This document shows, one piece after another, positions 1 through 64,000 of a stretch of DNA of 64,000 nt; the first letter of the stretch is position 1, and each line of letters begins with the position of its first letter. The notes under the pieces are model-generated. The model was not told the origin of the DNA. It worked only from the letters and a program-made list of their open reading frames with translations, and searched no databases. The translations under genes and the position numbers were made by a program. The stretch comes from Marsupella aquatica. Lineage: Eukaryota; Plantae; Marchantiophyta. The stretch lies in the NCBI GenBank assembly GCA_973895155.1, contig OZ316898.1:17784752-17848751 (forward strand). The letters run 5' to 3'.

Positions 1-2066
1 ATGAAACAATCACGAAAAACGTCTTTTTTTGAAACTTCTCATAAAACTCAAAACTCAACACCGCCGCGTAGCCCACGAAGCTAGGAGTCCAATACTGAAA
101 GCCGAAATCAAAATCAAAATTCGACGGAAAAGTTATTCAAATTTTGGTCTGGGTGGGTAAAACCTTGGGTAACTCCCTTGTTTTGACCACCTCGGAGAAT
201 AACCAAAATACCCAATACAACCCGTCATCGGAATCGCAATGTGATCGGTGCGCCGCGTTGCTAACTCCAGTGGCAACGTCCTCACCGAAAAAGAACCAAA
301 AAAGTTACTGTTCGGCGGACAAAATCTTTGTGGGACGGCCAAAAAACAGCTCTCTATTTTTTGGGAATATTCCCGCACAGTCCGACAGGTCTCACAGGGG
401 GCCGTTCCCCCTGTCCAAGCGATTAAAATGGAGGGCGGCAGGTCCCGGCATCAAGGAGAACCAAAAGAGGGAAAGAATGGTTTAAAAAATAAAAATAAAA
501 AAAGGCCTTTAAAGGGGGTGATAAGCCCCTTAAACATAATTACGCCTTAAAAACGCGCATCCAGATAGGGTACAGCGATACAGAAGGATGAATACACAAA
601 GGGCCGGGCGTTCAAAGTCGGGGCAGGGCTGCTAAGGGGGTACGCGAGTACCCTCGCGAGTACAAAGAAGTAAGGCAGCCGGCAGGTCGCGTACGCCGTC
701 CCGATCACGAAAGGAGTCCCGGGCGCGTACGCTGTGGGGCGTGGCGCATGGAAGCAGCGGGGTCGACGGGGGTCGGCAGGGCCGCGGGCCGGTGGGAGCC
801 CCCCAGCGTTCTAAGTCAATAGGAGGGGAGGGCGAGGTGCGCGCGTCCCTAAGGCAAGGCAGGGGATGGGGCGGCTGCAAACGCGCCGGCCGGCGCTGCG
901 TAGCACGCCGTTGCGGCAAAAGATAAGTTCGGGCGAGGGGGGGGGAAGGGAATACAGTACGCGGGGCGGGGGGGGGACGCCTCGTAAAATCACAAAAAAT
1001 ACCCCCAAAAATGCTGATTTAATCACAAACAAGGCCAGTTACAAACCTAAACCGCCGCCGTTTCCAATGAGAAAACAATGAGTTACCGACGGGATTTGTT
1101 GCCGAATCACACCGGCGCCGTCTGCAACTCTAGCACTGTAAAAGCTTCCGCCACGTCCCTTCACACCGCGTCAAGTGCCAATCCCGGGCTCAAAATGACC
1201 GCCTTGCCGCGATCAAACCGTTGAGCCGTGGCACTTCGCGTCTCTTCCACCGAGTCGGACGTCACGAAGAGAAACCCGGTTCAGATGAGAACAAGCTCCA
1301 TAGCTTGTGAAAAAACCTGAACACCTCCTCCACTCGTCACATCGCACTCGGTAACAACTCGGCAACAATCAAGCTACCGAAACGACCAGTTCGCTTCAAC
1401 CTTCAACTTGAGCTAAAAATGTGCGATCTCCCAAACACCGCAAGGCTCACACCGTTGAAAAATGCGATCTCTGGTCTCTCCCCCGAAAACCCGTCGAACA
1501 CGAATAAAACCTGAACGACGCAAACTTTGATTCCTCTGCACCACGGATACCGATCAGCGAGTTCTAACCACGGTTAGAAAGCCCTCTCACTAACCTATCC
1601 GCACAGCCACACACATTTGAGTTTCATGTGACGAAACTCCGAATGTACCATCGACAATGAACGCTGGAAGAGACCTGTCATGAAAAAATCTCATCACCTC
1701 CCAGGCATGCTCTGATACCACTTTGTGGGCATAGACGACATTCGCAACGGCAAGCCCATGAACCATCCAACGCACAAGAGTCGACACAGAGAGATACGTG
1801 GTTCACCTCCACATGAGGCTACGTCCACAGGAACACCCAAGAGCTTTACTGCACTCTAGGCCGACCGGCCATACCAAGCATCCACAGCACAAGCTCTCCC
1901 TATCTCTCAACTAGCTCTGTAACAATGAGCCTAAGTTCCACCAGGGTCTGGCATCAGCCCTGACTATATACATAACAACACTACCGCTAACAATAGCTAA
2001 GTCCTAACCCGAGTTAGTCTAACTGTAGTTAGCTCATGAGTCACAAGACTAGAGCAATATCTAACA
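1..2066 (-). mobile_element. 5' part of an LTR retrotransposon (5' LTR 1724-2066, tRNA-iMet PBS 1709-1720); the internal region runs off the left edge and looks non-coding
   Basis: GCTCTGATACCA at 1709-1720 is the reverse complement of the canonical PBS TGGTATCAGAGC. It lies 3 nt from a TG...CA-bounded 343-bp segment that shares the motif GAGATAYGTGGTTCACCT...GGCTACGTCCAC with the solo LTR at 29350. No gag or pol motifs recognised in 1-1700. Confidence 0.75.
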
Positions 2067-2429
2067 TGCATAACTAAGGGTTATTATTTGTGACAAATCA
2101 TGCTCATGTGTTTGTACATGTATCCATGAATTTTGGAAGCAACTTCCCATGGGGGTCCAAAATTGTTACCCCACTTCTTGTAAAACTCCTTTATTGAGGG
2201 GTAGTAAACTGGAAAATAAGGGTACGTACCAACTTATTTTTTAGGTGCCAAATTGGGTTACAACATTTCTGGCTAGGATTTGCTAGGTTCTTTGTTTGCC
2301 ATGAGTCATTTTCGCACCAAAACATTGACCTCCTTCTCCAAAATCTAACCATCTTGTACTCATTAAATCTGACCAGAAAAATTAATAAGAATATTTATAG
2401 CATCTATTCTCTTAGAGTGACTCACATTG

Positions 2430-2604
2430 GAGGTATTTGTTATCTACCCCCAAAATGAAACTTGTTACTTGATCTACCCCTGAGGTCTATGAATGGCCCA
2501 GATCTGAGATCGAAAGGTCCATCAAAGGTCTAGATAGGGGAAAAGTATGGAGGGGGTTGATAAGCAAACTTTTTCCAGAAGGGGGTCTACTAAGCATATC
2601 CCTC
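2430..2604. mobile_element. Mutator-type MITE (175 bp)
   Basis: Perfect 9-bp TSD CTCACATTG at 2421-2429 and 2605-2613. Imperfect TIRs (GAGGTATTTGTTATCTACCCCC; right end reverse-complemented GAGGGATATGCTTAGTAGACCCCC), the right one resembling the left end of the MULE at 57245. Confidence 0.8.
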
Positions 2605-3658
2605 CTCACATTGCTAAAAACAAAAAACCTTCAAAAATATGCTGGTACGTACAATACAGTTCAGCCCCAGTACAGTACAGACCATTACAGTACAGTACGA
2701 AGACGAACGACCAAGATGTGGAATTGCGGGATTGCGGGAACGAACGAAAGAATGAATGAATACCAACAGAGGCGGCGTCAGCTACTTCAACGGCTCTGCC
2801 ACTCCATCTCCTTTTGCGGCGGATGATTCCGTTCCCCTCTTCAATCCTCGGAATGGTTATTTGGAGGGGAGGGCTTTCGCACTTCCGGAGTGAATGCAAT
2901 TGTCGAAGAAAATTGGGAAGAAATCGATTGGATCCGTTTCCTCGCTTCCAGACCACTTCGTCTTCGACAGGATATACAGAATGAGTACCAATCGACTGTC
3001 GGACATTTGAGTGGAGGATTGGAATCCGTCGTCTCTTCCATTCGCTTCCATTCGCTTCCATTCGTCCCTTCAATATCATTTCGTGTCTGATAGGATTCAC
3101 AGAATGAGTACCCATCGATAGCGCGGGGAAATTCCTGAGGGCATTCATGGACTGTTGGAAAATTGAGCGGAGGATTGGAATCCGTCGTTTCTTCGGTTCA
3201 ATTTCGTTCGGTCTTCGATAGGCAAGATGAATGCCAATTTATCGCGTGGGGGATTTTCTGAGGGCGATCTGCTGTTGTTGGAACTCATGGCGAACCTATT
3301 CTGAGCATGGACGAGAGGATAGGAACCGAGTAGTCAGTCTGTGGGAGACAGTGAGACTTACTACTACTAAAGCAGACAGAAATTCGCTTCGCTGGAGAAG
3401 AATGGAGAGCATGGTACGAGAGGATTAGAGAATGAGGAGCATTGGTTCGGATGAAGGACATCGTTGAGATCGCTCCCGCTCCTTCCTTAGCTCCGGGCTC
3501 TCGGGAGGCTAACTGTCCAATCTCCAATCGATTTACTTTCGATCTCGCGATTTTGTCCGAATCTTGTTCTTTCCCGATTTGGGTTTTTAAGGAATTGGCG
3601 CAATAGGAAAGGAAACGAGAGAACTGGAGAGGAGAGTAGAGGAGAGGAAAGGAAAGGC

Positions 3659-6600
3659 ATGAGTGGTTGGGGCAGGAAGCGGGCAGCAGGAAATGGGATC
3701 ATGCAGCAGCAATCCCAGGTGCGGCAAGGGTCATCGTTCTGGACATGTCCTGGATGCAACACTGCTGTGCACACCGCTCTGATGGCATTCCACATCTCTT
3801 CTTGCCCAGTGGTAGCCGCCGACGAGGTTGCTGCTCCCGTAAAAAAGGCGGCGAAACCTCTCTTTCCTGATCGTCGAGAGCGAATTGATGAAGGAAAACA
3901 ACGAGAGGACCAGGGAACCGGACAGAGTACTCCCCTGGGGAGTCCAGAATTCACAGGTGCGAGGAAGCGGAATGTGTCGGTGAGGGAGGAGGACGAGGAG
4001 GATGAATTGTCAATTATGCCCCGAGGTAGTACTCGACCTATGAACGGCCCTGAAGAGGTCTGGGATGAGAAGGAGGAGGATGTGCTCCAAGAAGAGCAGC
4101 CGCTGACTGGTAGAGCGCCTTCTTCTTCCCATCTTGCCGTTGACGTTGGCATTAAGGGCGACAAATTCTTATCAAGTCCACACCCTGAAACGCCGATTCA
4201 GGAGGGAAGAGAAAGGATTGGGCTTGATGTGCAAATGACGGTTTTGCCTGCTTCACCACCAACAGAGGTGAGGAAGAGGCTGTTTGAGGACTGGGGCGAC
4301 CAGTTAAGTCCAGAATCACCCGAGTGCGTTGTGCAGCATTCTCCTTCCCCCAGTGAGGATGCTGCTGCTGCTGACTCTCCATCCTTGGTAAATCCACAGG
4401 CCAAGAGGCCTAGAGTAGCAGAATTTAATAGGGATGAGAGCCGGGTGGTGGTTGATTTGGGGTTGAGGGATTCGGGCAGTACAGGCGGGGATATGGCAGA
4501 AGGGGAAACTCTTCCTTACCTCGGTAGCGTCCACGACTCTCAGGAGGAACAGCATGAGGAAGCGGTTTCACTAGACCTTACTGAGAAAAGTCCACAGGAG
4601 CTCGAGAAGATACTAGAAGCCGATCAGAAGCTGCAGGCTCGTAATTTTTGCTCGCTTCAAAGAGCAGCTGAAATTCAGGGTGGCAACAGAATCGGCGATG
4701 GTTTTTCCCAGAGAGAATTACGATTGGAGAATGTCATTCGAGAGTTGAAAGAACAATGCTCTGGGGCGTTGCTCAGGGAGACTAAGTTACAAGAAACTTT
4801 GGATCTCAAGAATGAGGAATGCGAGAGATTGCAAAGACGTGAGCAGGAATTGCAGAGCGAGATGCTGTCCCTGAGGGGACAGCTCGAGAACACTTTGCAA
4901 GAGTTGAGAGACATAGTCGACAGGGGAGAGCAGAAATCAGCCAACGAGATTCGTAGGCCTGAACAATCAGCCACACAGGTATACAAGGGAGATGAGTCAA
5001 TGGCAACGCAACTCCTGTCACAAACCTCAAACACTCCTGCTTCTTGCAGCAACAGTCCCAGATTAACAAAGGACGACTTTGTCATCACTAGAGTAAGTTC
5101 TGTAAGCTCTCAGAATCTCATGAAGGCACACAATCAAGTAGATATTGCCAATGAGGAGCAAGCTACCCAAGTGCTCTCAGATGGCTTGGACGAAGGTGGT
5201 GAGAATTCTCAGGCCTCCGCAGAATTTAGAAGGGTCAGTGGTTCACGTACCCGTCCATCTGACGTAGAACCCGGAGAGCCTTTTGTCTCATTAAGGGCTC
5301 CACAGAGCAAGGTTGACGAGTTTCTCGCCCAGACATTATATGAAGGAGGGACAGAAACCAACAAGAAAATTTTGAACGACGAGTTTTCGAGCCCTCTGCC
5401 ATGTTCCATGAATGCAGCGGCTCTGCTTGCTCCCCACACTCCAGGCAAGGCTCTTTTGAAGCCTGCTGGCCAGCATGAAGAGAGAGATACATTTGGAGGT
5501 CAAGACAGTTGCAATTTGCATACTATGGGCAACCAACGAACAGAAGTAACTCCGGGGGCAGGACCCAAGACACCTGAAAATTTTGCTGTCATGCTGGGGG
5601 GACACGAGAAGGGTTTAATCAGTGACTTGCTCGATAGCTTCCCTCCTGCACAGGGAATAGAAACTCATGTCGGTATTGATCCATTCGATGACCATTTTCA
5701 AGAGACTGTGAATGAAAGCGCTTCAGAACCAATGCAGGAGGATGGACAGAAATGTAGGAGTGATGGAGTTGACGACAAAATTAGACTTCACCATGAATGG
5801 CTTGATGAGTGCCAGCCTCCTGCATCGCCCCAGGCTTCTCAAAATAGTCAACAAGAAATCACAGATGAGATTGCGTCGAAAAAGAAGAGACGGAGGCCTG
5901 CTTTGGTGATCGATTCAGACAGCGACAAAGACACAGATTGTCCCGATCCGATCGTTGAGATCCTGAGGACGGACAGGCAGCTCTTATCATGCTCCTCTGT
6001 GAATGTCATTTCGTCAAGTGGCGAAGAGGAGGATATCGGTGAAGGCTCTGGAGGAAGTGGTAAGAAGGGGAAGCGAAGGAGGCTCATCAAAGTCCAGGAA
6101 TCACCAGACAGGACCAAAACCTTTCCACCAGATCCCGACTCTGAGGGGACAAAGGACACCGGCGCAGGGGAGTTAAGAAGAAGTAAAAGGTTAAGAAATG
6201 TGGGACGGAGGGGAGGCTTGGGTACAAATGGACAGGGATCGCTTGCCAAGCCTCATGTCCTCGATGATGATGACGAGGTTGTAGAGATAGGTTCTGATTC
6301 GTCTGATGGCGACCTAACTGGATCAGTTCACAAGCCTAGGAAAGATATAGCTAACCAAAAGCATAGATATTCTGGAGCTCAGAGGGCTCTTTTTGTTAGT
6401 AAACAGGATGTTGAGGATGAGGAAATCGATGAGATTGAAAGTGACGATAGTGGTTTCATTAACGACGATCAGGAGTCGGATGCTGACGGAGTTGATGAGA
6501 TTTCTGATTCTGGTGAAGAGAGTGAGACTGATGGTTCTTCACGTAGCAGAAGCTCATCAGAGGGACGCAAAAAGTACAATTGGGACCTTGAAGGTGATAT

Positions 6601-7098
6601 GCTGGCGGCCCTGGGAAAAGATACAGAGCTATGCTTGAGAGGTTTGTGCGCTATATATCGTCGACAAGAAGAAGACGAGAAATATTCGGCGTCATCAAAA
6701 TATAGAAACAAGCGTGGCTTTAGTACATTCCACTCAGCAAGGTACACTGACTATCCTTTGATCAAATTTCCCACCATGCTAAGCAAGCTCTCTGCCCATT
6801 GTCCTACTTAGTTTGTGTTTGTAGAGGAAAATCTCAGGATTTGTGAAGGATGGTAGGAATTACTCACCTGACATTGTAATCTGAATGCAGGGCTTCAGTG
6901 ATTGCAAGCTTCCTAATGGGAGATACAAACGTTGGACCAGTGGTGAAAACTGTGAAGGAGCTCAAGGAGGGATTCGGTGAGGTTGCCGTGACATACTGCT
7001 CGGACATGTGCAATCACTACTCAAAGCAGCTTTTTGAAATCTATCTGAACAACGAAGATCCTTACTTCCCTGAACCTTATACCGGCCCAATAGTGTAG
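3659..7098 (+). CDS. Large low-complexity/coiled-coil protein with conserved plant-specific C-terminal domain; exons 3659-6741 and 6891-7098
   Basis: 1050-codon ORF. The GT-AG intron 6742-6890 joins it in frame to the 6898-7098 ORF. The C-terminus WDLEGDMLAALGKDTELCLRGLCAIYRRQ...NKRGFS...YSKQLFEIYLNNEDPYF resembles an uncharacterised conserved plant domain (recognised by eye). N-terminal CxxC...H...C motif, central coiled coil, basic NLS-like patches. Confidence 0.85.
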
Positions 7099-7823
7099 AA
7101 ACAAACGAGGCAACGGTAGTATGTACATACCTGGTAGGACATACAAAATTTTGCTAGACAGTCAGGGTTGTTCTTATGGCCGTGACTGGAGATGACATTT
7201 TGGTGTAATGAAGAGTCAGATGCAAACCTGGAAAAAATTCTCCTTGCATGAGTTCATCACATCTTTTCTCGAATTATAATGGGTTGCGGAATTTGTTTAC
7301 TGTAGGTGTAGGTATTACTAGGATCGGCATATCATCAGTGAGTAGTAAGTAGTGTCTTCGTAAATATTAGCATTAGATTTCGACTACTGGGTTTGTGTCT
7401 TAGCAGGAGTCGCCTCGTGATCTCTCCATGTGGGGAGCAACTGTGGTACAAGTAAGAGTTCTCTGTCGATGTTTTGAAGAGCTTGTCTTCTGATAGATAG
7501 CCGAACATTTCGACGAATTAAGAGGGCCCTGTACTGTGTATAGTCACTTGGCTCGTGATCCATGGAAGACGTCTGACCATCTCTGTCCATTTGACTTCTA
7601 CTAAAATTTCATAGAATCCTTTCATGGAATGATAGCAAGATGGCGTTTTCGTGCTTATAACTTGCAATTTCTTGGGTATGCTACATACTACTGCGTAATA
7701 TTTCTCTTTTGAGAAAACGTCTGAACGACGTTGAGCATGAAAGCCATCATTAGGCACAGAGATGTATGAACGAGAGAAGAATCAACCAGATCCCAGCTAC
7801 GCGATCAGATTCCAGAATTTCAA

Positions 7824-8210
7824 AATTGTGCTGCAATTGTATTGAAAACCCTGTAAATATAGTTCAGGAGATAATTTCCACAAAATACTAATGTATGTAA
7901 GGTGGAGGTTCTTTTCTTCGAGCAGCGCATATGGAACAGTTCCCTTTGGTGATGAAATAAAAAATTGACTTACAACCTGTATTGTAAAATAATTAGAAAG
8001 GACGTGGTTTCAGGAAATTGTGCTGCAATTGTATCGAAAACCCTGTAAATATAGTTCAGGAGATAATTTACATAAAATACTATGTATGTAAGGTGGAGGT
8101 TCTTTTCTTCGAGCAGCGCACATGGAATAGTTTCATTTGGTGATGAAAATTTTAAAAATGAATTCAACCTGTACTATAAAGAAGGAGTAAAGGACGTGGT
8201 TTCAGGTTCA
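7824..8210. repeat. Tandem duplication, ~192-bp unit x2
   Basis: AATTGTGCTGCAATTGTAT..AAAACCCTGTAAATATAGTTCAGGAGATAATTT repeated at ~7824 and ~8016. Confidence 0.8.
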
Positions 8211-8442
8211 GTTATGTAAATATTTACCTCTGTTTTCACGTTTCTCCCCTCCTCTGATCCAGGTCCAACCCAATCCAGCTGCAATATGTAACGTAGATGT
8301 AGTAGGAGGATTAGGAGGGTTTCCCTGCAGGTAAACGATGTAGTAGGAGGATTTCCCTGCCGGTAACCACAAGTGTTAATATATGGTGTGCACTCATTGA
8401 TTTAAAACAAATAATGGTAATCAAATGTTATAATATATGGTG

Positions 8443-8817
8443 GAACTTAAAGTCGGGATAGACACAAACATTTGAAGGGACAACCCAGATGGACACAGCC
8501 TGTTGACACTGTAACACCAATGAGAATGACACTCAAAATGGATTACAGGTGTCTTATGAATGGAAGCTAACCAAGATTTAGACATTACGTTAAGTACATT
8601 TAACTTCCTCCGTTGCTCCTGCGTGGACAGACTACGGGAAGAAACAACCAAAAACTTCCTGCTCCCGGTCAGACAGCTCCTTACAGGTCACCATTGGAGC
8701 ACAAGTGAAAAGCATGTTATACATGCACAATCTTAGGTTTGTTATGTGTCCATCCAGGTCATGTTTGTCCATTGGGGTTTGTTCTCAAACTTTTGTTACT
8801 ACTTTGGCTATAAGTTC
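8443..8817. mobile_element. Mutator-type MITE (375 bp) related to the 48453 MULE
   Basis: Ends GAACTTAAAG... and ...CTATAAGTTC, flanked by the direct repeat ATATATGGTG (8433-8442 and 8818-8827). Internal GATGGACAC/GTGTCCATC motifs as in the large MULE TIR. Confidence 0.8.
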
Positions 8818-11800
8818 ATATATGGTGTGCACTTATTGATTTAATTAGTTCGTGGACCCCTTGGCTAATAAAATCAGGGGGAAGAATCGATCTGAGCCGT
8901 CTCCATTTCTTATCTCCGGAAATCTTGTCCGTCCATCATAATGGCCAATCTATGGCTCAAAAGAAAGATCTCAAATAGATCTATGGATGGGTTCTGTCCG
9001 TTTTGCAAATGGGTTAATATTTTTCAAATGAAAAATTAAACAAATCCAAGCCTTCCTAGCCATCGATTTTGTTGATTTTACGATCTTTGCCGTCCATTTT
9101 GTAATGCCTCTAGAAATCTTATTCATCCATGTTAGAAGGCAATCTAGGGTGCAAAAGAAAGATCTCAATGAGATCTACGACTGGGTATTTTTTGTTTTGA
9201 GAATGAGTAAATAGTTTCAATGAGTATAAAATTCGATAAACTTTCAAGATTCCAGCCATTCCTCCTCCCCCATCCTGGGTTTCTATGTGCTCTTCCCAGC
9301 ATTAATGGCCGTACAATACTAGAGGTCCTTACATACCGGTAGTTGCGGTTTAACAAGGAAGTTATCAAGTTAGTTATTAGTCATTATTTATTATATGAAA
9401 AATACTTTTTATAAATCTTTGAATTTAATTTTAAAATTGGAAATGTAACTAAAACGGTTACATAGTGACAGTTTTAACCGTCTTGCTCTTTGCATTTCCA
9501 ATGTTTTTACTTTTCTTTTTACGGCACGGCGTCCCAAAATTTACACCCAAATTGACACAAACACAAATGAAAACTATAAGTTTGATTCACAAAACCGATG
9601 AGTCTTGTTTGTTGCGGTTGTTGTTGACGTGGCACGCTGTGGTGCCAGGAATTTTGGAAGGGACCTCTAGTGGGGTCCGTAAAGAAAACACAAGGTTTAT
9701 CATGGTATGGAGTAATGTTGTATACAATGTATATGTCATATTTTGATGTGCAGTTAGAGAGACCCATAGGATTTTGTGCAATCAAAATTGTTACCTGTTT
9801 TACTGCAATCCATAGTGAAGTGACTTTTCCAGTGGATTGATCAGATCAAATTTGTGCAAGCCATTTACCAATAGGAGTAAGATATCTTGTAGTCAATTCT
9901 TCCAATGGGACAACCTAAAATGATGCTCCCACAGCAGCCCGTGACCCATCCAGCCCCACTGGACTACGGCACCTTTTACACATTCATGCGTTGACACCCT
10001 TCTCATTCAACAACTTTTCAAGAGCAAACTGGGACCTTCAATATCTCCCTAGATTTTCAATGGAATTTGAAGCTGGCTTGAAGCAGCTTGTAACGATCTT
10101 TCCAACCAGTCTACTATTTCCAGTTCCAATAATTGAGAGTGATGAATTTCAAAAGATTACTCCATTGCTCAATGCACTTTTGTTGCACTTCTGATTATTT
10201 TTAAGCACCAACTTTGATATTCACTATCTCACTCAATATCCAATGAGATTTTTTGTCAACTTGTATGTGAAATTTGTCAACCTGTGTTTCTTTGACATAG
10301 AGGCTGCATTTGGTGTCAACATATATGAGATTGTGGGTTTTTTAGAGAGTGTTTGGAAAGATATTTCCAATGAACTTAGTATAGTCAAGTTTTATTGAAA
10401 ATTGTAAGACCTATAAATTTCCAAAGGTGGCTGTCTCATGTTTTTGCCACATTTCACTTATCAGTTTAATATGTACTCTATAAGTAGAAAAGAGTGTTTT
10501 GCTACAATCCATGAGGGTACAAAAGTTTATCCAAGCATTTAGGTAAATGTGGAGGTTTATCCACGCTTCAATTTTGGGGCAACCATTGAGAAAACAATTT
10601 GAAGATCTTAATTGAGTGGATGAAAGTGGAAATATGAATGTACATTGAGAGAAATGAAGTGAGAATGCACTATGTACGTTATTATGTCAGTAGCAAAACT
10701 ATTTCTTCATTAAAGTAGAGTTGCATACCGAAAATAGTTTAATGAAAAAATAGTTTGCCTCTGACATGAAAGTGTACATAGTGCTTGTTTGTGAGTCATC
10801 CTTCATCCTTGCTCTCTCTCCCATGTCTGTTCAAGCCCTCTTGGCCACCTCTGTTTTCTTTTGTCATTTTTCCTGTTATTTTATGTCACTCTATTAAGTC
10901 AATAAATGTATGAAGGTGAATGTTATTGTTCCCAGACTTTTCATGGCAGCTGCCAGATTTTTTATATATAATTACCCAATTAATATTTTGTCCCCTAGAA
11001 AATTTGGAAATCATTTCTTGCCTCATGGGACAGACACGAATCAGAAGTCAAAACAATAATATTAGAGGGTATATTTGAGTATACTAGCCTGAATACCCCC
11101 ACATATGCAGAGGAAAGGCTGTATCCAGACTCCCATGCCATCCCTACTCTCAAGCATAGTCTACAGATTCAGATTTCCTTTTATGAGATAAATCACCACC
11201 TATGGCTTTACTCTAAGGAGTAAGTCATTAACAAGACAGTGGACTTTGATTGCAGGTTATAGTAAAGATGTGAGGGTCTAGTGCAAAATTTTGGAGCTTG
11301 ATTAAATTAATACCTTAACCAATGTATACATCACACTGCCAAAGAATTTTTTTTGTCAAATTAGGAGACAAGGTAGCAAAGACAGAAGACCCAATCAATA
11401 GAGGGGAGAAAACAAAAGAAAAACCCCAGGAACACCAGAGGGCCTGAAAGATAGTAGGGTCCCAATAGAGGGGAGAAAGCAAGAGAAAAACCCAGGAAGA
11501 CCAAAGGGCCTAAAAGATAGTAGGGTCCCTCAAAAGGGCAAGGAACTAAAAGGCGGTACTCAGGAGTAAATTGAGCCTGGCAAATTAAGCTGGGCTTTAA
11601 ATGGCATAGGAGGGTCATGAAGTAGTAAACCGCATACTAGGGTCATGAGGGAATAAATCACACAAGAGGGTGATCATGAGGAATTTATCTCGAGCCTCTA
11701 AAACCAACAGCCTCTGCCTATAGTGAATTTGTGATGCCTCTCTAGACACCAGCCATGTCAAAATGACACTGAAAACTGAGTGACAGTACCTTAAACCACT

Positions 11801-12376
11801 ATTAGCCATGACAAAAACCTAGTTACACCAGGTTTCACCATAAATGATATCCTTTCCTGAATTTGTGCAACAATATGGGAGAGGAGAAGAATGGGAGGAA
11901 AGTGAAAAAAGGAGAAGGCTAGCACACTTCCCCCTTTTATATGGCTAGTGGCCGTTTAATTAACCCCTTTTATATGGCTAGTGGCTGTTTAATTAAGAAA
12001 CCAAAAGGGCGTATCAAAGCATAGTTGTAATTCAATTACGGCTCAGGACATAAAATGCTCTTACAACCATGACAAAATCTCTGTGGGCTACCAAAATACT
12101 TATCTCATAAGGGTGATACAGCCGTAACACTTTTGTTATGGGCATTAAGGGAGAAATTTGACACGCCCTAATGTCTTATATGAGCCAGAATATGAGCTTG
12201 CTATTGCTTGGGCCCACAACTACAGTGGTGGTGGGGCTTTTGCATTTGAGCCAAGTTCCAAGCATGGCAACGCCGCAGCTGAATCAAATTAGAATCCTCC
12301 CAACTCCAGAAACCTTCCAAAGTGCAGTATAGGCTATTGGGCTGGTTTTTCCTACGCATCAGCAGCTGAAGCGGCC

Positions 12377-14863
12377 ATGGCTGTCTTACGGTCTCCGCCT
12401 CCGCTGCTGATCCTCAAGCCCTCTTCTTCTGCTCCTCTCGTCTCCCATGCGGCCACCCAAGAATGCTTTAGCTCCCGAATCGAACCACAGAAGTCACAGC
12501 TTGTTGTCCATTCTCATCATCCTAGATTCAAGATTGAGGGCCCCTCTTCGTCTTCTCCTTCTCCTTCGTTTTCTGGATCTTGTCTTAGCCCGAAGAGCAG
12601 ACGGTGGCGTAGCTCATCAGTGATATGCAGAGCTGCAGCTGGGCGAGAGGCAGACGATGGGAGCACCAGCAGTGGTGGCAGTGGCAGTGGGGATGGAGGA
12701 GGAGGATTCGAGGTGGACAAGGCACTGGAGGGAGCACTACAGAGCGATGAATCGAAGAACTTATTGGACAGCTTGGCTGAGAAGGTGCTACAAGATGAGG
12801 AGTCCAAGGCCCTGCTGAAAGAATTCGCCACAGCGGCAGAGAGGGTGGCAAGAGCGAAGCAGGAGCTCGAGTCTATCGATCAAAGGGAACGAGATCTCGC
12901 AGAGATTGTGTCTCAGATGATGAACAAAGCCGATGAGGAGTCCGAGATTGCTGCTTTGGTGAGCGTTGGTCCTCTAGTGTAGCTTACTTCCATGAATCCC
13001 AGCTTTCCAATTTGCTTTGGTAAGCATTGCTCCTAATTATGGTGTAGCTTACTTTCATGAATTCCAAGGTTTTTTTAAATTGAGGGAATAAATCTAGCAG
13101 ACAGTGGAAAAAAACGTGAGAAGGAGAAGTTTTCATGAATTAGCCTGTGTAGTTTGGGGGATTTTTTGGGGAGGTTTTTCTTTGGGGTGGGTTTCGTTTG
13201 TTTTTGTTTTGTTTTATTTCCCCTGTTATTAATTCAGGCTTTCTGAATGTTACTCGGGGCCCTGGTCTTGGGATGCAAAATAGAGTATCATGCTGATTTC
13301 CACGAGCTCCAATTTTAAAGATCCCCCCCACTGAAGCAATTGCCTGTATCATCGTCAGTCACTTTAGAATATAGGAGTTCTGGGCAATTTCACAAGATTT
13401 GGGGAATTGAAGCTTCCCTCAACTGATCGGACTTTTCCTCTCCTTTTGGTCGTTGAGAGGTTGAGCTTGTTCTGAGAAAGGCTCCTGCGGTCACTGCCTA
13501 CCATTCTCAACACCCACATTGTATAATATAGGATATTTCCAGGATCACGATCGTGTCGGATAATTGCTTTGGGCAGGTCCTACAATGCGATAGGCGTATA
13601 TCATAGCTGATCTTTTTCATTCTCTGCTTAAATTTCTGTGTTTGACGATTCAAAGCTAATTCGTTAAATTACGGAGCTGCACTCAGACGAGAGATGTTCT
13701 TTTCTGACGTACTGTCAGTGGCCAGTTTGATGCAGTGAAACGTCTGGTTGGAACGTCTGGTTTTCTTCCCTTTTCCTTGGAAAGTCTAAGCAGCGATTCC
13801 ATCTGAAGACTTGTTTAATTTTGTTAGGAGACAGTATGAGCCACGTCAATTCTAAGAACAGAGTTTTTCAGAAGATTCAAAGCTTCATTCGTTTGTCAAG
13901 ACTCTGATGGTGTGCTCGCGTGTTTCTTGTCCTATGAAGATATCAGAGAGTGAACGTGCTGTCCTTGAAGCAGAAGAGGAACTAAAAGCTGCTGAGCTAG
14001 CTCTTGTCACGGCTCGAGCAGGGGGCTCTGTCGCCAATCTAAGAAAGTGGGAGAGTTATGATATTGATGAGGATCTCGAACGCATAGAATCAGGAAAAGC
14101 TGCTGCAGTCTCAGTTGTGGCTGGCACTATTGCAAGCATTCCATTCTATCTAAATGGGGACAACCTTGGAGTTGGATCTTTGCTCAGCATTGGAGGAGTT
14201 GTAGTCAGTTGTGCTCTGTTCGGAGTAACTTATCGCTACATTTTGAGGCGAGATCTCGGAAATATCCAGCTGAAGTCAGGGGCAGCTGCTGCGTTCGCTC
14301 TAGTTCGGGGTAAACTGACCACCTTTCCTCTCTGGTTCCTACCCAATTTTTGTTTTCTTCTCTCATTCATCCATGTTTGGACCTGAAGGTTACATTCATA
14401 TGTAACAAGCTCCTTCTTTGCTGGTCTATCTTAAAAGCGCCAGCATACGTCCTATTGCATGCATCTACTGAGTGAGGGGTTAACTGTACAAAAATTGACG
14501 TAAAGCTCTTCAAGATTCACTAGTCCTCCTCTTCTTCTGTTATTTATATGATGAGTGTCCAAGTGAGTTGAAGTCAAGTGCCAGGGAACAAATTGTACTT
14601 TTGTTGTATCTCCGGTTTCTCCGGATAAGACTATATTGGCTACTAGTCTCCATATTGACGTGACATTTTTAATGTCTGCAGGGATTGGAGAAGTCGATGC
14701 CATCCAGCTTCAATTTGGATACCCAGCACAAGGTGCAGATGAAGTGTTTTTAGCAGCACTGCATGCTGTACAGGGATTTCTAATTTTTGGGTTTTCTGCC
14801 CTAGCGTTGGACTACTGTTTGAGGGAGGCACTTTTAAGCCCATTTCCTTCAGAGAAATCTTAA
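12377..14863 (+). CDS. Plastid-targeted membrane protein (transit peptide, coiled coil, C-terminal TM domain); exons 12377-12958, 13940-14309, 14682-14863
   Basis: Ser-rich N-terminus ending VICRA resembles a transit peptide. Phase-compatible GT-AG introns. The motif ERIESGKAA...SCALFGVTYRYILRRDLGNIQLKSGAAAAFALVRG is typical of a conserved plant/cyanobacterial uncharacterised membrane family. Confidence 0.85.
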
Positions 14864-15379
14864 TCCTAGTACCTTCCCTTCTCATTCCAATGGTTTTCCG
14901 GTTGTACGCAGTTACCTTCTTCAATGCAAGCTAAACTAGGATCCTAGCATTGTTCAATTTCACGGAGGCAAGTCTCTTACTGTAGTAATCTTATCAAGCA
15001 GCCTACTGCAGCTGCTGCCCTTAAGGATATAAAAGCTGAAAAAGAGGGCTCTGACCATTGTCAACGTTCAACTCTTACAAATCAGGACTTCTCCCATTTT
15101 ATCTTCAACCTGTATCCGTTCTGTTGTTTTATTGTCGCCTTAGTGATTGGGGCTTGGTGACCTCGAATTAGTGTGGTCACTTGCTAAGAGAAGGAAAAGG
15201 ATGACAGGCGGTGGGATGGAATGTGTATGCAGCAGTTTTTTTGTTTACTGGCGACAGTTTGCCAAACCTCGCCTCACTGGAAAAGTATTTGACACTTTTG
15301 GTTAGAGTTGGTCAGGTTTTTGTTTTCGATAAGCCACTTTCCCACCTAGTCACACACCCCATTAGCCAAGGACTATCCT

Positions 15380-15690
15380 TTAAATGTAGGAGGGGTCATC
15401 AATTCTCTAGTAAGATTTGACAAATAATATTCTTAGCATCTTCTCTTTCATAAAATGTGGCATTTGCCAGCATCTTCTCCTTCAAATGTAGGAGGGGTCA
15501 TCAATTCTCTAGTAAGATTTGACAAATAATATTCTTAGCATCTTCTCCTTCTTAAAATGTGGCATTTGCCAGCATCTTCTCCTTCAAATGTAGGAGGGGT
15601 CATCAATTCTCTAGTAAGATTTGACAAATAATATTCTTAGCATCTTCTCCTTCATAAAATGTGGCATTTGCCAGCATCTTCTCCTTCATA
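15380..15690. repeat. Tandem repeat, ~102-bp unit x3
   Basis: AAATGTAGGAGGGGTCATCAATTCTCTAGTAAGATTTGACAAATAATATTCTTAGCATC repeated three times. Confidence 0.85.
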
Positions 15691-15704
15691 AAAAGGTGAC
15701 ATTG

Positions 15705-16014
15705 AACCACCTGCATTGGTTAGTTGGCCAGGGAATGAGCCTAGAACCCAGAGGTCCTAGGTTCAATCCCACCTTCACACGCAACGGTTGTGTGGGTGTG
15801 TTTGTGTGGGTGGGGTGTAGTGGTGGGAATCCTAGTTTTGCTTCAACCCATGGCTAGTCCGCTTTGGGGCTCTGGTCCAACTCTCCCTCCCTCCCTCCTG
15901 GTTCCGGGTATGACCCCCTTGTGGGTTATCCCTACAGAAGTGCATGTTCCGGAGTTGATAGTATATCTTTTGTTGGATAGGTCAGCTTTCGATATTCAAG
16001 GCAAAAAAAATAGA
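15705..16014 (+). mobile_element. tRNA-derived SINE
   Basis: Pol III A-box-like TGGTTAGTTGG (15717-15727), B-box GGTTCAATCCC (15760-15770), A-rich 3' tail, and 15-bp TSD AAAAAGGTGACATTG at 15690-15704 and 16015-16029. Confidence 0.85.
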
Positions 16015-16499
16015 AAAAAGGTGACATTGCTGGCCTACAACTTCTCTAGTACAATTTGATAAATAATATGCTTAGTATTTTCTCATTGGCTGAAGGTGAC
16101 ATTTGTCAGCCTTTCAAAAATTCTTTGATAAAATTTGATAAATAATTACTCATTCTTAGCGTCTTCTCCTGCACAGTACATCTACCGTCCTGATGGGAAA
16201 GACAACCTTATAAATTACCCGAGCATTCAGGAAACAGGGAAGTAAGAATAGGCTTGGACCAAAAATTAGGGGGAAGACAAGGTTTAGTACTCAACATTGA
16301 TGACAACTGGAAAGGGCGGACGCTAAAGATGTAGTAGTGGTCTATGTCTTTGCACCGACCACTAACTCTTCTAGTAGTACTATGTTTCAGTGTATATCAT
16401 TGCGACATCCGGTGGGTTTACAAAAAGGCAGGGGCCCATTGCAGCATTTGATTCTATCTGAGATCAAAGCTGAACTATACAATGATTGGAAACTGTTCC

Positions 16500-16640
16500 A
16501 GTTGGCTTTGCAACCACATTTTATTCCATCTGATATGCTTTGCGACTACATTTTATTCCATCTGAGATTGGCTTTGCAACCACATTTTATTCCATCTGAT
16601 ATGCTTTGCGACTACATTTTATTCCATCTGAGATTGAAGA
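16500..16640. repeat. Tandem duplication, ~66-bp unit x2
   Basis: TTGGCTTTGCAACCACATTTTATTCCATCTGATATGCTTTGCGACTACATTTTATTCCATCTGAGA duplicated. Confidence 0.8.
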
Positions 16641-18404
16641 TGAACCATATAATGATTAAAAACTGTTCCAGTTGGCTTTACAACAATTCAGGGGCCATGG
16701 GTTGACACAATGTCTTGTAATTAGGACCGATGTACAGAAAAGTCGTCTCCCAAGGTCCCAAAACTGCCAACGATGCAAAGCTCGCTGAAAAAATGCCCTT
16801 CAGTGAAAGGGCTAGTCAATTGCTCTCGGCCCACTAATAAAATACTATTAAGGTGCTCAGGGCGTTCTTTAAGGTTTTGTAGTGAAGATGATAGATAACT
16901 CCTTTTACGGTAGTGACAATATCAAACAATTAAGGTTGGGAGCCTTCATTGAACAAGGGTATTTTGAATTGCTTTTCGAAATTCTTTTAAGAGAGGCTCC
17001 AGTATGTGTGCTTCCTGGGTCTGGGCCTCAGACAGGAGAGCGCAAATAGAGATCCGGACCTTTAACAAACGATGTTGCTGCCCAGTTTTAGTATGCAATG
17101 GGAGTTCAACCTTCGACTAACAATGGCGAACCCCTCAGTCCTACACTCAGAGATCCAAGACAACCTATCCTCTTGAACAGAAACCAAACATTGAATACCT
17201 ACACATACAAGCAAGCATTCCTGACACCTACACCAGCTAGCTTGATTCAATATAGATAAATTACATTTATTTAATAGAATACAGTTCAGTTCACAAATAG
17301 GGAGCAAATAAGTCTAACCTGCGTTACACTAACAATATAAAAGGAAAAAGCTAGACCACGCACAGCCCAAATACGTAACTACCCATCACTCACCTCTCTC
17401 CCCCACCACCCAGCAACCCTAAAAAAACACGAACATAAAGAAGAAAAGAAAGAAGAGAAAGAAGAGAATGAAAAGAAAGAAAAGGAAAAAGCAGTTCTCG
17501 ACACAAGTGAGACACTGATTTACCCTCACTGGCCCCTGCTATGGATACCAGTCAAGTCACTAGGGACAACGACCATTTCTAACAAGACACAAGTAAACAA
17601 CCATCCAGCCTGCATTTACCCATCCCAAGAGCGTTAAAAGGCTCTCGACTCTGGACTCATGAATTTCCCAGACCCTCCCCTGAAAGAACTCATAATAATG
17701 ACGTCAACCGAGAAAGATACTGCAAATGGAGCGCAGGGAAACAGCAGCTACAGAGGAGAAGACAAAACTACAGGCAGCTATGCATAGAAACCCCTTAGCT
17801 AGAAGGCTAACATATAAAATGTCGGATTCCTTGTATTTTGGCCCTCCTGTAGAAAGGTAAGACCTGTCTGATGATGAATGATGTGTCCCGAAGCAGCAAC
17901 ATGTCACAAAGTTAGGGATGGAGCAAGCTCGCCACTTCTCCCTCATTGTGCTCTTGATTGTTGAGAAGAAGAAGAAGAAAAAGAAGACGAAAAAGAAGAA
18001 GAGAAGAAGAGAGCAAAACAGCAGAGTCAAACAAGTATTACCCTACCACAGTATAACTACAACTGAACTTCTAACTGATAGCATCGTCTAACAGGCACCT
18101 CAACAAGTAGCGTAATTCTACCACGAAACCCACCCCCTTTTGTCTAAACCACACAACAAACAGGTGTTAAACTAATCCTAGGCATCCCACTAGACCCTCT
18201 TTCCCCTCCCCACCTCCCCACCCCTGGAAACTGCTTAGACCGCGCATTTGATTTCTCACAGAACCTGTCCTAAGGCTCAGACATCACAGGACCTATATGT
18301 ACTAAGGCTCACTCGGGAACCACAAGACTAGATTTCCTGCGAAAGAACAGAACACGTCAAAAATTGCATATGTTTTTGAGAAACAAAACTCTTCAGAGCT
18401 GCTT

Positions 18405-20269
18405 TCACTTCCTTTTCTTCTTGGGTGGTTCGAGGTCCTCGATGTCCTCCTCAGACTCGCCATCTACCTCATCCTCGTCCTCATCTTCAGGGTCTTCTTC
18501 TTCCCCATCCTCTTCATCTTCCTCTTGCTCTTCGTCACCATCTTCTTCGCCATCTTCTTCGCCTTCGACGTCATCCTCTTCTTCACCCTCTTCTTCTCCA
18601 TCGTCATTTTTGCCATTATCCTCAGCTTCACCATCATCCTCACCATCTTCCTCGCCTGCTTCTTCTTCGCCTTCTTCGTCCTCACCTTCTACATCCTCTT
18701 CATCGTCGCCGGGTTCAAGCTTGTTGTCGTTATCGTTGTCATCTTCCTCTTCTTCCTCATAATCATCGTCATCATTGTCGTCGTCGTCGTCATCATCCTC
18801 ATCATCGTCGTCTTGTTCTTTACCTTTGGCAGCAGTCAGTACCCAGTCCGCGGTTCCATTCGTCTCATGGGTGGATCGCTTCTCAGGACTGGAATCGTTA
18901 CTCGTAGGCTCGTTGCAAACAGTTACTTTCTTGGTGGCCCCAGTGCCCTGCTGGGAAACAAGGCATATCAGAATTATTGATCGGCTTCATCGTCTCCCAA
19001 AAATCCTCCACATTAAGATTTGCTTCATTCCAACTTAGATGCGCTTGTTCTGGATCCAATCAACTGTGCGACCCCTTGCACACCTATCGGGACAATCGCA
19101 AGCCTGGGAAATACATATTCCCGATTCGACCGACATTCTCTGGTGTTGTTGCGACTGCAACCACTTCATTTCGGTCCGGATGCGCTGAATAGAATTTCCT
19201 TGCTACTGTTTACAGCAAGAAACGGGGGAGGCATGTAAGCATGCGAAGGGAAAGAGACTTACGATTACTTTGGCTGTTTGTGGAGTCTCGTCCAATAGAG
19301 GTGCTTTCCACTCGCTGCAGACAATTGCATCTACGTTGATGAGATTACCGTTTTCTTCCTCCGGTTGTTCAATATCGTCCTGCACCGTGAAGGTATCGGC
19401 CGAAACCAAAGCATGATCGCACCTTTTTGTACCAGTGCAATTAGCGCAATTTGCGGAAGTAGCCATTTTGCCAAACCCTGCACAAGGTAGGAGACTCAAG
19501 CTCAGAGATACAAGCGCAGCATTACTGTGCCTTTCGGTTCTACTTCGACGCAATAAAAGTGATCGAAGGCAAGACACTAAGATATTAAACTCATAACACA
19601 ATGATTTCCATACCTCGTAAACCTAGGGACATGGTACCATTGACCTCTGTCTTCTCGGAAAGAAAAGCGAAAGCGGCAGGGTCGAGCATGCTGCAAAGCT
19701 CGCGTAAAACCACCTGAAACAAAGTCGCGGCAGTCGGTAAGACACAGATATTTATAAACCTTTCAATTCCTTCACTCTCGAAGATCATTTAAAACCATGA
19801 CCCTTCGTTTCTTGATAGCAAACAAAACTCCCTCGAAGGACTCTTCACAAGTATTCACTATAACCCTACCGCAGCAGATCGCCGGCAGCCCTAAACAGCG
19901 TTTTCAATTGACGTTGGTCCGATGGACTCAACTCCTTTGACCCCAACCCTGAGAGGTGAATCACAAGAGCACCACGAAGCGACAGCAGACGATTGCTGAG
20001 ACCTAGACAGCATCTCAAACGCACAGTTGTTGCAACAGTAAAGAACGGCGGACTGGCCAGAACAGAGAGAGAGAGAGGCAAGAAGGAGGGCCAGATCGGG
20101 AAACCTGTCGAATGATTACAGCCATGGGGCGGCCAAAAAGCTCAACCACGAAATCCTCAAGAACCGCTCGCATCGTCGTGTGCAGGGCCATCTTGACCCG
20201 AGCTTCGGCAGCTTGAAGCCAAGCTGCGGGCGTTTCGTCGATGGCAATCGAAACCCTCGTACTCTGCAT
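18405..20269 (-). CDS. Acidic (D/E-rich) nuclear protein with C-terminal NLS EPPKKKRK, paralog A; predicted exons 20269-20105, 19713-19623, 19477-19263, 18947-18405 (~337 aa)
   Basis: The last exon encodes a long D/E tract ending EPPKKKRK*. The four exons join in frame through GT-AG junctions (phases 0, 1, 0), with a NAGNAG acceptor at 18947/18950. The 5' exons are less certain; an ATG at 19466 would give a 248-aa product. Confidence 0.7.
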
Positions 20270-20417
20270 ACTCAGGAAATCGGGGTGTCGATGATTCTTC
20301 GTATCATTGTTGAAAAAACCTGTGTGTTGGGTACGACAGTGAAACAGAGTGGTGTCATTGCCCATATCATGTAGACGCGTCATCATTGCGTATCCTACGA
20401 TTATATATTGTTTCATT

Positions 20418-22480
20418 GCTTTCTCCTTTTTACTGATTGCATGCGTGCCTGTTGAATGTCAAACTCGGATGGACCTATGGCTTTCTCCTTTTTACTGATT
20501 GCATGCGTGCCTATTGAATGTCAAACTCGGATGGACCCTTAAGTTTTTCCCTTTTGCTGATTGCATGAGTGCTTCTGAATATGAAACTCGGATGGACCCA
20601 TGAGTTCCTCCTTTTTACTGATGGCATGAGTGCGTACTAAATATCAAACTCGGATGGACCCGTGGCTTTCTCCTTTCTACTGATTGCATGAGTGTCTACT
20701 GCATATGAAACTTGGATGGACCCATGAGTTTGGTCTGAAGCCTTCTCCTTTTTAGAGCATCCGCACCGGTGCTCGGCATTGGGCTACGGGCCGGCATTTA
20801 CTCCCATATACAGGCCTGAGGTGTTTTTTTGGGTTGCACCGGTGGTAGGCGTCGGCATATTTTTTCCAGGCTACTGTGCTTTGAGTTTTCCAGATTGGAA
20901 TATGTCGGGTATTTCCAAGTCTGGATTCTGCTTTTGCCAGTGCTGCCAAAGCACATCGACGGGCGTCCTCGCGCCACATGTTCACATCTCCTGCCTCATG
21001 CTATCGTTTTTCCACTTCGCAGTGTCGACAGCCAGCGCTCCCGCATGCTGAAGTTGGTTCGAACTTGGGATGCAGGGGTTTGAACTCACCGGGTGCGGCT
21101 TTTCAAGGGTGTTTTACCAAGGACCGGTGCAACGCGATTTTTTCAGCCGGACAGTATTGCGATGCAGGCCATATCAAGCATGCCAAAAAACTTCCTTTGG
21201 CAGTGCCGGGCCGCGAAATCTGTGCGGATGCTCTTACTGATTTCATGAGTGACTATTGAATATCAAACTTGAATGGACCCATGGCTTTCTCCTTTTTACT
21301 GATTGCATGAGTGACTACTGAATATCAAACTCGCATGGACCCATGGGTTTCTCCTTTTCACTGATTGCATGAGTGCCTATTGAATATGAAACTCGGATGG
21401 ACCATGACTTTGGTCTGAATCCTTCTCCTTTTTACTGATTGTATGAGTGACTATTGAATAGCAAACTCGGATGGACCCATGGCTTTCTCCTTTTTACTGA
21501 TTGCATGAGTGCCTACTGAAATATCAAACTCGGATGGACCCATGGCTTTTTCCTTTTTACTGATTGCATGAGTGCCTATTGAATATGAAACTAGGATGGA
21601 CCCATGAGTTTGGTCTGAAGCCTTCTCCATTTACTGATTGCATGCGTGAATATTGAATATGAAACTTGGATGGACCCATGGCTTTCTCCGTTTTACTGAT
21701 TGCATGAGTGCCTACTGAATATCAAACTCACATGGACCCATGGCTTTTTCCTTTTTACTGATTGCATGAGTGCCTACTGCATACCAAACTCGGATGGACC
21801 CATGAGTTTGGTCTGAAGCTCCCATGACTTCCAAAGCTAGGATGCATCAGAACATGAAAACATGCTCTTTAGGGTTTTGATTGACATAGGATCTGTAAAC
21901 ACACTTCTGACCCTTTGGTGTTGAATTCCAATGGTTTATGCTGCGTGCATGCGTGACTATTGAATATGAAGCTTGGATGGACCCATAGGTTTGCTCTGAA
22001 GCCCCCATGGACTTCTAAAGCTAGGATGGACTGCATCGGAACATCAAACAATGCTTGGATAGTTCTCTTTGATTGAAATATGACTTGTAAACACTTTCCT
22101 AACTGTTTGCCATTGATTTCCATGGATTTATGCCAAGCTAAGTCGCTGGTCATTTGACTACTTTTTACTCATTGTATGAGTCACTATTGAATATGAAACT
22201 CGGATGGACCCATGGGTTTGCTTTGAAGCCCCATGGACTTCCAAAGCTAGGATGGACTGCATCGGAACATCAAACAATTCTCCAATAATTCTTTTTGATT
22301 GAAATATGACTTGTAGACACGCTCCTTGCCATTTGCAGTTGATTTCCATGGGTTTATGCCGAGCTAAGCTGTTGTTCATTTGACTACTTTTACTGATTGC
22401 ATAAGTGACTATTGAATATGAAACTTGGATGGACTGATGAGTTTGCTCTAAAGGCCCCATGGATTTGAAAAGCTAGGATG
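20418..22480. repeat. Satellite, ~62-bp unit (CTTTCTCCTTTTTACTGATTGCATGAGTGCCTATTGAATATCAAACTCGGATGGACCCATGG), merging into longer units to the right
   Basis: About 5 copies at 20418-20754 and about 10 at 21234-21810, plus ~240-bp units up to ~22480; interrupted by a MITE. Confidence 0.9.
20755..21233. mobile_element. PIF/Harbinger (Tourist) MITE inserted in the satellite
   Basis: 12-bp perfect TIR GAGCATCCGCAC / GTGCGGATGCTC and TTA TSD (20752-20754, 21234-21236). The satellite unit resumes exactly across the insertion. Confidence 0.9.
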
Positions 22481-24387
22481 GACAGCAAAGGATATCAGAG
22501 AAGTCTCAAAACTTCCCAGCAATAGATTGGACATGAGAAAATTATTTTAATAATCGGGGACTACATGAGGGACCCTTATTTTAATATTAGAGGACTACAG
22601 CACATGACCGACCTGAATGCACAAACACATGGTGCACTTATGCACCATGTGCTAGGCAGACTGTACTGTACCTAGCCTAATGCCATGCCCCGTCATGTTT
22701 GTTGCGGTGATCAAAATCCCTTTGGACAGAGAGCAGCACCAGAAAGTGAGCTTTTGATCGCGAGCTCAAAACGCCCTACGGACAAACAGCAGACGTCAGC
22801 CGCCAAAGACAAAAAAATAATTACCAAATCGTCTCATCAAACTGATTTGGAAAAGGAGAAACGGTTTTTTCTCTAATCGACAAATGTCCCGTGCTCAGAT
22901 TAGGACATAGAGTCAGAAGACGGCGGTACCATACTTTTTGTTGTCTCTATTCATGTATGCAGTTTATAATTATTCTTGTATTTTCTATTTAGCTACAATA
23001 GGTCATTTAATATTACTGCCAGCAAAACTTTCTTGGAAAGTCAATGCGAAGAGATTCCTTTTAATTGATCAATTAAGTACATTGAGTGCCTCCACTCACT
23101 GCATGTGACCCTCTCATGGAAGCCAAGAGTCACCGTTGATGTCTAGGTGTAGGGCTCACACCCCAATCCTACACCTTATCCAAGGTGCGGCAGCACCTTG
23201 TTTTATAAGTGAACTGAATTTCATTTATGCATTATGTATGTGCACCATCTGCACTACCCCATAAGTGCATGCAAACAAGTCATGCACTTCTCCATATGTT
23301 TTGTCAGGTCGCCCATATCAGACTATGCACACCTCGAGCCCTCATTTTGGAGGAATATTGGAGGATTAAAGAAGATAAGTTTATGAAACTACTTAATCTA
23401 ATTCACTAGTGCACTTATTAGTAAACGCATCTTATGCATTGCAGTAAGTGATAAATGCATGTGTCCACTTATCGATGGAATGCACTTATGTGTTTTCAGT
23501 CAATGGCAATCAAAATGCACTTATAAGATCTTCATTTTCTGGTTATTTACAAAAGAGGTGACTTCTCTTAGATTGTTTTCCAACTGAACTGATACTGTAA
23601 CCTTTTTCAACTTTTTCAAAAACATGTACCCAACATGCAACACTCAGAATTTATGCATAGTAGGTCTAATCTCTTAAACTTTAATTTTTTATTTTTATTT
23701 TTATTTTTTATTTTTATTTATTTTTTCTTTGAACTTCTTAAACTTTAATAAGGCTGGGGAAAGAGGGAACTACTGTATCATTTTGGATAATCATGAAAAA
23801 TGTGACGAGGTTGGTGTTCACCTCGTGACACCCTAAGGCAGACTTAAATAGATCCATACAGGAAGCCAAGATATATAAATTTTAAACAGTAGACTAATCC
23901 ATAAATTCCGAGCTTTGCATATTTGGTACTTTTCTTTTTAAAGCTGAAAACTTATTTAGGATCCATGTATTGGAAAAATATGTCACTGAATGTTGCCATT
24001 GCAAAGCGTTGATGCTCGGTTTTTCCTTTTGTGCAACTTTGATTAGAAAAGAGACACCAATCATGCCTGGTTGAAGCAGCTTAGGGATAATTATCTCTGT
24101 TGAATTTGTTGCTAAAGTTGCACGAAAAAGTTTATAACCTTTTACAGAGAATCAAAGGGATTGGCACAGGGGATTGTCAGCACCAATTATTGCATCTATA
24201 GACGTGTTGCCACATAGACCAGAAGCCACACCAAGTGGATGCTGTTTTTTTTTTCTCGCTTCTCCTTTGTCGTTAACCACAATGCTTGCAGATGGAGCTT
24301 CTTCTCATTCCTTCCTGTGGTTGTAGCCTGAGATTAGCCAATAGCATAGGAACCTGTAATCTAATTGTGGGTTGATCTGGCATTCAG

Positions 24388-24670
24388 GTCCATCCAAACT
24401 TCAAGAGGAAGTTCCTTTTTGGTCAATTATAGCTGACGAAAACATAAAATTGTCAACAGCTAAAACGAGTTGTTTATCAGGGGCATCCAAACTTAGACGA
24501 GGAAGTTCCTTGTTGCTCTTGTAGAGCTGACCAAAACATAAATTTATCAGCAGCTAGAAGAGTTGTTTATCTGGTCCATCCAAACTTCGAAGAGGAAGTC
24601 CCTTTCTGCTCATGTAGAGCTGACCAAAACATAAACTTGTCAGCAACTAAGAAGAGTTGTTTATCGTGGC
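24388..24670. repeat. Tandem repeat, ~92-bp unit x3
   Basis: CATCCAAACTT...GAGGAAGT.CCTT...AGCTGAC.AAAACATAAA.TT.TCA.CA.CTA repeated three times. Confidence 0.75.
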
Positions 24671-26570
24671 TGTAAGGTGGCGCATATTGAATCACACTGA
24701 ATCTAGAGTGAATCTCACATGGATAAGAAAATGTACTGTGAATTGTATTCATCACGCCCTTCGAGTGGGAAAATTCTAAATGTATGCACTGTGTTGGTTT
24801 GACATTCAAAATCCTTGGGCAGAAGGAGGCTGACTCACCGGAAACCTTTCGGAACGTGGATTTTGATAACTTGCAGCACTGATTCCTTGAATTCTCCGTC
24901 AATTGACGATTATTGTGATTTGTACAAAGGAATTCTGTGTCCATTGACGATTACTCTGACTTTTACAAAGGACGAAGAACTGTGCTGAGTTCACATTTGG
25001 ACTTCTCGTAATATATGTTGCCTCGCAAAAACTCATTCTCTTCGGGGACATCGGATAAAATTGGGACGTCTCGTAATATACCTTCATGATTGGCAGTAAC
25101 CTGCATGGAAAGAAGTACTGTAGGGGGACAGTACTGTACTCAGTTCACATTTGAACGTCTTGTAAGGAAATATCTTTCATGATTGGCAAGGCCAAGTCGC
25201 TTCGTTGCTCGAGGTGAAGGCCCAGTATTGCGTTACCGACACAGAAATTTAACATTGATATGAGATCCAGGTGGGGAAAAGTTGACTAGGGTGTTGAAGC
25301 CGACGTGAATAGGGCATAGAGGTGGAAATTGCTCAAGCTTCGACCTCCGTATTCACAAGCTTACTGGAAAATATGGCACAGGGAATAGAATTCAGCCGGA
25401 TGAAACAAGAGTACATCTGAGAACCAAAAGAACGTGTTCTGCCTTCAGCGGAGATGCTATCGATTTTGAGAAATTCACGAGGGGTTGCAAGAAGGTCAAA
25501 GCTAAAATCAGAAAACAACACACCAGGAGGTATTCAATCAGAACAGGACCTGGAATTTTAAATGTTATATCAGATCATAAAGGAAAATCCACAACAGAGG
25601 ATTTTGGAGCAGCGAAAGAAGTTAGGAGCGAATGATGCCGACTTATAAGAACCAAGGGCAGGTAACATGAGTTCTAATCAACAATGCAACGCACAAGAGC
25701 ACCAACAGATACAAATGTGCAGTCAATTTATTCTCTAGGTAACCAATTTTCCAGCCGTGCCGAGTTTTTTATGGACTAGAACCGAAATGGGAATACAATC
25801 AAGAGGAATCGGACGTGGAGAAAAGGTTCCTAGAAAGTGCAAGGAGAATATGGGATAACTCCGAAAGAGCAGATCTGTAACACCGCATGCACACTAATGA
25901 AGTTCCCAGTTGTTAGCCAACAGGTGCAGGAGTTCAAACCAACAACATTGAGACAAAAGATGGGCGAAGCGCATCACACAAGCTACAGGGAGGAGTCTTC
26001 ATCAATAATAGCCAACAAGCATTAAGTAAAACGAGAAACCTTCAACAACAGAAATGAGCTAAAACCAAATTTACGAATAGGAAAACTCATCAAACAGGAC
26101 AAGACCAAAAAGAGTCTCCAAAAGGTCCACTGAAAGGGTTCTATCGGCTAAAACAGGCTATGCAAAACAAGCGGTAGATGAGCCACTTGCTTCTGATTTA
26201 TTTATGAAAGAAATTCAAAAAATGGGTGGATGAGGCATTGGCCCTATAACTCTAAACCAAAAATGCCAACATTTCGAGTAACACAAGTTCCATGAATCGT
26301 CTAATCAAACCGCGGCTTTCCCCAGCATTTCAAGGACTTCAAAAGTAGCAATCCCTGAACAAGACAAGAGCTGCCCATATCAACACCTGCATCTATACAG
26401 AATCTCTGACGGCATTACAAACGAGCGGGAGGGTCGCTCGTATGCCGCCGAGCAGTTACACCCGACAGGAGAAGGCTAAACTTCCTTTCACTTCACTTCA
26501 CTTCATCCGAAGAAAATAACTTCAAAAAGGAGATCAATCATCATACAAACAAAGTAACAAAAAGGAGCAA

Positions 26571-26861
26571 TCATGCTTTAGGAGTCTTCCGCTCCTGGAC
26601 CTTTTGCTTCATCCACCCGACACCTGCTGACATTTTCGTGGCTGCGAGGGAAGCCCCCACTTTGGCTTTAGATAACCCAGTGCTAGCAGCAGACTTCGCC
26701 TTCCTGCCGACCTCCGCCATCTTCTCCTTCTTCGTGCCTGCGGCCGGTTTCGGTTGCTCCTGCTGGGAGGTGCTGTCATTGAACTTGTAGTCCCATTGAT
26801 CTGCCCACCCTAATCCCTCGGAGCTAGATCTCGAAAAAGGCTCGATACTATTCTTCGACAT
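26571..26861 (-). CDS. Small (96 aa) conserved plant protein of the 'WADQWD' family
   Basis: Intronless ORF MSKNS...GWADQWDY...KAKSAASTGLSKAKVGA...GVGWMKQK. The WADQWD motif plus K-rich amphipathic helix ending GxxWxKxK matches a widespread uncharacterised plant family. Confidence 0.85.
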   Translation of the reverse strand: MSKNSIEPFSRSSSEGLGWADQWDYKFNDSTSQQEQPKPAAGTKKEKMAEVGRKAKSAASTGLSKAKVGASLAATKMSAGVGWMKQKVQERKTPKA

Positions 26862-27044
26862 CTCTGTGCAAGCCCTCACCAACAACCCCTAGTCCGCCAA
26901 ACCAGTCGAAAACCGATCTCACACGACCTTCAATCACCACACATACGCCGCTGGCGACGAGCTACTCGACCGATCTCTCGGAACAAAGCTCGCAGTCCAC
27001 GATCCGGAGCAATTCGAGTCGCCCCACCAACCACTCAACCAATC

Positions 27045-27545
27045 CTTACCAGAACACGACCCGAACTGGCTGATTAATGTGCTGCAGCGGCACGATCGAT
27101 CTTTCTTCTTTCTTGCTTCTCCTTCACATCTGACGAGAGCCTGTTCAGCGAAACTCCGCGTCAACGTCCACCACCCAACCAGTCCTTCCTGACCAGAACA
27201 CGACCCGAACAGGATGATCAATGTGCTGCAACGGAACGATCAATCGATCTTTCTTTTCGATCTTCCTTCCCTTCCTTCTTGCTTCCTCTTCTTCACAGCT
27301 GACGAGAGCCCGTTCACTGAAACTCCGAGTCGCCCACCAACAACCCACACAAATTCTTCCTTCCTGACAAGAACACGCCCGAACTGTACACAAAGGATGA
27401 ATGTGCTGCAGCAGCAGAGCAATCGATCTTTCTTTCTTTCTTTCTTTCTTTCCTTCTTGCTTTCCTTCTTGCCTTCCTTTTTGCTTCTTGCTTCTTCTTC
27501 ACATCCGACGAGAGCCAGTTGCGTGAAGCTCTGCGTCAACGGCAC
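27045..27545. repeat. Three imperfect ~150-175-bp repeats in the putative 5' leader of the WADQWD gene
   Basis: AGAACACG.CCCGAAC...AATGTGCTGCA...ATCGATCTTT...GACGAGAGCC recurs at ~27050, ~27195 and ~27370. Confidence 0.7.
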
Positions 27546-28113
27546 CAATGAACGCCTTTTTTCGTTTGCGAGGATGAGGACCTGGAGCAGGAAGCTACAG
27601 GTGCAGCAGCCCACCGAGGAACGGGGTGAGGAATCCACAGGAGAGGAGCAAGTAGCCCACCGGACCAGGGAGAGTAGTCAATGCAAAATCAGTCCGTCTG
27701 GAAACAATCCAAGGTCTCCTAATCTCCTTCTTGCATCTTTCGCGCTCGCCTCAGTTGCCTGCCTGCCTGCCTGCCTGCCTGCCTGGTGCCTACCTGCACC
27801 ACAGTAGGAATAATAATGCTCCTCCTGTACTGGAGCTGGCAGTCGTCACTTTGAGAGTTTTGAGAGCATCCGCTCGACCGCTCGTGAGCTCATCACCGCC
27901 GCCTCCTGCGTTCAACGATCCCAATTCCCAATTCCCAAGTCTCGTCTCTCGTCAAAGCTCCAGCAATAATTATGGCCAAAGTCACTCTCTCCTTTTGAAT
28001 GATTCCAATAATTATGGCCGAATTCACTCACTCCTTTTCTATAGGGGTAATGAGGTTTGGTATAGGGTTACTAGCCATTAACCCTATGACCAGAAAGTGA
28101 GAAATGTTATTGA

Positions 28114-28385
28114 GGGAAAACTTTTATGAGCTTTGTGTCAACCGGTTTCATACTAGGGGGTCTCACACCTTGGAGTTGCGGGAAAGAAATGATGCCCCGA
28201 AGAAGTATCAGTTTTGGTCATGCTTCAGCAGTGTGCGGACACTGATTTTTGGGAAAACTTTTATGAGCTTTGTTTGAACCGGTTCATACTAGGTCTGTCT
28301 CACACCTTGGAGTTGCGGGAAAGAAATTATGCCCCGAAGAAGTATCAGTTTTGGTCATGCTTCAGCACTGCGCGGACACGGATTT
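28114..28385. repeat. Tandem duplication (~137 bp x2) inside an imperfect inverted repeat (~28032-28579), probably a MITE remnant
   Basis: GGAAAACTTTTATGAGCTTTGTG/T...GCGGACAC duplicated. CCATTAACCCTATGACCAGAAAGT (~28076) is inverted relative to ACTTTCTGGGCATAGGGTTATGG (~28531). No TSD found. Confidence 0.6.
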
Positions 28386-29349
28386 TTGTGTCTGCCAATT
28401 TTTTCCCGGGAATCCATCACTGACCGCGACCTTTGGCAGCGATGTGACGTTTGAGAGGGCCTACTGGAACCCCAGCCCAAACAGTCATTATCATGCCTAA
28501 TACCTGTCCGGAAAAAAGATTATCAGATAAAACTTTCTGGGCATAGGGTTATGGAAATGGTAGCACCTAATAGAAAAGGTTACACACCAGTAACCTTTCT
28601 TCCTGACAGGAATTATGAATGATCCCTCCATAAATATTGTGAGGAGAAAATTGCCCTTCCTGTAATCACAAATTAAAATGTGGCAATGTACGTGTGAGTG
28701 AAAAAATTGACTATTTTTGACTATTTTTTAATTGAGTGAAACAAAATTTAAAATTGGACAAAATTGTATGGTGTGTGAAGAGTTGAACAAAGCTCTAGGT
28801 GGGGAAAAAAGTAACCAACAAAATCTTTTGCTGCCAGGTTGAGTGAAGTTTGTGGGAGTTTGGAGTCAACCTTTTAATCTTGCTTTGAGCTGGAGCTCAA
28901 AGTGGCATGTCTTCAAAAAATTACAATAATGGAGCTCATATAGATTTTTTGCACCCTTGAATCCAGGACTGTTGGGGAGGTTGCAAGCTGTCTTAATGCT
29001 AACCGTGGCTCAAGCTTAGAAGACCTCTGGTCCTTGAAACCTTGACAATTTTGTGGTGACACAAGCTCAGCCATGGGGATCAATGCATGGCCAGGTTTGC
29101 AATAAAGTCCAGGAAAATTTTGAATACCTTCAAGCATTTGCAGATTTTGCATTTACATGACTTCACTGGAGTCTTGTACACAAATTGTGGCCAAGTACAT
29201 ACTAGTGCTAGTGAGTCCAATTCTTCCATATTTGAGAAATTTCTCTTGGTTTTTCCTAAATATTCCTATTGGTTCTCACAATACAACATGAGCAGCGAGT
29301 GAATACAATGAAAGGGCACCTAGAACTTCAAATCTAAATTACTTAGTCT

Positions 29350-29692
29350 TGTTGGGTAAAAACTGTGACAAAACAACCACGAGAACAATTAACAAATGTG
29401 CACACACCGACACCAAGAGATATGTGGTTCACCTTCATCAAGGCTACGTCCACGAGGATACACGAGAGCTTTAATAAACTTTGGCCACCATGGCCACACA
29501 AAGCCTCCTCGCACAAGCTTTCCTCCTAGGTGCTTGGTGCTCCCTCAACAATGAGCATGAGTCTCCAAGAGGAGCTCTCCCTAGCCCCTCTACATGCTGG
29601 ATGCAAGAGTCGTGGCTAATTGCCATTAACGCCCTATGGCGGTTTAGACTAAGTATCAAGAAACTAACCCAAGACTAGAGTTAACCCTAACA
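29350..29692. mobile_element. Solo LTR (343 bp)
   Basis: TG...CA ends, perfect 5-bp TSD AGTCT (29345-29349, 29693-29697), and internal motifs shared with LTR 1724-2066. Confidence 0.9.
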
Positions 29693-30844
29693 AGTCTTAA
29701 ACTTGCTTGGCAAGCGTCAAGTTTCAATTAGCCAGTCTTGCTCTGAAACTATCCAAAGATTTTCCAATTTAAAATATTTTATGCACAATCGCCAAAGGAA
29801 TCTAGTTATGATGGCATTTATCAACAGGAGATAAGTGGTCATATGGAGAAGTTACCTTGTCAACTACTGGGCACCTATCAGTCTTCTTCTTGTCTTTGCC
29901 GTCTTTGGATTTACCTCGGGCTCGACCCCATGACAAACCAACACCAATTGAAGACAATTACAAGGTATATTTTCAAGATATTCCAACTAGGTTAGATTAT
30001 TCTCTGTAGGTGTGAAAAAATAGACAATATTTGGGTAGTTATATAACTACCTTTCTTTTTTACAGGATTACAGTTTCATTAGAGTGAAACACTCTTTTAT
30101 GTAATAAATTGTTTTTATTTTATCTCTAAAAAATAACAAAAGTAAGTAAGCAGTTACTTCAGTTACTTGTTAAAAAAAAACATCTGGTCCTTTGTGTTTT
30201 TGTTTTCTTCACACCTACTGTTTTTGGCATGGCAACCAAATTGCTTCTCCCAAATTGGTGCAACCAAGAAGGCGGTAGTCATTTAGATTCCCAACAAAGA
30301 CTAGTAATGTTTGTTGGGCATCATGATGACATGGCGCGCTGTGGTGCCTGGAATTGTGGAAAGGACCCCTAGTGGGGGAGTAACTTGCCCGCCCAAATAT
30401 CACACATCAAAATACAAAATACAGAAGTATAAGTCTCACCGATTTACACATCAAAATGTTATAGTATATGTGTGATAATGTACTTGTGCTCACTAATTTA
30501 AGGAAAATAATGAGGCTTATCATGGTATGGAGTGATGTAGTACACAATTTATGTCATGTTTTGATGTGCAATTACCACTACCCTAGCAAATTGTGAACAA
30601 GTTATGTGAGTGTTGAACAAATGTTACCCGGGACTGTATCTACTCCATTTTGGATGATTCCCCCTAATTTGTGTACCTAATAATGTGGGTTAGTGGTCTT
30701 ACCTAATTCAAAAAGTACCTACTATTCCCACAATGTCTTGCTATGTAACTAATTCTAGAAGTACCTGCTATTCCCACAATGTCTTGCCTGGAAGTAACCT
30801 TCCGTGGACAAAAGTTACCTTAAATCTAGTGAGAAACAAATTCT

Positions 30845-31080
30845 GAACAAATGTTACCAGTGGGAAACTACATCTACTCCATGTTGAATGATTCCTCCAA
30901 ACATCTTGTAACCAACAAATGTTACCTGTGGGAAATTGATTCCAAAAAATCTTGTAACTAACAAATCTTACCTGTGGGAAATTGATTCGGAAAATCTTGG
31001 AACCAACAAATGTTACCTGTGGGAAAATGATTCGTCAACCAATCTTGTAAGGAACAAATGTTATCTGTGGGAACCATTTC
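30845..31080. repeat. Minisatellite AACAAATGTTACCTGTGGGAAA, ~45-bp period
   Basis: About 5 imperfect copies; related copy at ~31650. Confidence 0.75.
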
Positions 31081-31091
31081 CATGTTGCTAT

Positions 31092-31530
31092 GAAAATAAT
31101 GTTCCCATGGACCACAACATTGGTCTTTTGAAACCCCCATGGACCACATTTCCCAAAATTTGAGTTTAATTGTAATAATTTGTTGTTCATAAATTCAAAT
31201 ATATTTTTTAGTTTTGAGCATGTGCTAGAGTAGTAGGTGAGCTACACTTCTATCAAAGTGAAAGGAATTTTTGTCCATTTTGCTTGAGCTATTCAAAATG
31301 GAATGCAGAGGGGTAAGTTCTATTAAATTTATTTTCATTATTTTAATATGAGATATTAGGACTTACTTTTTTTTATGTCTCCTCCTCCTATAGTTGCCTT
31401 GCCGATGAAAAACTAAATTATCTTAAGACCCATAATCATCAAGATATAAGCCCGAAACCTCCATGGACCGCCCAAATGTGGTCCATGGGAGCATGCTGTC
31501 CAACATGAGGTCCATCCGGGCTTTCATTTC
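31092..31530. mobile_element. Mutator-type MITE (439 bp)
   Basis: Perfect 9-bp TSD TGTTGCTAT (31083-31091, 31531-31539). The right end reverse-complemented (GAAATGAAAGCCCGGATGGAC) resembles the large MULE TIR GAACTTAAAGCCCCGATGGAC. Confidence 0.8.
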
Positions 31531-34500
31531 TGTTGCTATTCTCTTATTAAAGGTAGTTAATCCCCTTCATGTAAAGTCAAAATTTGGATGGGTCCCTTAC
31601 AAAACTTCTCCTTTACTGTTACTAAAAATAGTTCCTCCATAAATCTTGTAAGGAACAAATGCTACCTGTCGGAAACCATTTCCTTATTGCTATTCTCGAT
31701 TAATGTCTTTATTCTCTTTGTAATTTTCAAAATTGGAATGGAGAAGAATGCGCAGTCAAAATTTGGATGGGCCCATTACAAAACTTCTCCTCTACTTTTA
31801 CTAAAAATAGTTTTCAAAATTAATTCTTAATCTTTAAGCGTATTAATGTTGCCATGTTGGGATACTAGGCATTATAGACAATAATTGCCAACCTTGAGCT
31901 AAATCCCTAGTTTTTATAGGTGTTATGGGCCCACAATGCAATATATGAACAGAATTTTACCATATACTTGATCTCTGAGCCCCAAATTTATTCCCGGATT
32001 TGTTATCCCTTTCTAATTTCAAACCCTATGTTCCAAACATTCCAAAAATCTTCCCAGCCACCCCTGGTCAGGTTGTTCTTACATGGTTACAGTCTACCAT
32101 GGATAAGTGCTACGTGTATTACTGCATTCCGTGGATAATTGCAGGGTGTTGGTGTCTTCCCCCAAAAATACAGCACATTTCTTTGTAAATGCACCCAAAA
32201 ATGCACCATTTATAAGTGCATCTTGGCGTCACTAAATGACAAGATTCATAACTGCATTCCATCTATAAGTGCTTCCGGTAGACAAGATGCTTTTATTTAT
32301 AAGTGCTGGACATAATTACATAGAGTACTTACAAGTACTTATCCATAATAATGCTGCAAACAAATAGATACAGTACTAAGGTGCACTAAAGCATTTGGGT
32401 AGGGCCTGTACAAGGGTTTAGGGTACGAGAGAGTTATGTGTGACCTGACAGCACAATCACGAGGTTTACACAAGAGAATGTGAAGGAGATCGAGGTTTAG
32501 GACTCATTAAACCACAACTTGCCGTATATAAGGGAAGTGTCCAAGACCACCCCCTTTTTTCCACATTTCAATCACTCTTCTTCTCTAGCATGCCAATTTG
32601 CTCCACAATTTCAGGAAAATCTACTTTTAATGGTAACTATGGGTAACCCACTTTTGAAGGGCAGTTGTGGTTTAAGAGCAACAGTGAACACAGGAAACAA
32701 TGTGTGGCAGCAGACTGATCAAAATCGGGAGCTTCCGTGCATAAGTGCGCCAATCTCGAACGCTGGCACATACCCATAAGTGCATTATATTTATTATATC
32801 ATGCACTTATCATGTAGTGCATACCGTGTATAACTGCAGGCTTGGGGTGTCTTCCCGGGAGCCTGCACTTAGACACGGTAGACTGTACAGCCAAGTAACC
32901 CTCTGCCTAGACCTCGATTATCCTATCCAGAAAGGAAAGACTTGTTCCAACAATAATTATGGCCAAAGTCCTGCCTCACTTGAATGATTCCTGATTCACT
33001 TCCAAGTTCCAACAATAATTACAGTTCACTCTAAGTACACACTCCATAAGTGTAAATCCTGGGCTACCAGGAAGGCATTGTGTTCTTCCCTTTTTCTCTG
33101 CAGAGTTGCACTTTGTGTAAGTGCAAATAGGCCAACTAACTTATGCTAAATGACTACTACATTAGTGCAAAACCTGATAAGTGTAAATGAACACTGATTG
33201 GTAAGCGCATAATTTCATTGACTTTCAATTACTGATAAAGGCATGGCATTTTCCAGAGAGCAAACCTTGCACTTATGGGGTAGGCAATCATTTAGGGTAG
33301 GGATGTACAATTTTGGGTGGGAGCCACAAACTAGAATTTCATTGACAGAGGGGCCATTGCACACGGAGGCACTGTAGCTCTTATTGATGAATGCAAAATT
33401 CCACATTTTTGCACTGATCACTTAGTGCAAACCCACATTAAGTGCACACCCGAGACTTCTTCCCAGGAGTGTACTCTTAGAGAGAGATGAATATATGGCC
33501 AAACTCCCTGCCTAATTCCTCAGTGAATCACTTCAATCTCCATCTAGCTAAAAGTGCATATCACATAGTCAAAGCACAAAAATTGTCAAAACATACAGAC
33601 ACGAGCCCAAACGCAAAAGATCCAATACTGTACATGTTTTTGGTAAATGATTGGGTGAGAGGCCCAACAAGACCACCACTTCCACGAAGCAGATGGGCTA
33701 ACATAAATAGAGCGGTTGAGATAGATTCACTGTCAAAAGTTCTGGTAACTAACTATATTATTAGAGTGTTCCTCAAAGTCTGCCCTAAAACAGACAAGTA
33801 ACTCACCATGTAACTCTGAAAGCCAATTACCTTAAAAGTAGGCATGACAAGGTTTTTTAATTATAGCTCAGGTTGAACTAGCAAAACTGAATATATTATT
33901 GTAGGGCAACAATGTGAATCCCCTCCAATTGATGCTTCCCGTAGCCCCCACCCTAATTGATGCTGCTCCTCTATGCTGCACCTTGATGCTGCTACAAGGT
34001 CCTGATTATTGCTGCTGCTTAGCCCCTTGCCTTGCTGAAGAACAAAGCTAGGTTTAAGAACGATGCTCTGTTGATGGACCTCACTCTGCTGCTCGAAGCT
34101 ATGGATGCCAATAAGGTTCAAAGGGTGACTTAGGCTTTGTCACCCCCATGTTTGTTTTTACTTTTTTGCCCTGTCTTTTATTATGGTGTATTTTAGTTCC
34201 GCTGCCAAAAGTGGACTAACCTTGTGTAATCACTCGATCCTCTTTTCACCCTCTGAACTCATCCTTTTGCGCCCTGTCTTTTATTCTAGTGTATTTTAGT
34301 TCCGCCGCCAAAAGCAGACTCACCATGTGTAATCACTCAACCCTCTTTTTACCCTCTGAACTGAGTGCATTAATAGAGGATTTACAGAAAACTCTATTGT
34401 ATAATTCATATGCATGTTAGTTATGAGTACTCAAATCAAGACTACTTACAAATCAGGAACACCATTTGGCTGTTTGGCCTTGTCTTCTAGGTCTGGGAGG

Positions 34501-34831
34501 AGCCTATTTTATTCTGGAGAAGGTATTCAAAAGTAAAGTACTTTCTTTGCATTCTGCAAGTACTATAATATTTTGCTCACGGCAAAACTCTCAGATCTCA
34601 GATCTGAGTGACGGAGCTGTTCCAAAGGTGTGGGAAATATCTCATAATTTTTTCCCACACGTATTGGATTTGGTAAACAAACCACCAGAGGATGCAAGCA
34701 AGATTTTTTATCAACATCTTTACATATCACACTGCCAAAGAACCAAACTTGTAACAAGATTCCAAAGGAAGACAGCTTTCTAAAGGGGAGAAAACAAGGG
34801 AAAACAACAATGCAAACAACAATGCAATGTT

Positions 34832-37800
34832 TGTTGAGGAATGATGTGGGAAATGATAATGAGATTCCTCTCTATAGAATGAATGGGTGCATCTCTATAT
34901 ATAGTCTCCGTCGAGTTATCTTATACGGTAACTATGGTTAAGGTAACCATGGAGTCTAGTTAGGGTATAACACTCCCCCTTGGCTATATAGTGATAACTA
35001 TGTAGACAAAAAGTCTTCTAACTAGATTATCATGCTTATAAACATGGCATGATTTGAGTACAAATGAGGAAGGTACTGCCTCGTTAAAACCTTTAACAGC
35101 TCTAAAAAACTCTATCAGGGTAACAGTGAAGAAAAAAAATATCTTGGCTCTAAAGGAAAAAGAGTACAGCCCTGTCGGTCCTCAAGTGAATTTGGTGGTA
35201 TGTGGAGTTAACAGCAACAACTCCACTCCGTCAAAATGAACAAGTTGTCGTATGCTCAACGACTCAACAACAACGCGACATGTCTCCAAATTGCTCACCA
35301 TCGCGCATACATCCGCACATACATCCTCACATCGAATACAAATTAAAACATATATGAAAAAATGATTAGTAATTAAGTTATTATCATAAAATCACTTGTC
35401 CGTGGCTCATCTGCGCAAAGTGTAAAGTATAATAATAAATAATGTCATCTCGTGCAACTGAGTGCGTAAAGTATGGGATGTAAAAAGTCCAAAAAATATG
35501 ATCTCCCCTTCAAATCAAGGTTTCGAGGAATATATTATTCTCGTAAAACTCAAATATTGAAACTCTCCCTTAGAGTTCAAGGACTCCTAATTAGATTCTT
35601 AAATAGAGGGTTCTTGTTCAAAATGTACAATTCGCAAGCGTGTGTAGTCGACACACAAAGAAATCTCTCAATCTTAGATTTCAAAAACATGTAGTATCAA
35701 ATAGTTTTTATGTGAAAAATAATCTGCAGCACCAAAGGGTGTGCATTCACAACACCAGCGGGTGTGTGTATAATATGGCACGTCTGCCCTGCACGTCTGC
35801 AGTTCTCATATTTTGACAAAAAGTGTCAAGTCAATATAACTTCACAAATAACCCTGTGGAATCCAAACATTCAGTCGAACGTCCATGTGTGTCATAGCAC
35901 AGAGAAATGCTAGCTCAAAATGATTCGCTATCTTGCGGAGGTAAAGTGATATTCATAAACGTCAAACAACTCCGCATAAAAATAGTTTAGAGCTAGTGAT
36001 AGTCAAAAGATCCCACTTAATGACCAAGTACCAAAATGTACTCATAGTGGGTAAATCAAGTATGATTGGGGTTTGAGAGAATAAACTTTCTCCCCCTAAA
36101 TATGCATTTTATGCATATATTATAGTTGAAAGCTAGAATTAAGTTGGACCGGACAAAGTTATGGGGTTTGCCCATATTAACCCCTCATTACTCATTCTGA
36201 TTTGAGTTTACTTCGGGTTTCTAAATATTCGCAGTTAAACCCCTAAAGGGTTATTGATTATCCGCTTTTGGATATGGCCGGAAACTAAGGTCATGGAACT
36301 AACCTGAAGTACTGTACCTTAGATTATTCTGGATCTTTCGTGAGAAACATATCTGCCATCGATCACTGGATCTCAGAAAATCTATACCTTACCAAAATAC
36401 CTCAAAAACTAGGTCATAGAACATGGTTAAAGGTATGGTATTAGTTCCATACTTAAAAACTATCATCCCACCAAACAATGGCTATAAAAGCTCTCGTTTG
36501 AGTTGTTTATGGTGTAAAGACCATGAGGATAAGACCCTTAAGTAAGATATTGCCCTAATGTAGGGTGTAAATGGGTGTAAACCCATGTCAATTGGTGTAA
36601 AAGTTGTAAATGGTCAATTTACACACAAAAATTGTATGGACCAAAGTTTACTCCCCCTGATGGTGTAAACCAGTGTAAACCAGTGTAAATGCTATAAGCA
36701 AGTGTAATCTGGTGTAACCAGTGTAAACAAGTATAAACCCAATGTAAAGCATGGGATTATACAATGGTAAGACATACACCAGTGTAAAATGGTGTCATGA
36801 GGTATAATCTAGGATGGTATCATTAGGTGTAAACTAGGGGTGTAAAATGGTGTAAAAACCATTTTGTGATTGAAATGGGTGTAATAACCACTTTGTAAAT
36901 GGAAAGTAGAGGTATTTGGTATAAAACCGTTATTTCCAATGTGCAAAGTCAAGTAAGGGTGGTATGACATGTAAATATGTCAAATGCATGTAAAGCATGT
37001 GTTGCACATGTAAGGCATGTTAATGTATGCAAATTCAACAAGTGACATGTAATTTCCCTAAACCAGTTGATGTGTTTACATGTGTAAACTGTGTAAATTG
37101 CTGTGTAAATTTGCAATGTGCACTTATCATTTTCCATTTCATTTGTTTATCCATAAGTGCAAAACATCCGTTGTCAACAAGATTTTCTTTGTTAATATGT
37201 GCATATATGGATAGTTTTTCAAAAATGAAGATTTTGCACTGAAACACATGGGATTCTCTTGTCTTTGGATAAGTGCACCCAAGCATTTGTATTTCAGAAA
37301 CTCTTTACTATACTGTGCATTTAATAAGGGTTGCACTTATCTGGTGTTCGAGTTTTTCTCGAGGATTTTGAGATCGAATGTTGCATGTTTAAGTCACTCA
37401 TGTGTGTCTCTTGAAATCTCAATTGTCGCTTTGGCTCATTCTTTGATTGCGATCAGCTTCTCAGGCTCATTCTTGGACAAGCACAACATTCCATATTTAG
37501 GATTCAGAAAATGCTATCAGATCTGGACCCCACAATGATGATTCGTTTCTTTCGCTGGATGCCATCTCCCGTACGTTCACAACCAAAGCCAAGATGTTCT
37601 TCCTCCATGACATTTGCTTCTATCTTCTCCAATTTGATACGACTGTATCAAATGGCTCTTATTGGAATCTTCATTGAATCAGCAAACGACCAATTCAACA
37701 TCCATGTTTGGCCTCTTGTAATGCCTGTACTTCACTCGATCGTGTGTAATGGGTATTTCCTTTCATCCTTTATGGTTCGCAGATCGACCAACAAGAAACT

Positions 37801-38435
37801 GTCAGCGGTTGAGAAACATTGTGAAATTCAGGGAAAGAGAAGGCACCTGCGTTTGTCCCTTATGAGGTTAGGGTTTTGAAAAATAATCTTATGATCCCGA
37901 TCGGGTCCTGATTTGCTCTCGATCCACCCGGCTTCATTCAAGGCTGTCTCTGTTTGGCTTCCGGTCTCTGCTCTTCTCTTTCTGCCTCTTGTTAAGGTTG
38001 TCAACTCATCGCCTCGAGTGATTTAGGTTGATCTGGCCTGGTTGGGTAGAAGGAAGCAGGGCGGCTGAACTCGATCTCTCTTGCCTCATCCTGTCGATGC
38101 TACATCCTGTCGTTGCTTCAGCGTGACTCATGTTCTCTTGGTGGTTCAAACTACTAGTCTTCTCACTCTCAATTCAATTCTCTTCCATAACTTGGAAATC
38201 CTTAAGAGAACATTCATTCATCATAGCCATAGGGAAATTCCTAAAAAAAAATTCATGATCAAGCTCAGCTGGTCTAGAGTAGTGCTGATAATGTGTTGAG
38301 GAATGATGTGGGAAATGATAATGAGATTCCTCTCTATAGAATGAATGGGTGCATCTCTATATATAGTCTCCTTCCGAGTTATCTTATACGGTAACTATGG
38401 TTAAGGTAACCATGGAGTCTAGTTAGGGTATAACA
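34832..38435 (-). mobile_element. Non-autonomous Bianca-like Copia LTR element (3.6 kb; LTRs 34832-34972 and 38294-38435)
   Basis: Near-identical 141/142-bp TG..CA LTRs and perfect TSD ATGTT. PBS (minus) TTATCAGCAC is the half-tRNA-Met type, PPT is AGGGGGAG, and the 3' motifs TGTACTCTTTTTCCT and GGTTTTAACGAGGCA are ones I associate with Bianca. No intact ORF. Confidence 0.85.
36560..37110. repeat. Degenerate GTGTAAA/ATGTAAA short-motif array inside the Bianca-like element
   Basis: Dense cluster of TGTAA(A) motifs over ~550 bp. Confidence 0.7.
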
Positions 38436-39239
38436 ATGTTACATATAATCAATGTAGCTAGAGATCTGTGGTTTACCTTGTCTTACCTTTGCCCGCAGTT
38501 GAGAGAAAAAATCACTATGCATTAACATTACATCTGTCATAGCCTGACAAGGTAACAAGCTGCCCTATGAGAGTTCCTCTCTTCTCTCCTCCATCTCCAA
38601 CCCCTAAAGATTGATCTCTAGCTAGTATGAGCAGAATCACAAGGGTATACCCCCTTTGCTAACCTAAGCAGTCACTAGAGTTAAGTACAATTACATCCCC
38701 ACTTAACTCTAGTCCTGCTTTAAATACTTAGCAAGTTTACTTCTGTTCTAACTCCATATGTATCTCCATAGGAAACTTGAGAAAGGAAGCTCCCCCTTTT
38801 AACTATAGTCACCTAGAATTAAGACACAGTTCACAAACCATCATATGGAGCATAAATATATATAGAAGATAACCAATTAACTGTAGAGGTTACTAACTAG
38901 TTCTTTGTAGAATCTGTAGTGACTTATAAAATCACTAAGTTGTGGAATCACTTTGGTCAACATATGAGCCAAATTGTTTGTCAAATGGATTTGTTTTTCA
39001 GACACTACCTACCTGAGATAAAATAGAACCTAATATAAAAGTGCTTCACCTTGCCATGCTTCACCTAATTAGACACAATGTGAATAGCACTTTTTTTGTC
39101 AGTGTAAATTCATCCAATTGTGAAATCCCCAAATCTTGGACCAACTTGTCTAGCTAATTGCATAGTCTGAGTCCACATATCCAACAAGAGAGATGTATGG
39201 CATTATAGGAATGTGCATCAAACAGTAAACCAACTTCAT

Positions 39240-39592
39240 TGTTAACGTTGCCTCTTAGTTTTGGGTTACCCATGGTCAGTCTAACCACAGCAAGGGCCTT
39301 CACCATGGTTTGACTTGCCTAGTGCTTGCCTAATAGAGCAGCTGGAGAGAGCTCCTTGTTGAGACTCATGATCATTTGTAAGAGAGCAAGCTAGGTGCTA
39401 GGTGAGCAAGAGACCCGCAAGAAAGGTACTTGTACTTGGACGCTTGGGGTGGCTATGGTGGCCGGGATGGTGGCCAAAGCTTATTCTAACTCTTGTCTTC
39501 TTGTGGACATAGCCTTGACTAAGGTGAACCATGTATCTATGGAATTGATGGAATTTGTGTCGTTGGTTTCTCGTGTTGTTGGGTTCTCAACA
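39240..39592. mobile_element. Solo LTR related to 1724/29350 but in opposite orientation, inserted in the Copia remnant
   Basis: TG...CA ends, TSD TTCAT/TTCAG (4/5 match), and GTGGACATAGCC...AGGTGAACCA, the reverse complement of the family motif. Confidence 0.75.
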
Positions 39593-40535
39593 TTCAGATG
39601 CGCAATGCAAATACCTCAGAATCTACTTAATCCTTTTCCAATGTACCTTCCCTAGATTGATCATGTACCTACTTACCCCAATCCCACAACATATGGTAGG
39701 TTTGGTGTGGTATATACATCAAACTACGTACCCATTGTGCTATCATAGACTATCTTGGATATTAGCCCCTTCTCAATCTCACCTATGAGACAAATTGCAG
39801 CAAAAAGCTTGAAATGTGGTGGTTGAGGAGGACTCACTGCCTTAGCACTTGCCAGGCCAACTTTGCAAGAACTTTCTTAGTGTACTTACTTTGCATCACT
39901 CACAATTTCCCTTGCTTTCTCTCCCTGTGGATCTATATCCTAGGATGTCTACATCCCAAGAATGCACATGGCTGGTCCTAGGTCATACTAAACTCAACAG
40001 TGAATCGAGCCTTGTCTAGTGACTTTTGACATATCCTTGGCGGGATCATTAGCAACAATGAGCATGTCATCCACAAAAAGCGCCATCTAGAATAGTAAAA
40101 CCCACAATCACATTCTTCACATTCTTCATGTAGACACAACAATCTTACTTACTCCCTGGGGAATTTTGTTTGAGTCCATGTAGAGTCTACAATAGCTTGC
40201 AAAGCAGATATTCCTTGCCCTTCACCACAAAAAGTTGTGGCTGTTGCATGAAAATCAATACATTATGTAATCCATACAAGAATACCCTGACTACATCCAT
40301 CAGGTCCATGCACAATTAATCAAACAAGATAACAAGTGCCATAACCAACCACAAAGTAACCGTGAATTGCTATTACCAAAGAGAAAACTTCCTTATAATC
40401 CACACCTTTCCTTGGCATGAATCCCATGGCCACCAATGTGTCATTCACTAGGCAAAACTAAACCCTAAGGGTTTTCAAGCTATGTATCTCCTAAGGAGAT
40501 GGAAGATTCAATACATGATTGAAGAGGCCGACACC

Positions 40536-41202
40536 ACCCCGAGTTAAATCTACATCACGTTAATGCTCCCCCACTTCCCCGGGGCGCCGTACACTGCCCG
40601 TCCCAGTCCCCGATGTTGCTGCCCTCTCCGGCCCAAGTTTGGCAGAACATAAACCAATACTCTACCATTTTGTCAAACGCTCCGACCCGATAAACTTTGG
40701 GTCATCGACTTTGGGTTTATGTTTTGGCACCTTCGCTTGCTCCGGCCTGACGACTTAAGTTTGTGTCATCGATTTATTCCTTATGGAGTCTTGGTTTATG
40801 TTCTGGCAACACTTCTTTCCAACAGAGTCTAAGTGTTCAGGGCAAACCTAGTACTTTGGTTAAGAGTCATGATTTATAAAGTCTTGGTTTATGGTGTGCC
40901 AAATACTTATTCTCTATGGACTGGTGGTTTATGTTTTGGCAACACTTCTTCCAAAAAGTTGATGGCACAAAGTCAATCGGGCCGGAGCGGCCGACAAAAC
41001 GTTTTGGGTGCCAAAACATAAACCTGAAGTCGATGACGCAAAGTTAATCGGGCCGGAGCGCATGATTTAATTGTAGAGTATTGGTTTATGTTCTGCCAAA
41101 CTTGGGCCGGAGCGGGCAGCAGCATCGGGGACTGGGACGGGCAGTGTACGGTGCACCAAAAAAGTGGGGGAGCATTAACTTGACGTAGATTTAACTCAGG
41201 GT
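40536..41202. mobile_element. Fold-back DNA element / MITE with ~190-bp TIRs and 8-bp TSD
   Basis: ACCCCGAGTTAAATCTAC... is inverted relative to ...GTAGATTTAACTCAGGGT. Flanks CCGACACC / CAGACACC (7/8). Internal GGTTTATGTT(T/C)TGGCA repeats. Confidence 0.8.
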
Positions 41203-44200
41203 CAGACACCACAGCAGACACATTGCATTCATTCCCACAATAGTTTGGTTCAAGACTGTCTTGAAATCTAAAGGAAAGGGGGCTTTACAAAGAACAACAG
41301 GATTGACATTTTCTCTTTTTCCCAATCTAGATTACATTTGAACTATGTACCCCAGTGACCAGTTGCTTTGGCTTTTGAAGTGGAGTGGAAAGTGTATGCT
41401 CACTCTATTACCCCTAAATAGGAATATTCCCAAAACTATTTTTATAAACCTTAGCTTGTCCCTTAGCTTGTCTTATGATGAATTTGCTTCCAAAACCCAT
41501 TATAATGTTAGTCCAGAACAGTTTATAAGTTGTCCACTGATTCCAATTGAAAAAACCATATACCGATTCGGGCATGATGCTTGGAAGAAAATAAGATAGT
41601 GAGGACTTGAAAACAATAAATCAGTAGCAATCAGGAGACTTGAGGTCCAATTCCAATTAATTTGAGAACTTGCAGGTCTTGAATGATGCAATGCTCAGTT
41701 AGGTATTAAGCATGCAAACTGGGTTCAATTGAACGGATGTTGTATTGATGACAATAACTAATAACGCATGCTTGTTCAAAAGTACGTTGAGAAAGGAAAA
41801 TCTCTTCAAGCATTGTGGGTACCCACGTAAGTTTCATACTTCACCCTACCCAACTTGTCCATTCAAGTTGACTGCTATGTGATCCTTTCGATCATAGTCT
41901 CCTAGATGTGAAATGGGTGACATACATTATTATTAGGTGCATGTAAGAGAGGCTCTTCTAGTTCTAGAAATGATGTTTTGGTAGTGGAAGATACTCATTT
42001 TGGATTATTTTGCAAATTCATGTAAAGGATGTTGTGACCAATAATTAATGCTTGAGCCTATGCAAAGAGAAGAGGTTATTCAGGGAGGTGCATCCTTCAT
42101 TGTGCTTATCTTCAATTTGACATTTCAGTAAGCACATGGCTTGAGTATAAGCATGGCATCACTTATCAATCAAGTCTATCACTCAACTAATAATAGCAAT
42201 TGCCTCATGGCTTGAGTATAAGCATGTCTTCACTTATCAATCAAGTCTATCAGTCAACTAATAGCAATTGCCATCATCTCAGAGAGAAAGGGGATGTTGT
42301 GGCCCCAAATCCAAAATTGTGAAAATTTCGAAGATGTAACTTTGAGAAAGTTTAGTATGGGTTTCCGTGTCCATTCTCAAGAATTAGTCGCTGCGCCCTC
42401 ACCCCAACCGAGGGGGGAGGCAAACACACAAGGTTTGAGACACCCTAGTGATGACCGTCTCCCAGAGCTTGCATGTCATACTGAAAATCGACACTCACCG
42501 TTTCCTTTCCTTTTTGCCTTACAAGCCGTTGCTTCATTTGGAGAAAAAGGCCAATTTAAAACTAGGGCCAGACAAAGTACAACGGAGAAAAGGTACTTTA
42601 TGTTCACGTAGAGCTCGAACGAGACGGATCCAATCTCACTCTTATTCCTTTTTTGACGTTGTAAACCATTTTTTCAATGGAGAAAAAGGACCACTTCACA
42701 AAAAGGGCGAAACAAAGTACAACGGAGCAAAAGTGATCCCAACAGTTATACGAATTAGTTATACGAATTGATGATGTTTCTAATAGTTCGGAGCACTGAA
42801 ATTGTCGAGGTGATCGTGTCTGCATAATTTTGTCCCCAAAGCTTTTACTATTGCCCAACAGATACACTAGATTCTTGAAGGGTGCTTTGTACTTCACATT
42901 CCACATTTTAGAGCAAGCATAAACACATCATATCATGAACAGCTGCTGACTGAGCGATGGCGAAGTTGATGTTTAGAAACGGAATGTACAAATTGACGCA
43001 ATCCTTCACCGATCAAGCTCTGGTTCCACAACTGATGACTGTCCTCAGAGAAGCACGAATGCAATTTCAGGCATCGGTCTTGGCTGGCGTTGGTACGTCA
43101 GAAGAACCATCAACATCGAAGTGTGTGCATATCTTCTGCTGAAGGCTTTGCTGAGATCAAGCGTGAGACACATGACAGAATGTCCCAGTTCATGCAATGC
43201 ATAGGAGCTCGAGTTCAACGCAGTCGAAAGACAAATCGATGTCGAAGTATGCACTAAACGAGTATTATACCTCTGTAGTCCGCCGACCTGCCTGATGGAT
43301 AGGTGACCGACACTGTTTACGGCAAAAAGGGAGGGCAACGAGACAAGCATGGACAACCTCGTCTACTTAGGAGAGAACAATGACAAAGATAAAATACCCT
43401 GGCCAGGGTCTGCAATCGATACCAGCCACACAAATGCCGCATATCCAATCCATGGGTTACAACAATGGTCACAGGGTCAGTCAGCCAGTAAAACCGTTAT
43501 ATTTTATACATAGCTCGATCCCAAAAGGCCCTCCTTCCAAAAGCTCCTGATCGTCGGAAAGGACGCTACAGAGAAGACCACGCTGGCCTAGAAGAACTTC
43601 CACTCCCACGAGGAAAGTGAGAACGGCGCTGCCCGTCGAGTTACTCCGTCCCAGACACGGGGGGAAATTCCTCAGTACAGAAAATAGTCGACAAATCACT
43701 ACATTCTGCGAACAGATATTGGCCTGCAAACGAACAAGGTGGACGAGCCTGCAATGACGCGAATCTTGCATCCAGTCGCAGCAAATTGCGACGACGTTAT
43801 GGACGGAGGAGGGCAAGGTCACCACGCTTCCGTATTATGATCTAATAAATCAACGTGGGACAAAAAAGGGAGAAGATAGCAAAAGACCCCATTCAAACAA
43901 AGAACGCCTTACCAAAGTACGGAGTATCTAACAAAAAGGCATCACTCACTGAACTTTCAAAAGTAACAGTGTGTGGCAGGCAATGTAGACAAATCGTCTG
44001 TTCAAACATGAAGAAATCCACCACCGACCTCTCCCAAAAATCAAAGACAAGCGGAGCGCCGAACTAGTGTGTCGGTCGGCAGTCCTACTAGACAAAAAAA
44101 GCCCCCGCATTCTTCTACCAAGGCCGCAAACACAATTTCTTCTCCCCTGCAATTTGCAATGAATCTCTCTAATACCATAACCACAACACTGCACGTCCCA

Positions 44201-44266
44201 TGAAACGAGTAGACAGAGTATGAACAAATTGCAAACATTCCAGTTAATTTTTCACGACGAAATCTT

Positions 44267-44597
44267 TCACTTCCTTTTCTTCTTGGGAGGCTCCGACTCC
44301 GATACATCCTCCTCCGACTCTTCCTCTGCCTCGTCGTCGTCCTCCTCTTCAGCGTCCTCGCCCTCTTCATCCTCTGGCTCTTCTTCATCTCCGTCTTCGT
44401 CTCCGCCCATCTCATCCTCATCGCCCTCGTCGTCGTCGTCATCTTCGCCTTCTCCGTTCTCTTCAGTTTCACCCTCATCCTCGCCGCCCTCGTCCTCAGC
44501 TTCTTCTGCGTCCCCTTCAACGTCCTGATCGTCGTCGCCAGCTTCAAGCTTATCATCGTCGTGGTCCTCTTCCTCTTCGTAATCCTCATCGTCGTCA

Positions 44598-44629
<32 letters not shown>

Positions 44630-47080
44630 TTTCTCTGTTACTTTGGTAGTCAACAGCACGCATTGCGCTGTTGGCACAATAACTTCTTTCGCACAGCCAG
44701 AAACCTGCTCCGCACTGGTCTCATTTGTGGCAGAGACTTGCTTGGGGGACTGATCGACCTACGAGAAACAAAAAGTCTAACAATTAGACAATGCAAGTCT
44801 CCACTGTTCTTATATTGTCAACTGAGAGCATATGAAAACGACGTGTCTTACTCTTCATGTTGCCAACTTCATTAATGCGCCGAGCAGGGAGGCAAACGGT
44901 ATCTCAAGAGATGTTGTGTTATATCTGAGGGCTGTTGGCTACTGTATGCATGGCGGTCGGGTCTACAAAGCGTTCATTCTTGAACACTCAAATCGATGCG
45001 CGCAACACCAACTTAACCGACGCTGAGGCAATCGAGAGATACGTAGACCCGAGACGGTAATAGTCACGGAAGCGAAGGATACTACGTCGGTCTTTTGAGC
45101 AGATGGTCTTTCTTCTGCATTCTACAGCGATCGACAGCGGATTCTCATCAATGTGATCGCTGACTTGCCGCTCGGACAAGTAGAGCTCTGCTGATGCTTC
45201 AAAATACTTGAATAGTGTTTCCGCGACTTCCCCACCAAACCCACCTCTTTCAAACTTTTGACGGCCCACTGGAACACCACCCACTTAAACGATGGACTCC
45301 AGAAGACGATATAGGATCCTGAGATCCCAGAGAAGTCACTTAACCGTTGGGGTTTGGGGCTCCAAAGAGGACACACGAGATAACATGCTAAATGTATCTA
45401 TCACATGCATGGAAGGTCAGCAGCAAGTTCAACAGGTTTACAGTCACGATCGAACAGTAAGGTATAAGGTAGACCCTGCTTGATTGAGACATCTACGAGG
45501 CAGGATTGTACTACAAGAATCTGGATTTCCCGACTATTATTTCGGAGCTAGCAAATGCACCGATTCCAGAGCAAATTTCACACGATCGGTATGGGTGATA
45601 TAACTCCTGTCATTCGAAGAGCAAATTTTACACGATCGGCATGGGTGATATAACTTCTGTCATTTCGAAGAGCAGTCGATGACTGACACAACTGTTTAGA
45701 GCATGAAAGAGCAGAAACCTTGGCAAACTTTGGAACAAAGGCTAGCCACAACAGAAGCTCATAACTCGGCAAAATCTTAAATTTGGACGACTCGGAATGC
45801 CCAGGTCAATGAAAGAACTGCTACAGTTCGATCGATTGATTAATTCCCCATAGCCAGAGGCGCTAGTTGGTCGACGGGCTTAAGGACTCCTCGAACAGAA
45901 ATAGTTGTGGTCAAAATCTGTACTCAGGAAGAGGAAAGGAAAGTGAAGAGAAAAACAATAAGGAAAGGAGGAAGGAACAACACCAGAAACGCTGAAGAGA
46001 CTGCAGTACATATCAATCACTTTGAAAGGCCCCGACAATATCATTTTCATTGTGGAAGTGACACTTCTAACGAGTAGATAGACGAGGCTGCACCCCACAG
46101 GTTAGTTTAACTCTAACCGCGACGGTGGGAACATCTTTGGCCGGTTACAGAGTAATCCTATTTCTTAACATACGAGCTCACCCCATCCGACAATTTTTTT
46201 TGAAAGGATTGGTGACCAGTTTCCGTCAAGATACTTGCATGTGACAAACCAAAAGCATCGTTTAGCTTTGCCTTAATGTCCATCGTGGTGCTAAGGACTG
46301 TTCCTGGAGCAGCAGCAACAGCACTTGGCTTCAAGAGTTGGCTCATGTCAGATGAAGCCACCCCCTGTGCTGCTATTCCTCAAGAAATGTACAAGGGTTG
46401 TTAGTCCCTGCAAACACACGCACATCACCGTGCGGGGACGCAACAAAATAGAAGAGAGTGTCTCATTCGATACCGTAGCAGAAGAGACATGGTCACCACT
46501 TCTATGGGGACGGGTGCAAAGATGACTTCCGAACAGTGACAACCGTCCACAATAATAATTTCCTCTACACAAGCTCGTGAAAATGTGACAACTCCTCTCT
46601 TTCTTCCCGAAATATTGGCTACATCGATGCCCAACCGCAGAGGTATTTCCAACCATCGGAGCCATTGATAAGCGTCATTAACATGCGTTCAACCAGAGCC
46701 AGGCAGGGACTCGCTACACTTTGCCAAAACATAATTTGCAAAAAGATATCAATTAGAGTTTGGAGAGGAACAGGGTGACACTTCAGAGAGCACAAAGAGG
46801 CGAGAGGCATTACAAAAGTATGGACGCTAAAATAAACCAAAAGTGGGAAAAACAAGAAAAGGTCAGGAGATACCTCTTGGCCAAATTGCCGCTTGTTGCA
46901 CACGACAGCCAGATCGTTCATGATTTTCATGACACCCGCTTGCATCGTCTGCGCCATCTGGAACTGAAGCACCGTCGCTTTCGCCAATTCGTTCACGCAT
47001 AGCAGCAGCTCGGCTGCCGTCTGCTGCTGCTGCATTGAGCCCGACCACACGAACCCTCCCACAGCAGGCACCATCTCCAC
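44267..47080 (-). CDS. Acidic nuclear protein with C-terminal NLS EPPKKKRK, paralog B; core exons 46346-46182 and 44758-44267 (218 aa), plus upstream exon 47080-46874 whose joining is unresolved
   Basis: D/E tract ending SEPPKKKRK*. Donor GG|GTGAGC at 46181 and acceptor CGTAG| at 44759 join in phase 0. The upstream exon MEMVPAVGGFVW... ends at donor AG|GTATCT. Confidence 0.7.
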
Positions 47081-49342
47081 TCTGTTAAGACCTCACCAAC
47101 GCTGCATCCCTCCTCCCCTCCCTCTCTATTTCCTGTGCCGGCTCTCAGCCGCCACAACTCCAAATCACTTCACTCCTCGCCTCCCCGATGTGTGCCGAAT
47201 TCTAACCACAAACCTCTCCAACTTTGCCAAGTCAACAACAAGAACAGCAACCCAAATTCCGCACAAGCAACGCTTTGCTCCGGTACAAGATGACTCACGA
47301 CGCTAATTCTTCGGGCAGGCAGGCAAGCAGGTTCCGTCTCGAACCACCACAGGGGGAAATTGTGACGGTTCCGGAAGAACTCCAAAGCTTATTACGGAGT
47401 ATTCTATTCCCGGTGTCGGTTGTGTGGAGGTGGTGGGGCACGGCAAGCGGGAAAGGCGACAGACGTTGTTGATGGGAAAGGCAGGCAGGCAGGCAGGCGG
47501 ACTCGAACTGCCGAATGTAGCTGAAGGAGAAACCTTCTGGGCTTTTGGTGTGTACTCGTCGTGAGTGTGCGCTTCTTCCTCCCTCCCTCCCTCCCTCCCC
47601 TGCCTCGCTTCGATCCTAGCTTTGATTGATTGCTGCCGCCATTGCAACGTACTGTTGCACTAAAGATCTCTCTCTAGCCTGCCTGCTGCTGCGCTGATCT
47701 CTAGCATTACAACTTACTATTGCACAATCATGGTGATTCGGTCGGGACGTGGAATGGATGGAGCTGTTGTGTCTTTCCGTCTGTTCTCCACTTGGAATGC
47801 AACCCAACGTTCTTTCTCGTGTTCGTTGGTCTTCTTCGATGCCTCACTGCCTTCGTTGGACGGGTGTCTCTGTACTACTGTGAGGTGTAATTAGGCTCGC
47901 ACAAAGTATAATTAATTAAAGATTCGCTGCCCATTAAGCGACCTTCCTGAAATGGTGGGTCTAGAAAATTAATTAAAAATTGGGAGCTCTTTTTGAAGAT
48001 GTACTCTTACCTTGTTTCCTGCTATTCCCATGGACTGTCATAATGAACAAATCATTTTACACGTGATGAGATGACAGCCTATCGCAAATGGATGGTAAAA
48101 TTGTCTCATTAATTCTTTACCGACATTTCTACTTTTCTGTTACCCTAAGAACATTATGTGTTCACTCAAAGTTAAATTGAGAATGTACATGCACTGGAAT
48201 GAAAATGCACATTAAAAATATTCTATAGCTATACAGTGGCAAAGTAATCGAAGCACTCCTTGGAACAACGACACTGTCGTATGAAAAAACATGATTTCCA
48301 TTAGCTCCAATCCAAAAATTACTTGAAGCGTGCTTCTTGTAACAAAAGTAGAATGCATCAACAATACTCCAAAAAACAAATATCAAGTAACCTTTATAGC
48401 AGTAAATTAGTCAAAATATTATTTATAACAATAACAATGGTCTCTGAAAAATGAACTTAAAGCCCCGATGGACACGGAGCTTTGCATATACGACCCGGAT
48501 GGACACACTGGATTTACAGTGTCACGACTACCTTCATTGACACCCAAAACGTATTACCGGTCTCTCATTAACGGAACTTAATCTGGGACCGGAGGACTTA
48601 ACGTTGCCTTAGTGTGTGCATTGTTTTTCCGTCCTTCCTCCAACCCACGAGTTGTCCACACTGTTCAAGGTCGAGCTGCTTCTGCCACGAGAAGCAAAAG
48701 CCAGAGCTTTGCCCCTTGGCATCGCAGAGGAAGCACAAGCCCTCGTTGAGATTGAATGTAGGATGCGCTGCGACACAGAGACTAGCTGCACTGCGCTACG
48801 ATTTGGGGGGCTAGTTCCGTTGCGCTTTGATTCAGGCTATCGGCGGCTGTGATTCACGCTATCGGGGGCTGGTTGCGCTGCAAAACATGATTGAGGCGTT
48901 GCAAAGCTGCGCTGCGATTCAGGGGCTGTGATTGAGGGGCTACGCTTTGTTGCGAATCACTATGAAACATGATTGAGTTTGGCTGGCTGCGCTGCGCTGC
49001 GATTGAGGCTATCAAACTGCACTGCACTACAAAAACCGGGGGGCATGCTGCGCTGCGATTGAGGCTATCAAACTGCACTGCACTACAAAAACCGGGGGGG
49101 CATGCTGCGCTGCGAAAGGAGGGATGCCTAGCTGGAAGTGGTGAGGTGGAGAATTGGGGCGCAGCAGGGAGGTTATATTGGAACAACTTCGACAATTCAT
49201 TGATTGCTCATGCCCGACTCTTGGGTGAAGCAATTTTTGACATCAGGTGGAGACTTAAACTTTATAGATGTTTCCTTTGTTGTTGAAAACAGTGATGCTA
49301 TTCGTTGGCAACAAAGATGTGAAATGTACTTACATACATTGA

Positions 49343-52341
49343 ATGCAAAATCATAACCAGGATGTTCAAATTCCCAAGATTGTAACTACTGTGAATAATG
49401 CACAGGAGTTAAACGGGGGCACATACACCATGGACCCTGAAGATATCTCTGGTTCTGGATCTTGGCCAGATTCACACGAACATGACCTACAATGTCAATC
49501 CTATCACACCACTAATTCTGGATCTTCTAGTGACAACACTGAAGAAGAATCACAGCCCGCATTTGATGACAATAACTATCCTGAATGGACCTGCGCTTCT
49601 GAAGGCCATACAAAATTGAGGCAGAACCCTGAGAAATATCCACATATTGATATCAGTGAGCTTGTCCAAGATGACTTTCACTCGGTCTTAGATCCAGCGG
49701 AATCAGGTACAGGCTATGTACCCCCAACTCATTCATTTGTCAACATTTATTCATTTCTGGTTCAGTTCCCTTGTTTAACTATGATTGGCAATTGCCATGC
49801 AGAATTTGTGAGCAATCATCAACCATCTGAGTTGGAACTGAAATTGCTCAAAGGGCAACAGTATGTGTCTTGGAATGAATTTAATAGAGCATTAGATGAA
49901 TATGAGGCCAAAGCAGGATGGAGTTTCACCAGATTAGCTAGGAATAAAACCAGATTCATGGGTAAGTGTAGAGGGTTTGACGTGAATGATTTGAACTCCT
50001 GCAAAGCTGAACTTTATGTCAGGCACATGAAAAAAAGTGGTAGAGTTTGCATACAGAAAAGGTACCTTATCCACACCTGTTCACAATTGTCACACAAGTG
50101 GAGACATGGTGCTCATAAGAGACGATGGGTAGAGGAAAAGGTACAGTCAAGCATCCGTGTTAACCCTAACACGTCCAATAAAGACTTGAGAGGGCACATT
50201 AGTGATATCCATTCTGTAGATACGACTGTGTGGACTGCACAACGAGCACGGCGGAAAGTTATCCGAAAGCTAGGTGGTGATCATGGCACTTCCTTCCAGA
50301 TGATTCCAGCATATGTGGCTAAAGTGAAACATACCGACCCTGGATCACACGTACTGTATGAAACATATGAAACTGACAATCGATTCCGCAGAATTTTCAT
50401 GGCACCAGCATCTTCACAAAATGCATTCATCCATGTTTGACCTTTTGTTGGGATGGATGCTACACACACATGTAACACCAGTGAGAGGGTTTCATACATT
50501 TCATACCATATCATTGAATTGATTTCTATTTGACTATCACTGCAAGCACCTACTACATCACTAATATCTCTCTCTTGCAATAGGAGGCGAATTTCCCATG
50601 ATTATATTACTGGCTACAACCTTTGATTGTAACAATCCCATTTTGCTATTAGCATGGGCTGTTGTTGGGGTCGAGAACAAGGAAAATTGGATTTTGGTTC
50701 ATGGCTCATCTTGATCGAGCCTATCCTAGAATGAGGATGGAGAGAGAGATTGTCATTGTCTCAGACTGTGATAAAGGCTTGATCCCAGCAGTTCAAACCA
50801 TCTGGGGTGACATTCATCACTCTTTTTGCACACGACATATTAGGGCAAATGTAATAACCAACTCAGACAAAGCACTTGGTGACTGGTTTCTTAAGGTATG
50901 TCATTCCATTTATTAATTTTATGCAATTTGACCTTTTGCCCACCATACATTCACTTGTTATGACTCGATTTAGTACTTACTTCACTCATATGTCTTTTGA
51001 CTGGTCAGTTGGCCCGTGAGGTTTGCAAATCCGAGTTTGATCGCATGTTGGATGAGTACCAGCCACTGAATGACCATCAGGAAGCTGGGATCAGATATAT
51101 TCGAGCCATTGACCCAAAGCTATACTCACGTCATGCCTTTCCAGTACCAAGGTCAAACACCAACACGACCTTGACTTTTGTTTAAACCGTATCATATTCT
51201 TTGTTTCAGGATTTTGATTATTGTACATGTTGGTATGTAGGTGGGGTCATACTACCTCAAACGTAGTGGAGATTTTGAATGGAGTAATGAAACCTATTCA
51301 CAAATTGCCTGCATTACTAATATGCAAGGAACTGTGGGACTACACAATGACCAAGCATTATAGCAGAGCAATTGAGGCAGCAAGTAAGAATCAATTTGAT
51401 CTTTTGAATACTTACATTTTTTTCTTGCATGAACGCCTACCTTTGTGGCAGTAAGTATTAATTTGTACATATTGCATGTATTGTAGCTTGGCCTGCAGGT
51501 GATAATAGCTTGACTCAACATGCAACATGGATGTTGAATACATTGTACACAAAAGCCGGGGGGTTGATGAGCGTCCATCATCAGCCACAACTGCTTTGAT
51601 GTGTGATGCCCAAGGACAATGGGCCCTGGATGTTGAGTCAAGACAATGTGAATGCAAAGATTGGGTTGAGATGGGGTTTCCGTGTGTTCATGTAGTGAAA
51701 TTTTGTCGCAATCGAGGATTGGATGAGAAATTATACATTGACAACATTTGGAAAGCCAAATCGCAGGTTAGTAGGTCAGATTTATCCAAGGTCAGATTTA
51801 TCCAAGGTCATATTGATCCATTCCATTGACGTGGATACTTGGCCTGCAGGTACTGGCTTACACTGTCAGTCTTCCCCCAATTTCATTAGATGGTTTACAA
51901 CAAGATGCGAAGTCTCTCCAGCCTCTTATTGTTGCATCTAAGAAGAAGGCATCTGTGTCAATGAAGCGAATGAAATCAAGGTAATTCATGTTCTACATGA
52001 AGCTATATAATTCATTCCATTCTCAAAATTCAGGCTATGCTAATTATGAAATGTTTGTATATAGGTTTGAGGGTGTCATTGCCTCTGAGCGCATTGCAGC
52101 CAAGCAACACCAAAAGTGTGGTATTTGTGGAAAACTAGGCCATAAGCGTCGAGGATGTGTTGTCCCAAACCAAAGAGCACAGGTCCGCATGAACAGGTCT
52201 GCTGATTTTTTGAGGGTTTGCTCCATTCACACAATGGAGAGGGACAAGATTGAGGCTGAATGGATGATTTGGGATACCCGACCTGCACCCAAAATCTCTT
52301 TTTCTCAATGGTATGAGAAGACTCAGCAAAGTAGGGTATAG
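49343..52341 (+). pseudogene. MuDR/MURA-like transposase (multi-exon, inactivated)
   Basis: N-terminal Mutator DNA-binding-like region (LLKGQQYVSWNEF...C...C...HTC). DDE motifs PFVGMDATH, VIVSDCDKGL, CTRH, TTSNVVEILN; SWIM CECKDWVEMGFPCVH; knuckle CGICGKLGHKRRGC. In-frame TGA at 50438-50440 and a +1 frameshift near 50690. Confidence 0.9.
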
Positions 52342-52539
52342 GAAGTGATTTTTTACATGAGTTGATCAGGCATAGCATTCACAAGACATTGAGTGAATTA
52401 CTATGAAGCTGTCACTACTAGTGCTACATTAACATGATTGACTATAATTATGGGCTACTATAATTTATGGGCTTCAGTTTACATATCCTGAACCAAGTTG
52501 TATTGAGAACGCAACTCTTCCAAATACTCTATGGATCGC

Positions 52540-53442
52540 CTAACTTCTGCTTCCTTTGCTGCGTAGATGACTCAGGTATGCTGAGCGTACATTTTGGTGA
52601 GTGCAGTCATAATATGTATCACTAGGTGGAGATTGAACATCTCCAATGTCCAAGCGATGCAAAGAATGATCCAAATCATCTACTCCATCATCACTCTCAC
52701 GCTCCAAATCAGGGGATGTCACTGGAATTGGCCTCATGATATTGTGTGAGTCTGGACTCCCATACTCCTCGCATGAAGAAGCGGCAACACACTCCCCAAC
52801 ATACCGGATTTGATGCTCAAGGGAGTAAGTGGGTGTTGGGTGAGATTCATAACCCGTAGTGATAATGTGTCCTGGCAAGGGTGTGGCATGAAATGAACAT
52901 ACATTTGTTAGGGTCATGCCAACAATATACCAAGCTGAATCATCTGATTGCTCCACAGGACGCTGAAATATTATCTCAAAAATGAAGTATGTGCCAAGGA
53001 GGTTCTGCATGCGTGATCGAAGAAGGTCACGCTGCTCCAAAAAAGGTTGTATAGAGAACTCAATAGCATCATATGAAGAGGGTCCAACCCTCAGGATGTC
53101 ACTGCCAACATCCCACACTGCACACTCCACGGTCTGCACATCGTCTATAAGGACCACCCAAAACCGCCAGAACCAAGTTGTCGTGTTTCGGTTGTCACAT
53201 GGACCATCGTGAGTTGAGGGGTACTGTCCACCATGTAGGTCCAAAGAGCATGATGGAGCCGTAGATCTTTTGCACAATTTACTTGAGTTACGGATCTTTT
53301 GTCCACAACCCAAATAGGTGAAACACCCTAGCACAGGGAGGATGTGAGTCAATCGAGTTCAAATGTGTGCTTGAATCTGTGCACCATACGACAAGTCTTG
53401 GCCACGAGCGAGTATGGAATCCAGTGTGTGGACACCAGTCAT
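52540..53442 (-). pseudogene. RPA1 C-terminal (Zn-ribbon OB-fold)-like cargo gene with one in-frame TGA (53361-53359)
   Basis: The ATG at 53442 is in frame with the 52540-53352 ORF across a single TGA. FTYLGC..CKRS..C..WRFWVVLIDDVQTVECAVWDVGSDIL follows the RPA70 DBD-C pattern YxAC..CxKK..C..RY.L...D.TG...T.F...AE.LL. Confidence 0.55.
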
Positions 53443-53711
53443 GCGAGTGCGATTATGACAAGATTTTTGCATCCAACAGTGCATCATGTACAAAACCAAC
53501 CATGCTCAGTGGGTGCCTTATGGGCTCATTATGTCCATGAACATGCAGCTTGAAGTTGAATATGAGTGCATAACAAGGGCAGTTACAATGGGCCGTTCAG
53601 AGCAGACTTGGATTAAAATATCCGTGCTGGAAATGATCATGTAATATAATTATAAGACAATGTATCGATTCTTAATTACAAGAATGAATCTCAAAGTGAA
53701 CTACAACCTGT

Positions 53712-54212
53712 CTACAAAGCAGGGCCAAAATTGTGACTCCATCCATCATTGGTAATGCACAAAATTTCTTCAATGACATGCTGGTCCTGTCTGAGGTACC
53801 CAACCCCTAATTCCAACATCACATCTAAACTCCATCCTGCAAGCCACCATTTAGGATGGGGACCAGGTCCTGATAGTACAGGTCCCAACGCCCTCCAATA
53901 ATCTGAGTCAACCACATGTCTCCACCCTGTATTAATGCATCTAAGAGACATTATGTTGTGAGCCTCGCAGGGAACTAACAGTCTTGGCCAAATATGGGTG
54001 AGGACTAAATCATTTGGCAGAGGAGGAAGGAGGTGGGTATGCTGAGTATACCCAATCCCCTCCGCTTCACCCTGCCCCTCTGCTGCACCAGACTGAAGGG
54101 CAGAATCCATAGTAGGGCAGTTTAGAGGCCCTTGAAGGAACCTAAAGAAGGCAATGATCAGTGACATTGCACAATGCATCATGTCTACTAGAGCCCAACA
54201 AACCCAGGCCAT
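53712..54212 (-). CDS. F-box-only cargo protein (start 54212 or 54110)
   Basis: LLPPLPNDLVLTHIWPRL...MSLRCINTGWRHVV is a plant-type F-box signature. Only ~60 aa follow, with no Kelch or LRR repeats. The ORF is uninterrupted. Confidence 0.7.
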   Translation of the reverse strand: MAWVCWALVDMMHCAMSLIIAFFRFLQGPLNCPTMDSALQSGAAEGQGEAEGIGYTQHTHLLPPLPNDLVLTHIWPRLLVPCEAHNIMSLRCINTGWRHVVDSDYWRALGPVLSGPGPHPKWWLAGWSLDVMLELGVGYLRQDQHVIEEILCITNDGWSHNFGPAL

Positions 54213-54213
54213 G

Positions 54214-55035
54214 TCAAGCTACGTATTTAGCAGTCGAGAGGCCAAGCCTATTGCCTGCATACACCCCGCAAATAGAGTATGCATCAGGCTTATATAATAG
54301 AGTATCATTAAACCCTAAACCTCGAAGGCGATCCTCGGGGGTCTCACTATATGGGGACCTCCCCATCGCCTACGACGTTTTTAGGCCTCGGACCCCCTAA
54401 AATGTAAGAATTTTTTTTAATTTTTTAACCCCTATAAAGTTGGAATATTCTTGGAATATTTTAAAAATTGGATTAAAAAGACCCTAATGTTCTTATAAGT
54501 CTCAAAATTGAATTTAAAAGACCCCCGAGAGACGATCCCTTAGACCAAAAACACCCTCAATGTTGGTGAAATTATTAGACCACACACAAATGACATGTTG
54601 ACCTTGAGGGAACTTTTACTCTTTGGGAAATCCAGACTTCAGAGGTTTGGTATGACAGGTGGAAACCTTGGCAACAGTCGCCAGAGAACCCTTCACAATA
54701 GCTGCAGCAATTTCTACCCAGTGGGTGTCTACAACATGGCTGTCAACAAAAATCATCCATTTTCCAGACATTACATTATTGGCAATAGCTAGACTTTCAA
54801 TATGAGAGTTCTGGAGCCTATTGTGGGATGTCAGACACAATGATTCCCAAGCCAAGGCCAACCCTTTTGTATTGACAAGGCAATCCAATTCCTTGTTTGA
54901 GTGAAGGGTGCTAACAGTTAGCCATTCAATGTACTTGTAGGGAATGGATGATGGCTTCCATTCGTCAAGGAATTCAGAAATGGATTGAAGATCACTATCA
55001 AAGCATACTACATGAGACGACTGCCCAACATCCAT
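54214..55035 (-). pseudogene. C11orf68/Bles03/DUF1917 (eIF4E-like fold) cargo gene, disrupted by one TAA and a MITE
   Basis: FLDEWKPS..WLTV..LAIANNVMSGKWMIF..VDTHW..IAAAI..G..VAKVS continues in frame after TAA (54618-54616) as HVICVWSNNFTN, and after the MITE as DRLRGLG..LLYKPDAYSICGVYAGN. These are the hallmark DUF1917 motifs in order. Confidence 0.85.
54334..54529. mobile_element. 196-bp MITE inserted in the DUF1917 gene
   Basis: Perfect 11-bp TIR CTCGGGGGTCT / AGACCCCCGAG and 8-bp TSD AGGCGATC / AGACGATC (7/8). Confidence 0.85.
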
Positions 55036-57951
55036 GACTATGAGCAATGGAATGAATTGACCCCTGCAAGCACATACCTGAGAATTAATACTATTGAAGA
55101 CTTAATTTGCAATCGACACTTACTACTGTAGTAAACAAATTGCAGAGGACCAATAACTGTTCGCAGACACTTACTTGATCAAAGAATGTTGAACCAAGTC
55201 TGAAGGCGCACAATCGGTATGTTTCAAAAGGCAGATGTCACCTGAACCACCTTAACAAGAATCCATTTATTTAAGTAAGCATACAGCTACACTCAAAAGC
55301 CTACAAAGTACAAAGCTTAGGGACAAGACAAGGTAGAAGCAATTTAATTGGAGGTTTGGCTTACGTGATCGAACGTAGCCAGTTTGCGAATTGGCTGTGG
55401 CTTCAAGGGCCGCTATCCCTCGGGTGAAGCGAAGTGATACAGTTGTTCAGGAAACTAATTGTGATAGCAAACACCTGGCTGCGCAATGTACTTAGGTGCG
55501 AACTTGAGTTGGAGGCGATCAGCTCATGAAATTCAGCTGCGAACTAGAGGGTGGTTGCAAAAATGAGGTGCGAACTCCGAGCTGAACTACCGCCATGAAC
55601 CGGCTGAAGTGCTCAACTCATTCTAGCAGCATCAAGCTGCTGAACGACTGCATCGAAGAGCTGTTGAACTCCCTCCCGGCTGAACTGAATCTGCGATTCA
55701 GGGGCTGCTACCGGCCATGAGTTGCTGCAAAATAGAGCTGTGATTGACATCTGCAGGCCAAATCTGAACTGCAGCTAGGGGCGATTCGCTGCTGAACTCT
55801 GGGCGAAACTGAAGCTGCAAACATGAGCTGCTGCGAAAAAGAGCTGCGACCTTGAGTAGCAACCTTGACCCGTAAGATTGAGCTGCTTCGGACTTCAGCT
55901 GAGATTAGTTGAGTCGCTCAGATGCGACGTTCAGCTGCGAACACCTGCAGCAAAGTTCAGCTGCGAAGGGGGCGGCTTGATCAGCTCCCAAAGTTAGCAT
56001 CTGTCTTGCAATTTCAAGCAAACAGACCACAAGGACAAGCAAACTGAATCGATTCAAATCATCTTCGACATTGGCAAGCAATCATAGCACGAAGGGTGCC
56101 GAATGCAGAAAATGGAAGAACCCTAGTAGAGATGTTCTGTAGCTTACCGCGCTTAATGTCAATGTCGCCCTATGCCCGTTGTTGCAGGAAGGAAAACGAA
56201 TGTCTTGGACAGACTACCGGGAGTACCGACGGAAAACCTCCTGGTCCCGGTCACAACACTCATTACAGGTCACTTTTTCCATAGTGTGCTATACAAGCAA
56301 AATTCCGAGTTTACGTTGTGTCCATGCAGGTTGTGTCTGTCCATCCTGGCGTTTATGCAAAGGTCTGTGTCCATCGGGGCTTTAAGTTCCTGAAAAATAG
56401 TATTCATCAGAAATGATTATGCAAATTAATATTTCATTTAGCCCCGCAATGGAAAATTACTACAATCCCATTAACAAGAACAATGCTCCTTAAAAAACAA
56501 GATTCATAACAACATTGCTGGAAGTTGTATAGTCAGTCCACAAAGTTTCAATGCCCTAGAATCTCAACAAAATGTGTAAAAATTTGTAATCCATTTATAA
56601 AAATTGAGCTTATTTGGGCTTTAGATTTGCCCCCTAGCCTACCGGTGGGAATTGTTTCTTTTGCAGGGCTTATAAATATAAAAATATATACTTGAGGAAA
56701 TTAAGTTCATTTGGTTTTTTCCCATTGAGCCAAATTACTTGAGATAGTATATATGAGTAAAATGTGAAAGCACTCATTTTTTACTCAAAGTCTCATAAAC
56801 CGTGAAGGCTGGATAAAGTATTTACATAAAAATCTAAATTATTTTATCTTTTTTATTAAGCACTTAAAAAAATGGTTAGAGTAACTATATGGAGGGGAAA
56901 GAGTATTGGGAGAATCGAGCCTTCAAGCCAAGCTCCCAATTAAAGTGCTCTGGTGTCACTGACAAAGTATCTTTATGACAAAAGTGGTGACAAAGTTAGT
57001 GAAAAGAAAATCTTTGGACACAAGTGATGGTTTGGCATTGACAGTGTACTTTATAGATAGAAAAATAAATAGTAGTATCCATACATATTTTTATGTTTTA
57101 GTCTAGCCCATCCAAGTTTCATTTATCACGGACAACCTCTTGGTCCATCCAAGCTTTAAGTTCACCCTTTCAACTGAGTTTTCAAAATGGTTGGTAACCA
57201 AGTTATGCTTGCCATTTGGGAAATTTTTTTAAAGTGGAAATCTAGAGAGATATACTTAGTGGACCTCCAAATGCAACTTTCTCTCTTAATGGACCAAAAG
57301 TTTCCCACGCCCTCCCAATGGACCCCAAAGTTTAGATTCTCTCCCAATGGACCTCCGGGCCCACTCCGTACAGGCATGTTCTTATGAAACAGCTTACCAC
57401 GCAGTTCGAGTCCACTGCGTACCCTGTGGAAACCATGGTTGGTCATGTGTAGTCGGCCGTCAATAACGTCGCAGTCCACAAGCGTCGTAGCCCTGGCGGC
57501 AATCGAGCTCCGCTCAGCACCATGGCAGTTTTTGTGAATACAGTATGACTATTGTATTCAAAACAATAATTGAACGAGTTTGCGGTGGCATTGGAGCCTT
57601 CGTGCCCGGCCTCACAGGATTTCAAAATACATTGTCACTTTAGTGTTCAAGATACAAAGGAAATAGTTTATTGGAGCTTGCAACAGCCGGCAAGCCGTAC
57701 CTCCCCGAACCTCCCCGAACCTCCTTGCTTTTATGAAGACATTGTCCATAATGTGTACAAATCTTAAAGGAATAATTTTCAAAATTCAAATGTGCCCGCC
57801 CTTTATGGAACCCTTTCGGAACCTGTTTTGTTGTCATTTGGTTTGTTTCTCGACATTTTCTCGCATTTTCTCGTGTTGTTGGTTCCGGCTCGTGTTGCTG
57901 GTTCTTATTGTTCCTGCTGTACCCGCTCGTGTTCTTGCTCGTGTTCCTGCT

Positions 57952-58512
57952 ATGTCGACCCTTGAGGATGTGCGAATTGCAATGAAGGAGCGGCCAGACA
58001 GCATCATTGGGCCAATCCCGGTATATGTTTGTAATTTTCACTCTGATTTCCCATGGCCCAGAAAGTTCACTTACAGAGGTTGCAGGCATGGCATTGGCGG
58101 TGGTTTGGTTTGTGGGAAGTCCATTGAGGCAGCGGAGCAATGCAAGCACGACCCACTGGTAGACGGTAACAATTGTCATTTGTATAGGTTCGATATTTGC
58201 ATGGTGGATGCATATGAGAACACTGGGCCATTCAAGGCCACTATCTTTCAAGCTGCACGAGAGCTTGTGGACATGACTGCTGATGAATTTGCAGAGTATG
58301 GTACCATTCGCCAACTTGAAACAATGCACCAGCAAATTTCTCAGATCCCATACTGTCTAGTGTGGATTAAGGCAGGACGACACTCTGCTGTTGTGAATAA
58401 GCTTGTTGTTGAGATGTGGCGATGCCCTCCTAGTCGTGCCCCTGTGAGAACAAGAGTTGAGAAAGTGATCAGCAGAAGCAATCTTGTGGATGCTGATGTC
58501 CTTATGCAGTAG
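57952..58512 (+). CDS. RPA1 C-terminal (Zn-ribbon OB-fold)-like protein, 186 aa, intronless
   Basis: FTYRGC..CGKSI..C..LYRFDICMVD..TGPFKATIFQAARELVDMTADEF fits the RPA70 DBD-C pattern. The ORF is intact from ATG 57952. Confidence 0.65.
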   Translation: MSTLEDVRIAMKERPDSIIGPIPVYVCNFHSDFPWPRKFTYRGCRHGIGGGLVCGKSIEAAEQCKHDPLVDGNNCHLYRFDICMVDAYENTGPFKATIFQAARELVDMTADEFAEYGTIRQLETMHQQISQIPYCLVWIKAGRHSAVVNKLVVEMWRCPPSRAPVRTRVEKVISRSNLVDADVLMQ

Positions 58513-59212
58513 TTGGAGGTGACTGCAGCAATGATTTCAAAGTTTTGCTTGTCCACCATCGAATCCGCCGAAGACTCGAAAGGCAAATGATAGGGATGTT
58601 GTGTCATGCAGAATACGTTTTGGTTGTTGTATTCTTGTTATTTCTTGAAGAGATTGGTGGTTTGGTAAGATGATTTAGTGTCATTTAGCATTCTCCGTAG
58701 CTTCAATGATGAACAATTCGCATTTCAGATGAGTATTGGGGGAGCCCTTCAGTTGCATAATTTTGAAAACCTGTATTGTGTAATGGGTATTTTCTCTTGC
58801 GTTATGAATAGAATACAACATTGTTTATGTATTCTCTGATCTATCTATTATGTAACACGTTGCAACATTCTTTTGTATGTTGAGAATACAACACAGAATA
58901 CTACATGGTGTATGTATACTTTGAATTCTATTTCATGTAACACGTCTAGGTTGCGCCTGCTTTGCTACTTCATTGCTAGGGTTTAGGGTGCACAATCAGT
59001 TGCGCGTATGCCTTATCTTTGGCGAGGGTTTAGGATTTTAGAGAGATGGCGGCCGATGAGCGAGGAGGATTGTTTTAGGGAGGGATTCCACTATTGGAGC
59101 TCGCAAATCGATCTATCGAAGGCCTGATGTGCTGGTGAAGGGGGATTGCGCGCGATTGGGAGCGATCGATTTAGGGAGCTGGTCATGGGGGACTGCGCGC
59201 GATTGGGAGTGA

Positions 59213-62200
59213 GTGAGTATAGAGCGATTCAGGGAGCTGGTGCTGGTGAAGGGGGATTGTGAAATCACTTGGGATTGCCTATCGGGTGATTGGAGTGACT
59301 GTCGAGCGATTCAGGGAGATCAAGGAGTGAACGTTGGGCAGGTCGGTTGGGTTTTGAACCCAACCAAGGTAGTCATGGTGCCCCATGCCAAGAAACTAAC
59401 ATTGGCAAAGGAGGGACAGCATTTTCGATACCGTGTAGGCGAGCAGGGGAACCACGTATTCAAGTGTATATGCGCCGGTCATGCTCCTCGCGGTTTCTCT
59501 TCGTTCAAGTCATTTCAGACTCACTTGAGCACCAAGCATGGCCGAAAACTCCCTGCTGATTTGTTGGAGCCAGGCCTGCCTTGGTTGAGTTCAAAACTCA
59601 ACACCTCTCGTCCCGCCAAGAAACCACGAAAATGCAGCAACAACAGTGGTAAGAAGACGGAAGGTGCATCATGGATTCGATTACGGTCGACTGCCAAGCT
59701 AAGATGGAAAATGACGAAGCAGCGCAAAAAGAATCAACTGAAGGTGGACTATTGCGTTTCAGTTCTGGGGAAGAAGCAGCCATCGGTTCCATCAAAATCG
59801 GTGCTTGTTCGTCTCATTAAGGTCTACCACATTCGTCCGAAGGAGAAGAGTGGCTGGGGCTGCTTGGTAGACGATAGTTTCTTTGAGATGTTACAGGAGC
59901 ATGTCAGCTCTGCTCCTATCACCAATGCTGTGTATCACTGGGCCGAGCATGTGCAACAATTGCCTGCTCAGTTGCCTGTGGATCGAAAGTTGCATGCTTT
60001 GCAGGTTGATTGTCGACTATTACAGGTACTTTTTCCGCTGAGAGATGTCCTTGCCTAGTCTGTCCAACCTTCAGCAGGTGAGGAGAGTAGAGAACTCATT
60101 GTTGCAGACGCCTTGGAGTTTTTGAGGAAGAAAAGGGAAAGTCTGTTGTGGAAAGTCGGAGCAAAAGAAATCGATTTTGACCATGCCTATCCAGACTATG
60201 TGAAGTGGAAAAAGGAGCAGAAGCATCTGTCAATTGCCACAGCCGGTCGAAATTGTGTGAAAGATTACACAAGTGATGGCATGTCACAAGAAGAAGCTGA
60301 GGCAGCGGTACGTAACACAATCATTTTACTTGCCTTTGCATTGTTGTGTATACTTCGCGCACAATGTTTACACCAATTTTCATATTGCAGGCTGGAGTTC
60401 ACGAAGTGTGGGTTGATACCTCAGATGAGGAGGGGTACGAGCCCACCCCTGACAAGTGGGGATTAGATTATCATGAGTCCTCTGATGAAGAAGACGCAGC
60501 AGAGGTATAGTTCCTCTTCCCCTTCTGCCAATGATTTTTTCTGAATCTGCATAGTTTGACAACATTGACCGGAATGTCTACGAAACTTTAGGTTCCTTTG
60601 AATGACGAAGCTCAAGCCAAAGAATCAGGGAAGAAAGGAAAGCCACGCAGGAAGCCAAATGAACCCAAGAAGCAGCCTCCACAGAAAATTACGCCTCCTG
60701 TTGACACTCAGGAAGCCGATGAGGTAAATTTGCACTTCCAATGTAATTATCCCATTTGTATACCATGATATCAATGTATGCACGATGGTTTAGTGCTCTT
60801 AGCCCGAGTATTGCTTTTTCAGGTTCCTCCCAACAAAGGAGCCGAAGCCAACCAATCAAAGCGGAAAACAAAAAGAACCAAGAAATCTGTAGAGCCACCA
60901 CCGAACGGCAACACCACCCTTCCCGTAGATTCTCAGCAAGCTGACCAGGTAACGTTTACAGATGAAAGTTCTTTGCAAAATGTGTAAACAGTGTGGAGAA
61001 CGTTTCCTGTTTTATCAACACTGCAAGTTCAAGAGTAGGACATTATGTTGAATACCATGATGTTAATGTATACTCACTGTTTGAATGCGCCTGTACCCCG
61101 AGTACTGCATTTTAGGATCCTAAATCCCATGAAGGACCTACACCCGAACAATCTGTAGAGCCACCACCGAACGGAAACACCACCCTTCCCGTAGATTCTC
61201 AGCAAGCTGACCAGGTAACGTTTACAAATGAAAGTTCTTTGCAAAATGTGTAAATAGTGTGGAGAACGTTTCCTGTTTTATCAACACTGCAAGTTCAAGA
61301 GTAGGACATTATGTTGAATACCATGATGTTAATGTATACTCACTGTTTGAATGCGCCTGTACTCCGAGTACTGCATTTTAGGTTCCTGAATCCCATGAAG
61401 GACCTACACCCGAACAATCTAAGAGGAAATCAAAGAGAACCAAAAAATCTGTACAACCACAGAAGCCCGCGCCTGAGGTAAGCGTGTTTTCAATAGGCCA
61501 AGGAGGAACATTCCAACGTAGACAGTGGTAAAAATGTATTCTATGTGTACTTATTTGATTTAAACATGCAATCACCTTAGTTTGCAATGACAGGGACCAA
61601 AGGAAGGAGAGCAAGCAATGGCACCCCCGGAGACAGAAAAAAGTGAACCTAGACGTTCAAAGAGGAAGCAAACAACTGCTCCCACCGAAGAGAAAATTGC
61701 CCAAACAAAAAGAAAGACCAGAACTAAAACCAAGGTAAGTACAAATCATTGTGTACTATGTGCCCATATTGTATAGGGACTAAACACATGATTCGCTTGA
61801 TACTGATTTCAGCCTTACAATTGCAGGATTCATCTAAACAAGTCCAAGATGTCAATGCACAACCAACACCAGAGGGAGGCAACACTATTGAAACTCAGGG
61901 TACTGCCCTTCCACCGAATGTGTCTGCAATCCCATCAGGAGAGGTGACTGCACCGGTAGGGAGCACACCTTATGTAATTGACTTTGGTGGCATGATTGAT
62001 TGGTAAGATGTGTTTCTTTGCTGATTGCTTTCATATGTGAATTTGCAGGAGTACCAGAAACCACCTGATGTGCAACCAGACCCATATGCAAGTAGACGTC
62101 GGAGAAAATTGACAGTTCGTGGGCCATTGGGCAAGGCGCAAAGTGAATTTGTAATCCCGGGGTCTGTACCACAAGAGGTCACTATGCAGGAGGATGATAT

Positions 62201-62309
62201 TTTGGATTCCTTGCACGCATCACAAATTCTCCAAGATTGTAGCCAGGCTGATGTTACCTCTTTTCACAAGGCAATCGATAAAATGATTAATAATGTGGAT
62301 GAAGTTTAG
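59213..62309 (+). CDS. Multi-exon basic protein with a C2H2-type zinc finger and a long K/P/E-rich disordered tail (exon phase conflict near 60025-60078; possibly a pseudogene)
   Basis: FKCICAGHAPRGFSSFKSFQTHLSTKH fits C-x-C-x..F-x5-F-x2-H-x4-H. A series of short GT-AG exons runs to the stop at 62309. Confidence 0.5.
60884..61420 (+). repeat. 266-bp tandem exon-plus-intron duplication inside the C2H2 gene
   Basis: AATCTGTAGAGCCACCACCGAACGG...CACCCGAACAATCT is nearly identical at 60884 and 61150. Confidence 0.85.
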
Positions 62310-62499
62310 GGTACAATTAGCAATATCTGAGGGATAGTCTAGGGTACCTAGCCCTGTTTTGTCACCAATGTGTTCATGATAATAAATATGAAATGTTCCT
62401 GCATTTCTTGCTCTCTTTGAAGACTATATAACATGATCTGTTCCAAAAATGGTCATAGTAGATCTATGGCTGGGATACAATATGTATGTTGTATTCACA

Positions 62500-63330
62500 T
62501 TTTCTCTGACTTTACGACGAAGACGCCCCACTGTCAAATCCTTCCCACTGACTAAGGCGCCCAAATGGACAAAAACTACGAAATTTGAACACAGAAAACC
62601 CTTTTTCATGTATACGATCTGGACGATGTATTCAGATTTCACACTTGGAAAAAAAATGTCCCTCCGACTTTACGAACACGCCCTCCGCCGAAGCCTGCCC
62701 AAATGGACAAAACCTATGGAGTCTCAACATAGAGATACATATTTCATGTACACACTTTGGACATTGTATTCAGATTTCACACTTGGAAGCAAAAAATTGT
62801 CCCTCCGACTTTACGAACACGCCCTCCGCCGATGCCTGCCCAAATGGACAAAACCTATGGAGTCTCAATATAGAAATACATGTATACACTTTGGACATTG
62901 TATTCATATCACACTTGGAAATAAAAATTGTCCCTCCGACTTTCCGAACACGGCCTCCGCCGAAGCCTGCCCAAATGGACAAAACCTATGGAGTCTCAAC
63001 ATAGAAATACATTTTTCATGTATACACTTTGGACATTGTATTCATATCACACTTGGAAATAAAAATTGTCCCTCCGACTTTCCGAACACGGCCTCCGCCG
63101 AAGCCTGCCCAAATGGACAAAACCTATGGAGTCTCAACATAGAAATACATTTTTCATGTATACACTTTGGACATTGTATTCAGATTTCACACTTGGAAAA
63201 AAAATTGTCCCTAGCCCTCCGACTTTACGAACACGGCCTCCGCCAAAGCCTGCCCAAATGGACAAAACCTATGGAGTTTCAACATAGAAATACCTTTTTC
63301 ATGTATACACTTTTCACGTTGTATTCATAA
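62500..63330. repeat. Tandem array, ~131-145-bp unit x6, between the convergent genes of MULE-2
   Basis: AAATGGACAAAA at 62563, 62701, 62842, 62973, 63111 and 63256. Confidence 0.9.
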
Positions 63331-63623
63331 TTCACAGTTACAAAAAAATTCATTCACTTGAACTTTACAAAGACAGTCGGGCCTAAATGGAAAAAAGCAT
63401 GTCATATTCAACACTTTAATAATCATACAGCACATGCACCATGGAAGGCGTACTCAGACCTAACAAATGCAAATAAAAGGCTTCACTCCTCATTGGATGG
63501 AATACAACATCCACTTTGTAACAATTTGAACTCATTCAAGGTAGTGTTTAGGTCCATGCACAAATGTGCCCTACTACCATCTAACTTCCCAATATAGTGA
63601 ATAGTAGACTGTGATGTATATGT

Positions 63624-64000
63624 CTATTCTATGATATCTACTTCATGAGGTAGCCCAAAATAAGGGCAATTATCAGCAGCTTCTTCAGCAAGTTCAGTGA
63701 TGCGCCGCGCCCACTCATAATCCAAGGAGTTTTGAATGCGTGGATTGGAAGGCATAGTACCACTGCCTATTGTTGGTGCTCCAACGGTGACAAGCCACTC
63801 ACTTTCTCCAGCATTGTTCACATTGTCATGCTCTTCCCCTTCCACCTGCGCATTACAATAACACTAGAATAAGTAAACAAATTCTTATGAAACTAGGACT
63901 TTTATATGGACCATCTTTGTCTTGCAACATTATAATATTTGGTACCTGCTCATCATCTTCAGTTGCTTGGGCAACTGAAACTTCTTTGCAAGATCGTTTG
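63624..64000 (-). CDS. 3' end of a minus-strand gene, probably the MULE-2 transposase (exons >64000-63946 and 63845-63624)
   Basis: The edge reads ..KRSCKEVSVAQATEDDEQ, like the end of the CxxC..GHNKRSC knuckle that closes MuDR transposases. A phase-0 GT-AG intron (63945-63846) joins it to the 63624-63845 ORF. Confidence 0.55.

What the first reader, a model, noticed from the sequence alone, without database searches (positions are those of the whole stretch)
48453..56389. Mutator element carrying a three-gene accessory cassette (eIF4E-fold + F-box-only + RPA1-like OB fold) convergent with its transposase
Seen: one TIR- and TSD-bounded MULE holds a MuDR transposase (+) and three co-oriented, closely packed reading frames (-) at 55035-54214, 54212-53712 and 53442-52540, with no apparent introns in the coding regions. 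Known: maize MuDR has convergent mudrA/mudrB, Arabidopsis VANDAL MULEs carry VANC anti-silencing genes, and many MULEs carry Ulp1 proteases; Pack-MULE captures are usually fragments. Inference: these look like whole genes forming an element-encoded module of an RNA/cap-binding-like fold, an SCF adaptor or decoy and an ssDNA-binding fold. That could be a counter-defence or transposition-assisting system. I know of no described MULE with this combination.
Basis: partly seen in the sequence, partly recalled or inferred. Interest (0 to 1): 0.9.

Follow-up and report, generated by a model that had tools for sequence, protein, structure and literature searches.

The report
Mutator transposon with Bles03 partner gene
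This is a real but mutation-killed copy of a multi-copy Mutator-type jumping gene; its transposase is paired with a conserved, previously undescribed Bles03/DUF1917-type helper gene, and two further reading frames (F-box-like, RPA-like) are later, less certain additions.

Summary
The element is real. It has 40-nt inverted ends (37/40), a perfect 9-bp target duplication and a MULE+SWIM transposase. The three minus-strand frames are longer than chance gives.

This copy is dead:
- The transposase has two frameshifts.
- The Bles03-like gene has a TAA stop and a 196-bp MITE inside it.
- The RPA-like frame has a TGA that reads CGA in other copies.
- Only the F-box-like frame is open.

The Bles03 assignment is solid (Pfam 1.4e-12; PDB 1ZTP 8.5e-7). 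The F-box and RPA1 assignments could not be confirmed: there were no Pfam or PDB hits, the structure models failed, and only language-model leads remain.

The cargo is not private to this copy. Diverged contigs in four runs of two coded organisms cover all three frames. The scan also noted a second three-gene copy 12 Mb away (s1-768022).

A sister family found in metagenome contigs is 5.5 kb long, with copies 99.9-100% identical. It carries only a transposase and a convergent Bles03-like gene. Both genes have diverged about equally from the window's, at about 55-59% amino-acid identity with saturated synonymous sites. A third lineage has Bles03-like followed by an F-box-like homologue.

So the conserved core is two genes, not three. 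No close host parent was found. Function is untested. I rate it a new variant of the known "MULE plus accessory gene" design.

The parts
48444..48452 (.). left target-site duplication CTGAAAAAT
   Evidence: It is identical to 56390-56398.
48453..48492 (+). left terminal inverted repeat (begins GAACTTAAAGCCCCGATGGAC)
   Evidence: 40 nt, 93% complementary to the right end. The same motif starts the inverted ends of the sister family.
49343..52341 (+). transposase gene, in several exons and decayed. It has an acidic N-terminus and conserved N-terminal region (49343-50440), a MULE DDE domain (about 50583-50916), a SWIM finger (51527-51829) and a last exon with a CCHC-like motif (51988-52341).
   Evidence: Pfam hits to MULE and SWIM. 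The exons are 54-89% identical in amino acids to the L001 transposase exons (alignment A2 is 59%).
50662..50692 (+). +1 frameshift in the MULE domain of this copy
   Evidence: The two stretches of the window that match L001 (50583-50690 and 50662-50889) lie in different frames, whereas their L001 counterparts share one frame. Most other copies lack one base at 50692 (table 4).
51509..51566 (+). -1 frameshift in the SWIM exon of this copy
   Evidence: The window changes frame between 51465-51566 and 51509-51772 where L001 stays in one frame. Other copies carry an extra G behind 51557 (table 4).
52334..54114 (.). 1781-bp block holding the RPA-like frame and all but the first 33 codons of the listed F-box-like frame. 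It is absent from a variant of the family and is flanked by the 7-bp direct repeat AGTAGGG.
   Evidence: A joint 52333->54115 is seen in one contig of each of four runs (table 5).
52540..53442 (-). RPA-DBD-C-like reading frame, broken in this copy by a TGA at 53359-53361
   Evidence: The frame is a 272-codon open run. Nine contigs of three runs read G for A at 53361, which makes the codon CGA (table 3). The Atlas feature search gives Rep_fac-A_C clusters at 0.89 with 174-182 shared features. There were no Pfam or PDB hits.
53712..54212 (-). F-box-like reading frame, open in this copy. Its likely real start is the ATG at 54110.
   Evidence: It is homologous to L008 1246-1560, which lies just downstream of that element's Bles03-like gene (BLASTP 3e-10). 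Other copies have 3-nt insertions at 53903 and 53907. There were no Pfam or PDB hits.
54214..55035 (-). Bles03/DUF1917-like accessory gene. It would be 205 codons without the MITE and is broken in this copy.
   Evidence: Pfam PF08939 at 48.5 bits against a cutoff of 23.1. PDB 1ZTP at 8.5e-7. It is 54% identical to the intact 205-aa P0001.
54616..54618 (-). premature TAA in the Bles03-like gene
   Evidence: It aligns with a glutamate in P0001 (FPKEEKIPQGQHVICVW).
54334..54529 (.). nested 196-bp MITE with 11-nt inverted ends CTCGGGGGTCT and an 8-bp duplication at 54326-54333 and 54530-54537
   Evidence: Summed contig depth is about 1e5 over 54250-54649, against hundreds elsewhere. Other copies skip exactly 204 bp here. 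The ends are shown.
56350..56389 (-). right terminal inverted repeat
56390..56398 (.). right target-site duplication CTGAAAAAT

Best explanation
The stretch 48453-56389 is a decayed copy of a multi-copy, once autonomous Mutator-like element.

The conserved core of its clade is two convergent genes. One is a DDE transposase with MULE, SWIM and CCHC-like parts. The other is a short (205-aa) Bles03/DUF1917-family protein. This pair was already together before at least three families diverged, and both genes have been kept under purifying selection. The Bles03-like protein is therefore the element's own accessory protein, in the position that mudrB holds in maize MuDR.

In the window's family two more reading frames sit between the pair. 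One is an F-box-like frame, shared with one other lineage. The other is an RPA-DBD-C-like frame, seen only in this family so far. I read these as lineage-specific accessory genes.

Shown here:
- the anatomy of the element;
- the multi-copy state of the family;
- the Bles03 homology;
- co-divergence of the Bles03-like gene with the transposase;
- conservation of the F-box-like frame;
- the death of this copy.

Inferred about mechanism:
- The Bles03-like protein helps the element propagate. It could be a partner of the transposase, or it could act on host RNA or protein silencing machinery through its eIF4E/phosphothreonine-lyase-like fold.
- The F-box-like protein would hand a host factor to SCF ubiquitin ligase.
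- The OB-fold protein would bind single-stranded DNA at excision or repair intermediates.
For: Element:
- Inverted ends and a 9-bp duplication.
- MULE and SWIM domains.

Family-wide cargo:
- 1481-3274 contigs per run lie on 50450-56420, at identities from under 90% to above 99%.
- These include diverged pieces on the RPA-like frame (53088-53335), the F-box-like frame (53749-54036) and the Bles03-like frame (54741-55038), in runs of organisms A and B (tables 1 and 8).

Bles03:
- Pfam E 1.4e-12 and PDB 1ZTP E 8.5e-7.
- The best of 94 hits, P0001 (54% identical), lies in complete 5,482-bp MULEs. These have related inverted ends and hold only a transposase convergent with the Bles03-like gene.
- Those copies are 99.9-100% identical and have six different left flanks. 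One internal-deletion derivative was also found.

Selection:
- pS is 0.78-0.82 (saturated). pN is 0.32 for Bles03-like and 0.27-0.30 for the transposase.

Phylogeny:
- The transposon-borne Bles03 proteins group together (SH-aLRT 88).
- All 13 named relatives checked come from fungi, cnidarians, a rotifer and protists. The two more distant hits whose contigs were long enough to show neighbours sit among ordinary host genes.

F-box-like frame:
- A homologue lies directly after the Bles03-like gene in L008.

RPA-like frame:
- Other copies have CGA where this one has TGA.
- The Atlas lead points to Rep_fac-A_C.
Against: - No RNA run was found, so expression is unknown.
- The F-box and RPA labels failed every formal test: Pfam, PDB, and AlphaFold models with pLDDT 37-40.
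- The RPA-like frame has no homologue outside this family.
- F-box-like dN/dS is only about 0.5, measured between two dead copies.
- The recently active sister family does without both extra frames, so they are dispensable for transposition in that clade.
- The complex prediction for Bles03-like protein with transposase gave no verdict.
- I did not verify the host organism myself.
Confidence: 0.7

Rival explanations
1. Bles03-like, F-box-like and RPA-like genes form one co-adapted three-gene module, for counter-defence or for assisting transposition, which the element needs as a unit.
For: - The three frames are co-oriented and tightly packed.
- All three are covered by diverged contigs in two organisms.
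- The scan noted a second copy with the same three-gene layout 12.07 Mb away (unverified).
- The Bles03-like to F-box-like order recurs in L008.
Against: - The sister family, whose copies are 99.9-100% identical, has only transposase plus Bles03-like.
- A variant in the same genomes lacks the RPA-like frame and most of the F-box-like frame.
- The RPA-like frame has no homologue outside this family.
- There is no functional or expression evidence.
Confidence: 0.15
2. Pack-MULE-like capture. The minus-strand frames are pieces of host genes picked up by the element, replicated passively and without function for it.
For: - MULEs are known to acquire host gene fragments (PMC6446971).
- The extra 1.8 kb is absent from the sister family and from a variant in these genomes.
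Against: - The element has its own transposase.
- The Bles03-like gene is complete (205 codons) and has co-diverged with the transposase under constraint.
- No host parent was found. The best non-transposon hits are 40% identical or less, and there were no hits at all for the other two frames.
- The F-box-like frame is conserved at protein level where the DNA no longer aligns.
Confidence: 0.08
3. The RPA-like and F-box-like block (52334-54114) is a separate mobile cassette that inserted into a two-gene MULE, not part of the MULE's own gene set.
For: - The block is bounded by a 7-bp direct repeat, AGTAGGG.
- It is absent from a variant in the same genomes.
- The scan noted an unclassified 1.87-kb mobile cassette encoding an RPA-like protein elsewhere in this genome, and RPA-like genes in other transposon superfamilies (unverified).
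Against: - The block has no inverted ends, and a 7-bp repeat fits microhomology-mediated deletion equally well.
- L008 has the F-box-like frame directly after the Bles03-like gene in a diverged lineage. This argues that at least that frame is old within the clade.
Confidence: 0.07

Closest known systems
Maize MuDR (mudrA transposase plus convergent mudrB accessory gene)
   Same: - It belongs to the Mutator superfamily, has a 9-bp duplication and is bounded by inverted ends.
- It has two convergent genes. The second is lineage-restricted, has no enzymatic annotation, and is needed for, or associated with, propagation.
- MURB binds the MURA N-terminus (PMC12973397; PMC6446971).
   Different: - The partner gene here belongs to the Bles03/DUF1917 family and is unrelated to MURB.
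- The inverted ends are short (33-40 nt, against about 200 bp in MuDR).
- Binding of the partner to the transposase is not shown here.
Arabidopsis VANDAL21/Hiun (vanA transposase, vanB, vanC anti-silencing protein)
   Same: It is a MULE with extra element-encoded genes, one of which (VANC) counteracts epigenetic silencing of its own family (PMC5735166, PMC10398659, PMC6446971).
   Different: - The cargo here has no sequence relation to VANB or VANC.
- No evidence of hypomethylation or sequence-specific binding was obtained.
- VANDALs lack long inverted ends.
Human BLES03 / C11orf68 (PDB 1ZTP), Pfam PF08939
   Same: It is the same protein family. The family has an eIF4E-like fold, and a phosphothreonine-lyase function has been predicted for it in silico only (PMC4159009).
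   Different: - The transposon-borne proteins are shorter (205 aa). They match only profile positions about 143-252 and form their own group in the tree.
- They are encoded inside a transposon, not as a host gene.
RPA70-like genes of plant Helitrons
   Same: A transposon-encoded OB-fold protein related to replication protein A (PMC7385966).
   Different: - This element is a cut-and-paste MULE, not a Helitron.
- The RPA relation rests only on a language-model lead and a shared motif pattern. Pfam PF08646 is not matched.
Pack-MULEs
   Same: A MULE carrying non-transposase sequence between its ends.
   Different: - This element has a transposase.
- The cargo is whole genes without a detectable host parent, conserved across families.

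Membership tests
Mutator-like element (MULE) superfamily | Terminal inverted repeats | tested here: met
   40 nt, 37/40 complementary
Mutator-like element (MULE) superfamily | Target-site duplication of 8-11 bp | tested here: met
   A perfect 9-bp CTGAAAAAT on both sides
Mutator-like element (MULE) superfamily | Transposase with a MULE DDE domain (PF10551), often with a SWIM finger | tested here: met
   PF10551 at 27.7 bits (cutoff 27.6) on a truncated piece; SWIM at 22 bits (cutoff 19.6). It is 59% identical to the L001 transposase, which carries MULE and SWIM hits.
Autonomous (functional) element | Uninterrupted transposase and accessory reading frames | tested here: not met
   There are two frameshifts in the transposase, a TAA and a MITE in the Bles03-like gene, and a TGA in the RPA-like frame.
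Bles03 / DUF1917 / UPF0696 (PF08939) | Pfam match above the gathering score | tested here: met
   48.5 bits against 23.1, E 1.4e-12. The intact relative P0001 scores 77.9 bits.
Bles03 / DUF1917 / UPF0696 (PF08939) | Sequence similarity to the solved BLES03 structure | tested here: met
   1ZTP at E 8.5e-7 over residues 59-129
Bles03 / DUF1917 / UPF0696 (PF08939) | eIF4E-like fold of this particular protein | not tested
The fold is inferred from family membership.
F-box (PF00646 / PF12937) | Profile match to an F-box model | tested here: not met
   No Pfam hit at E up to 5 for the window frame or its L008 homologue. There was no PDB hit. The Atlas gives F-box clusters only at 0.87-0.89 with 82-96 shared features.
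F-box (PF00646 / PF12937) | Three-helix F-box fold / Skp1 binding | tested here: inconclusive
   AlphaFold on the two-sequence alignment gave pLDDT 39.9. Skp1 binding is not testable here. The motif LPxxPxxxVLxxxWPRL...WR...W is conserved between the two homologues.
RPA70 DNA-binding domain C (Rep_fac-A_C, PF08646) | Profile match | tested here: not met
   No Pfam hit. No PDB hit with the single sequence or with the two-sequence profile.
RPA70 DNA-binding domain C (Rep_fac-A_C, PF08646) | OB fold with an embedded four-cysteine zinc ribbon | tested here: inconclusive
   Four cysteines follow FTYLGC, but not with the canonical C-x4-C...C-x2-C spacing (as I recall it). AlphaFold gave pLDDT 37.3 and Foldseek gave nothing. 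Atlas features give 0.89 and 174-182 shared features with Rep_fac-A_C clusters.
Pack-MULE | No transposase; cargo is fragments of identifiable host genes | tested here: not met
   A transposase is present. No host parent was found.
hAT-type MITE (the nested insertion) | Short inverted ends, 8-bp duplication, high copy number, no coding capacity | tested here: met
   11-nt inverted ends, an 8-bp duplication with one mismatch, 196 bp in length. Summed contig depth is about 1e5, and other copies skip 204 bp. The superfamily assignment rests on the duplication length alone.

The most novel reading that the evidence does not exclude
Bles03/DUF1917 proteins are a previously unrecognised class of Mutator accessory protein. 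On this reading, a short Bles03-like gene was acquired once and has since been co-inherited with the transposase in several families, including one that is apparently still active. It acts through its eIF4E/phosphothreonine-lyase-like fold, either on host silencing or signalling or on the element's own mRNA. One lineage has then stacked an SCF-adaptor-like gene and an ssDNA-binding-like gene onto it. That would give the orphan Bles03 family its first biological context.
Probability: 0.35. Interest if true: 0.7.

Novelty: new variant of a known kind. Interest (0 to 1): 0.5.

Why it matters
MULEs with a second gene are known: mudrB, vanB/vanC, mutB and Ulp1. In most cases the function of that second gene is obscure.

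Here the partner belongs to a widespread eukaryotic family, Bles03/C11orf68, that has a solved structure but no established function. It is kept under selection inside a transposon clade. One member of that clade looks recently active, because its copies at different sites are near-identical and it has a deletion derivative.

This offers a tractable handle on two questions. The first is what Bles03 proteins do. The second is how non-angiosperm MULEs secure their propagation.

The recurring RPA-like and F-box-like frames may be shared among several transposon superfamilies of this genome, according to other notes of the scan. If so, they hint at a common pool of transposon accessory genes.

Tried and rejected
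- **Word-index protein searches.** Searches with the F-box-like frame, with the RPA-like frame, and with the alignment of the two F-box-like homologues found nothing.
- **Metagenome scans.** Scans with the RPA-like protein and with the transposase alignment found nothing, not even the L001 contigs. That collection evidently lacks those samples.
- **Structure.** AlphaFold gave pLDDT 37.3 for the RPA-like frame (single sequence) and 39.9 for the F-box-like frame (two sequences).
- **PDB.** A profile search with the two RPA-like frames of the window found nothing. BLASTP between those two frames was not significant, although they share an FTYxGC...C...C...RF...D pattern.
- **Complex prediction.** P0001 was folded with two N-terminal transposase exons of the sister element. 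The result was no verdict (score 0.08, mark 0.34), which is evidence neither for nor against binding.
- **Window-wide scans.** Rfam found nothing. Pfam on the other long frames of the window found nothing.
- **Organism.** An exact look-up of the 1050-aa frame, meant to name the organism, found nothing on record. The organism stays coded. 'Liverwort-type' comes only from other agents' notes.
- **Helitron or inverted-end transposon as the origin of the 1781-bp block.** I rejected this: the block has no inverted ends and no TC...CTRR ends.
- **Literature.** Searches for DUF1917/Bles03 with transposons, and for MULEs with RPA or F-box genes, found no description.
- **Spliced model.** The transposase was searched exon by exon by reference. 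The exons were not joined.


Full report
**1. The element**

- The stretch 48453-56389 is bounded by 40-nt inverted repeats, 93% complementary.
- It is flanked by a perfect 9-bp direct repeat, CTGAAAAAT, at 48444-48452 and 56390-56398.
- On the plus strand, several reading-frame pieces in different frames match the MULE DDE domain and a SWIM zinc finger. The last piece has a CCHC-like motif.
- These features define a Mutator-like element, so the observation of a MULE is confirmed.
- The window holds four more ends with the same motif (GAA..AAAGC...GGATGGAC), at 8443, 21962, 31530 and 57163. Chance predicts 0.06 matches. The region is rich in related MULE remains.

**2. The three minus-strand frames**

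- In 52342-55200 the three longest open runs (272, 168 and 161 codons) all lie on the minus strand.
- In 2000 shuffles the longest run averaged 106 codons, reached 166 or more in 36 shuffles, and never reached 270.

Two of the three frames are broken in this copy.

*The Bles03-like gene (55035-54214):*
- It carries a TAA at 54616-54618, where the intact relative P0001 has glutamate.
- It contains a nested 196-bp MITE at 54334-54529, with 11-nt inverted ends CTCGGGGGTCT and an 8-bp duplication.
- Summed contig depth over the MITE is about 1e5, against hundreds elsewhere. Other copies of the MULE skip exactly 204 bp here.
- Without the MITE the gene is 205 codons, the same length as P0001. The text across the joint (GLRDRL|RGLGF) matches P0001 (ALRDKLRALGF).

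*The RPA-like frame:*
- It has a TGA at 53359-53361.
- Nine contigs of three runs read G for A at 53361, which makes the codon CGA. This is a CpG transition, in keeping with the element's CpG observed/expected ratio of 0.50.

*The transposase:*
- It is frameshifted near 50692 and near 51557.
- This shows both against other copies (table 4) and against the sister family, where the corresponding exons are in one frame.

Only the F-box-like frame is open. The copy is dead.

**3. What the frames are**

*First frame.* It is a member of the Bles03/DUF1917/UPF0696 family.
- Pfam gives 48.5 bits against a cutoff of 23.1.
- The solved human BLES03 structure, 1ZTP, matches at E 8.5e-7.
- The family has an eIF4E-like fold. 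One in-silico study predicts phosphothreonine-lyase activity (PMC4159009). No function is established.

*Second frame.*
- It has no Pfam or PDB hit, and its AlphaFold model is unusable.
- The Atlas feature search puts F-box clusters at 0.87-0.89 with few shared features.
- A conserved pattern, LPxxPxxxVLxxxWPRL...WR...W, fits an F-box but proves nothing.

*Third frame.*
- It also has no Pfam or PDB hit, and its AlphaFold model is unusable.
- Its ten best Atlas hits with a family are all Rep_fac-A_C, at 0.89 with 174-182 shared features. This is a fair lead.
- It shares an FTYxGC...C...C...RF...D pattern with a frame in the neighbouring MULE at 57733-58512. BLASTP between the two is not significant.

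I therefore use 'F-box-like' and 'RPA-like' as working names only.

**4. Is the cargo private to this copy?**

No.
- Four public runs from two coded organisms and two studies hold 50-68% of the element's words.
- When laid on 50450-56420, 1481-3274 contigs per run fit, spread from above 99% to under 90% identity.
- Diverged pieces lie on each cargo frame. Examples are 53088-53335 with 15 differences, 53749-54036 with 37, and 54741-55038 with 33 (tables 1 and 8).
- Other copies carry 3-nt insertions in the F-box-like frame, at 53903 and 53907. Several indels outside the frames are single bases (table 4). This is modest support for coding constraint.
- One variant, seen in all four runs, joins 52333 to 54115. 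It lacks the 1781 bp that hold the RPA-like frame and most of the F-box-like frame. The block is flanked by the 7-bp repeat AGTAGGG and has no inverted ends. I read this as a microhomology deletion, but an empty site cannot be excluded.
- The scan itself noted a second copy with the same three-gene layout 12.07 Mb upstream (s1-768022). I could not read it.

**5. Relatives elsewhere**

A full HMMER scan of 1.84 billion representative proteins with the intact N-terminal part of the Bles03-like gene gave 94 hits.

*The L001-type sister family.*
- The best hit, P0001 (205 aa, 54% identical), is encoded on 17 contigs of JGI metagenomes and one Logan run.
- Contigs L001 and L002 hold a complete 5,482-bp MULE with 33-nt inverted ends (97% complementary). 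These begin GAAACCAAAGCTCGGATGGAC, visibly related to the window's.
- This element contains only two genes: the Bles03-like gene and, convergent with it, a MULE/SWIM transposase. Its exons are 54-89% identical to the window's (59% over 215 aa).
- The copies are 99.9-100% identical and have six different left flanks. L012 is an internal-deletion derivative. This is the signature of a recently active family.

*Selection, window against L001.*

| Gene | pS | pN |
|---|---|---|
| Bles03-like | saturated (0.78-0.82 across the saturated comparisons) | 0.32 |
| Transposase | saturated (same range) | 0.27-0.30 |

Both genes are under purifying selection and have diverged to the same degree. This is what co-inheritance inside one element predicts.

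*The L008 lineage.*
- L008 is a 1.57-kb Logan contig whose Bles03-like product is 48% identical to the window's.
- Directly downstream of that gene, in the same orientation, is a frame homologous to the window's F-box-like frame (BLASTP 3e-10, 31% over 64 aa).
- The DNA no longer aligns there. The frame is therefore a real, old coding sequence in part of the clade.

*Tree and host relatives.*
- In a tree of the 94 hits, the window, P0001/P0002 and P0003 form one group (SH-aLRT 88).
- All 13 named relatives I looked up are from fungi, cnidarians, a rotifer, an oomycete and Plasmodiophora. None is a plant.
- The two more distant hits on longer contigs sit among ordinary host genes.
- There is thus no sign of a recent host parent.

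The F-box-like and RPA-like frames found no homologue by word-index search or metagenome scan.

**6. Reading**

- The conserved unit of this clade is transposase plus Bles03-like gene, arranged convergently like mudrA/mudrB.
- The F-box-like frame is older than the window's family but is absent from the L001-type family.
- The RPA-like frame is so far known only from the window's family.
The copy in the window is a corpse of it.
- What the proteins do is inference. The choices are a helper of the transposase, as MURB is for MURA (PMC12973397), or an anti-silencing factor, as VANC is for VANDAL (PMC5735166).
- My one test of binding gave no verdict.
- No RNA run holding the element was listed.

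**7. Novelty**

- MULEs with extra genes are well known: mudrB, mutB, vanB/vanC and PMD (PMC6446971). A recent survey of active plant MULEs reports a diverse array of accessory proteins (PMC12973397).
- I found no paper that links Bles03/DUF1917 to a transposon. I also found none describing a MULE with F-box-like or RPA-like genes. RPA-like genes are described for Helitrons (PMC7385966).
I did not test these notes.
- I rate the finding a new variant of a known kind and of moderate interest.

**8. Procedure notes**

- The transposase was handled exon by exon, by reference.

Noticed in passing
window 54334-54529: A 196-bp MITE with inverted ends CTCGGGGGTCT and an 8-bp duplication. Summed contig depth is about 1e5 in all four runs, so it is one of the most abundant repeats of these genomes.
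   Followed up: partly
window 8443-8463, 21962-21982, 31510-31530, 57143-57163: Four more MULE-type ends share the motif GAA..AAAGC...GGATGGAC (6 matches against 0.06 expected). I saw no matching target duplications, so these are probably remains of related elements. The end at 57163 is a right end only 774 bp beyond this element.
   Followed up: partly
window 3659-6811 (+): An uninterrupted 1050-codon reading frame with no Pfam family and no exact record in the gene-position collection.
   Followed up: partly
L001 195-5676; L002 136-5617; L003-L007: A two-gene MULE (transposase plus Bles03-like gene) in JGI metagenome contigs and one Logan run. Copies are 99.9-100% identical with six different left flanks, which suggests a recently active family in an unnamed organism.
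   Followed up: partly
L012 1-976: An internal-deletion derivative of the L001-type element. It joins position 1234, inside the Bles03-like gene, to position 4978.
   Followed up: yes
window 57733-58512 (+): The neighbouring element carries a 259-codon frame with the same FTYxGC...C...C...RF...D pattern as the RPA-like frame. BLASTP shows no significant similarity, and there are no Pfam or PDB hits.
   Followed up: partly
window 62449-63330 (+): A 293-codon frame that runs through an internal tandem array. Units of about 40 codons repeat ('...LRLYEHALRR.LPKWTKPMESQ...').
   Followed up: no
proteins P0010, P0012, P0068, P0004, P0005: In other eukaryotes, Bles03 domains occur in tandem. They also occur fused to an endonuclease/exonuclease/phosphatase domain, to an RRM, or to a calpain protease with a GRF zinc finger. 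In P0012 the Bles03 region also gives a weak IF4E Pfam hit.
   Followed up: no
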